NCBI GenBank assembly: GCA_003427395.1
Contig: BFEA01000007.1
Span: forward strand, 2,045,738-2,109,737
Direction: 5' to 3'
Length of the DNA: 64,000 nt
Source of the DNA: Chara braunii
Taxonomy: Eukaryota > Plantae > Charophyceae
The position numbers and the translations under genes are program-made. Positions within the stretch are counted from its first letter, which is position 1; each line of letters begins with the position of its first letter. The notes below the pieces were generated by a model that was not told the origin of the DNA, ran no database searches, and saw only the letters and a list, made by a program, of their open reading frames with translations. This document shows positions 1 to 64,000 of this stretch, piece after piece.

Positions 1-10
1 GCCCGCCGCT

Positions 11-517
11 ATGGGGGGCCCTCGACTGTCAGGAGTATGTAGGGATGAGGCGGTGATGACAGAGAGGGTTCATGAGGAGGGACCCCGAGAGTTGGACATG
101 CCAGAGCGCGGGCCAGGGAGTGCGGTCGCACGAGGAGGTGAGGGTGCTAAGGCTATGGAGCCTGGACCTCAGGACCACGTGGGATTGCCCTTGTGTCATG
201 AGGTGACTACTGAGACCATGGGGGCGCCTTCGGCATCAAGTTCGCAAGGAAGAAAGAAGAAGACTGCCAGGTGGCACGATACCTCCTGTTTTTGGTGCAA
301 GGAGGGAGGGCATAGGGCCGTGGACTGTCAAGAGCTCCTTGAGGATAAGGTCAAGGGGCGAGTCGCGGAGGTCGACGGTAAGTTCTATGACAGACAGGGC
401 AAGATAGTGGAGCGAGCTCCAGATGGGGGCAGGGCTCAGTTGTATAGACAGAACCAGAAAGAATTGTGTAAGTACGGACCGGTCTGTCTATATATTGGTA
501 GGACTAGATGTCCTTGA
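11..517 (+). pseudogene. Gag-like retrotransposon ORF fragment with CCHC zinc knuckle (probably the 3' end of a longer ORF starting upstream of the window)
   Basis: CFWCKEGGHRAVDC fits the CX2CX4HX4C nucleocapsid motif; followed by non-coding DNA homologous to the retroelement at 39-53 kb. Confidence 0.75.
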
Positions 518-3500
518 CACACACAGGGTGGGGTTAGAGGTGTACATATCTTGAGCCAGTTGAGTGGGCCCTAGATGTGTGTGTGCGTAGGAGTGGTAGG
601 ATGAGTTTCTATCCGATTGTACACGTGCGTTTGACTTTTGTTCGCTTGCTTTCTTTTGAAGTTTCTTCGTGGGCTGCGACCCAGGGGTAAGACTCAGTTG
701 TGCGATGTATGTGACCATTTAGTTACATTTGGTTTTGTGATTCAGAAGCTACTGTTGCTCTGAATGGGATTTGGGAGTTTATAGCACTTGGGATGTGAGT
801 TTTCCCAGCAGGGGGGGGACAAGGGCTGGGTATTTTGTGGATGTTAGGTGGATGCTATGTTCCCGAGTGTATTTGATGAGTGTACAGTGGGGTTATGAGT
901 CCTACTCAGACAGGCGGGGCATTGAGTTGAGTGTTTGTATTCGATTGTTGAGGGAGACACTCTGCTCCCTGAGTATATTATGAGTTGAGTTTTTGCGAGA
1001 TTTGCCTTATGACGATCACTATCATTCTCACACGTGTGGCTTTATCCTGATGTATGATCGGCTTTGTGTGAGAGAAGTACAGGATACACCTTATGGGCAT
1101 GATTGTGTAAATTGTAAAGTTGTCTACCCTCCGGTATACTCGTGCGGTCTGCTGCAAGTGGACGAGAGGGCAGAGTATAAGGAGGGGAATTGCAGCCTGT
1201 TTGTGAAAAACTGTGAGAATCCTACAGGATTGATGAATTTAGGAATTTGCACGTTTGGTCATACTAAACATCGATGCCTAAATTGTATAGGGACCCATAA
1301 GGTGGCCCCTCAGTTTGAGTTGTTCGATGATTAAGACCCCCTTCGTGGTTCCGGGAGGTGGGAATTACATTGTATAGAGACCCCTTCATGGTTTTGAAAG
1401 AGGTCGTGTGAGGAGTCATCCCCTACAAAAAGAGGGTGGCCAGAAAATCTTTTGTGAAAGGCACACTTCATTGAGTAAGGGTGGGTAAAATTTGAATGGT
1501 ATGAAAACCATTGTCTGTATTGATAAAGTCTGACGAGAGGAAACCATGTTTGCTTGAAATTTTTGAAAAGGGCGAGAGATGCCTCAGGGTGGGCGACTGC
1601 TGGCTCTGATCAAGTCAGGGGCCGCGGCCTCGTGGATCCGGCGGGAAGACTGTATGTGATTGAGCGATGGATGCCGTGCCTATTATAGGAGAGCCGGTAA
1701 ATGCCTTCAGACCCCTGCGTAGTCCCGCAGCGGCCGTGAATTGTTTGTGATGCCCCGCCAAGCCACTTGTGATAACTCTGAGACATATTTGAGGGAATAC
1801 CAAGCTAACGGTAAAGTTTAGTGTCACCTGGGCACAACCCCTAGTGGATGGCTGCTAGCTGGCACAACCTGGCTACGGGCCCGCGAGGTAAGAGTTTAAA
1901 GGGAGTTGCCCGCCCCAGGGAAATTACTCCGCGGGATAAGAGTCGAGTCTTTTGGAGACCCTGATTGATTGATTATTAGAGACATACCTGTCGTTGTATA
2001 ACCAGCGGGAGGATACCACCGCTAAGGTAACAATGCGGTGGGCCGTAGACCTGGCCCGATCAACTAGGCTATGGTGGGCTTAGATGGAGACCTGACGTTT
2101 CTGTACTAGACTGCAGAGAGAAAAGAGAGAGGCTATAAGCTATATATACATGCATTTTGCTTGATGGTGAGAAGATTGTTGAAAGAAGGCAAGAATGCCT
2201 TCACAGGTCCCATTCAAAAGTCCGCGTCCCTAGTTATGGCTCTGTCTGCGAGAAAGAGCCTAGCTGGGACACCCAACGAGAGTACGGCGGTTGTCTAGGA
2301 CAAAGGGGAAGAGGATGGTTTGGGGGCCTTTGGAACTTATGCTGTAGTATTGATGCGTAATACACCGACGCCCTGGTGTTGGGGCAATGGAAACCCAGGT
2401 TGAAACCCTGGCAACATATAGTTGTGTTGGCACGGTTTGATGGAGGCCTCAACCCTGAGTCTTCCAGCTAACCGGATTGGTTCTGATCTCGTCAGCATTT
2501 AAAATGTAATGGCAATTTATAGCTTTTTGATTTGGCAACGCGACGGGGACGTCGCTTAATATGGTACGGTAAGCTGTCGGCGCGAATACCCTTACAAGGG
2601 TATCCGCCCTGGTTTTTGCAAGTGACAGAAAGGCTCGGTTAACTTGGACTTTGAGTGCCCGTGCGGAAAAATGTGAGGGTCGTTCGCGCGCGGGCCAAGG
2701 TTTGCCTTGTCCCGGTAGGAGTAGGTGGGCGCAATATTTAAGGCGCGCATGTGATTTTTCTAATAGAATGGGCGGCCAGGAAAGCCGATCGACCCGGATC
2801 GTGTTCCGACTTTGGTTAGGGGATGAAAGTTCGTTTTGATCGGCGCGAGCGACTCAGCAATAGGGCTGGCGCGCAGGTAGTCGCATGGGACGGCCATGAC
2901 ACGGGGTGGTAGACCGACGCGGACACTTCGGGGCCGTCGGAACAAATGGGGTCCAAGAAGCGGCCAGGGTGGTATCTTGGCCCGGAGCGTCTCGCGGCAA
3001 CCCCTTATATGGGAGGCCGCGCCTGCCAGTACCAAGCTTGGGCTTAGCCCTATTGGTTACGACATCGGATTATTGCGGCTGAGGTACGAGGAACGAGGCC
3101 AGCTGACGGCGGCATGGGAGCGATGGAGCGACGAGAAGAAAAAGGGGTTGAGGGTCCCGCGGGACTATCCCCTTTTTTGTTTTTTGTTTTCTTGTTTTGA
3201 TTATCGGGAGAGTCGGTCGCGGGCCCTCATTGCGGGACTAAGGGAGCGCCAGTGGGGTCTGTGCGCGGCCTGAAAATTTTGGGTGGTATTGCCCCCGTTG
3301 GCAAGATCTTGTCCCGATCTATATTGATGTTCTGACCCCCGTGTATGGGGGTGGGTGGTAATTGTGGGGCAGGCCTTAGAAACAACCGAATTGACACGAA
3401 GAGTCCGGGGATGACCCCGGACGTGAGTCGGACCAGGTGCACGCGTGAAAGAGAAGGGGGGGGATTTTCGTTTATATCAGATTCGGTCTGTTTTTGTGCT

Positions 3501-3538
3501 CTTCTTATTCCCTTGCCCGCTTTTTTCTTTTGTCGTAT
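518..3538 (+). mobile_element. 3' non-coding region of a Ty3/Gypsy-type retroelement
   Basis: ~960-2180 aligns by eye to ~48900-50180 (+); ~2195-2760 aligns to the reverse complement of ~40030-40580; the latter region is linked to an integrase remnant. Confidence 0.65.
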
Positions 3539-4523
3539 NNNNNNNNNNNNNNNNNNNNNNNNNNNNNNNNNNNNNNNNNNNNNNNNNNNNNNNNNNNNNN
3601 NNNNNNNNNNNNNNNNNNNNNNNNNNNNNNNNNNNNNNNNNNNNNNNNNNNNNNNNNNNNNNNNNNNNNNNNNNNNNNNNNNNNNNNNNNNNNNNNNNNN
3701 NNNNNNNNNNNNNNNNNNNNNNNNNNNNNNNNNNNNNNNNNNNNNNNNNNNNNNNNNNNNNNNNNNNNNNNNNNNNNNNNNNNNNNNNNNNNNNNNNNNN
3801 NNNNNNNNNNNNNNNNNNNNNNNNNNNNNNNNNNNNNNNNNNNNNNNNNNNNNNNNNNNNNNNNNNNNNNNNNNNNNNNNNNNNNNNNNNNNNNNNNNNN
3901 NNNNNNNNNNNNNNNNNNNNNNNNNNNNNNNNNNNNNNNNNNNNNNNNNNNNNNNNNNNNNNNNNNNNNNNNNNNNNNNNNNNNNNNNNNNNNNNNNNNN
4001 NNNNNNNNNNNNNNNNNNNNNNNNNNNNNNNNNNNNNNNNNNNNNNNNNNNNNNNNNNNNNNNNNNNNNNNNNNNNNNNNNNNNNNNNNNNNNNNNNNNN
4101 NNNNNNNNNNNNNNNNNNNNNNNNNNNNNNNNNNNNNNNNNNNNNNNNNNNNNNNNNNNNNNNNNNNNNNNNNNNNNNNNNNNNNNNNNNNNNNNNNNNN
4201 NNNNNNNNNNNNNNNNNNNNNNNNNNNNNNNNNNNNNNNNNNNNNNNNNNNNNNNNNNNNNNNNNNNNNNNNNNNNNNNNNNNNNNNNNNNNNNNNNNNN
4301 NNNNNNNNNNNNNNNNNNNNNNNNNNNNNNNNNNNNNNNNNNNNNNNNNNNNNNNNNNNNNNNNNNNNNNNNNNNNNNNNNNNNNNNNNNNNNNNNNNNN
4401 NNNNNNNNNNNNNNNNNNNNNNNNNNNNNNNNNNNNNNNNNNNNNNNNNNNNNNNNNNNNNNNNNNNNNNNNNNNNNNNNNNNNNNNNNNNNNNNNNNNN
4501 NNNNNNNNNNNNNNNNNNNNNNN
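3539..4523. other. Assembly gap (N run)
   Basis: 985 N bases. Confidence 1.
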
Positions 4524-6328
4524 GGAGTTTCCGTCGCTGTTCGTGCGCAGTGAGTCGGTGTGTTGACGACAACATAGCGGGGTCGAATGAGGAAGCGGGC
4601 GAGCGAGAGGGACATGACGGAGAGGAGAACGAGCGAGGGAGGAGGCGGTCAGGCAGGCGCAACACCAAGCGTTTGGGAGGCAGCGCTAGCAGCGAGGGGA
4701 GGGCGATTGAACCCGGGCTGGAAAGTGTGCCAGGTACCTAAGGAGGGCGCAAGGGTGGCGAAGCAGGCTGACTGCACCCAGTCGGTGGGCGGTGCCAGGT
4801 GCATTCGGGACTCGAGGTGGTAGCGACAGAGAAGTGCGAAGGAAGGGCGGTGACATCGCTCGATTGCTTGGCGAGAACGAACGAGCGGAGGTGCGAGTTC
4901 GGGGTTCCTCGCTACGGTGGACCCGAAGTTGGGGTCAGTTTGGTTAAGAAGTTAATAGATAGAGAGTAAGGGGGAGGAACTGCTGCGCAGTGATAGCACG
5001 AAGGGATGGATATGGTCGGGCACTGCGAAACGGCTAGCTGAGCAATAGCATTGGCTTTGACGAGGGAGTAACGGAGTCTTCTAGCGCGATTGTTGGGGTC
5101 AGCGCTCGGGAGTGCTGGAAGAGGGGATGAATCTCTCCGCTTTCTTGTGGAAGATTCAGTTGTATTAGTCCTACTCTGCTAAGGGGTGTAATGCCAGGCG
5201 GACTGTTGCCGGGGACTTACCTGCCGGCCGAAAGCGCCACTCCACCGATTGGTCGACGCCTGCGGGTACAGAGAGGGAGGGATACTTACCAGTAGGCTTC
5301 GGGAACTTGAGTTGGAGGCCGTATTGAGAGGGGAAGCAGGGCAAGGAGAGCGATGGACAATTGGTGAAGGATGCTTGGGGGAACAGGGGAATGCTGAGAG
5401 GGAGAGAAAGGGAGGGGAGACTTACCTGCAGGCGATAGCACGGCTCGTTACATTGGCCAAGGAGCAGGGGGATAGGGGATCCATTTGCTAACCAGCATAC
5501 TGTCGGGCAAAGCGGGCTACGAGCTTGCAGGTCTACCTTCTATACTGCGGGTGGTTGAGGCAGACGAAGTGTGGCCGCCTTTCGATCTGCAAATTCCTGG
5601 GAGCCCTGCTGTCTGCTTGAGCAGGCTTTAGGCTACAGCAGTTGCTGCACCTACCGGTGGGTTGATGTGCTGCAGTTGATTCGGCTGTGCGGACTGCTGC
5701 AGGCCCGCTGTGTGTTGTGCTTGCTGGGCTTCCGCTGCACCCCGAGGCGCGGGTTCGCTGGGCACCTCCGGATCTTTGCGAAGGCGTACGCGGTTTGAGC
5801 ACCGCTGTTTAGAGCCGCACGGCTGCAACCTCATTGCAAAAAAGGGGGGGGGGGGGGTTGATATCGACAGTGTGACTGGTGTTGGGTCAAGCGGTTGCTA
5901 CTAGGCCGCCATTGCGGGGCCCTCAGGCGCGGAAGAATTGAAAACCCTCTCAAGCGAGTCTGAGTGGTTCTTTTCTGAGTCTGAGAGTTTGAAACTTCTT
6001 CTTCTGCCTCCCCGACTCTAAGTCTGGTCCTTGGTTCTGAGAGGAAGGCGGCAGGCGGGCGTGTGGCCCGTAACCCGCGCCAAGGCCTTTGTGGGAGGTC
6101 GCCCCACCGATTGCGGGACCTCTGCCGGGACTCAGGCGGAGTCCTGGAGGCAGGGAACTGAGTGGTAAACCCTTGACTCCCTCTATAAACCCTTCTATAA
6201 CCCCTACCTGTATATCTTTCTATGGTTTGTTGATTGCCTGAAAGCAAACTATGAATGAGATGGGTTGTATCTGGGGGAAAGTTGGGAGGAAGGCAGTATT
6301 GTGTGCAGCTTGACTGGGTCATTAAGGC

Positions 6329-7600
6329 TGGGAGGTCCCCTTAAGTTTGGGGAAGCCCAACGCTTTGTTTATTTTTGGACTGCATGGAGCCTCATGCCGC
6401 TCTATAAGTTTAGGTAGCCTGAAGCTCTGGAGGGCTGGGATGTCCCCATAAGTTTGAACAGTCATTTCGTCAAAACGGACATATTATATTTTTTGAACGA
6501 AATCAAAACTGACGTTTTTTGCCAAAATCCGGTCGGAATTTTTTGCTCATGGGGGTCCGGCGTTCCCAAAACGCCGGACCCCCCTGGTCTATGGTTGAGA
6601 CCAGATACAANAAAAAAAAAAAAAAAAGTATCTGGTCTCAACCATAGACCAGGGGGGTCCGGCGTTTTGGGAACGCCGGACCCCCAGGAGCAAAAAATTC
6701 CGACCGGATTTTGGCAAAAAATGTCAGTTTTGATTTCCTTCAAAAAATATAATATGTCCGTTTTGACGAAATGGCTGTTTTTGGGGAGACCTGGTGCTAT
6801 GAACTGCATGGAGGGTCAGGACGCTCTATAAGTTTAGGTGTTCTGACTTCTCTGACTTGTGGGGGTTTGACTATGAGTGGCTTTCAAGAACCCAAGGCGC
6901 TCTATAAGTTTAGGTACCTTGGGTTGCCTCGCTTTGTTTGGGGTTTTCGCAATTTCTTTGGTGCTGGACGAGGAGGTGTGAACCGCTCTATAAGTTTAGG
7001 TGGTTCAACCCTTCTCTTGTTTTGTTTTTAGCGGATAATTCTGGCAGGGGACAGGCTGCTCTATAAGTTTAGGTAGCCTATCCCACTGCCTCGCACAGAT
7101 TGGATCAGAGAGAAACGAACCTGGTTGAGGATCAGACCGCTCTATAAGTTTAGGTAGTCTGACCCAATGCCTCCCACATGTTGAAACCCAATGGATATAA
7201 CTTGGCTATATTATGTTACTATGTTATTAAGAATAGGCTAGTCAGGCTGCTCTATAAGTTTAGGTAGCCTGACTATAGCTTATCACAACAGGAGAGAGTA
7301 CAACTAAAGAGATACAACTGAAGGTATACTTGGGCAGGCTGAGCAATGTTCTAAGTTGAGCGGCTCAGCCCTATGCCCCCTTGAAGATTAAGTTCATATA
7401 TATATATATATATATATAACTTGGCTATTTAAACAGCTTAGGGCGACTCGAGTGGTCTAGTCGGACGCCCAAAGAAAAGAGAAGTAGTTGTGCCCTCTGT
7501 TTGTGTATACCTGGCCAAGTCAGAACGCTCTATAAGTTTAGGTATTCTGACTTTGGGCGTGGTTAAGTTTGGTGCGCTTTGTAAGTTTAGGTGCCCTGAC
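6329..7600 (+). repeat. Array of ~12 hairpins with conserved core YGCTCTA-TAAGTT-TAGGTR and variable complementary stems
   Basis: Copies at ~6329, 6392, 6434 (split by the MITE), 6815, 6892, 6979, 7043, 7130, 7239, 7337, 7515 and 7571. Example: TAGTCAGGCTGC-T-CTA-TAAGTT-TAG-GTAGCCTGACTA at 7239-7275. Confidence 0.9.
6457..6779. mobile_element. Foldback MITE (~152-bp terminal inverted repeats around a short poly-A), 4-bp target site duplication TTTG
   Basis: 6457-6608 is a near-perfect reverse complement of 6628-6779; TTTG at 6453-6456 and 6780-6783; removing it restores CCATAAGTTTGGGGAG, as seen in units B and C. Confidence 0.9.
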
Positions 7601-7899
7601 CTATGCCGTATGTAAGTTGGGTATGAGGAGATAACTCACTGAAAGATCATGAACTATTGTTTGTTCAGACTGGCTTGGGGATGGTGAGAGTACTTACCTT
7701 CGTGGTTTGGCCTGCATGTGCCTCAGTGAGATTACTACTTGGTCTGGATTTTCAGGTTGACAGGTAGTTGCTTTAGAGGCTCGCCACGTGCTAGAGCGAT
7801 AGGAGTTAGGTCAATTTCTGCATTTTCTGAGCTGATTTTATTTTACTTAGATCGATTTTTGCATTTTTCTGAGGGCCGATACTATACTTGAACCTGTAT

Positions 7900-8460
7900 A
7901 AATTCTGGTAAGTTACTTTCTCTACGGGAAGCGCTGCCGAAATTTCTACAGATTCAAGGAGTTAGACAAATTTTCGACTTGTCAAAGTTCAGTTTGTCTT
8001 TTCGTCATATCCGACTTAGTAAAAATCTGGAAAGTCTCCTTTTCTAAAGGGAGTGCTGCTAAAATTTTTGCTAATTCAGGGAGTTTGACAAAACTGGGCT
8101 TTGGGATGTCAGAGTTAGTCTTAGGTTTTAAACTTGGCTTTGTATGAATTTTTGGGAAGCACTTTTCTAGGGGGAGTGCTGCCGAAATTTCTGCAAAACT
8201 GAGGAGTTAGCCAGATTCTGTCTAAGTTGAACCCAAGGTTGGGGGTTCAGTTCAACTTCGACTTGGTACGAATCTGGGAAATCCCCAATTTCAAAGAGGG
8301 GGGCTGCCCAAATTTCTGCTAAGTCAGAGAGATAGACAAAATTTGATTTTCAAGAGTTATGGAATACTTCTTCTTTTGATATTCGAGCTGGTAAAAATTT
8401 TGAAAAGGCACTTTTCCTACGGGGAGCGCTGCCAAAATTTTCCTAAATTAGCGAAGTTGG
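7900..8460 (+). repeat. Five diverged ~124-bp tandem units, each with a hairpin around GGGAGYGCTGCCGAAATTT
   Basis: GCTGCY at 7933, 8055, 8178, 8303 and 8428 (spacing 122-125 bp). Confidence 0.85.
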
Positions 8461-10867
8461 ATTACATTTTGACAGGTGACGATTCTGGCGATCCACCCTA
8501 AATAGGAAAGATTCAGCCAGGGTCTGCCTTTGCTTTGGGCACCGCTTCGAGGTAGATTCAGGCCTGGCTAGCTAGGAGGATTTGAGTGAGAATATGTTAT
8601 GGAGTCGTATTCTCCATACGTTCATGATCTCAGCTTGGGGATTGACCTGTCATGTGTTACAGGTCGTCTTGATCTTTCGATTCAAGATCAGGACTAGATT
8701 CAGCTTGATCCCTTGAGGATCGTCTTCTGTTGTCACTGATAAAAGGTCGGTTGCCGATTCGTCAGTCCTCGACTCAATTTCAACTCATTCCCCGTACTCA
8801 ACCTAAAAGGCTTTAGCCCTGGTGGTTTTTACTGTTTGTTAAGGGTTTCACCCGGACTTTTATTGAATGGTTACTTAACAAAGGTACTGAGTATTTAATT
8901 GAGGTTGGTTGGACTGGCGGTTGGGGCTTGCATGGCTAAAGCGAAGGGGTATGAGCATAGAGAATGGTTGGGGTTAACTCCGTGTAGTGTGTGTTTTGTC
9001 ACTTGATTCTTGGTGTGGTTGCAGGTATGTCCTGTGGCTCGGATTTGGATTTGGACTGCCTACGATTCTATATACATATGCATGGTTGTGAGGGGTCCCA
9101 CTGTGCCTGTGAGAAGTGATCATCATAACTCTATCCCCCTTCCGTATGTATGTGTGCATATACGTATGATGAGTGTTCGGGAGGCCTAAAAGGTCATGTT
9201 AGCAACTGCGTGAGAGTTGGGATTGACGGACAGGGAAAACCCTCCATCCTGCCTATTCTGCGTCTTGGGGATTTCTTAGTCGGACGTTGGTCCTGGGTCG
9301 GGATTCAAGGTCCTTGTCCAGGACATCCCAAGCCCCAGGCCCTGAAGGGGAGGAGTCTCCCCTCGCATAGAGCCTATTTACTTTGGCCGGCAGGGCACTC
9401 CGCCTGAAGGGCGGAAATGTCGCGAGGGCCGAACGGCATGTCCTTCAGCCATTCAATATCGTGAGGGGTAGCCCTTCGCGATGGGTTCCTTCAGCCATTC
9501 AACATCGCTAGGCCGATGCCACGGTTACCACATATGATTCGCATCAGTGGTTGGCATAGGGTTGGCCTGCGGCCGCACAGTTTTATATCAGAGCCCCGCA
9601 CGCGACGCCTCACCGCCCCAACGTCTAAAAGTTATGGGACCGTCGGGCTTGCGCGTAGGCGCAGCGCTTGGGATTATCGTAGGCCGCCGACACCGCCCAC
9701 AAACGGGAAGTGTGTCCCAAGGCCATGAGTTTTTTTTGTTTTAAAGGCCATAAGACCTTTGCCCTATCCCCTCTTCTTGGGTTCGTGCGAGTCTTGTTGC
9801 TTCTTAGAGATTTTTTATAGTTGGACGTTGTAGTCCGTGACAGCCGTCAAAGTCAAACCCCTTGATTTTCACCCAGATCCCGGGGAGGACTCACCCCTAG
9901 GGCCGCGAGAGACGACTACCACCACAGGCATGGGCCTGTGTACCACCCGCTCTGCATAAGGGTGCAGAAGAGGGTGTGTGGTCTCCAACCACGCATGGCG
10001 GTTGTCTAGCGTTGAGAGATTAACCCTCAAGGCGCGTGTCAGCCGACACTTGAGTGTCGAACGCGACCCTCGAGATTAACGAGGACAGCGAGAGTACGAG
10101 TACCACGTGGTACGCCATCGTTGCGACCGCTTACGTGCGCTTGCATCGCGAGTCGATATGAGTTAGCCCTGTGTCCGCGTGATTTTTATACTAAGTCTCC
10201 TGCGCGACGCCTATCCAATTTCCGCGTCAGGAAGTTATAGGTTGGCTAGCGAGGGGAAAGGAGCGTTGTCGCGTTGTTTGCGTTGTGTCGTTTCGTGTGT
10301 ATGTGTGCGTGTTGTTGTCGTGTGGTTGTTAAGTGGTGTGCACGTGGGGTGTGGGATACGTCCTAGTCGACCGACAATGAGTCGCGCTTGGGACTTCAGC
10401 CCCCCAAGAGGTCGGTTCGCGTGCGAGTCCGATAGGGGCGTATTTACCGCGTGTACCCCCTATGCTACAGCGAACGAGAAACGCCCTCGGCTGCTCCACC
10501 TCTGCGATTGCAACTGATTAACTTTCGTACTGTGGACTGGTAGCTCGGCGGGGATACGCCCACCGAAGGGAGGTGACAACTCCCGTAAGGTGGAGGTAAG
10601 TTGTGCCTCGCGTAGGCCCTATCCTATCGTAGGGGCTCGCGAGAGGTATGGCTGACGCACTCGAACAGGGCGGCCCAAGGACGCTCCATTTGTGTATTCG
10701 TGACGAGGTTGGTCCAACTCCTGCGTGACGCGGCCGAGAGGGTCCCGCACTGCCACTCGCGGTGCCGGACCGATGCGCTCGACACTGTTTACCCTTGCTG
10801 CTACGCTCTGGCCGCAGTCACCAAAGAAAATAGAAGCTTCTCATAACTTTGACACAAGGTGCGTGAG

Positions 10868-10905
10868 CTGTCTCTTATACACATCTAGATGTGTATAAGA
10901 GACAG
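10868..10905. other. Nextera mate-pair junction adapter (assembly artefact)
   Basis: Exact CTGTCTCTTATACACATCT+AGATGTGTATAAGAGACAG (two Tn5 mosaic ends), flanked by a duplication of 10673-10867 at 10906-11100. Confidence 0.98.
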
Positions 10906-13900
10906 GCCCAAGGACGCTCCATTTGTGTATTCGTGACGAGGTTGGTCCAACTCCTGCGTGACGCGGCCGAGAGGGTCCCGCACTGCCACTCGCGGTGCCG
11001 GACCGATGCGCTCGACACTGTTTACCCTTGCTGCTACGCTCTGGCCGCAGTCACCAAAGAAAATAGAAGCTTCTCATAACTTTGACACAAGGTGCGTGAG
11101 AGAGAGAGAGAAAAGAGAGAGACAGAGAAAGAGAGAAAGAGAGAACAGGAGAAAGATAGAGAAAACTTGTTTGCTACGGTTGAAAAAGAAGAAAAGAGAC
11201 GAACAATAAAAATACGTATGTTGAATACCTCTTTCCTATCATTCGACTTTCAGTCTCGAGCCTATTCTTACTGTGTACTGCTGTTTACGCTCGCTTCTGC
11301 CCTCTTGACACTTTGCAGCGGGCATGGCCCGCGACGCGCCTTTACTTGTAATAAAAATAATAAAACCGAATGTATGTTAGCGGAATCTTCAGTCAAGCAT
11401 AAGAGGGGAAAAAAATAAAAATGATAAATATAATATTTTTAATACTATCGTTATTAATCAAAATAACGATCAATAATAATAATGATAATAAATAACATAT
11501 ACAGGTTCCCTTCCCGATTTCGATACGGTCACGAAGAAAATACATTCACTTTCAAGGTTGTTGATCAGTATTTTCACTCGGAGGTAAGGGTTGTTTCTCT
11601 TGCTCCCTCTTTCTTCCTTTTTTTTTTTTTTCTTCAATTTTTCTTTCCTCTCGTCACCTTACTAGCCTGTGTTTGACTAGATATCAATAGAATAATATCT
11701 TCTTGGTAATAGCGATCACGGGGCTTAATGATTATTAGATGTATAGATTTACAAGTCGAAGGAACTTACCTCTGTTGATCTGATTCCTTCGATATCCTAT
11801 CGAGTGATATCGCCGAGGAAAACGAACTCCTTCACGAGATATGTTCCACAGTACACGTTGAAAGCACTACCTCTATCGACTGCGACCAGATTGTCGAGCG
11901 GGTGGGTCTTTCCCTTTCCTCCTTCTCTGAATCTTTCCTCTCCCACCAAGTGTCCTCTTATCACCTCGCCTCCTTTTCTCATTCCTTTTCCACGCGGGTG
12001 CTACTCGCTCTTGCCCCGGTGATTTTCTGATCTTTGTTAGCCCTCGTTGCTTTCTCTGCGCCTTCGTCAGATATCTTCTTCTCTTTCATACATCCGCTCG
12101 CAGTTAGTGCACTAAGATTCCTTCGCTTACGCCTTTGTTTTCTTGTTCACGCTCGCCTCATCCTATATGAATGTTTACCAACTCGGGCTTCGTCCGTGAC
12201 TTTCCCCGATCTTGCTTCTGTAAGCGTCGGTGAACTTCCACCGTACCCTGTTAGTCTCCCAAGGCCGAAAAACCTGCCCTTCACATCTGGGCAGACTCAG
12301 TTTTTGTGTTCACATAGTAGGTGAAAATACTTACGTTAGTAGTCAGAATACAGAGGTTAGGATTATCTACGCTCAAAGTCAGTTAGTTCGCTCTACTCCA
12401 ACTGTCTCAACACTCACGTAGGTGTACCTGTGTTACGTGTTTTGTCCTCATAGTTCTCGTTTGCTTACCGATTTCCTTTTGACTTCGTGAACTTTATCCT
12501 TATCCTAGGCAGTATTCCAACCCTACGAACTATCGAACTAAAACCCGGTCGCGCCTCGTGCGGACAACTGTCGAGTTTCTGCCACGGGCACGTGCCCAAA
12601 TCCTCATTCCTAATAATCTCACACATGATCTACAAGTCACGGTTTGATCGAAGGCGGGGTTTTTAAAGGGTCGGGCCTACCTTGTTTTTTTCATCAAAAA
12701 AAGTATGTTGAGAGGGCACGATGAACTCGATCCCCGTACCTTCGGCGCACCTGTACCTATTTGGCTAGCTCTTAGTTTGGTTAAGATAGGAAAAAACCTG
12801 CCATATGTAGAGTACAAGGTTTGGTTTTACGGGCATAACAAATTTATGGCCTGCCTTTTATGGTTAGTCTAGGCCGGCATCGGTAGTCGCTGCCTGGTAT
12901 GGTAGGGATCATGTTTTTCCTTATCTGCCCCGACCGCATGGTCGGAGTTATATTAATTTTTCAAGTTTGTTTTTGAGTCTAGGCTAGGAGTGCTAGGTTA
13001 GACATCCTTGGGCTCGAACTGATTTATTTTGTGTTACCGTTTGAACTTTTGACCGGTTTTATATCGTACCCTCTGCATCTCGCGCAACCACTCGCAGACC
13101 TTGCGACCGAAGTCTTTTAACTTTTATTAAATCTTATTATTTATCGTACGCGTTGTGTTAACATTTGTCGTCACTTAGCATCCCGGCCTCAGTGGTCGAG
13201 GAATCTGTCTCACGGTACTGTCGAGCGCATTGGTTTGGCACCGCAGGAAACGGGGCGAGACCCTTCCGAGCTCGTCACGCAGGAGTTGGTCTGATCCTCG
13301 TCGCGAATACACATGGAGCTTCCGCAAGCCGCTCCGGCCGAGTGCACCAGCCATACCTCTTGCGAGCCCCTACGACAGGATAGGGCCTACACGAGGCACG
13401 ACTTACCTCCACCTTACGGGAATTGTCACCTCTCTTCTGTGGGCGTTTCCCGCCAAGCTACCAGTCTAGAATACGAAAGTTAATCAATTGCAATCGCAGA
13501 GGTGGACCAGCCGAGGGTGTTTCTCGTTCGCAATAGCATAGGTGATACGTGCGGTTTTACGCCTCTATCGAACCCACAAGCGAACCGAAGTCTTGGGGGG
13601 TTAGATCCGAAGTGCGACTCGTCGCTGGTCGAGTATGACGCATCCCACACTCCACGCATACACCACTCTAAAGACATAAAAATAAAAACACACACACTCA
13701 CACGTTCAAAAAACGACACAGAACAAATAATGCAACACACTCCTAGTCCCTTAGTAGTCATCCCATAACTCTCCGATGCAGAAATCGGATAGGCGTCGCG
13801 CACCAGACTTAGTATAAAACCGCGCTGACGCAGGGCTAACTCATATGGACTCTCAATGCAAGCATACACAAGCCGACGCAATGATGACGTACTATATAGT

Positions 13901-14999
13901 ACCCATACTCATGCGGTCCTCGTTAATCTCGAGGGTCGCATTCGGCAGGCACGCGCCTTGAGCGAATGATCTCTCGACGTTGGACAACCGCCAAGTGCGG
14001 TTGAGAACCACACCCTCTTCTGCACCCTGCGGAGACTGGGTGGTACACAGGTTCATAGCTGTGTTGTTAATCGTCTCTTATTGCCTTGGAGACCAGCTCT
14101 TTCATCTAGGGCATCGAGATAAATCAAGAGGGTTGACTTTAACGGCTGCCACAGACTACAACGTTCAACTATAAAAAAACTATAAAAGAAAAGGATAAAA
14201 GAGGATCTCTTTTTTCTCTCAAAAACATAATCTGTTTAACTCTTACTCGCGGTCACAGTAGGTCGCGCGAAACACTCAAGACATATTTTTTTATATATAG
14301 AGAGAGGGTTATAAATATGTGACGATCACTTCTCACAATCAGAGTGGGACTCCTCTCAGCCATATATATATGTATGTGAGTGCAGGCAGTCAAATCCAAA
14401 GTACGAATCACCAAACATATCTACAATCACATCAAAGATTCAGCCAAAAGTCCGTGCACTGCACGGCGTCAACTTCAGCCATTCTCTGCACTCTTACCCC
14501 TCGCTTTAGCCATTCAAGCCTCACTCTTGTGCAACTCCTCAAAATAAAATACTCAATACTTTTCTTTAGATGGTTATTCAAATAAAGTCCGGACGGAAAT
14601 ACAACAAAACAGTTCAAATCACAAGGCTGAAGCCTTTAGGTTCAGTGACAAGAGTGAATTGGAGTTGGGTCGAAAACTGACGAATCGTCAACCGACTTGT
14701 TATTAGTGATAACAGAAGATGATCCTCTTGAGATCAAGTTGAATCTTATTCCAAATCCTGAATCGAGTGTCCAAAGAAGGCCTGTGTCATAAAACAAGTC
14801 AATGCCCAAGCTAAATCATCAGTGTATGGAGAGTGAATCTCCCTAACACATTCTCATCTAAGGTCCACCTACAAGCTAAGCCTAAACCTACAAGCTAAGC
14901 CTAGGCCTACCTCTAAGCCAGTGCCCACCGCAATGTAGAACTATGACAGTATTTCCCCTATTCAGGATGAATTACCACAATTGTCAACTATCAAAATAT

Positions 15000-15570
15000 A
15001 GTCTTACTCATTTAAACTAAGAAAATTTCGGCACCACTTCCCGTAGGAAAAGTGTCTTCTCAGAATTGATACTCGCTCAAATATGAAAACAAAAACCAAA
15101 CTCTAATTTTAAAAAATCAAATTTTGTCTAACTCCCTGAATTAGTAAAAATTTTGGCAGTACTCCCTTTAGAATGGTAGAACTCCCAGATTTATACTAAG
15201 TCAGATAGGACCTCAGAAGTCAAACTTGAGTTCGACTTCAAGACAAAGTTCAACTAACCCCTTAGATTTGTAGAAATTTCGGCAGTGATTCCCGTAGAGA
15301 AAGTGTTATTCCAAGATTTATTCAAAGCTAAATTAAAAAGTATAGAAAATAACTTTGACTTCCAAAAGTTCAATTTTGTTTTAACTCCTTCAATCAATAA
15401 AAATTTGGGCAGCACCCCCTTTAGAAAAATGAGACTTCCCAAATTTTTACTAAGTCATGTATATAATTTAGACAAACTGAGCTTTTGAAAATCTAAATTT
15501 GACTAACTCTTTGGTTTTGTAAAAAATTCAGCAGTGCTTCTCATTGAGAAAGTGACTTACCAATATTTAT
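15000..15570 (-). repeat. Five ~125-bp hairpin units (unit B copy of the second array)
   Basis: Reverse-complement motif at 15030, 15155, 15281, 15408 and 15530. Confidence 0.85.
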
Positions 15571-15893
15571 ATAAGACGAAGTATAATAAATGATTATATA
15601 ACACGAAATATAATAAATGATCCCAGAAAATGCAGAAATTGTCCTAAGTAAAAAAAAATTAGCTAAAAAATTGCAGGAATTGAAGCTAACTTCTATGACT
15701 CTAGCACGTGGTGAGCATCTAAAACAACTACCTGTCAAACTGAAACTCAGACTAAGTCGTAACGTCACTAAGTCACATGCAAGGCCAAACCACAAATATA
15801 AGTACTCTCACCATCCCAAAATCATCTTATCAAACAATAGTTCAAAGTCTCTCAATGATTTATCCCTTTATACCCAGTTTAAATAGGGCATAA

Positions 15894-16682
15894 AGCTAGA
15901 CCACCCAAACTTATGGAACATGTCTAGCTCATAGGGCAAAACAATTTTTCTCTTCTTTGGGCATATGACTAGGCCATCCTAGTCGTCCTGAACTATTTAA
16001 GTATCTAAGTTTTATATAACTATCTGCACTTAGTCTTTTGAGGTAGCATATAACTGAACCGATCATCCTTAGCTCGAGATTCAGTCTGCCCCTTCGTATT
16101 ACAAGTTTACTCTTAATTAGTACTCTCTTCAGTTGGTGATAAACTATAGTCAGACCACCCAAACTTATGGAACCTTGTCTGACTAACCTGTTCATAAGTA
16201 GGATAGTAATAAAGTATAGTCAAGTTATAACTTTTTGGTTTCAGCATGTGCATGACATTGGACCAAGACCACCCAAACTTATGGAACCTTTGCAGTCCTC
16301 CGTCCGATTCTTTCTCTTATCCAAAGCAGGAAGAGGCTGAGCCACCAAAACTTATGCGAAATTCTCAGACCTCCTCGTTTAGAACCAAAAGAAACTGGAA
16401 GAAACTCAAAGTAAACTAGGCGACCAGGCCACCCAAACTTATGGAACGTGCTCAAACCTCCTCGTTTAGAACCAAAAGAAACTGGAAGAAACCCAAAGTA
16501 AACAAGGCGTTCAAGCCACCCAAACTTATGGAAGATGCTTGGCCCCTGAAAAGTCATCCACAGACAGCCCTCGCAAGTCAGAGCAACAAGACCACCCAAA
16601 CTTATGAAACATGTCTGGTTCTCCAGGTAACTCAAAAATAAACATAGCACTGGGCCTCCCCAAACTTATGGAGACTTGCCCA
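15894..16682 (-). repeat. Array of 8 hairpins, core GTTCCA-TAAGTT-TGGGTG (unit B copy)
   Basis: CACCCAAACTTATGGAAC-type motif on + at ~15894, 16147, 16261, 16336, 16425, 16511, 16587 and 16651; most are flanked by complementary arms such as AGCTAGAC...GTCTAGCT. Confidence 0.9.
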
Positions 16683-19600
16683 ACCTTTGATTGACCCAGT
16701 CAGACACAAGCAAAACTGCCTTCCTCCCAACCTTCCCCAGATGCAATCCCACAATCTGTTTTCAGCCAATACAATAAAAACTGAAATTGGATTTGCACAA
16801 CCATTCTTTTATCAAGTCTGATTTATGTCCTTAAATCAAACTGAAAGTCAAAGTAGGGAGATAGGCAATATACCCAGTCAATCATAGCACGAAATATAGT
16901 TAGGGGTTATACGGATTTATAGAAGGAAATCAATGGTTACCTTTCAATTCCCTGCCTCCAGAACTCCTCCTGAGTTCCAGCAGAGCTCCCTCAATCGGTG
17001 GGTTGACTCCCGACAGAGTCTTGACGCGGTCCTACGGATTGCAATCCCGCATGCCGCCTTCCTCTCTTAACAGGATTAGACTGAGAGTAAGATAGATAGA
17101 AGGAGGGGTTTTAGACTCTCGAGATACAGGAGAGGGACAAACTCAACTCCTAAAAGATTGCCTCAATACCTTCATGCGTCTGAGGGCCCCGCAATGATGG
17201 ACAATACGAGCAATCGGTAGTCAAACCACGACCAAGCGCAAGGCAGATAACGCTCTGATGAACCTCCAAATCGCGGCGGTTACCTCCTCGCAGAACCTAG
17301 CCCTCCACCTTCGATGATACTACCGTTTCTCGTGGTCTAAACGCCGCTACGCAGCCTAGAAAGGTTTCTCTCGAATAGAGCACACCCTTGTCTTCTTACT
17401 CGAAGACGGACGTAAACGCAACGAAAACGCAGTAGCAAGGCATCACGCAGTGCACAATGAAATGCAAAAACATGCACAACCTAAATCAAGTGGGAATAAG
17501 TTACAAGCACCCGGTCAACAGTACTCCAAAAACTTCAGCAGTCCGCTAGTAGAAATAGCCTGGGATAGTAATATGACTGAGCCTGGAACGCGACAGTAAT
17601 GGCCCCCCAATCTGTCTCAACAGAAACCCAACTGCAGACACCAAGGTCCGCAGTAGCCGTAGCAACCATTCATAGCAGAAATCTTGACAAGGCAACACGG
17701 CTGGCCACACAGTCAAACCACTGTCAAGGATACCACAGTGATCAAACTGCCCGCGCGATCCACAGTCCCTCAATCACACACTAATGTCACCCCCATTTAC
17801 ACCACCAACTCCATTTGCCAAATAGTTAATTCCTTAATTATTTTTTCTAACTCTTCTACCCCTCCTCCTACTTCCTCTTTTATACACCCTTTCTCCTTTC
17901 AAACATCCATAACTCAATCTTGAGTTGTGAGAGTAGGAGACTCCACCTTGGCGTCAGTCTGTCACTTCTGTATGAACGAACAACTTGAAGCTCCCCCACG
18001 GATCAGGGAGGAGTCACGGCATGTATAATGACGCTCTAAAGTAATCATGAGGTGATGAATCAGTGAGGTCATGAGCGTACTTAGCCTACACTAAGAGCAC
18101 AAACGGTGTGTTCGATAACACTATGTAACCGCGGTTGCCTTTCTGTTAAACTCTCGGTCTACTGTCCGCCCTCGTGTTCACATCTACGCCCCGACCAACA
18201 ACCAACCTTGCCATCGCGCGGTTGACGTCACTCCACAGTCACTATCTGGACGGGCAACGCATTGATCCACAGGTAAGTCTTCACCCCTTGGCCGACCCTT
18301 CATTCCCCCTCTCGACAATCGGTGGGCAAGCCACGCATCAATGCACAGATAAGTCCCGAACCTTCACGGCCCGCGGTCGGGGCAACCGGGGTTTTTTAAA
18401 GTCAGACACTGTCCAACTCTTTCGTTGAATTGGAGGACTTCATGTGACTGATGTTTGCCAAAGTTTATTCAGATCAACCCAAGTGACTAAGACTTTTTGT
18501 GAATCAGATGTCGTTGACGTCTGACTTAAATGAATTTAGTTGCTAGTATGGCGGGTTGTTAGCAGTTCTTGATAGGGCCACAGGGGCAAGCGGTCGTGGA
18601 AAGACTAAAGCTAGACTATCCTATCTAAAAGACTGACGCAAGCTTGATAAGACGCGCAATTCAGGGCTTTAGTAGGTCAAAAAGGTGGTGGCGTCAGGGG
18701 TTAGATCGACGGCGCGAGAAAATTAGGAAGTGTTTTTTTTTTTTTCAAAGGTCATGGAGGTACCGCGTACGCAGCTAAGGCTCATGGGCTAGACCACAAG
18801 TCGTTGGGCTAGGACGCCGTCGGCTCGGGGGCAGTGCGGCTGACTAACGGAAAATATGGCAGGCCAAGCCTGCTTCGGCTGCAATAGATGAGTCTACTGG
18901 GGGGTACTTGCCGATTCGGTGGAGACGGCTCGACTTCTGAGATCTGAGTCTTGCGCTCAGACGAGGAGGAGGAGTACCTCTGACCACTTCGTAGAGGGAG
19001 AGGCATGCAACACTTCAAGCAATGCCCCTGATGAAGAATCATGCACAAAGCAACTTGTCATCCAAAAACATTGGAAACGGATGAAGACTGGTATGTGCGT
19101 TGAATCTCACGTCGGCAGTAGGCTGAAACGAATAACTTTGGCAACCCGTGTCATCAAGTTAAAATTTAGGAAGCCGACTACCTTGTCGGCTGCATTTATA
19201 TTATCGTCAATAGCCAACTTGTTGTTGGCGGTTGCATGATTGTTTTGGGGTGTTTGACCTGAGATGGTCAAAGGTTGATTCTTTACGATGTAAGTATATG
19301 CAGATGTTTTATTTTATTTCTTTTGATTGTGTGTTAAAGGGACTATGATTAATGTTGGGTTTCACGCTTGGTTGAGACCGTCCTAGTCGACCGGCGTTCG
19401 ATTCGCACTTGGGAGATCAACACCCTAAGGAACTGACGACGTCGGGTTCGCTTGGCGTTAACCAAGCGTATCTATACTACAACGAACATGCAAACGCCCT
19501 CGGCCGACCTACCTCTGCAATTGCATCTAAAAACTTTCGCATGTGGGTCAGTAGCTCGGTAAGGATACGCCCCTAAGGGTGGTGACAACCCCTTAGGGAA

Positions 19601-20879
19601 GGAAAGCTTATGCCCCGCGGAAACCTATCCTGTCGTAGGGGACCACGAGATGTACAGCTGGCGCACCGCGTTAGAGCGGCGAAGGGACGACGCAACCACG
19701 ACCGTATTGGCGGCTCGCGGGATTATTTTGCGTCGTTCCTAAGTTGTCTCACATTTTGTTTTTGTTAAACTTATGCGTGACATGGCCGGGAGGACCCTCG
19801 CTTGCACGAGGGCCGATGCGCTTGACACCGCCCTCCCCCGTTATTTCGATCGCTTTGGCTTATTAAAAAAAAAAAAAATGAAACTTCATCTGGAAGGAGG
19901 GTCAGGTACACCACATTTCTCCCCTCCTATTTGCATGCAGCTCCTACACTCGGTTCTTCTAATCTATTACTCTATTACTAAATCCAACATCATCACCGAA
20001 TGCGCAATGGTCCGAACCTCAAGCTAGCACGTTCCCACAACGTTCGTTTTCCTGCTTCCGCCATGCCTCTTGACATTCTCATGCAGTCTTGCTCTATACT
20101 AACGTTCCTTTCTTTTAACCTTCTTCTCAGACGAACCTCCTAATCTAGCTCGCAGTTATCAAAAACCCCCGTTTACCATCTCATTTCGCTCGATTTCGTT
20201 GAGAATCGAGCGAAGATTCGTTTTTCGTATTTCTGCCATATTCGACTCCTGCTAACATCCCCGCTTGACCCTTGATGCTTATACTGCCCAAACCAGCCCT
20301 ATAGGTGCGATTTTGGGCTTTTCATTCAGCTCGCAGTGTGCCAAAACCGCAGAATCGCATGTTTGATCCCCTAAATCCATCCAAAAACGAGCGGGATATA
20401 CACTTTTTCTCTTCTTCTCCTTCCTTTCCTCCATGTCTCCGCACACTGTCTTTCTCTACAAAGTTCTAATCTACTAACGTCCCTCTAAAACTAACCTCGT
20501 AACCTGGTTCACCCAGCCCAACAATGTTGAAATGGCATCGTTCCTCACTCAATTCTGTGAGGATTCGAGTGAGAATCGCTCTTCGCTCCTATACACCCGC
20601 TTTCTTCCCCGCCATCGTTCTCGCCCCTTCCTCATTAAGATCCGAATGCACCTGCGCGAGTTAGCGTCCATGTTCATTCCGCTTCCTCCACTACCTTGCC
20701 ATCTTTGCTTTCTCCTCCTTACAATGTCGCGCTGTCTCTGTCTCATTTCTTTCCTTCGTCTTCTCCTTTGAGTGTTTCTGGCGCGAGTTTGCGCCCAGAT
20801 TCAAACACTGCCCGCTAGCCCTTTCTCGATGCCAGCGCTATGCCCCCGATATTAGCACAGCGCCTGCCCCATCGTCTCC

Positions 20880-21120
20880 CTCGGTTGTTCCCCCGTCATA
20901 GCACTCGGCCTTAGAGTCGTGCAGTAGGACTGCCCACTACCCTCTACTATCCCGAATGGAAACTTCGGAGGGAACCAGCTACTAGTCGGTCCGTCAATCT
21001 TCCGCCCCCATGCACAAGCTTGACGAGCAGTGTCCTTAGCTGGTACCGCTGCCAGCCCGCCACAGTCTCCTCCTATCCGCTCCACTTCGACAAAGCCCGC
21101 CACCACCTCGGGCCCTAAAT
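20880..21120 (-). pseudogene. Decayed fragment of cytosolic large-subunit (25S/26S) rRNA
   Basis: GGAAACTTCGGAGGGAACCAGCTACTAG (20958-20985) is the antisense of a universally conserved eukaryotic LSU segment at the LR5 primer site; weaker similarity continues on both sides. Confidence 0.85.
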
Positions 21121-21262
21121 GGGCAAACCCGCCACATGTAGGTGGATTGCAAAATCAGGGATGCTGGTCCGCTGCATATCTTGAAGGTAGTAACAAATAT
21201 TCAAATGAGAACTTTCGAAGCCCGAAGTGGAAACTCGCAACTCCATGCGGTGACAACCCGTG

Positions 21263-21265
<3 letters not shown>

Positions 21266-21299
<34 letters not shown>

Positions 21300-21495
21300 A
21301 AACCCTTTGTTGTTCGGAAATGGGTAAACATCGTGGCACGTGACGTCATGTCTTGCTTTCTTTCTCTTCGCGCGCCACGACGTGGCAGGTCGGGCTCTCT
21401 CTCTCTCTTTCTCTCTCTCTTTTTCTCTCTCTTTTTTTCTCTCTCATCTTCTTTGTATTTCTTTTATAGAATCATCTCTCTCTCTCTCTCTCTCA
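21266..21495. repeat. (CT)n microsatellite cluster
   Basis: Visible CT runs. Confidence 0.95.
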
Positions 21496-21562
21496 CAAAA
21501 AAAAAAAAAAAAAAAAATTCGTGATTTTAACAAATAAATTGAACAACGTTTGCCTCAGGGTC

Positions 21563-21934
21563 NNNNNNNNNNNNNNNNNNNNNNNNNNNNNNNNNNNNNN
21601 NNNNNNNNNNNNNNNNNNNNNNNNNNNNNNNNNNNNNNNNNNNNNNNNNNNNNNNNNNNNNNNNNNNNNNNNNNNNNNNNNNNNNNNNNNNNNNNNNNNN
21701 NNNNNNNNNNNNNNNNNNNNNNNNNNNNNNNNNNNNNNNNNNNNNNNNNNNNNNNNNNNNNNNNNNNNNNNNNNNNNNNNNNNNNNNNNNNNNNNNNNNN
21801 NNNNNNNNNNNNNNNNNNNNNNNNNNNNNNNNNNNNNNNNNNNNNNNNNNNNNNNNNNNNNNNNNNNNNNNNNNNNNNNNNNNNNNNNNNNNNNNNNNNN
21901 NNNNNNNNNNNNNNNNNNNNNNNNNNNNNNNNNN
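21563..21934. other. Assembly gap (N run)
   Basis: 372 N bases. Confidence 1.
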
Positions 21935-21998
21935 GACACAATCAACTGCCTCACTTTCCACAGATCCAGTCTCATGCGCCTGTCTCTTATACACATCT
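21935..21998 (+). other. Chimeric mate-pair read remnant: copy of 28381-28426 followed by a Nextera mosaic end
   Basis: CTGTCTCTTATACACATCT at 21980-21998; the preceding ~45 bp match the sequence starting at 28381. Confidence 0.93.
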
Positions 21999-22252
21999 CT
22001 ATCCCAACTCCGATCCCTCCGTCAAAAAAAAAAACAAAAAAAAAAAAAATGCTCTGCTATTTGGATGGTGGAAGTATTCATCACCCGCTTCGTGGACGTC
22101 TGATGTGTCGATTGTCCCGTTCTTCATCATCGTTTGTTTGTGAACCTGTGAACCGCCACGTTCGTTCACACGACAATTGTCTATCTACGAATTCGATCTC
22201 GGTTGTGTTACGTTATCCACTAGGTTTGGCTATTACGTTCTTTCATGCTAGT

Positions 22253-22255
<3 letters not shown>

Positions 22256-22306
<51 letters not shown>
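22256..22306. repeat. (GA)n microsatellite
   Basis: Visible GA run. Confidence 0.97.
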
Positions 22307-22312
<6 letters not shown>

Positions 22313-22329
22313 ATAAGTTATTTTTTATG

Positions 22330-23400
22330 TCCAACAAATTCGGTACAAAATTTCAATGTGATCCTCGGGCATAAATTGCTCCCTGTTTTTTCCTACATAT
22401 GATAATTTGTCTTCGAAATTTTTGCTCTTTTTTTTTTCTTCTGTTTGGAATATTCTCTGGTCCTTGTAAGGACAGATTACTGCCCTTAATTCCCAAAGAT
22501 TAATTGTTCGATTTGACACCTGTTTTTCTTTATTGCTGGATTCGACAATTCTTCTCCATTGGTCGCTTATGAAAACAAACCGAAACAATTGAAAAAAAAG
22601 CCTAAAAATATTTTTTTGAAATTTTATTTTTCTCAGGAAAAAATACGATTAATAATTTTCATGAATTATTAGCTATATTCTTTTACATATCATAATATTT
22701 TCTCGGATTTTTTGGTTTCCTTTTTTTTTTTTTGGCTGGAATATTATTTGGTCCTTACAAAGACGAAGCGCTCACCTTTTTTATCCTTTGCTGAAAAACA
22801 TGGCTTTGTTTTCAATGACATGTTGTGTCTCTAACAAACCACTAGAAATCTTCTTTCCGAATGTGATTTTTAATGTCAAACAAATTCGGTGCAAAATTTC
22901 AATGTAATCCTCGGGCATAAATTGTTCGCTGTTTTTTCCTATATATGATAATTTGCCTTCGGATTTTTTGCTCCTTTTTTTTTTTTTTTGGGGATATTCT
23001 CTGGTCCTTGCAAAGATAAATTGCTGCCCTTAATTCCCAAAGATTAATTCTTCAATTTGACACCCGTTTTTCTTTCCCGTTGAATTCGACGATTCTTCTG
23101 TATTGGTCGCTTATGAAAACAAACTGAAACAATTGAAAAAAAAAGTATGAAAATCTTCGTTTAAAATTTTATTTTCCATAGCAAAAAATACGATTAATGA
23201 TTTTCATGAATTATTAGCTATATTCTTTTACATATCATATTATTTTCTCGATTTTTTTTTTTTNNNNNNNNNNNNNNNNNNNNNNNNNNNNNNNNNNNNN
23301 NNNNNNNNNNNNNNNNNNNNNNNNNNNNNNNNNNNNNNNNNNNNNNNNNNNNNCCTTTGCTGAAAAACATGGCTTCGTTTTCAATGACTTCTTGTGTCTC
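22330..23400. repeat. AT-rich ~545-bp tandem repeat (2 copies, the second interrupted by the N gap at 23264-23353), upstream of the Helitron ORF
   Basis: CAACAAATTCGGTRCAAAATTTCAATGTRATCCTCGGGCATAAATTG-like sequence at ~22332 and ~22878, with collinear continuation. Confidence 0.85.
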
Positions 23401-23632
23401 TTTTTCTTTGCCTTCCTTTTAAATAGGTGTTTGCTCTCTCCCATCCGGTCATGCAACAGATGCACCTACATTGATCCGTTCTTCTTTTTCACTACGAGGA
23501 CAACATAATTGACGTTACCGTGAAACGCACTTCTCCGCAATTACACCGACACCCCGAAATGGCCGTACCAACACAGACCGCCTATTACAACTTCACATAC
23601 CCGTCCTGGAACACACATTGCAAAATAGAACA

Positions 23633-26600
23633 CCCTGTACATATTGTGGCGCATTAAAATGACCGTATAAAAAAAACTAGACAACATTGTGTTGCTGTAA
23701 AGGAAAAATCAAACCTCCACTCTGGACATATCCTCCTCAAGACACCCCTGCCTCAGAAATCCTCAGCCTTTGGGAACGACACAACACAGGCCAGATGCCT
23801 GAGATCTCATTCTCGAATATTCAACAATTCTCTTTCTCTTACTTCACAGAGTGTAAAAGAAATCCCACCACCTCCAGGTCGTGGTCCTGCAATGATATGT
23901 ATTCAAGGACAATTGCAACACAAACTAGGATCTCTTCGCCCTCCTAACAATCAACCCCTGTTTTTGCTCAACTTTATATTTATGATCCGTACGATGGTGG
24001 CCATACCACTATCCTTCGTCTCAATCGTCTAAATTTCCCTGAAGATACACCGCTCGCAACACTGATGCTCATTCGACGGCTGCTTCATAGACTACATAAT
24101 CTACTTCTTCAATAAAATAGATATGTCCTTCATTTCATCACGATTTTTTAATTTCCAGATAATATTATAAATACTTACTGAATTGTTATCAATCCGGACG
24201 CCTGACCAAGTGACGAACACGGACAACGATATAACAAACCAGAAGGTCTTTTGGAACTCTGTTTGCTATTGGATGACAATATTAACAATCGAGAAATTAT
24301 TATTCATGCATGAACTGGTGAGATCGAATCTATCCATCAAACTAATCGAGTTTTTGATCCCTTACACTATGTTCTTCTCTTTCCTTCAGGAGAAGACGGG
24401 TGGGCTGGTGAGATCGACGTTGCTCACGAATCAGAAATGCACCGAATAACAGCATGCCAGTTTTACGCCTTTCATCTGAACACCAAATCTTCCGAATGAG
24501 ATACATTTTTTCGTGCAAACAGATTGCTCCAGGAATACGTCTGCATGACATTTGCGAAAATAGAATCAGAACGCCTATTATATACTCGCACACATCAACG
24601 TGAGATTCACGCTAATACTACCAAAATCTCCATGACCAGGTGTTGCAGCATGTCAACGTTAATAACGTTGGCCGACGACCGATACTCCCTGCATCTTTCA
24701 CAGACGGACCACGAGATATACATCGACGTTACTACGATGCAATGACCATTGTACAGAAACTTGGATCACCAGATCTGTTCATCACTATAATAACAAACAC
24801 ACATTAGCCATAAATTGAACACGAACTCCTCCCGGAATAACAAGCAAACAATAGGCCTGATTTGATCTCACGTGTATTCAAAGGCTATCTCCGACAACTA
24901 ATAGATGATCTGCACCATAAACACATTTTCGGCCCTTCCACAGGATATATTTATACAATTGAATTCCAAAAGCGTGGTTTGCCACACGCCCATATTGTTC
25001 TTTTTCTTGACCGATCTTATCAAATATCTACACATGAACAAATTGAAGAAATTGTCTCCGCAGAAATCCCGAGAAATCCTCTGCTTCGAGAACTTGTGTT
25101 AAACTTTATGATCCATAATCCATGAGGTGATTCAAATCCACTGCGATCTTGCATGCATGAAGGCAAGTGTACTAGATATTTCCCAAAAAAATTTGCAGAT
25201 AAAACATACCGGGATGATGAAACAGGATATCCAATTTACCGTCGCCGGAGCCCAACCGAAGGTGGTCTTCAGATTACACACAACCAACTTCACCTCGACA
25301 ATTCGTGGATTGTACCATACAATCCATACTTGCTTCTTCGCTACAAATGTCATATGAACGTTGAAATCTGCGCATCGAACACTGCATGCAATTACCTGTT
25401 TGAGTATATCCTAAAAGGACCAAATCGAGCAATGGTCACCGAAATAACTGACCAAGCTAATGAGCTTCAAGTCTACCAAGACATGCGCAACATTGGTGTT
25501 GCTGAAACATGCTGGCGTATCTTCGATTTTGATATTTCTGAACGGTACCCAACAGTCACTGCACTGCCCGTTCACACAGAAAATCGGCAACAAGTTTTCT
25601 TCCACCCTTCACATGCATACATTGCAGCTCTTGCACCTCCTCCTCATACACCACTTACTGCATGGCTCAAATGGAATACTGAGCACTCTACTCTCTCGTC
25701 AAATATAAAACCGCTTTACAAAGACATGATCAATCTATTACGATATGACAAAGGCAAAAAACTCTGGATTTCGAGAAAATACCGCTCTCATTCAATTGGC
25801 CGTATATATACCATTCACCCGCATGCAGGTGACACTTTGTACATTCGGATGCTTTTAAATTCGCTGCATTCCCAAGATGCAGAGAGCTTCACACAACTCC
25901 GTACTGTTGCTGATCACATATACCCAACATTCCAAGCAACATGTCAAGCGCTTGGCTTACTAAATGATAACACATAATTCGACAGCATTCTAGATGACAC
26001 GGCACTAACATCAAACGCTCCCATGATACGTGACCTTTTTGTTCACATTATCCTCCATTCTGAACCTGCCGATCCTGATACCCTCTTTGAGACGCACTGG
26101 CAGCAAATGACAGATGACTTCAACCGTCAATTTGTAGGTTTTCACATCCCACCATAACTCCTCAAGGTCGCAGTTCTCCTTGGTATCGAACGTCGCATCC
26201 AAAAAGAAGGAAAATAACTCATTGACGTGGCTCTCACCCCTCCATCACCCACCGCCTGCGCTGATGCTACACGTCTCAACGATGTGCTACCGAGTACCAA
26301 TTACCCGCGAGAAATTAAAGATGAATTGTCATATGACCAAGATGACTTGCACCATACCCTTAAAATAAATGTTCAAAAACTGCGACCATCACAACGTTCG
26401 ATTTACCGTGAGGTTGTTGGTGCTGTCGAAAATGGATGTTCACGCTGCATTTTCATTGACGTACCCGCCGGTACAGGGAAAACTTTCTGTTTGAATACGA
26501 TCTTGGCCCGTATCCGCTCTCAAAATGTTGTTGCACTCGCCGTTGCTTCCAGCAGAATCGTTGCAACACTTTTCGACGGCGGTCGCACCTTCCACTCGCG

Positions 26601-27750
26601 ATTCAAAGCACCTTTGACACCAACTGCTAGTTCCACACTTGACATTCCAAAACAAACAGCCTTGGCTGAATTAACTTGTATGCTTGTTCTCATCGTTTGG
26701 GACGAAGCGCTGATGACAAACAAATATTACATTGAAACCCTCGAGCACACACTTCGAGATTTATGTTGTTTGAGCCTGCCTTTCGGCGGCAAAGTCATTG
26801 TCCTCGCTGGTGATTTCCGACAAATTCTCCCAGTCGTTGCACAAGGAACAAGGGCACAAACAATTGACGCCTGTCTTAAATCCTCGAGACTGTGGTCACA
26901 TTTCAACCAATTTCACCTGACAGAAAACATGAGCATACTGAAATATGGTGACACTTCTTAAACAAGAGCTTATATACAATGGTTACTGGCACTTGGAAAT
27001 GATACAATCCCCCCACCAGAAGAGGCTCCACCTGACGGTGTCCTTTTACCAGCAACTATGTGCCTCCATAATGGCACCCGCGAACTTATCGATTGGACGT
27101 TCCTTCATCTGAACACAAACGCAACAAACCCACTGTGGTTTGCAGACCGGCTTATACTTTGTCATAAAAACAAACCGGCTATGGCAATTAATAACATTAT
27201 TTGGGACACATTTCCGGGACAAGAATTTCAATCCTTGAGTGCAGATACTTTGATCGACAATCATGATCACACCAACATTCCTGTTGAAACCTTTAACTCA
27301 ATAGACATTTCATCATTGTCACCGCACAATCTCAAAATGAAATCGGGTATGCCACTAATTTTGCTTCGGAATATTGCTACACGCAATAAACTGTGCAACG
27401 ACACACGACTCATTTTGGACTCTGTCACCAACAACAGACTTATGCACCTCCGTCGCCTCCCAAATCTTCAGCCAGCATTGCTCCCCCTCTCTCACCACAA
27501 TCGATGACAAATCACCCTTCCCTTGGCAACGACGTCAATTCCCGATCCGACCTGCCTTTGCGATTACAATCAACAAATCGCAAGGTCAAAGCATTGAACA
27601 CGCAGGCATTGACCTCCAACAACCCGTTTTTGCACACGGTCAACTCTAAGGCGCTGCTTCTATAATTGGACGTCCACAACACATCCGATTTGCAATGCCC
27701 GGACCTGAATGTTACACAAAAAATGTCGTCTACAAACAAATCCTCGTATG
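23633..27750 (+). pseudogene. Helitron Rep/helicase (HUH endonuclease plus PIF1-family SF1 helicase), disrupted by stops and frameshifts
   Basis: CTYCGALK...CCCKG, FAQLYIYDP, GSPDLFIT, YTIEFQKRGLPHAH (HUH), GYPIYRRR, WIVPYNPYLL, FIDVPAGTGKTF (Walker A), IVWDEA (Walker B), [54 protein letters not shown]. Confidence 0.97.
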
Positions 27751-29246
27751 CCTTGCCTCACCTGGAGCAATACCAACATCTCCTCCCTCCCTCTCATGCA
27801 GAATTCCTCAGCTTCAAGACATTCATTCTCACAAAATCTCCAACAATATCGGTGAGTTCCTCTCCTCTACACTTTTATTCCATTTTCCGACATCTTCCCT
27901 TTTGTTTGTCTTTGTTTTTGCAAGTCTTGCATCTCCCGAAGAACGACAAAAAACATGGACAACACCACTTCCAATCACAACAGCCTCAAATGACACCGCC
28001 CTCCTTCCACTTGACATCCCGCTAAGCACATCGTCACCACCTCCCTCCTTCGAAACCGCACCCTCACCTGATGACGTCTCCCAATGGACATCACAGAAAG
28101 ACGCCTAACAGCAAGAAACATCGACGATGTTATTCAGCAAATCCTATGGGAAGATTTCCTCATCACAGACCAAGCCATCTGCACACCAACTATTTTCTCT
28201 TACTTTGACAGCTACGCACATCAACGTGAACTAGAAGCAAACAAGCCGCCACCAACAAATCATCCCCAACAGACATATGTTCGCATGAAGGATTTCTTAC
28301 ACTGGCTTCTCTTCCACACACTCTCTCATACTCACGACACTACTGCAGGTCTTGCAAAATACAGAAATGACCGTATTGTCGACACAATCAACTGCCTCAC
28401 TTTCCACAGATCCATTCTCATGCGCCAACCTCAATCTACACAATCTACCCTCCTTCATTCAAATGATTGGTGGCATCCTCTGTGACGCTTCGGCATAGCT
28501 AAAGCAGTCATCCAGATCCATAACATCCTCTCAACACGCCAGACATACATTTTACATACCATCCATTTAGTGCGCCACACCTGGCAATACATAGATGATC
28601 TCATCCGTATCTACTATGACGGAGACAGACCTGCTGACCTCCCCTACACTATGTACCGCCAAACAATTGTCCAACAAGCTTTTCAATTGCTTGAAGCTCA
28701 AGAATGGACTAGGCGATCGTTCTAACACTCCAATGCGGTGCTCTCTTACATGTCTCCACAGATACTGCCTGCCTTCTACAACATATATTTGCAACCGAAA
28801 ATGAAGAATGACGCCCATCACTGACCCAAAAGCAAAACACGAAAAATGTCAGCAGAAAAGTCGAACACTGATCGAAGAATGGATTTTTCCAATCCAACTC
28901 TCTCCAAGTTCACGACAACCATACTAGACAATCCACAAGGATGAGAACGACACAGAAAGAGAGACAACAAATTTCATTGGAGAAAAAAGAGGGACATAGA
29001 AAAAAAAAGAAAGGGAAAGAAAGAAAGAGAAAGAGAGAAAAAGAAAGAAAAAGAAAGAGAGAGAAAAAAAAAAAAAAAATTGTCATTCGGTTTTCGGCCC
29101 CGAACCTACTCTTACATGCCGATTTGATATCATTCACTTTCAACCCCCAAGCGTTTTCTTACTGTGTGATACTGTTTACCCTCTCTACTACGCTCTGGTC
29201 GCAGTCACCAAAGAAAATAGGAGCTTCTTAGAACTTTGACATAAGG

Positions 29247-29291
<45 letters not shown>

Positions 29292-32200
29292 AAGAGAAAA
29301 CAAGAGAAAGAGAGAAAAAACCTGTTTGCTACCGTTGAAAAAGAAAAAAAGAGACGAACAACAAAGATACATATGTTGAATACCTCTTTCCTATCATTCG
29401 ACTTTCAGTCCCGAGCCTATTCTTACTGTTTACTGATGTTTACCCTCGCTGCTGCCCTCTTGACACTCTGTCGCGGGCATGGCCCGCGACGCACCTTTAC
29501 TTGTAATAATTATAATAAAACCGAATGTATGTTAGCGGAATCTTCGGTCAAGCATAAGGGGAAAAAGAAATAAAAAATGATAAATATAATATTATTAATA
29601 CTATCATTATTAATCAAAATAACGATCAACAATAATAATGATAATAAATAACACATACAGACTCCCTTCCCGATTTCGATACGGTCAAGAAGAAGGTACA
29701 TTCACTTTCAAGGTTTTGATCAGTATTTTCACTCGGAGGTAAGAGTTTTCTCTATTTCTCTCTATTTCTTCCTTTTTTTTTTTCTTTTTTTTTTTTTTAC
29801 CTTACTGGCCTGTGTTTGACTAGATATCAATAGAATAATATCTTCTTGGTAATAGCGATCACGGGGCTTAATGATTATTAGATGCATAGTTATACAAGTC
29901 GAAGGAACTTACCTCTGTTGATCTGATTCCTTTTGATGTCCTATCGAGTGATATCGCCGAGGAAAATGAACTCCTTCACGAGATATGTTCCACAGTACAC
30001 GTCGAAAGCATTACCTCTATCGACTGCGACCAAATTGTCGAGCGGGTGGGTCTTTCCCTTTCCTCCTTGTCTGAATCTTTCCTCTCCCACCAAGTGTCCT
30101 CTTATCACCTCGCCTCCTTTTCTCATTCCTTTTCCACCCGCGTGCTACTCGCTCTTGCCCCCGTGACTTTCTGATCTTTGTTAGCCCTCCTTGCTTTCTT
30201 TGCGTCTTTGTCAGATATCTCATTCTTTTTCTGTTATCGGCTCGCAGTTAGCGCACTAACATTCCTTCTCGTACGCCTTTGTTTTCCAGTTCGTGCATGT
30301 CTCATCCTATATGAGCGCTTACCATATGCTCCACATTACACGCCGAAAACACTGCCTCTATCGACTGCGACCAGATTGTCGAGCGAAAGAGTCTTTCCCT
30401 TTCCTCCTCCTTTGAATCTTTCATTTCCCACCAAGTGTCCTCTTGTCACCGCGCCTCCTTTTCTCATTCCTTTCCCACCCGCTTGCTACTCGCTTTTGCC
30501 CCCGTGACTTTCTGATCTTTATTAGCCCTCCTTGCTTTCTCTGCGCCTTCATCAGATATCTCCTTCCCTTTCTTTCATCCGCTCGCAGCTAGCGCACTAA
30601 CATTCCTTCGCGTACGCCTTTGTTTTCCCGTTCACACTTGCCTCATCCTATATGAACGCTTACCAACTCGGGCTTCGTCCGTGACTTTCCCCGACCTTGC
30701 TTCTGCGAGCGTCGGTGAACTTCCACCATAACTTGTTAGTCTCCCTAGGTCGAGAAACCTGCCCTTCACATCTGGGCAGATTCAATTTTTGTGTTCACAT
30801 AGGAGGTGAAAATACTTACGTTAGTAGTCAGAATACAGAGGTTAGGATTATCTACGCTTTAAGTTAGTTAGTTCACTCTACTCCAACTGTCTCAACACTC
30901 ACATAGGTGTACCTGTGTTACATGTTTTGTCCTCATAGTTCATGTTTGTTCACCGGTTTCCTTTTGACTTCGTGAACTTTATCCTTATCCTAGGCAGTAT
31001 TCCAACCCTACGAACTATCGGACTAAAACTCAGTTGCGCCTTGTGCGGGCAACTGTCGGGTTTCAGCCACGTGCAGGTGCCGAAATCCTCATTTCTAATA
31101 ATCTCACACATAATCTACAAGTCACGGGTTCAAGCCTTGCTTGATCGAAGGCGGAGTTTTTAAAGGGTCATGTCTACCTTGTTTTTTCATCAAAAAGAGC
31201 TTGCCCAGATGGCAGGATGGACTGGATCCCCGTACCTTCGGCTTATGGATCCGCACCTGTACCTACTTGGCTAGCTCTTAGTTTGGTTAAGATAGGAAAA
31301 ACCCTGCCATATGTAGAGTACATGGTTTGGTTTTACGGGCATAACAAATTTATGGCCTGCCTTTTATGGTTAGTCTAGGCCGGCATCGGTCGTCGCTGCC
31401 TGGTATGGTAGGGATTATGTTTTTCCTTATCTGCCCCGACCGCATGGTCGGGGTTATATTAATTTTTCAAGTTTGTTTTTGAGTCTAGGCTAGGAGTGCT
31501 CCTTTCAGTTTCTTTTTCCATCTGCGGGTTTGACGTCCTTAAGCTAAAACTGATTTATTTTGTGTTACTGCTTGAACTTTTGACCGTTTTTAGATCGTAC
31601 CCCTTGCATCCCGCGCTACCCTTCTCAGACCTCGCGACCAAAGTCTTTTAACTTTTATTAACCCTTATCATTTACCGTACGCATTGTGTTAACATTTGTG
31701 GTCACTTAGCATCCCGGCCTCAGCGGTCGAGGAATCCGTCTCACGGTACTGTCGAGCGCATTGGTCTTGCACCGCACGAAACGGGGCAGGACCCTTCCGG
31801 CCGTGTCACGCAGGAGTTGGTCTGATCCTCATCGCGAATACACATGGAACTTCCGCAAGCCGCTCTGACCGAGTGCACCAGCCATACCTCTCACGAGCCC
31901 CTGCGACAGGATAGGGCCTACACAAGGCACGACTTACCTCCACCTTACGGGAGTTGTCACCTCCCTTCGGTGGGCGTATCCCCGCCGAGCGACCAGTCCA
32001 CAATACGAAAGTTAATCAATTGCAATCGCAGAGGTGGACCAGCCGAGGGCGTTTCTCCTTCGTTGTAGCATAGGTGGTACGTGTGGTTTTACTCCTCTAT
32101 CGGACCCTCTCGCGAACTGAAGTCTTGGGGGGTTCAGGTCCCAAGTGCGACTCGTCGCTGGTCGACTAGGACGCATCCCACACTCCACGCGTACACCACT

Positions 32201-33544
32201 CTAAAGACATAAAAATAAAAATACACACACACACACACGTACATAAAACGACACAGAACAAACAACGAGACACACTCTACACTCCTACTAGTCCCTTAGT
32301 AACCATCCCATAACTCTCCGATGCAGAAATCGGATAGGCGTCGCGTGTTAGCCTTAGTATAAAACCGCACTAACGCAGGGCTAACTCATATCGACTCGAA
32401 ATGCAAGCATACACAAGCAGACACAATGATGGCGTACTATATGGTACCCATACTCATGCAGTCCTCGTTAATCTCGAGGGTCGCATTCGACACTCAAGTA
32501 TCGGCTGACACGCCTTGAGGGAATGATCTCTCGACGTTGGACAACCGCCAAGTGCGGTTGAGAACCACACCCTCTTCTGCACCCTGCGGAGAGTGGGTGG
32601 TACACAGGTTCATATCTGTGTTGTTAATCGTCTCTTATTGCCCTGAAGACCAGCTCCATCATCTAGGGCCTCGAGAGAAATCAAGGGGGATGACTTTGAC
32701 GGTTGCCAAGGACTACAACGTCTTACTATAAAAACTATAAAAGCAAAGGATAAAAGAGGATCTCTCTTTTCTCTCAAAAACATAATCTGTTTAGCCCTTA
32801 CTCGCGGTCACAGTAGGTCGCGCGAAACACTCAAAACATATTTATTTATATGTAGAGATAGGGTTATAAATATGTGACGATCACTTCTCACAATCAGAGT
32901 GAGACTCCTCTCATCTATATATATATATATATATGTATGTGAGCGCAGACAGTCGAATCCAAAGTCCGAATCACCAAACATATCTACAATCACATCAAAG
33001 ATTCAACCAATAGTCCATACACTGCACGGGGTCAACTTCAACCATTCTGTGCACTCACACCCCTCGCTTTAGCCATTCAAGCCTCACTCTTGTGCAAACT
33101 CCTCAAAATAAAATACTCAATAGTTTTCTTTAAATGGTCATTCAAATAAAGTCTGGACGGAAACACAACAAAACAGTTCAAATCACAAGGCTAAAGCCTT
33201 TAGGTTGAGTGACAAAAGTGAATTGGAGTTGAGTCGTAAACCGACAAATCGGCAATCGACTTGTTATCAATGATAACAGAAGAGGATCCTCTTGGGATCA
33301 AGCTGAATCTAGTCCAAATCCTGAATCGAGTGTCCAAAGAAGGCCTGTGTCATAAAATAGGTCAATGCCCAAGCTAAATCATCAGTGTATGGGGAGTGAA
33401 TCTCCCTAACACATTCTCACCTAAGGTCCACCTACAAGCTAAGCCTAAGCCTACCTCTAAGCCAGTGCCCAACGCAATGTAGAACTATGACAGTATCTTC
33501 CCTATTCAGGGTGGATTACCACAATTGCCACCTATCAAAATATA

Positions 33545-34110
33545 GTCCAACTCCTTTAAACCAAAAAAATTTTGGCACCACTTCCCGTACGAAAAGTGTT
33601 TTCTCAGAATTTATACCAGCTCAAATATGAAAACAAAAACCAAAGTTTAATTCTGGAAAATCAAATTTTGTCTAACTCCCTGAATAAGTAAAAATTTGGG
33701 GAGTTCTCCTTTCAGAAAGGTAGAATTCCCAGATTTATACTAAGTCAGATAGGAACGCACAAGTCAGACTTGAGTTCGACTTTAAGACAAAGTTCAACAA
33801 CCCCCTTAGATTTGTACAAATTTGACAGTGCTTCCCGTAGAGAAAGCGTTATTCCAAGATTTATACAAAGCTAAGTTAAAAGTATAGAAAATAACTTTGA
33901 CTTTCCAAAACTCAATTTTGCTTTAACTTCTTAAATCAAAAAAAAATTGGGCAGCACCCGTTTTAGAAAAATAAGACTTCCCAAATTTTTATTAATTCAT
34001 GTATATAATTTAGACAAACTAAGCTTTTGAAAACCAAAATTTGACAAACTCTTTGGTTTTGTAAACATTTCGGCAGCACTTCTCGTAAAGAAAGTGACTT
34101 ACGAAAATTT
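33545..34110 (-). repeat. Five ~125-bp hairpin units (unit C copy of the second array)
   Basis: Motif at ~33574, 33699, 33824, 33950 and 34072. Confidence 0.85.
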
Positions 34111-34408
34111 ATAGAAGACGAAGTATAATAAATGATCCCAGAAAATGCAGAAATTGTCATAAGTAAAAACAAATTAGCTAAGAAAATGCAGGGATTGAAG
34201 CTAAATTATATGACTCTAGCACGTGGCGAGCATCTAAAACAACTACTTGTCAAACTGAAACTCAGACTAAGTCGTAATCTCACTCAGTCACATGCAAGGC
34301 TAAACCACAAATGTAAGTACTCTCACGATCCCAAAATCATCTTATCAAACAATAGTTTATAGTCTCTCAATGATTTATCCCTTTATACCCAGTTTAAATA
34401 GGGCATAA

Positions 34409-35213
34409 AGCTAGACCACTCAAACTTATGGAACATGTCTAGCTCAGCTATTCAGTATACATAAACTTAGGGCATAACAACTTTTCTCTTCTTTGGGCAT
34501 ATGACTAGACCACCCTAGTCGCCCTCAACTATTTAAGTATCTAAGTTTTATATAATTATCTGCACTTCGTCTTTTGAGGTAGCCATTAATTGAACCGATC
34601 ATCTTTAGCGCGAGATTCAGTCTGCTCCTTCGTATTACAAGTTTACTCTTAATTAGTACTCTCTTCAGTTGGTGATAAGCTATAGTCAGACCACCCAAAC
34701 TTATAGAACCTTGTCCGACTAGCCTGTTCATAAGTACGATAGTAATAAAGTATAGTCAAATTATAACTTTTTGGTTTCAGCATGTGCATGGCATTGGACC
34801 AAGACCACCCAAACTTATGGAACCTTTGTGGTTCTCCGTCTGATTCTTTCTCTTATCCAAAGCAGGAAGAGGCTGAGCCATCAAAACTTATGGAACATGC
34901 TCAGACCTCCTCGTTTAGAACCAAAAGAAACTGGAAGAAACTCAAAGTAAACTAGGCGACCAAGCCACCCAAACTTATGGAACGTGCTCAGACCTCCTCG
35001 TTTAGAACCAAAAGAAACTGGAAGAAACCCAAAGTAAACAAGGCGGCCAAGTCACCCAAACTTATGGAACATGCTCCCTGAAAAGTCATCCACAGGTAGC
35101 CCTCGCAAGTAAGAGCAACCAGATCACCCAAACTTATGAAACATGTCTGGCTCTCCAGGCAACTCAAAAATAAACATAGCACTGGGCCTCCCCAAACTTA
35201 TGGAGACTTGCCC
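34409..35213 (-). repeat. Array of 8 TAAGTT-loop hairpins (unit C copy)
   Basis: AAACTTAT core at eight positions, corresponding to those in unit B. Confidence 0.9.
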
Positions 35214-38200
35214 AACCTTTGATTGACCCAGTCAGACACAAGCAAAACTGCCTTCCTCCCAACCTTCCCCAGATGCAATCCCACAATCTGCTTTCAACCA
35301 ATACAATAAAAATTGAAACCGAATTTGCACAATCATCCTTTTATCAAGTCTGGTTTATGTCCTGAAGTCAAACTGAAAGTCAAAGTAGGGAGACGGACAA
35401 TATACTCAGTCAATTATAACAAAAAATATAGCTAGAGGTTTTACTGGCTTTATCGAAGGAAAACAATTGTTACCATTCAATTCCCTGCTTCCAGAACTCC
35501 TCCTGAGTTCCGACAAAGCTCCCCCAATCGGTGGGCTGAGTCCCCACAGAGTCTTGATGCGGTCCTACAGATTGTAATCCTGCCTGCCGCCTTCCTTTCT
35601 GAACAGGATTAGACTGAGAGTAAGATAGATAGAAGGATGGGTTCTTGACTCTCGAGATACAGGAGAGGAACAAACTCAACTCCTAAGAGAGGGTCTCAAT
35701 ACCTTCATGCGTCTGAGGGCCCCGCAATGATGGCCAATACGAGCAGTCGGTAGTCAAACCACGACCAAGCGCAAGGCAGATAACACTCTGATAAACCTCC
35801 AAATCGCGGCGGTTACCTCCTCGCAGAACCTAGCCCTCCTCCTTCGATGACACTACCGTTTCTCGTGGTCTAAAAGTCGCAACGCAGCCTAGAAAGACTG
35901 CTATCGAATAAAGCATACCCTTGTCTTCTTACTCGAAGACCGATGTAAACAGAACGAAAATGTTGTAGCAAGGCACAACGCAGTGCACAATGAAATGCAA
36001 AAACATGCACAACCTAAATTAAGTGGGAATAAGTTACAAGCACCCGGTCAACAGTACTCCAGAATACTGCAGCAGTCCGCTAGTAGAAATAGCCTGGGAT
36101 AGTAATATGACTGAGCCTGGAACGCGACATTAATGGCCCCCCAATCTATCTCAACAGCAACCCAACTGCAGACACAAAGGTCCGCAGTAGCCGTAGCAAC
36201 CATTCGTAGCAGAAATCTTGACAAGGCAACATGGCTGGCCACACAGCCAAACCACTGTCAAGGATACCACAATGATCAAACTGCCCGCGCGATCCACAGT
36301 CCCTCAATCACACACTAATGTCACCCCCTTTTACACCACCAGCTCCGCTTGCCAAATAGTTAATTCCTTAATTATTTTTTCTAACTTTTCTGCCCCTCCT
36401 CCTGCTTCCTCTTTTATACACCCTTTCTCCTTTCAAACATCCGTAACTCAATCTTGAGTTGTGAGAGTAGGAGACTCCACCTTGGCGTCAGTCTGTCACT
36501 TCTGTATAAACGAACAACTTGAAGCTCCCCCACGGATCAGGGAGGAGTCGCGGCATGTATAATGACGCTCTCAAGTAATCATGAGGTGATGAATCAGTGA
36601 GGTCATGAGCGTACTTAGCCTACACTAAGAGCACAAACGGTGTGTTCGAGAACACTATGTAATAGCGCTTGCCTTTCTGTTAAACTCTCGGTCTACTGTC
36701 CGCCCTCGTGTTCACATCTACGTCCCGACCAACAACCAACCTTGCCACCGAGCGGTGGACCTCACTCCACAGTTACTATCAGGACGAGCAACGCATGGAT
36801 CCACAGGTAAGTCTTCACCCCTTGGCCGACCCTTCACTCCCCCTGTCGGCAATCGGTGGGCGAGCCACAGATCAATCCACAGATAAGTCTCGAACCTTCA
36901 CGGCCCGTTGTCGGGGCAAATACCCTGACAAGGGTATTTGTCGAGGGTTTTCAAAGTCGGACGCTATCTGACTCTTTCGTTGAATTGGAGGACTTGATGA
37001 GACTGATGTTTGACAAAGTTTATTCAGATCAACCCTAGTGACTAAGACTTTTTGTGAATCAGACGTCGTTGACGTCTGACTAAAATGAATTTAGTTGCCA
37101 GTATGGTGGGTCGTTAGCAGTTCTTGATAGGGCGGCAGGGGCACGTGGTCGTGGAAAGACTAAAGGTAGACTATTCTATCTAAAAGACTGACGCGTGCCT
37201 GATGAGATGCGCAATTCAGGGCTTTAGTAGGTCAAAAGGTGGTCGCGTGAGAGGTCAGATCCGTGGTGCGCGAAAAAATTAGAAAGGGTTTTTTTTTTTT
37301 TTTTAAAGTTCGCGGAGGTACCGCGTACGCAGCTAAGGCTCATGGGCTAGACCACAAGCCGTTGGGCGAGAACGCCGCCGGCTCGGCGGCAGTGCGGCTG
37401 GTTAACGGAAAATACGGCAGGCCGAGCCTGCTTCGGCTGTAACAGATGGGTCTACTGAGGGGTACTTGCCGATTCGGTGGAGACGGCCCGACTTCTGAGA
37501 TCCGAGTCTTGCGCTCGGACGAGGAGGAGGAGTACCCCTGACCACTTCCTAGAGGGAGAGGCATGCAACACTTCAAGCAATGCCCCTGATCAAGAATCAT
37601 GCGCAAAGCAACTTGTCATCCAAAAATATTGGAAACGGATAAAGACTGGTATGTGCGTTGAATCTCAGATCGGCAGTAGACTGAAATGAATAACTTTGGC
37701 AACCCGTGTCATCAAGTTAAAATTTAGGAAGCCGACTACCTTGTCGGCTGCATTAAAATTATCGTCAATAGCCAACTTCTTGTTGGCGGTTGCATGATTG
37801 TTTTGTGGTGTTTGACCTGAGATGGTTAAATGTTGATTCTTTACGATGTAAGTATATGCATATGTTTTATTTTATTTCCTTTGACTGTGTGTTAAAGGGA
37901 CTAGGATTAATGTTGGGTTTCACGCTTCGTTGAGACCGTCCTAGTTGACTGGCGTTCGCTTCGTACTTGGCAGATCAGCGCCCTAAGGAACAGACGACGT
38001 TCGGGTTTGCTTGGCGTTAACCAAGCATATCTATACTACAGCGAACGAGCAAACGCCCTTGACTGACCTACCTCTGCAATTGCATCTAAACGTTTTCGCA
38101 TGTGGGTCAGTAGCTCGGTACGGATACGCCCCTAAGGGTGGTGACAAATCCTTAGGGAAGGAAAGCTTATGCCCTGTGTAAACCTATCCTTTCATAGGGG

Positions 38201-38889
38201 ACCGTGGGATGTACAGTTGGCGCACCCGGCTAGAGCGGCGAAAGGACGACGCAACCACGGCCGTATCGACGGCTCAAGGGATTATTTTACGTCGTTCCTA
38301 AGTTGTCTCTCATTTTGTTTTTGTTAAACGTTTGCGTGACATGGTTGGGAGGGCCCTCGCTCGCTCGCTCGCGCGAGGGCCGATGCGCTCGACACTGCCC
38401 TCCTCCGCTATTTCGATCTTTTCTTCTCCCTCCTTTCCTCCATGTCTCTGCGCACTGTCTTTCTCTACAAAGTCCTAATCTACTAACGTCCCTCTAAGAC
38501 TAACCTCGTAACCTGGTTCACCCAGCCCAACAATGTTGAAATGGCATCTTCCCTCACTCAATTCTGTGAGGATTCGAGTGAGAATCGCTCTTCGCTCCTA
38601 TACACCCGCTTTCTTCCCCGCCATCTTTCCCGCCCCTTTCTCATTAAGATCCGAATGCACATGCGCGAGTTAGCGTCCATGTTCATTCCGCTTCCTCCAC
38701 TACCTTGCCATCTTTGCTCTTTCCTCCTTACAATGCCGTGCTCCCTCAGTCTCATTTCTTTCCTTCCTCTTCTCCTTTGAGTGTTTTTGGCACGGATTTG
38801 CGCCCAGATTTAAACACTGTCCGCTAGCCCTTTCTAAATGCCAGCACTATGCCCCCGATATTACCACAGCGCCTGCCCCATCGTCTCCC

Positions 38890-39130
38890 TCAGTTGTTCC
38901 CCCGTCATAGCACTCGGCCTTAGAGCCGTGCAGTAGGACTGCCCACTGCCCTCTACTATCCCGAATAGAAACTTCGGAGGGAACCAGCTACTAGTCGGTA
39001 CGTCAATTTTCTGCCCCCACGCGCAAGCTCGACGAGCAGTGTCCTCAGTTGGTGCCGCTGCCAGCCCGCCACAGTCTCCTCCTATCCGCTCCACTTCGAA
39101 AGAGCTCGCCACCACCTCGGGCCCCAAATG
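38890..39130 (-). pseudogene. Decayed LSU rRNA fragment (unit C copy)
   Basis: GAAACTTCGGAGGGAACCAGCTACTAG at 38968-38994. Confidence 0.85.
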
Positions 39131-42100
39131 GGCAAGCCCGCCTACATGTAAGTGGATTGCGAAATCAAGGGTGTGGGTCCGCTGCATATCTTGATGGTAG
39201 TAACAAATATTCAAATAAGAATTTTCGAAGCCCGAAGTGGAAATGGGCTCCGTGTAGTTGGCCCCTACAGTCTATGGCCTGCCCTGGTGGTTGGCCCGCC
39301 ATCTTTCGCGTCCCAGAGGTACACACACTTAAATCACTCACAACAGATCATGGGCGATAAGCCAGGCAACCGCAACGGGCACGCATTACCCAAATCCCTT
39401 CCGCCTCGTGGGCCAATCACCCACGCTCACGTGCACGTCGCACTCCTCAGTCCATTTTTCAAGATGGGCTAGGTTGAGGAATTTCGACGGTATCCCGAAC
39501 ACGCGGGGGTGCGTAAGTCAAACATAAAGGCGCGCGCTCAATGTCTTCGACCACCACGACGACTTCCAAATTCAGTGTTGCATCTGCATCAGAGAACAGT
39601 GGAGCAAAAATAATAATACGTCAAACACTAGCACCGTTCCTACGCCATTGTCAGTAAAACCAAAGGGGATAGCCCCACTAGACTGTCAACTCCTCGGTTC
39701 CCGTTCGCGCTGCTCTGATATCTTACGCCGTCGTCGCTCGATCTCTATCCCTAAGTCTCTCGGATGAAAGTCCGATGTTGCAACCAATAGTGCTAGGTCC
39801 AAAGTTGAGCCTAGTACTAGCAGACATCTAAACAAACAGATACAGCGGGACGTGCAGACTTACCGAAATATTTTCAAAATCATGGTGTTGTCGACGTCGC
39901 CCTCCACACGTATGCCCAAGTCACAAGCAAGCGCAATCGGTCAACGAAACATAATCTTTTTAATCCTAGTTTAATTAAAAAATAAAAATTATGTCGGCGA
40001 CCACGCCGACTCTTCAGTCATCAACAAATAGAAAGATCACGCGTGCCCCACAAACTTTTTTAATCTAGTCAACCATCTAGTCCACGTAGACCAAAGACAC
40101 AGCCCGCTCTTCGCGCGGTACACGTAAACTCTAAATAAAACTTATTCTCTGTCGCCTGCAAAAACCCAGGTTGGATACCCTTATAAGGGTATTCACACCG
40201 ATAGTTTACCGGACCATATTAAGTGACGTCCTCGTCGCTTCGCAAAATCAGAAAGCTATAAATCCATCCGGAATTATGAATGCTGACGAGAAAGGGACCA
40301 ATCCGATCAGCCGACAGACTCAGGTTCAAAGCCTGCAACAATCCATGCCCATACAAGTATATGCTGCCAAGATTCTAATCTGGGTCTCCATTGTCCTGAC
40401 ACCAGGACATTGGGTAATCACCATTATACTACAACACAAGTCTCAATCAATTTCTCAACTGTCCTCTCCCCTTTGTCCTACACAAACGCCGACTTCTCGT
40501 TAGGTGTCTCTAGTCTTTACCCTGCTAGCCGGGCCATATCTAGGAACGCGGATCCTAACTGAGACCTTTGAAGGAATCAACGAGTCAGTGATATTGTCTG
40601 ATAAACTCTAATTATCTGGGAGAAAGTAGATCTATAGACGAGCGGACGTGAGACCTTATAATCAGGGGAAATGGAATACTTCAGGCAGAAACCTTCCCAT
40701 TTGAGCGAACAAAGTCAAGATTTGTGATATTTGTAGCAACAGACCTACCTATTCTTCTTCGGCTGGGATAGAGAGTCTTTGCTCTAGCACTGTGAGGCAT
40801 AATGCTCTATACCCTCTACTAGGGGAGGTGAGAGTTTGAAAAAGGAAAAACTTATGAAAACTTTTGACATTTAAAAAGTGGTAATGAGAAGACATACACT
40901 AAAGACAGTGAGAACCCAGAGAACAATGAGTACGTTTTATGCTTCTATGGGCTTGACAAAACTGCATAGTACCTACTTATCCCTGGAGACGGTTGAACGA
41001 CCCAAGGTAGAGCTTGAAAGAGTACAGAAGTACGTGGACCCCTCTATCCAAATATTGCCGATCAGTGAAACAACGCTTGATTCCCTGCACTCTCCTTACT
41101 TGGCATTGTACCATTGAGTGAATCGTGTTGTTAAGTGCTACCAAGCAGACAACTCTCAATGCTCTGCGATAAGTGAATGACACTTAATACCTTAACAAAG
41201 TAATTAGTGCTCAGTGATCTGACGGTTCGACGATGTCCGAGAGAGCTATCAGAGAGCCCTGAACAAAGTCAATTGTCTTTCAGTCACTTTTCTCTTCATC
41301 TCGAAAACCAATTTAATGCTAATGCCTGCCTATGTCTGACCAAGCCTTTTGAGACCTAATCAGCACTCCGACACTCAAGTTATTTGAAGACCTTTAGTCA
41401 GAATTCATCAGTACTCAGTCACTCTCGTTTCTCGCAGACCAGCCACGGATCTCGACGGTAGATAGTTACTAGTTGAGTCCTGAAGCCCATGGAGGTCATC
41501 TCATGGGGTTTGGATTCTTATCATACCGCTTGTGGCCACCCTCCTACGAAAAACAACCCTGTGCATCAGTGTTTACTCTTGAGAAGGGTGACTCAGTTAT
41601 CTCCGGCCAGTAAACCTGTGTAAATACTCAACCGAATCACCACGAGTCGGCCATCATTTTGCCTCATATCAACCTTTCGACAAGTGATGGTACGCAATCC
41701 ACTCGGGGGCTCTCAATAATCATTAAATACTCTAGTCAGTACCTACCACTCTAGGCCATAGAGTGGCTGGTCATCCTGAATGCAGAACTTGCAATCTGAT
41801 TCGGGCGAGTGAAGAATCATGAAAGAGGAGGAAGTCTTGGTTGTGAAGGGTAGATTAAACAGGGACAAGTGAGAGGGATGGGAGGAAGGAGCTTGCCGGG
41901 ATATGAAATTTAATAGGGAAACTCAACGTGAACATGCAGTTCAAAGGGTAAAAGAGGAAAAATATATTGAATATGTAATCTATTTCTACGGACTCGACGA
42001 CAGACTGCACAGTATCAGCTCCTCGCTAGAGACGGTGGAACAGGCCAGATCAAAACTCGCATGAGTTCAATGGTCGAATCTACACCCCCCCAAACTTCTC

Positions 42101-43799
42101 TAGCTTCTGAATCAGTGAGGATCGCACAACAATCTGTAGTTCAGTAAAACTGACTCTAAACGGTTTGCTTTTGTGACCCATACCTCAGCATTAGACCGTC
42201 CTTTACACGACGTTCAGCCAAGCAACTGCCAATTAGTGTACAATCATAGCCAACTGCTTTAGGATTGGTATTGGTCAGGCAGTAGTCACGGAAAAGGAGT
42301 TCAAGTGTGGTTGCAACAGGCACGCTTTTCACATGAGTACTGTTCAAACTTTTTCAATCAATGAGTCTGTTCTAATCGGGCTCAACAAGATCGCCTCTAC
42401 GGATGTTTTCCAATACCGGTATGTTAGTGCAGTCCGTTTCAAGCAAGGTGGACTATCCATTTTCTAGTTCACATTGAGGTCGCTGAAGATGCCATTCAAG
42501 ATCTAAAAGCCTACCTGAAGAGAGGCAAGGAGACTCATGAGCATTTCGACTAAGTCTGGGTCTCAACAGCCAGTTACCTGGAAGAAAAAGAGAGAGAGTT
42601 CAACGAGAGCGGTACCAAGCTGGTCCGTAGCTTTGAACGTAAGCTTTACACTGACTATCCAAAGCCTCCGGTACCTTTCACTCTCACAGACGATTCTTGT
42701 TGGGAAAACTAGTGGATTTGGTAAACATCTCTCCAGTGGTAATGGATTACGAGGCAGTGACTGAACCATCAGACTTCCAGCATCTCAGGCGAGGGATTTT
42801 TTTCTCGCCCATACCTTCCTACACTATGGGAAAAGTTTTGTGCTATGGTTGATTTTCGTACCTTGGGACTTAGCTCGAAGTGCTCGGATCTCACAAGCTT
42901 CAGGTGACTCTACATACAATTACCACAACCTCAGAGAGCACTGAGACGTAACAGAAAGCTCAAACGACAGACAACAAAATAAAAGATTGAGTGCAAAGAT
43001 TATGAGGGATGAGTGAGGACTCTTGACTGGTGTCGGCCATGCTCTCTACATGTGTACTTTCTGAGACTATTATGAGTTCTCATTCTTCCCTCACTTAACT
43101 TTGTCATTGCTCGAGTCAGTTCGTCTTGCTTCTTGGATTGTCGTGCTTGATAATTGTATTCTCTGATGATCCTGTTACAGTTTTCAAGACTAAAAAATTG
43201 ACAAAACAATGCATGCATGACATACCAGAATTTTATGATTATTATTTGTATGATTCTCTGCTGTTCCGAATCAAAATAAAAGATTCATAAGATCGGGACT
43301 TGGCGAAGACCGTAATTGAAGGGTCTCCCTCGAAGCCGGACGCACACAACAGGAAGGGATTTGCTTTAGTTAATTTATTTATTGCAAGAACATTCATGGC
43401 TTTCTGGTCGCCTGAAGTGGCCCGACTAGGAAAAATGCGAAAAAAATAGCGTCGTTGCCGGGGACACGAAAAATTTTCGTGTCCGGAACGAGCCTGGGTC
43501 AGCAAGCAACATCAAGCTTTGATTAGGTTTTCAGAACTGTTGACATATTCGAAAATTTCAGACTGACTTTATTATTCCGATTGAGATGCAATTGTCTTGA
43601 AAATCTCAGTTGCTCATGTGTGAGGTACCGCACTGGACTGGAAGAGGAAATTGATATAATTATTGAAGAAGATCGAGCTTGATCTCAGGTATGCCGTATG
43701 AGCCCTTGACTACTGAAAGAGATTGAGAAGGAAGAGAACAAGTCTGATCCAGGAGATGTTGGTCAACGATGCATTGAAAAGACGTTCTAAACTCACGTC

Positions 43800-46005
43800 T
43801 AGATACTACCCTACCAGTATGAGGGTTGCTGGGTCTATCATTCACATGGTTCAACCATCTGTATAGTGCTGACTCGCTTCTTAGAGGGGGATATTTATGA
43901 TATCCGTCCTTACGTCAAGAAAGGAGGATGCAATGATGGTGAAAATTTTAACTGGTTATGATAAATTGTTGTTCAGTTTATCTATGATGGAAGGACAGAC
44001 CTAATCAAGCGAAAGAAGAAAGTGGAATGGGGTCTAATGCCAGTAACATATGAGACTGTTCCGGTCCCTCCTATCCTAGACATCTACTGTGATGGGACTA
44101 ATTGGCTACCAGTTATCAGCATGGTACTGAAATGGGAGAGATGAATTAGTGATCATGAGAACTAAAGAGACTTCAACAGAGGAAATCAGATAGAGAAGGT
44201 CGAAATTTGGCAGAGGTTCAGACCCAAGTCAAGAGAAGGTTGAGTGTCTCCTGAGATCACTGAATACCCTAAGTAAGAGAGAAGTGTTCCCATATGAGGT
44301 TGTCAAGTATGAAATGGTCGAGAGTGGATGGGAACAAGAACGACTCTATATTTTGGCATTTTACTTCATCGATCTGGACACGTATGATGTGAGGATCTAT
44401 GTCCCTAAAGAGATGAGTGTTGAGAATGTGTATGAGAGATGTTGGGGATTCGCTGAAGAGGTTGTGTTAAGAAAAAAAAAAAGACTTGAGAGAAAGAGTA
44501 AGAGTTTCATTGGATCTACCCGGTTTGCTATCTTAGAAGGATTCTCAACTCCTCCTTTACCTGATATTTTGTTAAGAAACAACTGGTCCGCTGTGATTGA
44601 GTTTACATTAAAAGTGAGAAGGGACCAAGGGTACAAACGAGCCGATCATACGCACCTGCAAAAATGAAACCCTGGATTAGGTTGGGAAGTGGATATAGGA
44701 AGTTGAGTAAGGAAGTTTTTGATAAACTGCTTAATTCCCTTAACTCTATAACAAGAAGAGCGGTGATTCCCTACGAAATCGTGAAGTATGAGGCGCTAAA
44801 GAATTTGGGATGAAAACTTGATGGTATGTATGTTCTTACCTGTTATTTTATTGATCTTGATGAGTTTGATATTAGGATCTACGTGCCACAACATAGGTTC
44901 GGAGAAAGTAGACGTAGTCGATGTTGGCAACGAGCATCAGATATAGTGCATGATGAAAAGAGAAGTCTTGAACGAGTAGGGAAAATTTTATCTTGGAGTA
45001 TCTATGTCAGACCTTTCATTGGAATACCATCTCCTATTGTTGAAGGGCTTATCTTTTCGAGGGACAATTGGTTAGTCATGATAAATCTTGTATGGAAGGT
45101 GAAGAGGGATCAAGAAGAATATTCTACTGTGAGATACAAACTTTATGAAGTGACGGGGTATGATAATCCCTTTGTGATTCTGAGATGTGAAACTTGTGGG
45201 AGATGATATATAACGTTTCGAGAGACGGTTAACGGGGGCCCAAATATTCGCCGTTTTCGTTGGCAATTGCGGTGCGAATTTCATCATTTTTTTCAAAAAC
45301 AAACGATATGAGACCATAGTGCAAACATCAAAAAAAGAAATAGGCAAAAAAAAACGAAAAAAAAAACAACAAAAAAACACTATGAAACCCTAACACAAAG
45401 ACATTGTCGGAGTCATAGTAAAACATCCAACGAATTCAACAAAATGCCAACTTTTTCATTATTGATTCAAACATGTCAAAATCGCACACATGACGTACCC
45501 TAAAACACATATATATCACACAAAAAGAAGAAAAAAAAAAAAAAAAAAAGATCAGCACAATATGACAGTTTCAGTGCAATTCGGTGCAAAATTCGTCGAA
45601 TATAACACCCCTGGTTAACTACGTGTGAACGTTTCACATCCTGTGGTCACATTCTTGAATTCCGACAGTCTGGATGTGAGGGTTTACGCCTCAGCCTGTC
45701 CAGAGGAGGAAGTTGACTACTTTGAGTGTTTGAAGGGAGCGTATGTCAGCCTCATGCGAACAAGAGAGTGACTTGAGAAGTTAAAAAGAAAAGTGACATG
45801 GGGAGTGAGAGTAAGTCAGTTTGAGAAACTCCCTGGGTTTTTAATAGCTGACCGATTTGAGGACAGGAGAGATTGGATGCCTCTGCTGGAGACTATTGTC
45901 GAGGTTGGTAGAGCAAGAGAGAAAGACTTTACTGTGATGATAAAATCCCTGCTTTTGAGTACCTTTGAGAATAGATTCGATATCCCTGATTATGTTCATC
46001 CTTAG
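43800..46005 (+). pseudogene. Accessory ORF remnant with four tandem copies of a ~125-aa domain of unknown function
   Basis: FLEGDIYDIRPYV (~43880), FIDLDTYDVRIYV (~44365), FIDLDEFDIRIYV (~44847) and FLNSDSLDVRVYA (~45652); shared PY(E/Q) start in the first three and a later W motif. Confidence 0.75.
45233..45613. mobile_element. MITE-like AT-rich insertion with imperfect terminal inverted repeats and a duplicated GTTAA-containing target
   Basis: GGTTAAC at 45227-45233 and 45613-45619; ends CGGGGG..ATATTCG and CGAATAT..CCCCTG; abrupt A-rich composition inside a coding remnant. Confidence 0.7.
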
Positions 46006-49000
46006 ATTTATCTTTCAGATGTTGTTTATGATGGTTAACAATGTCCAGCTTGGTTGAACAACTAACGTTCGGGGTTGTGCTGGAAGGAAGAACAGTCTAC
46101 CTTGGATGAGCTTGAGTTTTTGCAACCTTTCTTTGATCAGATGAGAAATTCTGCTCCGAGAGTTGTCACTGACCAGACTGAGATCAACTATTTATTAAAG
46201 GTGGTGAAAGTGGGAACTGTTGAGAGAATATCATATCACTCCTCTAGAGAATGAGTCTTCTTTTCCAGAAGAATTAACAACGGTTTGTAAGCAATGCAAC
46301 TTGACTATGAAATTATAAACTTCACACGATACTTTATGATTCGGGGTACAGTAAAAGGATATAACAGAAGATTAAGTAGGGATGATGAAAAAAAGCTGAT
46401 TGAGGATTATATTTGAAGACTGAGAAGAATTGCGTTGCCCTTGATCACCACTCAGTGTATCCCCTGGGATAAGATAACTACACTGTTACTGAAAATGAGG
46501 AAAGTATTTGAGCCTTGTCAGACCATGGCCTATGAGGAAAGCAACTACTACATGCCACAAAGAGGTAGGGGGTGAATTTTTAACTATTTTTGTGTCAAGT
46601 GCGTTCACTAGCACAGGACGGGACAGTACATCCCGAAGCTCATGTGGTGAGGTTTTTTACTTTATCCGCAAGGGTCTGCAAGAAGCAAGTGTTGAAATCG
46701 GAGGGAGATGTAGTGAGGCTTGATCCTTGAGCAGGGCTCGGGGGTTTGAGATGCTATTCATTCTAAAAAGGATTATATTGTCCCTCGCCACAGTATACTT
46801 CTGTCAAAGTCGGGGAGTAAAGGTTAGTATTCTCACAAGAATTATGATTGAGAGTGTTATTTATTAGCGATTTTGTCTCTAATTATAACGTGCCTATTAT
46901 ATGATATGCCTGTTGATATAAACTTATCATTATGAAGTATTTGTATATGCTTTGGATAACTGACTAGTTTGTACATAATGCGTTTGATTGTTATAAGAAT
47001 TGTTGATGCTAGTTATTAAGGTAATATATCATTTTTTCAATGACTAAATATCATTATGAATTTTGATATCTGTGAATATGCTATTATTTTGATATATTAC
47101 TATTATTATTTTCTCTAAGTTGGGCGGTCGTAAACACTAGAAAGTATAGATTTTTAGTAGAGGATAGCTTGGAGCCAAGACTTTCAGAGTAGGGGGTGTA
47201 AAAATGATGATTGTTAGCATAGTAACGGAAGGCGTATGCCGAACATTTTTTTGTGATGGGCAAAACCCAGATCAGAGCGAAGGCAACTCATGATGTCATA
47301 TGCTAACGAAGATCCCAATATGGCCTTACCAGTTAAAAAGGAACATGAATTCGAGATATCGTTGCCAAGGCATCAAGGAAAAATAATATATCTCTTCCTA
47401 ATGGGGCATGTTAATAGACAAGGGGGTCTTCGTCTAGATCGAGTTTGGCTTTGATGATGACCGAAAGTGTGCAATCGTGAAGCTGACCCTATACGCCCCA
47501 CCATCATTTTGGGTCTTGCATGGGATTCAGTTGGCGCTTGGGCATGGAAGCCTACTCGTGAGGTCTTTGAGAGTAGCAAAGGGAGCTGCAACAAAGTGAG
47601 TGAGAGGAAGGGTTCATAAAGGAGAGGCACATGTGGAGACTCGTATAGAAGTCAAGCGAGTTGAAGAGTTTGTACTTCCCTCAGCCCCGTTGCGTGTTGT
47701 CCTGCCCAGCTTCCTTGTAAGAAAATGTTTTTGGGGACAGACAACGGTAGAGGCCGCAGCAGAAGCCGCTTTGAAGGCACGAGAATGGGGATGTGCGCGG
47801 TATACGTGCGAGTTGATATATGGTCTGTACTTGGACCAAAGATTTCTACCTCATAGTGAAGAACTCAGGAACTTGGTCAATATAATTGACGCATATGCGA
47901 GTGACCGTGATCCAAATGAAAGGGTTGCAGATTGGAACGAGGTTCGGGTAGTAGCAGACCAATAGGGGGTGCACTTGTATTCTGTCAAAGTGTGAGGGGG
48001 TGCACTTGTATTCTGTCAAAGTGTGATTCTCATGAACTTGCGTATACCTGTGGACATAAAAGTCGGGATAGCAGACTAACTAATTGTGTGAGCCTAACTC
48101 TATGTTTTAGTCAGCAGGGTCCTGATGGTATGATGTATGAGGCTAGAAGATATACGTGTGCTTTCAGTGCTTTGTGTGTATATGACTAGATCATAAGCGG
48201 ACTCAAGTTAGATTGGATGAGTTACTCTCAGGCTCGTGGGACTGCTCAAGGGTAGAATAGCGAGAGCATAATCAGAGTATGAAAGTGAGCCTTGTGCATG
48301 TACGGATTGTTGAGGGTAGAAGACAAATGAGGGTATGACTTAGAATATGAATTTAAGTGCATCATGAGATCATGTGAGGATGTGATCTTGTTAGGAGCAT
48401 TGATTTGACTTTGATTGTGATACTTGACCCCTTTAGATATGTGCTTCAGGGGGTATCACCCTAAGATTCGAAAGAGGTGATTGTGTTTTGAAGGATGAGT
48501 TTCCTCTTAACCATACCACCCTGAGTTATAAGATTATACGCACCCATGCGTTTGTACATAGGATATGCATGAAATTTGGTGAGTTAGGATTTAAGTTTTA
48601 GAAATCTATGACCTATAAAAGAGGAATATGTACAACGTTCTGACTCAAAGATCGTTTTAAGTCTTTGATCCATCAAAGCATGGTAGGCCATGTTTTACGT
48701 CTTTGGATATTTAGATATGTCTTGAATTACGTGGATTCCTTTGATTTGAAGAGAGCGATTACGTATTGACTAAGATTGTTCTAGTTTTAGCTCTGTTCGG
48801 AAAAACCACGATTTTTGTGTGATACCGGGGCCAGTGTGAGTTGAGATTGTTCAATAGTATGTGTATATATGTAATTCAATACCATATTTGGGTCGCCTTT
48901 GAGTTGGGATATTATCTGAGACTACTCCTTCTATATGACGATCAGAATCACTCTCACATGTGTGGTTTTATCCTGATGTATGATGGTTTTGTGTTAGAGA

Positions 49001-52000
49001 TGTATAAGAAACATCTCGTGTATTGTGTATTTCTGAAAGTGAATGGATGTGAAATGTCTACTCTTCAGTATACTCGTGCGGTCTTCCCACAGGCGGGTGA
49101 TAGGGTCGGGTATAAGGAGAGGGAGTGCAGTATGTTTTTGAAAAAGATTGTGAGAATCCTAAGGGATTTATGGATCATTGAGACTCGAATGCTTACCATG
49201 CGAATGTTTATTGTTGAGTTGTGATGAGGACCCATAAGTTGGTCTCTCGGTTTGAGTTTTTTTATGGTTGAGACACCTTCGAGTGAAAATGTAATTTTGT
49301 GCTTATTTGGAAGACTCATCTTCAGATAGGGAAAATATTTTAAAAGAAAGGTCGCATGAGTGTTCATCCTAGAAAAGAAGGGATGACTGGGAGACCTATT
49401 GAGTGAGACCTCCTTCATATGAAAGGTGGTTAATACATTTAATGGCATGATAAGTTGATTTTGACTGATAAAGACTGGCGAGAAGCACTACGTTGTGTTT
49501 GACTATTGGTGAAATTTTGGAGGTCGCAAGAGTGATTTATTTAGGAGTTGTCACTTAAATGTGACTTTCTTGCTCTGATGAAGTAGGGAGCTCATGATCT
49601 TCTGAATCTAGCGGTGATTTTGTTTTGTGAATGTGGAGAGTTTGTCGTGTTTCTCTGTGTTGTCTCACAGAGCACTGGTAAATACCTTTTGTGTGTGACA
49701 GACCTTTACGTAGTCTCGCAGTAGGCCTGTACTGTTGCGACACACCGTCCAACCACTTGTGTTAATCTTAGGACATTTATGATAATACCAAGCTAACGGT
49801 AAAGGTTAGCATTACTAGGGTGCAACCCCTAATGTTAGCTGATGATCGGCTTAACCTGAACAGCGGGCCTACGTCTTGCCAAGGGAGTAAATACTTAAAG
49901 GGGTGTGGCCACCTATGAGGGCTTTACTCCTACTGAACGGCGTGGGATAGGAGTTGAGTCGAGTCTTTTTGAGTCCTCATTGAATGCTTATCAAGAGAAA
50001 GTCTATCGTGGTGCAACCTGTGAGGGCAGTACCGCTAAAATAACAATGTGGTGGGCCGTAGATCTGGCTTGATCACCCAGACTATCGTGGGCCAAGACCT
50101 GACATTTCTGTACTAGACTGCAGGGAGAGTCTAAGATAAGATTTATGTATAAATATTTGTTTGATTGTGAGAATTGTTGGAGCGCGACCTGGATGCAATA
50201 AGGAATACTTGCTGATGGTTTTACTGATCAGTCTTCTAGTGATAGACTGTGCACCTTATTATGATCTATCTTTTGTCGACTTCCATATAATATCTCTGGC
50301 CTCCCTGAAAGTTCTCAGCCAAAGTAACCATACTGCTTGTCTCCTCTCTGATGATACTGATACGCGGTACTTAACTAACAGTCTGTTTCCTGATAGTAAC
50401 GCAGAGTGTTCTCCTTTCCATCCAATTTTCTGAGGGCGCAATGTATTATATTTTCTCAATTGTACTTCGGCGTTTGCTTTCTTGGCCCGTCAGAAGTAGG
50501 GGTTTAAGTATGCCGACGACAAAGACAATTCATTACTGGCTGCCAACCACACCCTTTTGACATATCATTTTCCTTACTAGGTCACGGTGTAGAAGGGCAA
50601 GGTACTAATGGGCTAAAACCTGATACTGCGTGAACAGTCTCTTTTCCCAATATGAGTAGGGTGTGATTAATCCCTCAGCACGACACATATGCAGTGTGAA
50701 GCATGGTTATCAGTGACGACCAAAGCCGTTTAAACCTGCCTCAGAGATGACATAAGCCACTCTTATCATGTTTCTTGTCGCACAAAGCGTGACTGAGTTC
50801 AGTCTTTCACGCTAGGCAAGGAAGTGAAACACAAACCATGAATTAGCACAAGAGATCATGTAGTGGGAAAGAGTTGGAATAATGCGCATGTTGGAGAACA
50901 GAGAAGATGAACCACAAAACGGTAGCACTCGAGGAAGCTTATCTTCTATTATTATACTTCGATGACCTGTAAGGCATCATTAACTTTGCTCTTGACTACC
51001 ATTTTTAGCAACGCATCCTAGAATAACCTGAGATCAATCACAATCAAGTCGGTATTTGGCTAGCATGTAGGCGATCCTTCCTAAAACAGATCGCCTTCGA
51101 CTCATTGACCATGACTAAAGAGGATATCCAAGAACAGTCCAGTAAGGGTCCCAAGCAAGCAATTGGCAATTAAGAGGGAAAAGGAAAAAAAAAAACGGAA
51201 CAAGATTGATAATGGGATTTCCTTATCTGGCTAGCTCGAACGCGAATGGTTCAATATTACTGATAAGCCCCCAGTCTTAAGTTCAAATCCTTCACGATAC
51301 AGTTTCTCCGCTTTATTTCCTCTTTCACTGGGAAGTCGAACACTGGCCAGGACCCTGGGCTTGAGCCTTTCTCACTATCTTCCTGCCTGACCACCTATTA
51401 ATCCTTGGTTCTAGTAGTCCACGACCCTGAGTAAAGAGAACTAATTATTTACTCTCGTTAACTTCATCTCTATCTATAGTCGTAAACATATTGAGTTCAA
51501 TGCAACAGCAATCAGGCCTGGGTTCAGAGTTCTCTGCTAAGGCACACAATCCAACGGTATTAACTTGTCATTCACGTACAGTGTCAGCACCACTGCTAAG
51601 CGTAACGGCCCTGTTCCGTCACAAAAGCTTACAGATGCAGCTGAGTTACGTCGGAAGGCGAACAACTTTCATCTCATTGTGAGAGCGAGAGTTTCCTCTA
51701 TCCCTGTACAGTAAAGAGGCTTGATGCACATTGCACATCATGCGCCAGGGTACTTTTATCACTTTCAGATCAACGACTACCAATGAGAGAAAGAATTGGC
51801 TTCTTTTCGCTCTTCTTCTGGAATCTGGCTCTCTTCAAGATCTCTTTCAGGAAGTAAGCACATGACTCACTCCTCCGTACATCCGTCAGCACTTCGTTTT
51901 ATTAGATCTTGACGTCAACCAAGACTCACTATTACGAGGTCAGATCACGTATGCTGCGGTATGCAATGACGAAGGTCAGACAGACTGCACATACAACGCG

Positions 52001-53239
52001 GTTTTTAGTAATTTCTGATGTTAACAGTTAGACGCATGGAGACTCAACTGGAGAGAGACGACCTTCACTAAGTCTCCCCCTTACCTGTCCCGCTCTTCTC
52101 GTTCTCACCGAGTTTCGCCTATCTTCACACCAATCACGCATAGACAGTGCAGCGCGCATTGCAGAGCCTCTTCCCACCCGCTTGTCTCGAGAAAGTTGCG
52201 GTCATGATCCCAAGGCGAGCCCTCTCCCTCAATTACATGATAGGGATAAATTGCAATAGAGTGGTTCGCCTACTACCAACCTCGACCAGCCTCTCTTGAT
52301 GAGCATGCGTGTTAAACACATGTCACTCTTCGTTCTTGCACGCTGCCCCCCCAGCGCCAGCCCTCGATTACTGCTACCCCTTCTGTCGTCGAGTGTATCG
52401 GCCTTCCGTCGTTCGAGGCTGACACCGGTGAGTACCCAACGCCCTCTGCCAACAAGAACTGGCTCCTCCTCTTGGCGCATATGCCAAAGCGAGCACACTA
52501 TCACATTGATCATGTACTAGCCAACTAGTGCATGAGCGATGACCCCCGCTTCTCTCTCTCATGTCCCGCAAGTGTCTCGCATACCACTAAACTAACTTGC
52601 TCCGAAATATGAAGTCCCCAAGCTGATAACTCTCTTGGTCCAGCAAGGCTGAACTTTTTTATGTCTATCTTTTTGATAGCTCATTTGGACGGGCAGCTCG
52701 ATCATAAGACACGGAGTTCCTCTACCGGCATCTCTCTGGCCGGGTAGAGCCGAACTTTTTTATGTCCATCAGACTTTCTTTTCATCATGAGACTAAAACT
52801 GGTTACTTTTTTGATGTTCCACAGTCACGAGTTCTCTGAACTTAATATCACTGCAGCTGCACTTTACAATTACTCCCCACTCAGGGATCTGACGCTCGTG
52901 GACAGACTGCAACCCAACATTCTTGACACTTTTGATCTCATTGATTTCGTCGCTTATAGAAAATAATAAATCAATTCAGGTGCAGAAACGAATACAGATC
53001 ATCTGAAAAAAAGTATCTCTCAAGTCCTTTGTGACAAAATCTAACATGCTGAAAATTGACATGCTGACTTGACAATACAAGAACAGTCATAATTTTGTTG
53101 AAGTTCTTGTCTTTGCAGTACCTCTCTGCCTCACCATACTTTTCCCAGTTCTCTGAAGCAACTCTCTTACTAGATGGCTGATTCCTGTTTCCTTTCTTTG
53201 AAGTAATTGTAGGGACTAGGTCAGAGTCCCTGAAGATAG

Positions 53240-53642
53240 ACTTACGAAGTCTCGACCGCGATACCATGTCATGAACTCTTGAGCCATCCATCTTTGATAT
53301 CTCACAGACTATGCCTTCTGCTTCATTTGTAATTTTGTAGGGACCGAGCCATCAGGGACCCAATCGCTTAGTCCACTAAGTCTCAAGAGAACTGTCGTAT
53401 AGAAGAACAACGTCACAAACTTTCAGTTTCTCTTTTCTTATGTATCTCTTTTTGTTCCAACTCTCTTGATATGACAGTCTGCTAGTTGTCATCCTCTCTG
53501 CGGCATCCACTACTGCCTGATCAACCTCTGATATCTATTTCATTCTGATATAAAGAAGCTCTAAAATAGAATATTATCTGTCACTTTCTTGACTTAACCA
53601 CCTTTTGATTATGCTTTCAATAGGCAAAGTAGCATATCGACC
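53240..53642 (-). pseudogene. Ty3/Gypsy integrase C-terminal region (GPY/F domain), with stops
   Basis: Manual translation: GRYATLPIE...LKVCDVVLLYDSSLET*WTKRLGP*WLGPYKI...ISKMDGSRVHDMVSRSRLRK. Confidence 0.88.
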
Positions 53643-54179
53643 GTTGTTGGAGGGCGAGGTGTCCCGGCCCTCCTCTGTGTGTCAGGCTCCTACTCAGTAC
53701 TCGCTCCTCGCTCAGATGCCCACAGCTCGTCGGGTTGTTCCCGAGTGTACGCGACACTCTTGATATACCTGAACGGTACACTACTATGGACAGGTCCAGT
53801 TGGTGCACCTATTAGCAAAAGGGTGCGACAATGGACTCTTCATTGGTCCACGCAGGCTCGGCGCCCTGCTATACAGCAGAGCACTACCGGCCTGTGCCCG
53901 TGGTCGCCGCCGGGCTCGCCCAGGGAAGCGAAGGTCGAAGGACAAGCGCGTTTTTTTCCAATGCGCGCCGAGTGCCCCTCTGCCAGGTTATGGGTTAGGT
54001 GCATGGGGTCTTAGATTCACGGTCCAATAAAAAGAAAAATGAGGAAAAAGAAAAAGGGAAAGGGAAGTCATGTCTTAGGGTCGTGCGCCGATCTTGACCG
54101 TCGCCCTATTTTGGGAAGATTTAACGATTTCTGTCGTTGTGGCGTTATAATCCTCTCTTCCCTTTCTTTCTCTGATTGA

Positions 54180-54256
54180 TATTATTATTATTGTTATTAT
54201 TATTATTGTTATTATTATTATTGTTATTATTATTATTGTTATTATTATTATTATTA
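54180..54256. repeat. (ATT)n microsatellite
   Basis: Visible run; an equivalent run lies at 58950-59000. Confidence 0.95.
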
Positions 54257-54391
54257 CTGCTATTGAGTTTTTCTTCTGGTCTTTTCGGCCTATCATTTCG
54301 CGAGAGAGGCCAACGGTTCGAATTTGAAGCTTGGTTGTGGTTTGTGGCTTAGACTGACCCGAGCCTTCATGTATTTTCCATTGAGGGGACC

Positions 54392-54752
54392 GCTTATCAA
54401 CCGTGGATGGTCATAAGCCCCCTCCTTGCCATTGGACACGGGTATCCATCAGGGGTAATCCGCAGGTCCTTATTTGAAAAAAGGGGAAAGACCGCTTGTG
54501 TTCCGTTATGGGAAAATTTGCGGCATTCCCAAAAGAGGGGCTTATCACCCGTGGATGGTCATAAGTCCCCTCCNNNNNNNNNNNNNNNNNNNNNNNNNNN
54601 NNNNNNNNNNNNNNNNNNNNNNNNNNNNNNNNNNNNNNNNNNNNNNNNNNNNNNNNNNCCCCTCCTTGCCATTGGACATGGGTATCCATCAGGGGTAATC
54701 CGCAGGTCCTTATTTGAGAAAAGGGGAAAGACCGCTTGTGTTCCGTTATGGG
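54392..54752. repeat. ~148-bp tandem repeat spanning the N gap at 54574-54658
   Basis: CCGTGGATGGTCATAAG and CCCCTCCTTGCCATTGGACA recur around the gap. Confidence 0.85.
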
Positions 54753-55129
54753 ACTGTCGTATTTGGTCGCGTCACGCAAGGACGACCACTAAAGTTGGCG
54801 TTTGCTTTCTCTCTCTCGGTGTATTTTTATATTGTTATGTTTTATCATTTTCTGGATCACGAACCACTAAAATGTTGGACTTTAAGAGTTGTCAGTGCCC
54901 CTCATTTTAAACGGAGAGGTTGAGGCGCTCTGCGGTGTTATAAGAAAGAGAGAGAGGAGCCGTGCCACTTACTACTGACCCTTGTGAGAATGCGTGGTTG
55001 CTCTTTTTTCCCGTACAAGGAGGACAGGTGTGGTGGGTCGCAAAAGTCGGGATCTGTCCCTCGAGCTCAGTGCACACTGTATCGTGACCCGAGTGAGTGT
55101 GGGAGACTCAAACTGATGGGCGAACGACT

Positions 55130-55570
55130 ATGGCGCGTAGCAATGGCCTTTTCCGCTATAGGCCGGGCCATTTGAGATTTTACTGGAGCTGGGACCCAAT
55201 GCGCGAGGAGGGAGCTACGGTGGATGTTTGTCTCAGTTATAGTAAAGGTGATAGACAGGCTAGACTAAAGATTAGTGTCTATGAGGGAAAGGAGCGAAAA
55301 ATAAGGGAGGACAAGAAAATACAGGGTGTGGTTACTGAGGCTCGAGATCGGGCTGAGCGGAGGTGTTCAAAGAGACTAAAGCCGAAGGTCGGATTTTCCG
55401 CGGCGATCTTTTCCGGTGTGCTTTTGTCCTACAACCCGAGCCCGCGGAGACGACTCACGAATGGCGGTTGGACAATATGGGAATGCCAGGCCCGGAATAG
55501 ACTGTGGCGGAATGCGGACCGACGGGGGTGGGTTTTCCCTGGAATCGACGGTTGTCGGATGAATTATTAA
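55130..55570 (+). CDS. Small element-encoded ORF (146 aa) of unknown function, paralogue 1
   Basis: First ~80 aa align with the ORF at 59741 at roughly 40% identity with conservative substitutions and an intact frame. Confidence 0.55.
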   Translation: MARSNGLFRYRPGHLRFYWSWDPMREEGATVDVCLSYSKGDRQARLKISVYEGKERKIREDKKIQGVVTEARDRAERRCSKRLKPKVGFSAAIFSGVLLSYNPSPRRRLTNGGWTIWECQARNRLWRNADRRGWVFPGIDGCRMNY

Positions 55571-58461
55571 TTTAATTGAAAACAGGGAATTTTAATGCGA
55601 GACAGCGACGTGCCGGTCAGGTGGCTGAAATCGCTGCGACCGTTGGAATATAGCTACTGGAGGGCGGCATCTTACAGGCTCGCGCCAAGCGTTCTGTCGA
55701 TGAGGGTCGAATAGGAGACGAGACCGACGGCGGGAACCCGGGGAGATGGGAAAAGGGCGCTCCGGCCGTGAGTTTATTTCCAAGGCCGGGGCCGCGGAAA
55801 TTGGTGTGGTCTTGATATTTTCTGCGTGGTCCGTGGGGACCACGAGGGCCTGAACAGACTCGGGCTCAGGTTCGGAAAGAGCCCCGGTACCAGGGCGCTG
55901 CAAAAGGCCCGGTACCCGACAAAAAGGCCCTCTCCGCGAGAAAACCTTTTGGGGGCCCAAATAGGCCCGGGCCTAGGTTCGGGAGGAGGCTCGGTACCGG
56001 GGTGCTGCAAATTTATCGACAGCGGGTTGTTGCTGTTGTTACCATTGGGCCCGGCAAAGTACTTAAGCTGAGCGGGGCCCATTTTGAGGGGACTTTTTCC
56101 AATTCGCGCACGAGACAGGCGCATGGTGGGGGCAGGCGCACGGGCTGGCTTGCAGAGGGCTAGCACATGAAGGTCGTGCATACGGACGGGGACTTTGCCT
56201 ACGGAAGAGGTACACGGGGTGACGGGGGGGATTATAACTGGGCACAGAAAGGGCGCACGTGGCTGGCACACAGGGGTGTGCTAGCTCTCCTGACCAAGAC
56301 AGAGATGCAGTGCACCGAAGGGGCACGAACTAGGCAGGTACCAGTGAACGGGTACATTGCACGCTGAATCGAGATCACGGGGGAAGACATGTGCGAACGG
56401 GAGGGGGCGCTTGGGACGTACCTGCATGCTGCACGCGCCAGCGAAGAGGTATGATCGGGCACCGAAAGGTCATGATCCACGCTCGCGTAGGGAAGCCAAT
56501 TGAGTGGCTAATCAAGGCGTACGAGGCGCGTTGGAGAAGGAACTCGATCGGGAGATCGAATCAACGCACAAAGTGGCAATGAGGATTGTCCGCAGATCCT
56601 ACCATGCACACTAATCAAGGGGAGGACCCCCCCCCCCACTCACGGGAGGAGTGTCCAATGTTCATGGAAAGACCGAAGGGGCATGATCCTCGTGCGCGAG
56701 AAGCCAATCAACAGACTTCTTCATCAGACCAATCTGCACACGGGATCTGATCACTAGCGCACCGGCTCAGGCCAGTTGTGAACGAAAATAAATGGGATCG
56801 ATTGCTTGATCAGTTGCGTGATCAACGAGATCGATTGATGAATAGGGCCGACTGATTACTCAGACTAATAGATTCGTGGGACCGACTGCTTGATCAACTG
56901 CGTGATCAACGGGATCGATTGAGGGCCGGATAAGGTATGTTAGACTGACGAGAGGTCTGTCATTCCTGACCAGTGGTGGGCCAAAATCAAGGCAATCTAT
57001 AAATCTTGGATGTGAAAAACTGTCTTGTAATGCCTATTAAATTATTATTTTATCATTTTATTGTTTTATTATTTTATTATTTTATTTTGGGTTTTATCTT
57101 GTTATTTGTTGCTTGGCTGTTAATTGTTGGGGAGCTTGTTTGTTGGGGACACAGTCTGTTGTCTGTGGAACTTGTTTGTTTTGCAGGTACATAAAGGTTT
57201 ACTTCAAGTTCCCAGACCAAAGAAAAGAAAAGAGGTTCGGTATCCCCTTTGTTCTATCTGAGAAGTTGAGGGGATGCCTCACTCAGATCAGAGAAAGAGA
57301 ACAGGTTTTGATATCCCCTCGGTTGCTTGAGAAGTTGGGAGAGATATATCACTCGGGCCGGGAACAGAAAAAAGGGTTTGGTATACCATACCCCCAGCAT
57401 GGCCGACAGAATGACTGTCCTCATGTTGATGTCATATAGACAACATCCTTGACATCATTGTCAAGACAGGGAATAAGGTAACTTCTTCGCCGGAAAAGTT
57501 CGGCGGCAAGTTAAACTAACAGTAGATGAGAAATCCTTCTTAAATTTGTTTGGTGGCCGACAAGCGGCCTAATTCATGAGGAACCTACGTCCCCGGGTAT
57601 AAGGTATTCAAATTCTCAAGCCAGGGACGCTATAGGGTATGGAATGGATTGAGAAGTTAAGAAAAGGAAAGACTCATAAATTCAAAGAGAAGACTTCTTG
57701 CTTATATAAGAGGAAAAGGGTGATCATGAACTCGAACTGAAGCAGAACGAGAAGAAAGAAAATGCAACAAAGAGTGCAGTTATTGCGTTGAGAGAAAAAT
57801 GGCGTCACACATGGAGTAGGGGGTAAACGCATAGGCACTAATGTCTTGCTTGCTAATGGGGTGGTAGGCATTCTGGGGGAATATGGCGGGGAGGAAGGAC
57901 TAGGGGCACCGTAACGCGCCTCATACTTCTTTTGATAATATTCCATCCTCGTTGGGGATGGGTTTTTTTCGTACCAGCCGGTAAAAGGCTGGCGCGGATA
58001 TGGTCGTGTATGAGTGTCATAACCCCACACTTCTTCCTCTTCCCCATCCTCTGAACTATACCCTTGTCTTGCGCCAATCGGCGGCTCTTCATGAGCCTTA
58101 CCCCCTCTTCCACCTCTCCCTCTTCCCTGTCCGCGGCGTGCTTCTTACATGGTGCGAGGAAAGTCGGAAGAGAAGGGACGAGTAACAACGGAGAATAAGA
58201 CTAATTGAGCACTGTAAGAGTAAGAGGAGTAAGCTACTAAAGAAGAAAAGGGAGGACCGACAATGGATCACGCGAGTTTATTGCCCAGTGAAAAATGAAA
58301 ATGCGCTGCAGGGAGAAAAGTGTTAGCGCAGGATCACTTTGTGAGGACTTCACTGTGATACACACTGAGAACAAATGAGAATATTGACAATTGACTTTCT
58401 TTTATACTAGTCACTGTCTCGTTTTGGCCCAGCAGGGACGCAGGGCGGGGGGTTGGTATCA

Positions 58462-60200
58462 TGTCGGAGGGCGCGACGTCCCGGCCCTCCGCTGTGCACC
58501 TTACGCCCGCTCACTCACCGCTGTGTATGCCCTCATACCTTCGTTGTAGACCCGGTACTGGACAGCGGGGTCATGCTGAATCGACAGGCCCCATTACTGG
58601 GTTTCCCAATGGTACCACACAGGGTCGGTGCCTTGCCTTACAACGAGCCAGTTAGTAGCTGAAGTGACAGCTAGGCTTGCCCGACATGACAGAGGAGAAA
58701 GGAGGGGGTAACACTGTCTACTCTGCTACGTGCCTAGTCCCAATAGTCGCGTTTTGGGGTAGGTACAGTGATGACGGTAAGGGAAAATGCAAAAAAAAAA
58801 GAAAGGGAAAAAGTTGAGTGTTGGGCTTTGGATTGCGTAGATTTCAATCGTTGTCCTAGCGCCTCGATGTCTGAAGGTTTTAGCGAGACTGCGGCGCAAG
58901 AGAATTTTGAAGCTCCATCTTTCTTTTCTCTGCAACTATTACTGTTAATGATATTATTATTATCATTATTATTATTATTATTATTATTACTATTATTACT
59001 ATCAAAAATTTTATCTGATCTCCTCCCTTTTGTCGCTTCACGAAGGGTTAACGGTTCGTTTATGAATCTTGAGTACGAACTGGTGGCCTGGACTGGCCCG
59101 ACCTCTCGCTTATCATTTTGTGCCTGATCTGTCCGGCAGAGCGCCACGCGGTGGGACCCTAAAAAAGGGGCAACTCGCGACCGCTTTGGTAGGAGGCTTA
59201 TGCCCCCCGCGTGGGGGGTCATAAGCCCCCTCCTTGCCATCGAACACGCGTACCCATTAGGGGTAGGCCAGTAGTGGGTTTTGAAGGGAGGGAAACGCCA
59301 GTAGGCATCCTGTTATTGGACCACCACTTTCGGCCCATAATTACATCACAAGGGTCTGGGATTGACAGTAGCACGAGGAGTTTTGTTCGGGCTACGACCA
59401 TTGGGTTTCAGCCTCACGCATTCCCCAAAATCCATTGATTTTATCTTTATTCAAAATAATATATAAAACTCATAATGCGAATGATTCAGAGAAAAAGATT
59501 TAGTTCCTCGTTTAAAGCACAGGGATCACGACAAGTGTGGATCCTATGAAAAGAGGAGAGTAGAGTTATAAGCGATCGTTGTCCGTGTGCTGGAGATGAC
59601 CCCTGGATACTTTGAGAATTGGGATGCTGCTCGCTATTGATTTTCTTAGTAGTGATTCAGTCAGTATAGTGAGTACTGAGTGGCGTGCCTATTCTCAACC
59701 GGCGCCTCTGTACTGTGCTACGTCTATTGTTAGCTCAGCCATGGCGCGCAGCGATGGGTTGCATGGCTATACACCAAGCTGTTGGCGACACATGGTGTGC
59801 TGGTCCCCGATGTCTGGGGAAGGCCCACAAATTACCACTATTCTAGACTATGGGGGAGACGAGGCAAAATTGAAAATAAATGTAGAAGGGGGTAAGGAAG
59901 AAGAGATGAGGGGGAACCAAAGACTGCAGTTGGCAATCAATGAGGCGAAGAACCGGGCAGAGAGGAGGTTTAGAAAGGATGGGGTCACGGCGGAGGCTCA
60001 GGTGACCATGGTGTACCATGAGGTTGAGACCTCGACAGACACTGTAGAACGAGAGCAGCGACACCTGGACCGCGACCCCGAAGCAGAAAGTGACCAGAGT
60101 GATCTGGTGGCCGAGACCCAGTCTTGGCACGGCGTAAATCAGATACGAAGAAACCACCCATGAATAGGATCGGTAGAGGATGGCCCAGAGGCCAGTTCGG
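58462..60200. mobile_element. LTR-like unit 2, diverged relative of unit 1 (right boundary not determined)
   Basis: Starts TGTCGGAGGGCG..GTCCCGGCCCTCC like unit 1; same order of (ATT)n run, GGTCATAAGCCCCCTCCTTGCCAT block and MARS ORF. Confidence 0.65.
59741..60163 (+). CDS. Small element-encoded ORF (140 aa) of unknown function, paralogue 2
   Basis: MARSDGL...AKLKINV..GKE...EAKNRAERR matches MARSNGL...ARLKISV..GKE...EARDRAERR. Confidence 0.55.
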   Translation: MARSDGLHGYTPSCWRHMVCWSPMSGEGPQITTILDYGGDEAKLKINVEGGKEEEMRGNQRLQLAINEAKNRAERRFRKDGVTAEAQVTMVYHEVETSTDTVEREQRHLDRDPEAESDQSDLVAETQSWHGVNQIRRNHP

Positions 60201-63200
60201 GGTCAGCAGCTAGAGTGAGAGCGGGCCCAGGGGATGTAGAACCATTGGAGCGCGAGGCACGTGGAGTGCGACCCTGAGGTAACTCGGCAAGAAAATGAAG
60301 CAAGGGTTCCGAGAGGCGGTTACGTGTGCATGGACGGTACCGTGGGACGCGTGTAATGCAAGGGTACGTAGCAGAATAAGAGGGTCAACGTGAAGTGAGG
60401 GGTCAGTCGAGAGGGAGAGAGAATATAGAGTCGTCCCAGAGAGATCTTGGTTGACGTCACCGGCTAGAAGGGACGCTTGCAGCTGTCTTGGGAGTCTTGT
60501 GCGCCAGAGGCATTGGCCGCTAGTACGAATCAGGCGAGGGAAGATCCATCGTGCCCTGGCAAACACTTCATACTCTCACCATGACTAGTGTACTGAGAGG
60601 CATGTGCGTTTTTCATGGCGATCATCTTAACGTCTCCAAATGAGTAGTCAGATCGTTGTGGGTGAGTTTTCAGCTGATGACTAGTTGTTGACGTTAGACT
60701 TCTACAAGCCAGTCACGAGTAAGGGGGGCGTGAGCAGAGGTTATGCATGTTTTGAGGCACAGACGCTCCCTCGTTGTGGCGGACATCCTTAGACCATACC
60801 CCCTGCGCGGGCCATCGTCTTATGATCTCCTTCATTGCAGACCCAGTACGCACTTCTTGCGCATGGACTAAATGTGGTCACATCGCTTTCTCTTCAACAG
60901 ACGAGTGCCTACAAGAGAAGGGGGGGGGGAAGACTAAGTGGGCACGCGATGCGCGAAGTGAGAGAAGAGTAACTACTTATATGGCGTTGCTGCTGGCGTT
61001 TACAGTCCCATGCGGGAAGCTAGAGAACCTTCGGAGGGGCTGGATGTAAGCGGGTGCGTAATTTGCAATTATAGTGAAGAAGGGCCGCCAGCTTGGCATA
61101 ACCTGCGGAGACGGCCCAGAGTACCACCATGTTGCAACAAGAGGGATTGAGCACGAAGGCGAGCAACTAGACTCGCCAGAGGCAGCCGTGAGTTTCGCGG
61201 CCACGGAGCGGGTAAGTCCACAGTAAAGCATGTCCGTGTTTTCCCGATCGGCTCGCAGTTCTGAAACGTTCTGCTGATGACGCCCATTTTGATCCACTCG
61301 TCTCAGCGGGCGTAGTGACGACAATGACAAGCTCGCCTGGTTAGCAGGACATGGTTATGTGTAACGTCCGAATCATGGAAGAGTGAACCTGGGAACCAGC
61401 CGATGACAGTGTAGTTACTGCAAGAGCTGATCAATTACGGGGTGAGCGAGGTAGGGTGCACCCCACCTTTATTCATTGACATTACCATTTCGAGCGAAGC
61501 CTTCTCCACTACTATTACTAAGATACAATGCCTTTTCCTTGTGCAACTCTCGTCCACCATTCGATCGCCTGCTAGCTCCATCAGCAAGGGTCAGTGCTTG
61601 AGAAGGAAAAGGGAGTGAACTTTCCTTATATTTGTTTTCCGACGGAGGAATGAGTGATGATCCTGACTGTCTCGACTTCTAGCCCTTGGTAGGTCAGGAG
61701 AGGGAGGTGGCAGAGGTATGATGTTTTGCGAGAGCAGTGTGGCGATTGTAAAGGTTTTTCTTGAAGTACGAATAGACCTGTACTGTTGCAAGGCGATCCA
61801 ACTGGTCAACGTGATAACTCAATCGGGCGGGAAATTGAGTACAAATTCTGATCACCCAAACCAGCCTTGAAAATCCGGTATTGAGCACCAGTATAAGTGA
61901 GATTGGAGCGAGGTAGAGGTTGGTTTCATGCAAAGTTGTCTTCTAGTTTCTGACAATGTATGAGCACTGATTTGGTTATGCCATATGTTGGGACTCTAGC
62001 TTCTTTAGTCTGTTTCTTGAAGTTATAATAAAGTTTTTTCTCTTGTATCAATTTTCAGTTGTTCAGTTTCCCTCCATCGAATTCGTAAGACTAAAGACGC
62101 AACGACTGCCCAGGGGCGAGAGCTTTTCACTGTCACCGGAGAGTGTATTGCCGACTGATAACTTTGCAAATCGACCGTATGGATGGTCACCCCCCCTGCA
62201 AACCTTTTCTGTTTGAACTCGAAATCAGCCACCAGTGCCGCACCCAATCGATGAAAACTCACCTCCCCTATGTTCTTCCCTCTAAATTGAGAATTGCGAT
62301 CTGAGGATGAGGGAAGCTGTGTTCTCAATGGGCACGGGGTCCCTGCGTCCGACTGAATGAAGGGAAGATGAGCGGGTTGTGTTTTGCCCCTCTCTAATCT
62401 GCCTCCTTAAGAGAATCCGGAATATACACGTAAGCCTAGTTTATGGAAATTACTTTTATATTCTGGTATAAGAAAAAAAAGTGCCAGATGGGAGACTTAT
62501 TCCGGTAAGGCGGGCAGGCTCACCAGTATTTCCTGGGTAATGGGAAAAGAGGTTTTGGAGGTCTTTCGTCTTGTCTCTTGCTCGTTGGTATGCGTTGATG
62601 GGTCAGGGAAAAATCATCATGAAGAGAATTTCGTGCCTTCTTGTCAAATTCCTACTCGATGGGGACTGACTACAAGAGTGGCTTTTACGATTGCCTCCTA
62701 GGACTTAACAACTTTTGAGGCCCTGTAAAAATGGAGGACATTGTCCGTTAACTATGTATTATTAATGCAACACATTGGGGCAACTTAGCACTCGCTGGCC
62801 CGGCCTAGCAATTAGAAGTGAAAACAGTCCTCTAATTGTGGCCGACAGAGCATCAGGGGTAACTGGCATATACGCGCCTCTTCTGACTAACAGGTTGAAC
62901 CTAGCGTCTCACTCCAAAGGATTCTGACTGCGACGCTGTGAGCTCTGTTCAGCTAAGATCTACAGTTCACTGCTTGGAAGAAGTGCCTTGTGCCGATTTT
63001 TTTTGTATTTACCCGAACCAACTGTCAAGAACAACAATTGCACTCCCTCTTCTAACAAATCTTCAGGGCAAGTCCCAATCGGATTGAGTCTGTTTAGCAC
63101 GCACCAAAACTTTGAACATCGACGTCAGAATGTAGGTATGGCCGGTCTGTGGTCCTGCACTGGACATTGCCTTCAAATCCCCGTCTCATCACCAGTCGTT

Positions 63201-63397
63201 AATCCGCAGATTCGTACCTGCTCCATAACTTGACAAAGGGGACGACATATAGTAGTTCAGAATACTTAGCAATTACTGGACGATCAGACTGCTCTACATG
63301 ACTCCAAGTTTAGGGACAACCTTCTGCTTTATGTATAACAAGTGGACCCCGTGGCGCACAGCAACACTCGCCGATGGCGTCTCATTTTCGTTTCATG

Positions 63398-63400
<3 letters not shown>

Positions 63401-63481
<81 letters not shown>

Positions 63482-63693
63482 CGGCAATGCTGCGACATGG
63501 AAGGGGCAGGGAAACAAACGGAGGGAAAGGGGATGCAGAGGGAAAGAGGCGAGCACAATCAAGGGAGGTTGAGGATCAGAGGCACAAAGGCGGAGAGGGA
63601 AGTAGGGGCGGGAGAGGAAATGTTTGCATTTTTTTGTGTGAGCAGGGTGCAGTGTAAGAGAGGTGAAAGTGTGTGCATGCTCTCTATGTCTCC

Positions 63694-63777
<84 letters not shown>

Positions 63778-63928
63778 CCCGACTCCCATCCGGCGTGTTG
63801 CAGGTTCGCTTGGCCAGAAAATTCGAAAAAGAAAAAAAAAACACAGAAAAAAGATCCCATGCAAACGGTGATGACGCGGCATGCTTATTGCCACGTCCGC
63901 ATATAGACGGGATCCTTGCCAGCTGCCA

Positions 63929-64000
<72 letters not shown>
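63401..64000. repeat. (CT)n microsatellite cluster (three long runs)
   Basis: Runs at ~63401-63478, 63698-63774 and from 63934 to the end. Confidence 0.97.

Follow-up and report, generated by a model that had tools for sequence, protein, structure and literature searches.

A row of constant-loop hairpins with copy-specific stems in a gypsy-linked repeat unit of Chara braunii, a putative retroelement RNA signal

The window analyzed here is a 64,000-nucleotide stretch of Chara braunii contig BFEA01000007.1. It is eukaryotic DNA rich in repeats, in which five gaps account for 1,533 N; a tRNA search of the window found none. A non-coding repeat unit, A, occupies 5904..10784 on the forward strand and has 70-79% likeness to two sister units on the reverse strand, B (13219..17204) and C (31750..35740). 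B and C are 90% alike and lie within the two copies (11014-21233 and 29168-39243) of one duplicated 10-kb unit, and they were therefore counted as a single lineage and not as independent. The right end of A is sharp, at ...CTCGACA, and the right ends of all three units are identical in letters (...GCGCTCGACA); the flanks differ between A and B/C. Summed contig depth in the DNA run X1, which is not a copy number, was ~5,000-760,000 on the unit as against 9-26 upstream of A and B. The hairpin-bearing unit is a member of a very large repeat family.

Some features that would suit an LTR were seen. The right end in CA is common to A, B, and C, and a purine tract (A6 G14) followed by T-TG at 5838..5860 on the forward strand may represent the polypurine tract and mark where a long LTR starts on its left side. 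This tract lies ~45 nt before the onset of both B/C homology and high DNA depth. B and C have no counterpart of it and no matching left end, and the alignment of the sequence upstream of A with that upstream of B was no better than shuffles. Within the window, neither a target-site duplication nor a second LTR was found for the three units, and no primer-binding site follows their right ends. The skew of G over C was positive in all 500-nt bins but one from 1 to 10,800, that is, from the ORF end described below through unit A. In gene models, pieces of the unit stand on both sides of coding regions, which would fit a long LTR of 4-5 kb. Unit A is probably such an LTR, with the limits given above as putative ones, of a Chara gypsy group.

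The end of a post-pol ORF with a CCHC knuckle is found at 2..472 on the forward strand. It is from the gypsy group linked to unit A and possibly from the same element. Among 89 candidates, 37 were related to the ORF end (188-469) at E values up to 0.001, 36 of them from Chara braunii and one being the window's own model; the best matches showed 72-94% identity to Chara braunii gypsy proteins. The relatives are gypsy polyproteins with an extra ORF after the integrase that ends in a CCHC knuckle, and a gypsy domain order was found among them (protease, RT, RNase H, and rve in P0030; Gag, RT, and integrase in P0014). The post-pol knuckle is related to the Gag knuckle region (E 1e-7), and the group has two related CCHC knuckles (P0001, P0012, P0014, P0030). 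Judged by this motif, the long post-integrase ORF of the Chara gypsy group is a possible second RNA-binding protein.

The gypsy coding region is linked to unit A through gene models at other loci. P0039 joins an exon corresponding to 5904-6164 to downstream Gag and RT. P0012 begins with the stretch at 10569..10646 (forward strand), which lies near the right end of A and has a conserved donor (AG/GT at 10646), and continues into Gag. In P0040 the exon is placed after a Gag-like region and not before it, an order that fits a 3' LTR and is no proof of one. The Gag links of the unit are thus three automatic gene models in a nested-repeat genome. The mobile-element setting suggested in a preliminary description of this DNA is supported by these gypsy links and by the high repeat number.

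Several other features of the window were recorded. Sequences that we take to be Nextera adaptor remnants lie near 10870-10905 and 21980, between or beside duplicated stretches (10672-11100 and 21935-22000); the adaptor-bearing stretches are local mis-assembly. A broken Helitron Rep/PIF1 helicase gene (23500-27750; PIF1 E 1e-58) is situated directly upstream of the duplicated 10-kb unit, which may be Helitron cargo. Inside the 10-kb unit, 20930-21010 and 38950-39030 bear a resemblance to reverse-complemented large-subunit rRNA; Rfam gave no rRNA match at these two places. A related right end, with ~70% likeness to those of A, B, and C and in opposite orientation to B/C, occurs at 19380-19830 and 38030-38394 and has no hairpin array. 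The possibility that B and the inverted end at 19380-19830 together form a DIRS-like element was dismissed, since low-copy sequence lies between two high-copy sides. The stretch 44194-46500, upstream of gypsy 3'-related sequence at 48900-50130, contains several decayed ORFs in which an unknown domain is repeated and for which Pfam gave no match.

Close to the left end of unit A is a row of forward-strand hairpins with the loop TAAGTT. The preliminary description counted about 12 copies of a ~17-nt core; there are indeed ~12 TAAGTT hairpins in A, but the exact 17-nt core, GCT-CTA-TAAGTT-TAG-GT, is present at only eight places (loop starts 6405, 6829, 6905, 6991, 7064, 7145, 7255, and 7533). Near-cores with up to two mismatches to a 14-nt core pattern are found at 6342 and 7582. 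Within the two-mismatch pattern A, B, and C together have 27 sites, eight of them in B and nine in C. The B array (~15890-16690) has eight hairpins with the core CCA-TAAGTT-TGG, and the C array lies at ~34405-35220.

The row opens with a variant hairpin at 6329..6360, in which the TAAGTT loop is carried on a C/G-run stem and which is the counterpart of the first hairpin in B (16668) and C (35200). Core hairpin 1 (6388..6426) has the exact core and an imperfect outer stem and was recognized by pattern match and covariance model. Arm pairing and the covariance model identify core hairpins 2 (6812..6850), 3 (6888..6926), 4 (6974..7012), 5 (7047..7085), 6 (7128..7166), 7 (7238..7276), and 8 (7516..7554); the six central ones are spaced 73-110 nt apart. 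Between hairpins 7 and 8 is a copy described earlier as keeping only the TAAGTT loop on a different stem, and this was seen (7337..7372, loop at 7352); at the corresponding place B/C have an outer stem but not this loop. A decayed core hairpin follows at 7565..7603. Most relatives have C at 7579 and C at 7588 there, and a loop-closing G-C replaces A-U (X1 summed depth 2,210/2,408 and 3,588/3,757, unphased).

The row is interrupted by a foldback (MITE-like) insertion of ~320 nt at 6456..6780, outside the array proper and without assigned strand, which has near-perfect inverted arms and a central A run with one N. It splits a second variant hairpin (6449), whose left half is at 6435..6455 and whose right arm resumes at ~6780-6790; in other copies this hairpin is uninterrupted (joints 6422/6433 to 6780). 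The insertion is repeated elsewhere in the genome and is present in RNA reads, and its centre, the A run with the N, may be an assembly artefact. This insertion was absent from the preliminary description, as were the upstream exon with its donor and the concerted change of the core, both described below. A second, degenerate array of five ~125-nt units is located at 7880..8470 on the forward strand and recurs at 14990-15570 and 33540-34110 on the reverse strand. Its single units fold, although no consensus structure of the 125-nt units was found on either strand. The units carry a conserved word, and the array may recall a motif of land-plant chromovirus LTRs; a 12-letter word of this array led only to unrelated literature. 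The neighboring elements contained no second constant-loop array.

As drawn, the hairpin has a UAAGUU loop on a closing stem of C-G, Y-R, and A-U and a constant unpaired U represented as a bulge. Outward of the bulge come Y-G and a near-invariant G-U, then one variable pair, and finally the outer stem with its 5-9 pairs. The RNAalifold consensus retains only the four pairs next to the loop. A covariance model built from 23 copies detected 25 sites at E<0.01, every one within the arrays of A, B, and C.

The left arm of each hairpin had been described as complementary to its own right arm, and the copy-specific arm pairs quoted as examples are all present in the sequence. In an arm-swap test restricted to exact or near-exact copies (eight in A, seven in B, and seven in C), the permutations that reached the duplex energy of the observed pairing numbered 2 of 40,320 for A, 38 of 5,040 for B, and 4 of 5,040 for C, so that arms pair better with their own partners than when swapped. 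Among the eight exact A copies 90% of cells were paired, compared with 27-44% in slid controls, and double-sided changes occurred at 8/8 variable pairs, a count that none of 500 shuffles equalled. The effect was weaker in B/C, where 80% of cells were paired and the double change at 4/12 pairs was matched by 138 of 500 shuffles; the C array as a whole folded no better than shuffles (z -0.75). When 36 position-matched outer pairs of A were compared with the better of B or C, 16 were the same, 9 had a double change with pairing kept, 4 had a single change with pairing kept, and 7 were broken, counts that are biased upward by the choice of register and partner for best pairing. Family variants near 7582 give one further double change (>90% contig depth, unphased). 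The hairpin array is confirmed as real and non-random, and selection on copy-specific pairing is supported.

Between A and C, six copies can be matched by their place in the array. Their cores are most alike within an element (0.94 within A and 0.89 within C, compared with 0.76 between the two at the same or other positions), whereas likeness of the downstream spacers follows position (0.70 for the same and 0.51 for other positions). With cores alike by element and spacers alike by position, the core has switched at every position without homogenization of the spacers. The switch replaced CTA/TAG by CCA/TGG and was accompanied by linked changes in the inner loop. The both-sided character of this change in B/C, reported previously, is confirmed, but a single inherited event accounts for it. 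The concerted core change would be explained if the core had co-evolved with a binding partner, and short-patch conversion between copies could likewise account for it.

The word ATAAGTTTRG occurs 21 times in the three arrays, always on the same strand. Folding of the A array (z -7.6 sense, -6.9 antisense) is nearly equal on the two strands, and energy thus gives no choice between them. The preliminary description had derived the strand from G-T wobbles. That argument holds for the core, with 47 G-U and 5 A-C cells, which are not independent and reflect few underlying events, but not for the outer stems, with 9 G-U and 5 A-C cells (p=0.42). The argument amounts to one near-invariant G-U and one inherited run of wobbles and does not draw on the variable stems.

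Near-equal folding of both strands, which is also obtained with DNA parameters, and the absence of a G-U excess in the outer stems would both fit if the conserved entity were a DNA motif, namely factor-binding sites in the LTR, and if the arms arose because quasi-palindromes were corrected by template switching when the DNA was replicated or the RNA reverse-transcribed. A DNA-binding partner would fit the concerted change of the core equally well, and Sirevirus LTRs bear multiple palindromes that vary among families and loci, according to the cited portion of one study (PMC4728375). Nevertheless, we consider a DNA motif rather unlikely. The Chara core is not palindromic. At columns 12/28, 21 of 23 copies retain the G-T and in no copy has it been corrected to a Watson-Crick pair, and a run of three wobbles in B/C pairs only on the transcribed strand. 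Furthermore, the RNA peak of the unit comes before the array, whereas the Sirevirus palindromes, in the same cited portion, precede the TATA box.

Transcription was assessed with three poly(A) RNA runs from one study (X5, X6, and X7; 6-13% of each run was read), mapped on B and A. The RNA peak of the unit is an exon-like stretch at 5904..6164 on the forward strand, which ends at a GT donor at 6165-6166. It was the highest bin in X5 and X7, with depths of 23 and 50 on B (85% likeness) and of 12.8 and 18.3 on A (88%). Almost all of these reads had one direction, which under the usual stranded protocol is that of the TAAGTT strand. In X6 the whole unit was covered on both strands, with antisense exceeding sense. 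Use of the sense strand, as earlier proposed, is therefore supported by stranded poly(A) reads of relatives in X5 and X7, with both strands present in X6. Reads 99% alike to the locus numbered 3 of 150, 16 of 3,537, and 0 of 192 in the three runs; with so few, the expression is that of relatives and not of the locus itself. The exon is probably non-coding: all sense frames contain stops, the codon-position pattern is weak, and the frame-0 peptide matched none of seven candidates. P0038, tried as a relative of the frame-2 peptide, is an unrelated low-complexity repeat protein.

Reads broke off beside the GT donor, at 6158-6164 in A and at the equivalent 16939-16948 in B. The loose ends at the donor had at least seven different onward sequences in X5/X7. 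Five of the seven listed do not start with GT; the other two do and could be unspliced. Among the read joints listed, none led to an acceptor inside the unit, and for this reason splicing is deduced from the loose ends. We infer that the break-offs represent splicing from many loci into diverse acceptors. Two of the loose-end continuations were searched in the window and had no match there. Canonical donors facing away from A and B were also noted in low-copy upstream stretches, at 5200-5440 (reverse strand) and 18270 (forward strand), and are possibly those of an antisense spliced transcript.

The GT donor precedes the first hairpin by 177 nt. Depth over the array was 0-4, ~tenfold below the exon at similar DNA depth, and was sense-biased in X7 and mostly so in X5. 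This tenfold drop makes the array likely intronic.

TAAGT is the donor consensus after its first G. The hairpin loop accordingly resembles donor intron positions +2 to +7, and the copies at 7582, 7613, and 7909 read GTAAGT. Together with the start of the array 177 nt behind a donor, this would suit hairpins that control splicing or the choice of 3' end, for example as U1 decoys that keep RNA partly unspliced or block early polyadenylation in the 5' LTR. However, nearly all copies have A and not G before the loop, leaving ~five pairs to U1, and the conserved bulge and wobble would be left unexplained. Control of this kind is very unlikely.

Both Gag packaging and a protein sponge were suggested in the preliminary description. 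The location behind an apparently used donor favors the psi-like option. If the array instead formed a CsrB-like sponge or scaffold RNA of its own, or gave rise to small RNAs, constant loops repeated on variable stems and the pervasive both-strand reads in X6 would fit. Against it, the stems are short, and the three poly(A) runs, in which small and untailed RNA is invisible, contained no separate abundant RNA and, along the array, neither a peak in RNA depth nor an accumulation of read starts or ends. We regard this explanation as highly improbable. Untailed genomic RNA would also escape oligo-dT libraries; BARE makes such RNA, according to the cited part of one study (PMC3735527).

The array was compared with described RNA families. 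Rfam gave 11 matches for the whole window at E values up to 5, all below gathering score and none on a core hairpin, and 10 matches for 6780-8500 at E values up to 10, all of 13-20 bits, far below gathering score, and at chance level. The sub-threshold matches to miRNA models reflect only the long hairpin of the foldback insertion. The proposal that the consensus belongs to no described family thus stands as far as Rfam matches at gathering score are concerned. In the literature, with partial coverage of subscription journals and with supplements outside the scope, no description of the array or of a UAAGUU loop hairpin was found, nor was there a match for a Chara LTR-retrotransposon stem-loop or a gypsy tyrosine recombinase. 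Matches to a two-core pattern at three metagenome loci and one viral locus, which shares a contig with one of them, were rejected as chance; they are bacterial or phage DNA with no similarity to the window and no outer stems. The viral contig (L001/L004 1-200) has a 90-nt exact tandem repeat containing the 18 letters of the B/C core, again with no outer stem and judged to be chance. None of the phage records matched the array. An analogy to attC or REP hairpins does not fit a charophyte retroelement and was discarded; such hairpins need a prokaryotic setting with an integron integrase or a REP-associated transposase, whereas the neighboring ORF is that of a Chara gypsy element.

A fixed loop and bulge on an exchangeable stem are characteristic of the IRE, HIV TAR, the MS2 and PP7 operators, and the dispersed packaging signals of ssRNA viruses. 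The Chara hairpin differs from all of these in loop sequence and stem geometry. The LTRs of Sireviruses (maize Ji and Opie) are similar in having several hairpin-forming repeats in a plant LTR that vary by family and locus (PMC4728375, cited portion). These are copia elements with true palindromes before the TATA box and, in that portion, no constant loop, bulge, or wobble; the Chara array belongs to a gypsy group and lies past the first exon, after the RNA peak. The psi signals of HIV-1 and MLV, as presented in the cited part of the source (PMC2951377), are several stem-loops that follow a 5' splice site of an LTR retroelement whose Gag has a CCHC knuckle, an arrangement that the Chara array behind its apparent donor would resemble. 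Psi hairpins are, however, mutually different and include a palindromic kissing loop, whereas the Chara array consists of 8-12 like hairpins over ~1.3 kb and seems to lie inside the LTR-like unit, not behind a primer-binding site. UAAGUU is not its own reverse complement, and hence the palindromic loop of psi has no equivalent here and the hairpin loop would not be a dimerization loop.

As in psi, stem-loops follow one another on the genomic RNA strand, and they show covariation, a single orientation, and sense reads in X5 and X7. Like hairpins in a row, whose free stems carry an unvarying loop, bulge, and wobble and which start 177 nt past the donor of a gypsy-linked unit, are most simply read as a multivalent protein-binding signal on unspliced RNA. 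We tentatively propose, by analogy with psi and at somewhat less than even confidence, that the array is a putative multi-copy Gag-binding packaging signal kept only in unspliced RNA. With the array in an intron of the leader, spliced RNAs would lose the hairpins and the full-length RNA would keep them. The zinc knuckle of Gag, or that of the second knuckle protein of the element, would read the loop and bulge, which the outer stems would merely hold up. The many hairpin copies would provide avidity and nucleate particles. As the reader protein drifted, the whole array would follow, and the core would come to differ between subfamilies at every position while the spacers stayed position-specific.

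The same position behind a donor would be occupied by an export element of the RRE, MTE, or RTE type. The array may instead be a nuclear-export element for intron-retaining RNA, whose hairpins would each take up a molecule of a host export factor or of the post-pol knuckle protein. In this reading the group's additional ORF after pol, which has a CCHC knuckle of its own, would encode the RNA-binding protein. Structured export elements are known in LTR elements, and RNA export has not been directly studied in plants, according to the cited parts of two sources; the HIV RRE, musD MTE, IAP RTE, and MLV PTE would share with the Chara array the character of a structured signal kept in unspliced RNA (PMC5767303, PMC12786077). 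The known elements are, in these parts, single complex folds or rows of unlike stem-loops, with no repeated loop-plus-bulge unit described, and not rows of like hairpins. On balance we consider an export element unlikely, although we place it next after packaging.

For the packaging signal that we prefer, an extension is conceivable although improbable. The array might be a subfamily barcode, in which the dozen hairpins and the knuckle that reads them, in the Gag or post-pol protein of the same element, would evolve jointly; retrotransposon subfamilies competing within one genome would then each package or export their own RNA and keep out parasites. If this were true, the thousands of copies per genome would allow the hairpin code and the protein sequence to be matched by subfamily.

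The array is considered, by analogy, to work in the putative manner of known retroelement RNA signals. It could be a previously undescribed form of this known type of signal; a repeat library of the alga could name the unit. How LTR retrotransposons of the green lineage choose and transport their own genomic RNA has been little studied. The cited part of a 2025 review states that RNA export has not been directly studied in plants (PMC12786077), and that of a 2013 paper that little is known of packaged RNA beyond BARE (PMC3735527). The array supplies a compact, well-delimited RNA motif that covaries, together with a probable place in an intron and two knuckle proteins as candidates, and the question of RNA selection can thereby be put to a direct test in vitro. 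The joint switch of all cores, between spacers that remained position-specific, suggests that signal and reader co-evolved, a process which may be traceable through this large repeat family.

What the first reader, a model, noticed from the sequence alone, without database searches (positions are those of the whole stretch)
7900..8460. Second array: five ~124-bp units folding into G-U-rich hairpins, several with a cUACGg tetraloop
Seen: exactly five units in each of A, B and C, with a 122-127-bp period. Each can fold, e.g. AAATTCTGGTAAGTTACTTTCT-CTAC-GGGAAGCGCTGCCGAAATTT, CTCCTTT-TCTA-AAGGGAG and AGCACTTTT..GGGAGTGCT. The B copy at ~15040 reads TTCC-TACG-GGAA on the minus strand. Units tend to alternate between CTACGGG and CTAAAGGG types, suggesting a higher-order dimer. 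The many G-T pairs favour the same strand as the first array. Established: C(UNCG)G is an extra-stable RNA tetraloop. Inference: a second module of the same structured RNA. The alternative is phased DNA-binding sites about 12 helical turns apart.
Basis: partly seen in the sequence, partly recalled or inferred. Interest (0 to 1): 0.7.

Follow-up and report, generated by a model that had tools for sequence, protein, structure and literature searches.

The report
Hairpin array in a Chara LTR
This is a row of three to five long, imperfect fold-back repeats inside the roughly 4-kb end repeat of a very common jumping gene (a Ty3/gypsy retrotransposon) of a Chara-type green alga; they are predicted to fold in the element's RNA and likely serve as repeated docking sites for its own proteins, which is untested.

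Summary
The array is real but is not a free-standing RNA gene. Copies A, B and C are the ~4-kb LTR of a Chara braunii-type Ty3/gypsy retrotransposon: A follows the C-terminus of a PR-RT-RH polyprotein and a polypurine tract, and ends in CA. Each of 15 units (period 122-127) holds a ~70-nt irregular hairpin. Three more copies carry 5, 4 and 3 units, so five is not fixed; the layout is (odd-even)n + last. Across 27 units 78% of cells pair, with four double changes between the odd and even classes. Strand preference is moderate: clear in A (z -7.4 vs -3.2) and in a RIBOSUM consensus, absent in C; default RNAalifold finds nothing. A cUACGg loop is predicted in only 4 of 27 units. Poly(A) reads cover both strands and show no dedicated transcript. 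Best reading: a repeated RNA hairpin scaffold in the element's genomic RNA, likely bound by element proteins for packaging or dimerisation (about 0.4; RNA-level structure of any use about 0.6). Rivals: Sirevirus-like DNA cis-palindromes, a Dicer substrate, neutral slippage repeats. New variant of a known kind; moderate interest.

The parts
7885..8504 (+). Array 2, copy A: five units (starts 7885, 8007, 8130, 8255, 8380), each a ~70-nt irregular hairpin plus ~50-nt linker; classes odd, even, odd, even, last
14959..15583 (-). Array 2, copy B (five units, more decayed, 31% GC)
33503..34125 (-). Array 2, copy C (five units, 89% identical to B)
5859..10784 (+). LTR copy A (3' LTR of a Ty3/gypsy element): starts TG, ends CA; 4.9 kb including a nested insertion
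   Evidence: terminal region matches the N-terminus of gene model P0022
13219..17252 (-). LTR copy B, 4.0 kb; genomic contig depth 1.5e4-3.7e5 inside versus 20-300 in the flanking bins
31750..35785 (-). LTR copy C, 4.0 kb; no target duplication and no clear polypurine tract
2..475 (+). C-terminal end of a Ty3/gypsy polyprotein with a terminal CCHC-like knuckle (88% identical to residues 1785-1941 of P0005, which has protease, RT, RNase H)
5838..5857 (+). Polypurine tract (6 A + 14 G) one base before LTR A
6183..6190 (+). TATA-like box ~325 nt into the LTR, intact in A and B, changed in C; role as the promoter is inferred only
6340..7600 (+). Array 1: short hairpins with variable stems and a loop uniform within a copy but different between subfamilies; same strand as array 2
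7800..7880 (+). T-rich duplicated tract just before array 2, seen in all six copies; could be a poly(A) or 3' splice region (inferred)
10331..10784 (+). Most conserved LTR part (83-85% A vs B/C), predicted structured, shared at ~70% with a second, short LTR family

Best explanation
The array is a module of the LTR of a high-copy Chara Ty3/gypsy retrotransposon whose units are predicted to fold into long irregular hairpins in the element's RNA, and it likely works as a repeated docking scaffold for element-encoded zinc-knuckle protein (Gag or the polyprotein's end) that would mark the RNA for packaging and pairing of two genomes. Shown: LTR identity, unit classes, variable number (3-5), pairing potential with double changes. 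Established logic: every LTR base lies in the full-length genomic RNA at least once (U3 at the 3' end, R/U5 in the leader), so it passes through a single-stranded stage at each replication. Inferred: the array grew by duplication of an odd-even dimer and shrinks by deletion between units; selection kept the helix, its class-specific mismatches and a CUA-containing loop rather than the exact sequence. Guessed by analogy with retroviral packaging and dimer signals: the ligand and the step served; self-complementary linkers would allow pairing between two RNAs.
For: Host: ORF 2-475 is the end of a PR-RT-RH(-INT) polyprotein; polypurine tract, TG...CA ends; gene model P0022 begins in the LTR's 3' end and ends with the same polyprotein tail, so the repeat also stands 5' of gag elsewhere; depth steps at the LTR edges. 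Structure: 77.9% of 748 cells paired, 52 cells with double change against 25.6 +/- 4.4 shuffled, covariation 0.274 vs 0.199 (0 of 500 shuffles; relatedness inflates this), 39-53% paired when slid; four class-level double changes (pairs 4:73, 7:70, 11:66, 22:55) with G.U intermediates at several pairs; RIBOSUM consensus -18.2 on this strand (30 column shuffles: mean -4.6, best -11.1) vs -4.5 on the other (best shuffle -7.0); all five hairpins in both MFE and centroid of A on this strand only. Among genomic copies the hairpin cores attract 10-500 times the contig depth of the linkers, and 10 of 14 high-share variants in the outer helix keep or gain a pair, one as a double change. CTA in the loop in 22 of 27 units. 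Linker 1 and 2 can form a -33 kcal/mol duplex. Array 1 on the same strand shows fully variable stems around fixed loops.
Against: Default RNAalifold gives no pair on either strand. Copy C shows no strand preference by z; per unit z is -2.2 vs -1.9, 10 of 15 favouring this strand. G.U:A.C excess is not significant against composition, and several conserved A.C oppositions exist. The array is no more conserved than its surroundings (72% A-C, neighbours 64-85%). A three-copy consensus pairs unit 1 with unit 5 instead of locally. In the one deep RNA run reads lie mostly on the opposite strand if the usual library orientation holds (orientation not verified). A related 1.5-kb LTR family lacks both arrays. 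No binding, packaging or probing data; start and poly(A) sites unknown. Double changes can also arise by template switching in quasi-palindromes without selection.
Confidence: 0.4

Rival explanations
1. DNA-level cis-regulatory palindromes in U3, as proposed for Sirevirus LTRs: each unit is an inverted pair of A-tract half-sites bound by a host factor, or extruding as a cruciform; RNA folding is a by-product.
For: The invariant columns are the A/T-tract arms and a TGC motif; both strands fold better than shuffles in A and C; the start site is unknown and a second TATA-like tract lies downstream of the array in B and C; PMC4728375 (passages) describes such palindromes upstream of the TATA box.
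Against: Period varies 120-127 nt, so no helical phasing; the best TATA-like box lies upstream of both arrays; outer stems change sequence between classes while keeping pairs; consensus fold favours one strand.
Confidence: 0.2
2. The hairpins are Dicer-like substrates: a pre-miRNA-like cluster cut from LTR transcripts, either used by the element or exploited by the host for silencing.
For: Hairpins are ~70 nt with mismatches every 4-16 pairs, the size of pre-miRNAs; BLV has five hairpins in 554 nt (PMC13192155, passages); miRNA-like folds in maize TEs attract small RNAs (PMC10760457, abstract).
Against: BLV-type Pol III units fail: runs of 4 or more T lie inside 21 of 27 hairpins and no B-box consensus occurs in 6 of 6 arrays; no Rfam miRNA family at threshold; arm sequences vary between copies; no small-RNA data were laid.
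Confidence: 0.15
3. Neutral repeats: a quasi-palindrome made and multiplied by template switching and slippage of reverse transcriptase, kept only because LTRs are copied whole.
For: Copy number varies 3-5; contigs that skip 249-281 nt exist at low depth; identity no higher than flanks; a related LTR lacks the array.
Against: Three classes keep their order and class-specific mismatches in 6 of 6 copies that are about 70-80% alike; cores are better kept than linkers (76% vs 67%; depth); the first 330 nt of the LTR and the internal region show no folding excess.
Confidence: 0.17
4. RNA-processing control: the hairpins sit just after a T-rich poly(A)/3'-splice-like tract and hide a donor-like site in unit 1, and so regulate 3'-end formation or splicing in the 5' versus 3' LTR.
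For: T-rich tract ending in TAG in 5 of 6 copies; GTAAG in unit 1 of 4 of 6 copies, GCAAG in 2; 5 molecules begin at B 15674 in run X6.
Against: No spliced joint with RNA support among those listed; counts tiny; does not explain five units.
Confidence: 0.08

Closest known systems
Sirevirus (Ty1/copia) LTR palindrome arrays, maize Ji/Opie (PMC4728375, passages seen)
   Same: Repeated palindromic units inside a plant LTR, variable in number, predicted to form hairpins, sequence differing between families and loci.
   Different: There: 17-nt GC-rich palindromes, about 7 per LTR, before the TATA box, in copia elements. Here: ~70-nt AT-rich irregular hairpins in three classes, 3-5 per LTR, after the best TATA-like box, in a gypsy element of an alga, beside a second array of another design.
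Long-LTR plant Ty3/gypsy elements such as Del/Tekay (PMC4029996, passages seen)
   Same: Gypsy LTRs of 1.1-4.8 kb whose length varies; conserved ends.
   Different: The passages seen report CpG islands and att sites, not long hairpin arrays; the lineage of the Chara element was not tested.
Retroviral packaging/dimer signals with repeated GACG-tetraloop hairpins, MLV and relatives (PMC516450, passages seen)
   Same: Tandem stem-loops with short conserved loops in a retroelement RNA; UACG resembles GACG.
   Different: Those lie downstream of the LTR in the leader and are short; here they lie inside the LTR, are long, and the 4-nt loop is predicted in only 4 of 27 units.
BLV five-hairpin miRNA cluster and foamy-virus LTR miRNA cassettes (PMC13192155 passages; PMC7693620, PMC7104284 search listing)
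   Same: About five pre-miRNA-sized hairpins in about 600 nt of a retroelement.
   Different: Pol III boxes absent and T-runs inside most hairpins; units here are paralogous copies of one hairpin.

Membership tests
Ty3/gypsy LTR retrotransposon, LTR | Adjacent polyprotein with protease-RT-RNase H-integrase order | tested here: met
   Window 2-475 is 74-88% identical to the C-termini of P0005, P0013 and P0017, which carry PR, RT, RH or RT then integrase; the domains themselves lie outside the window
Ty3/gypsy LTR retrotransposon, LTR | Polypurine tract just before the 3' LTR | tested here: met
   A6G14 at 5838-5857 before A; none before B or C
Ty3/gypsy LTR retrotransposon, LTR | TG...CA termini | tested here: met
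   A and C start TG and end CA; B starts CG
Ty3/gypsy LTR retrotransposon, LTR | Two direct copies flanking one internal region, with target duplication and primer-binding site | tested here: inconclusive
   5' partner of A lies outside the window; no genome held; indirect support from gene model P0022; B and C show no target duplication
Structured cis-acting RNA | Covariation supporting the helix | tested here: inconclusive
   Above all 500 shuffles for cells and score but not for pair count (62 of 500); four class-level double changes; default RNAalifold empty; R-scape not available
Structured cis-acting RNA | Preference for one strand | tested here: inconclusive
   2 of 3 window copies and the RIBOSUM consensus; not C; G.U:A.C p 0.08 against composition
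Structured cis-acting RNA | Structure and ligand shown in RNA | not testable with these tools
   needs probing and binding assays
C(UNCG)G tetraloop hairpin | C-G closing pair around UNCG in the favoured fold | tested here: inconclusive
   Probability above 0.5 in 4 of the 11 units with the hexamer (3 last-class, 1 odd); 16 of 27 units lack it
BLV-type Pol III miRNA cluster | A/B boxes per unit and T-terminator only after the hairpin | tested here: not met
   No B-box in 6 of 6 arrays, one A-box hit; T4 or longer inside 21 of 27 hairpins (box consensus recalled)
Plant miRNA precursor | Precise miRNA/miRNA* excision in small-RNA reads | not tested
   no small-RNA run was laid; no Rfam match over the array
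Sirevirus-type U3 palindromes | Located upstream of the promoter | tested here: inconclusive
   Best TATA-like box is upstream of the array, a weaker one downstream; start site not mapped
Helically phased DNA sites | Spacing constant to within 1-2 bp | tested here: not met
   Periods 120-127 nt in six copies
Penelope-like (Chlamys) element with hammerhead | Hammerhead motif; PLE-type RT | tested here: not met
   Own motif scan printed no hit (strict, type-I only); no Rfam ribozyme; linked protein is gypsy-type

The most novel reading that the evidence does not exclude
This LTR is mostly a multi-kilobase structured RNA leader carrying two multivalent arrays: array 1 as a subfamily-specific recognition code (fixed loop within a copy, different loop between subfamilies) and array 2 as a modular scaffold or polycistronic hairpin cluster, read by the element's own zinc-knuckle protein to select and pair its genomes - a self-recognition barcode built into a retrotransposon LTR.
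Probability: 0.15. Interest if true: 0.75.

Novelty: new variant of a known kind. Interest (0 to 1): 0.4.

Why it matters
How plant and algal LTR retrotransposons recognise and package their own RNA, and why some LTRs grow to 4-5 kb, is poorly known. A family with very many genomic copies, modular hairpins and natural 3-, 4- and 5-unit variants offers a ready-made data set for covariation and a simple binding or probing test. If the array is only a silencing trigger or a neutral repeat, it still helps annotate one of the most abundant repeats of Chara. It is not a new free-standing RNA gene.

Tried and rejected
Whole-genome search: none held. Rfam over the window: no family at threshold; miRNA-like hits only on the perfect inverted repeat at 6457-6779; none on L001-L003. 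Default RNAalifold: empty on three alignments. Hammerhead scan: nothing. Pfam on 19 ORFs and on 91 of 104 stop-to-stop frames of 75 aa or more (13 low-complexity ones left out): only PIF1 domains. Pattern scans of viral and prokaryotic collections: 0 hits. No RNA holder listed in the run index (not evidence). Earlier findings: three look-ups, nothing. Rejected: element with long terminal inverted repeats from 13219 to 19827 (the right-hand part is a separate solo LTR with a 4-bp target duplication; depth drops between them); Helitron as host (it only lies between B and C); Chlamys PLE (PMC8557442, section 9 read). Homology of A's 4524-5857 stretch to the DNA upstream of B/C: one of four comparisons clearly above shuffles, so B and C being 3' LTRs is likely, not shown. 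Searches folded with T letters, which misses special-loop bonuses; tetraloop probabilities are taken (U letters), not. A recalled likeness of 20930-21030 to large-subunit rRNA found no Rfam support.

Full report
1. Observation. The window holds three copies of a ~4-kb repeat: A (+), B (-) and C (-); A is 70-79% identical to B/C, B and C about 90%. Each carries five units of the second array: A 7885-8504, B 15583-14959, C 34125-33503. A profile and a covariance model built from the units recover exactly these 15 in the window, plus weaker matches on their reverse strands. Periods are 122-127 nt. Each unit is a ~70-nt irregular hairpin and a ~50-nt linker; the linkers alone fold no better than shuffles (mean z -0.3 on both strands). 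Default RNAalifold finds no consensus pair on either strand; with RIBOSUM scoring the 27-unit consensus is -18.2 on this strand and -4.5 on the other, against column-shuffle bests of -11.1 and -7.0 in 30 shuffles, a crude null.

2. More copies. One pattern scan of the metagenome collection returned three short contigs of the same repeat, 70-82% alike to A-C. They carry 4 (L001), 3 (L002) and 5 (L003) units; short contigs may be misassembled, but genomic contigs skipping 249-281 nt inside the array also occur at low depth. A tree of all 27 units gives three classes: even (units 2, 4) and last (unit 5) each 100/100, the rest odd (1, 3).

3. Pairing evidence. On a fixed 28-pair structure 77.9% of 748 cells pair; cells with double change number 52 against 25.6 +/- 4.4 and the covariation score is 0.274 against 0.199 (0 of 500 shuffles), while the count of pairs with a double change is not exceptional (15; 62 of 500); sliding the register drops pairing to 39-53% (15-unit version). 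Relatedness inflates these numbers and the structure was drawn from these sequences. At class level four pairs differ on both sides between odd and even units (4:73, 7:70, 11:66, 22:55), and mismatches sit at class-specific places, leaving unbroken outer helices of 4-16 pairs. Opposed G.T outnumber A.C 66:33 in the 15 window units (p 0.001 against even, 0.08 against composition; units not independent) and 120:68 in 27 (the inner register is off by one for even units). Of 40 variants shown by the genomic lay (88 more not shown) I examined the 22 inside A's hairpins: of 14 in the outer helix 10 keep or gain a pair (one as a double change, 7891 with 7954), 1 stays unpaired and 3 break one; of the other 8, 2 improve, 2 break and 4 are unpaired (unphased, with cross-mapping between units). 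Hairpin cores draw contig depths of about 5e4-1e6 against 1e3-1e4 in the linkers and are 76% identical between A and C against 67% for linkers, but the array as a whole (72%) is no better kept than its neighbours (64-85%). The cUACGg loop is favoured in 4 of 11 units that have the hexamer, three of them last-class; CTA lies in the loop of 22 of 27 units. A three-copy consensus pairs unit 1 with unit 5 and linker 1 with linker 2 (duplex -33 kcal/mol), so arms are interchangeable and pairing between molecules is possible.

4. Host element. All named homologues of ORF 11-514 are Chara braunii proteins (3 of 3; 32 of 33, one unnamed). The ORF is the last ~157 residues of a polyprotein with protease, RT, RNase H and integrase in gypsy order (88% to P0005). 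After 5.3 kb of non-coding DNA with a gap comes a polypurine tract (5838-5857), then A, which starts TG and ends CA at 10784. Gene model P0022 starts in A's terminal region (10569-10646, 85%) and ends with the same polyprotein tail, so in another copy the repeat stands 5' of gag (a predicted model). Genomic contig depth is 1.5e4-3.7e5 between 13201 and 17205 and 20-300 in the flanks (not a copy number, but thousands-fold). B and C have no target duplication or clear polypurine tract; internal sequence related to A's lies upstream of C at 39662-40577, so they are likely old 3' LTRs, duplicated within a ~10-kb segment that flanks a broken Helitron Rep/PIF1 gene. I put LTR identity at about 0.9.

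5. Place in the LTR and expression. The first 330 nt show no folding excess; a TATA-like box follows at 6183 (intact in A and B); array 1, array 2 and the last kilobase are the folded parts. If transcription starts there both arrays lie in a very long R/U5 leader; a weaker TATA-like tract after the array in B and C would put them in U3. Either way they are in the genomic RNA (established LTR logic). Poly(A) reads from three runs cover the LTR on both strands, mostly at 80-95% likeness, that is from other copies (266, 6890 and 510 reads on the B stretch). On array 2 of A, run X6 gave 573 reads, about three to one on the orientation that in most stranded libraries means RNA opposite to the hairpin strand; X7 gave 16. 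Library orientation was not verified. No discrete transcript, end or splice joint was seen for the array. This neither shows nor excludes use in a rare genomic RNA, but gives no support to an abundant ncRNA.

6. Mechanism. Best guess (0.4): a repeated hairpin scaffold in the genomic RNA that binds the element's zinc-knuckle protein for packaging and dimerisation, by analogy with repeated tetraloop hairpins of retroviral leaders (PMC516450, passages). The neighbouring array 1 favours RNA-level recognition: stems vary freely around a loop that is uniform in one copy and differs, with compensatory closing pairs, between subfamilies. Rivals: DNA-level palindromes as in Sirevirus LTRs (0.2; PMC4728375, passages); Dicer substrate (0.15; the BLV Pol III design fails its test; PMC10760457, abstract); neutral slippage repeats (0.17); control of 3'-end formation or splicing (0.08). 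RNA-level readings together come to about 0.6.

7. Novelty. Palindrome and hairpin arrays in plant LTRs and LTRs of 4-5 kb are in print (PMC4728375; PMC4029996, passages). Searches of the held library for Chara braunii with transposon, gypsy/LTR, small RNA or hairpin terms and for LTR hairpin arrays listed no paper whose title or abstract start describes this array; only PMC8557442 was opened on Chara elements (passages and section 9). The Chara genome paper did not appear in these listings, and it or repeat libraries and supplements I did not see may already hold the LTR sequence. Verdict: new variant of a known kind; interest 0.4.

Noticed in passing
window 6340-7600 (+), 15900-16680 (-), 34420-35210 (-); L001 35-710, L002, L003: Array 1 hairpins have freely varying stems around a loop that is uniform within a copy but subfamily-specific, with compensatory closing pairs (CT/AG in A, CC/GG in B and C, TC/GA in L002) and a different motif in L001; stronger sign of RNA-level recognition than array 2.
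   Followed up: partly
window 6457-6779: Insertion with 152-bp near-perfect inverted arms around an N and an A run, flanked by a 4-bp duplication (TTTG), inside an array-1 hairpin of A; likely a collapsed DNA transposon or MITE. It causes the spurious Rfam miRNA hits.
   Followed up: partly
window 18375-19827 and 36909-38394 (+): Solo LTR of a second family (about 1.5 kb, TGTCG...GACA, 4-bp duplication CCGC in the first copy) sharing only the last ~450 nt, predicted structured, with the A/B/C LTR at about 70%; high copy; lacks both arrays.
   Followed up: partly
window 10331-10784 and homologues: Terminal LTR domain conserved across two families; five-copy consensus fold -96 kcal/mol with 18 of 129 pairs showing a double change; no Rfam match.
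   Followed up: partly
window 23400-27700 (+): Broken Helitron-type Rep/PIF1 helicase gene (PIF1 E 1e-58) between the two ~10-kb direct repeats 11014-21233 and 29168-39243.
   Followed up: no
window 10868-10905, 21980; 10672-10867 = 10905-11100: Transposase adapter junctions (label recalled) and a 196-bp exact duplication: assembly artefacts beside the end of A.
   Followed up: yes
window 44194-46700 (+): Decayed repeated coding domain without Pfam match; 71% to residues 206-288 of a Chara RT-containing gene model (P0004).
   Followed up: partly
window 16939-17205: Strongly one-stranded poly(A) read peak in runs X5 and X7 (30:1 and 60:0.3) whose reads continue into unrelated sequence: a piece of this LTR's 5' part is expressed from some other locus.
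   Followed up: no
window 20930-21030 and 38950-39050: Stretch that recalled reverse-strand large-subunit rRNA; Rfam gave no support.
   Followed up: partly
window 53226-53642 (-): Remnant of another gypsy polyprotein (37-40% to P0032/P0037); partial copies of A's internal region at 48934-50128 and 39662-40577.
   Followed up: no
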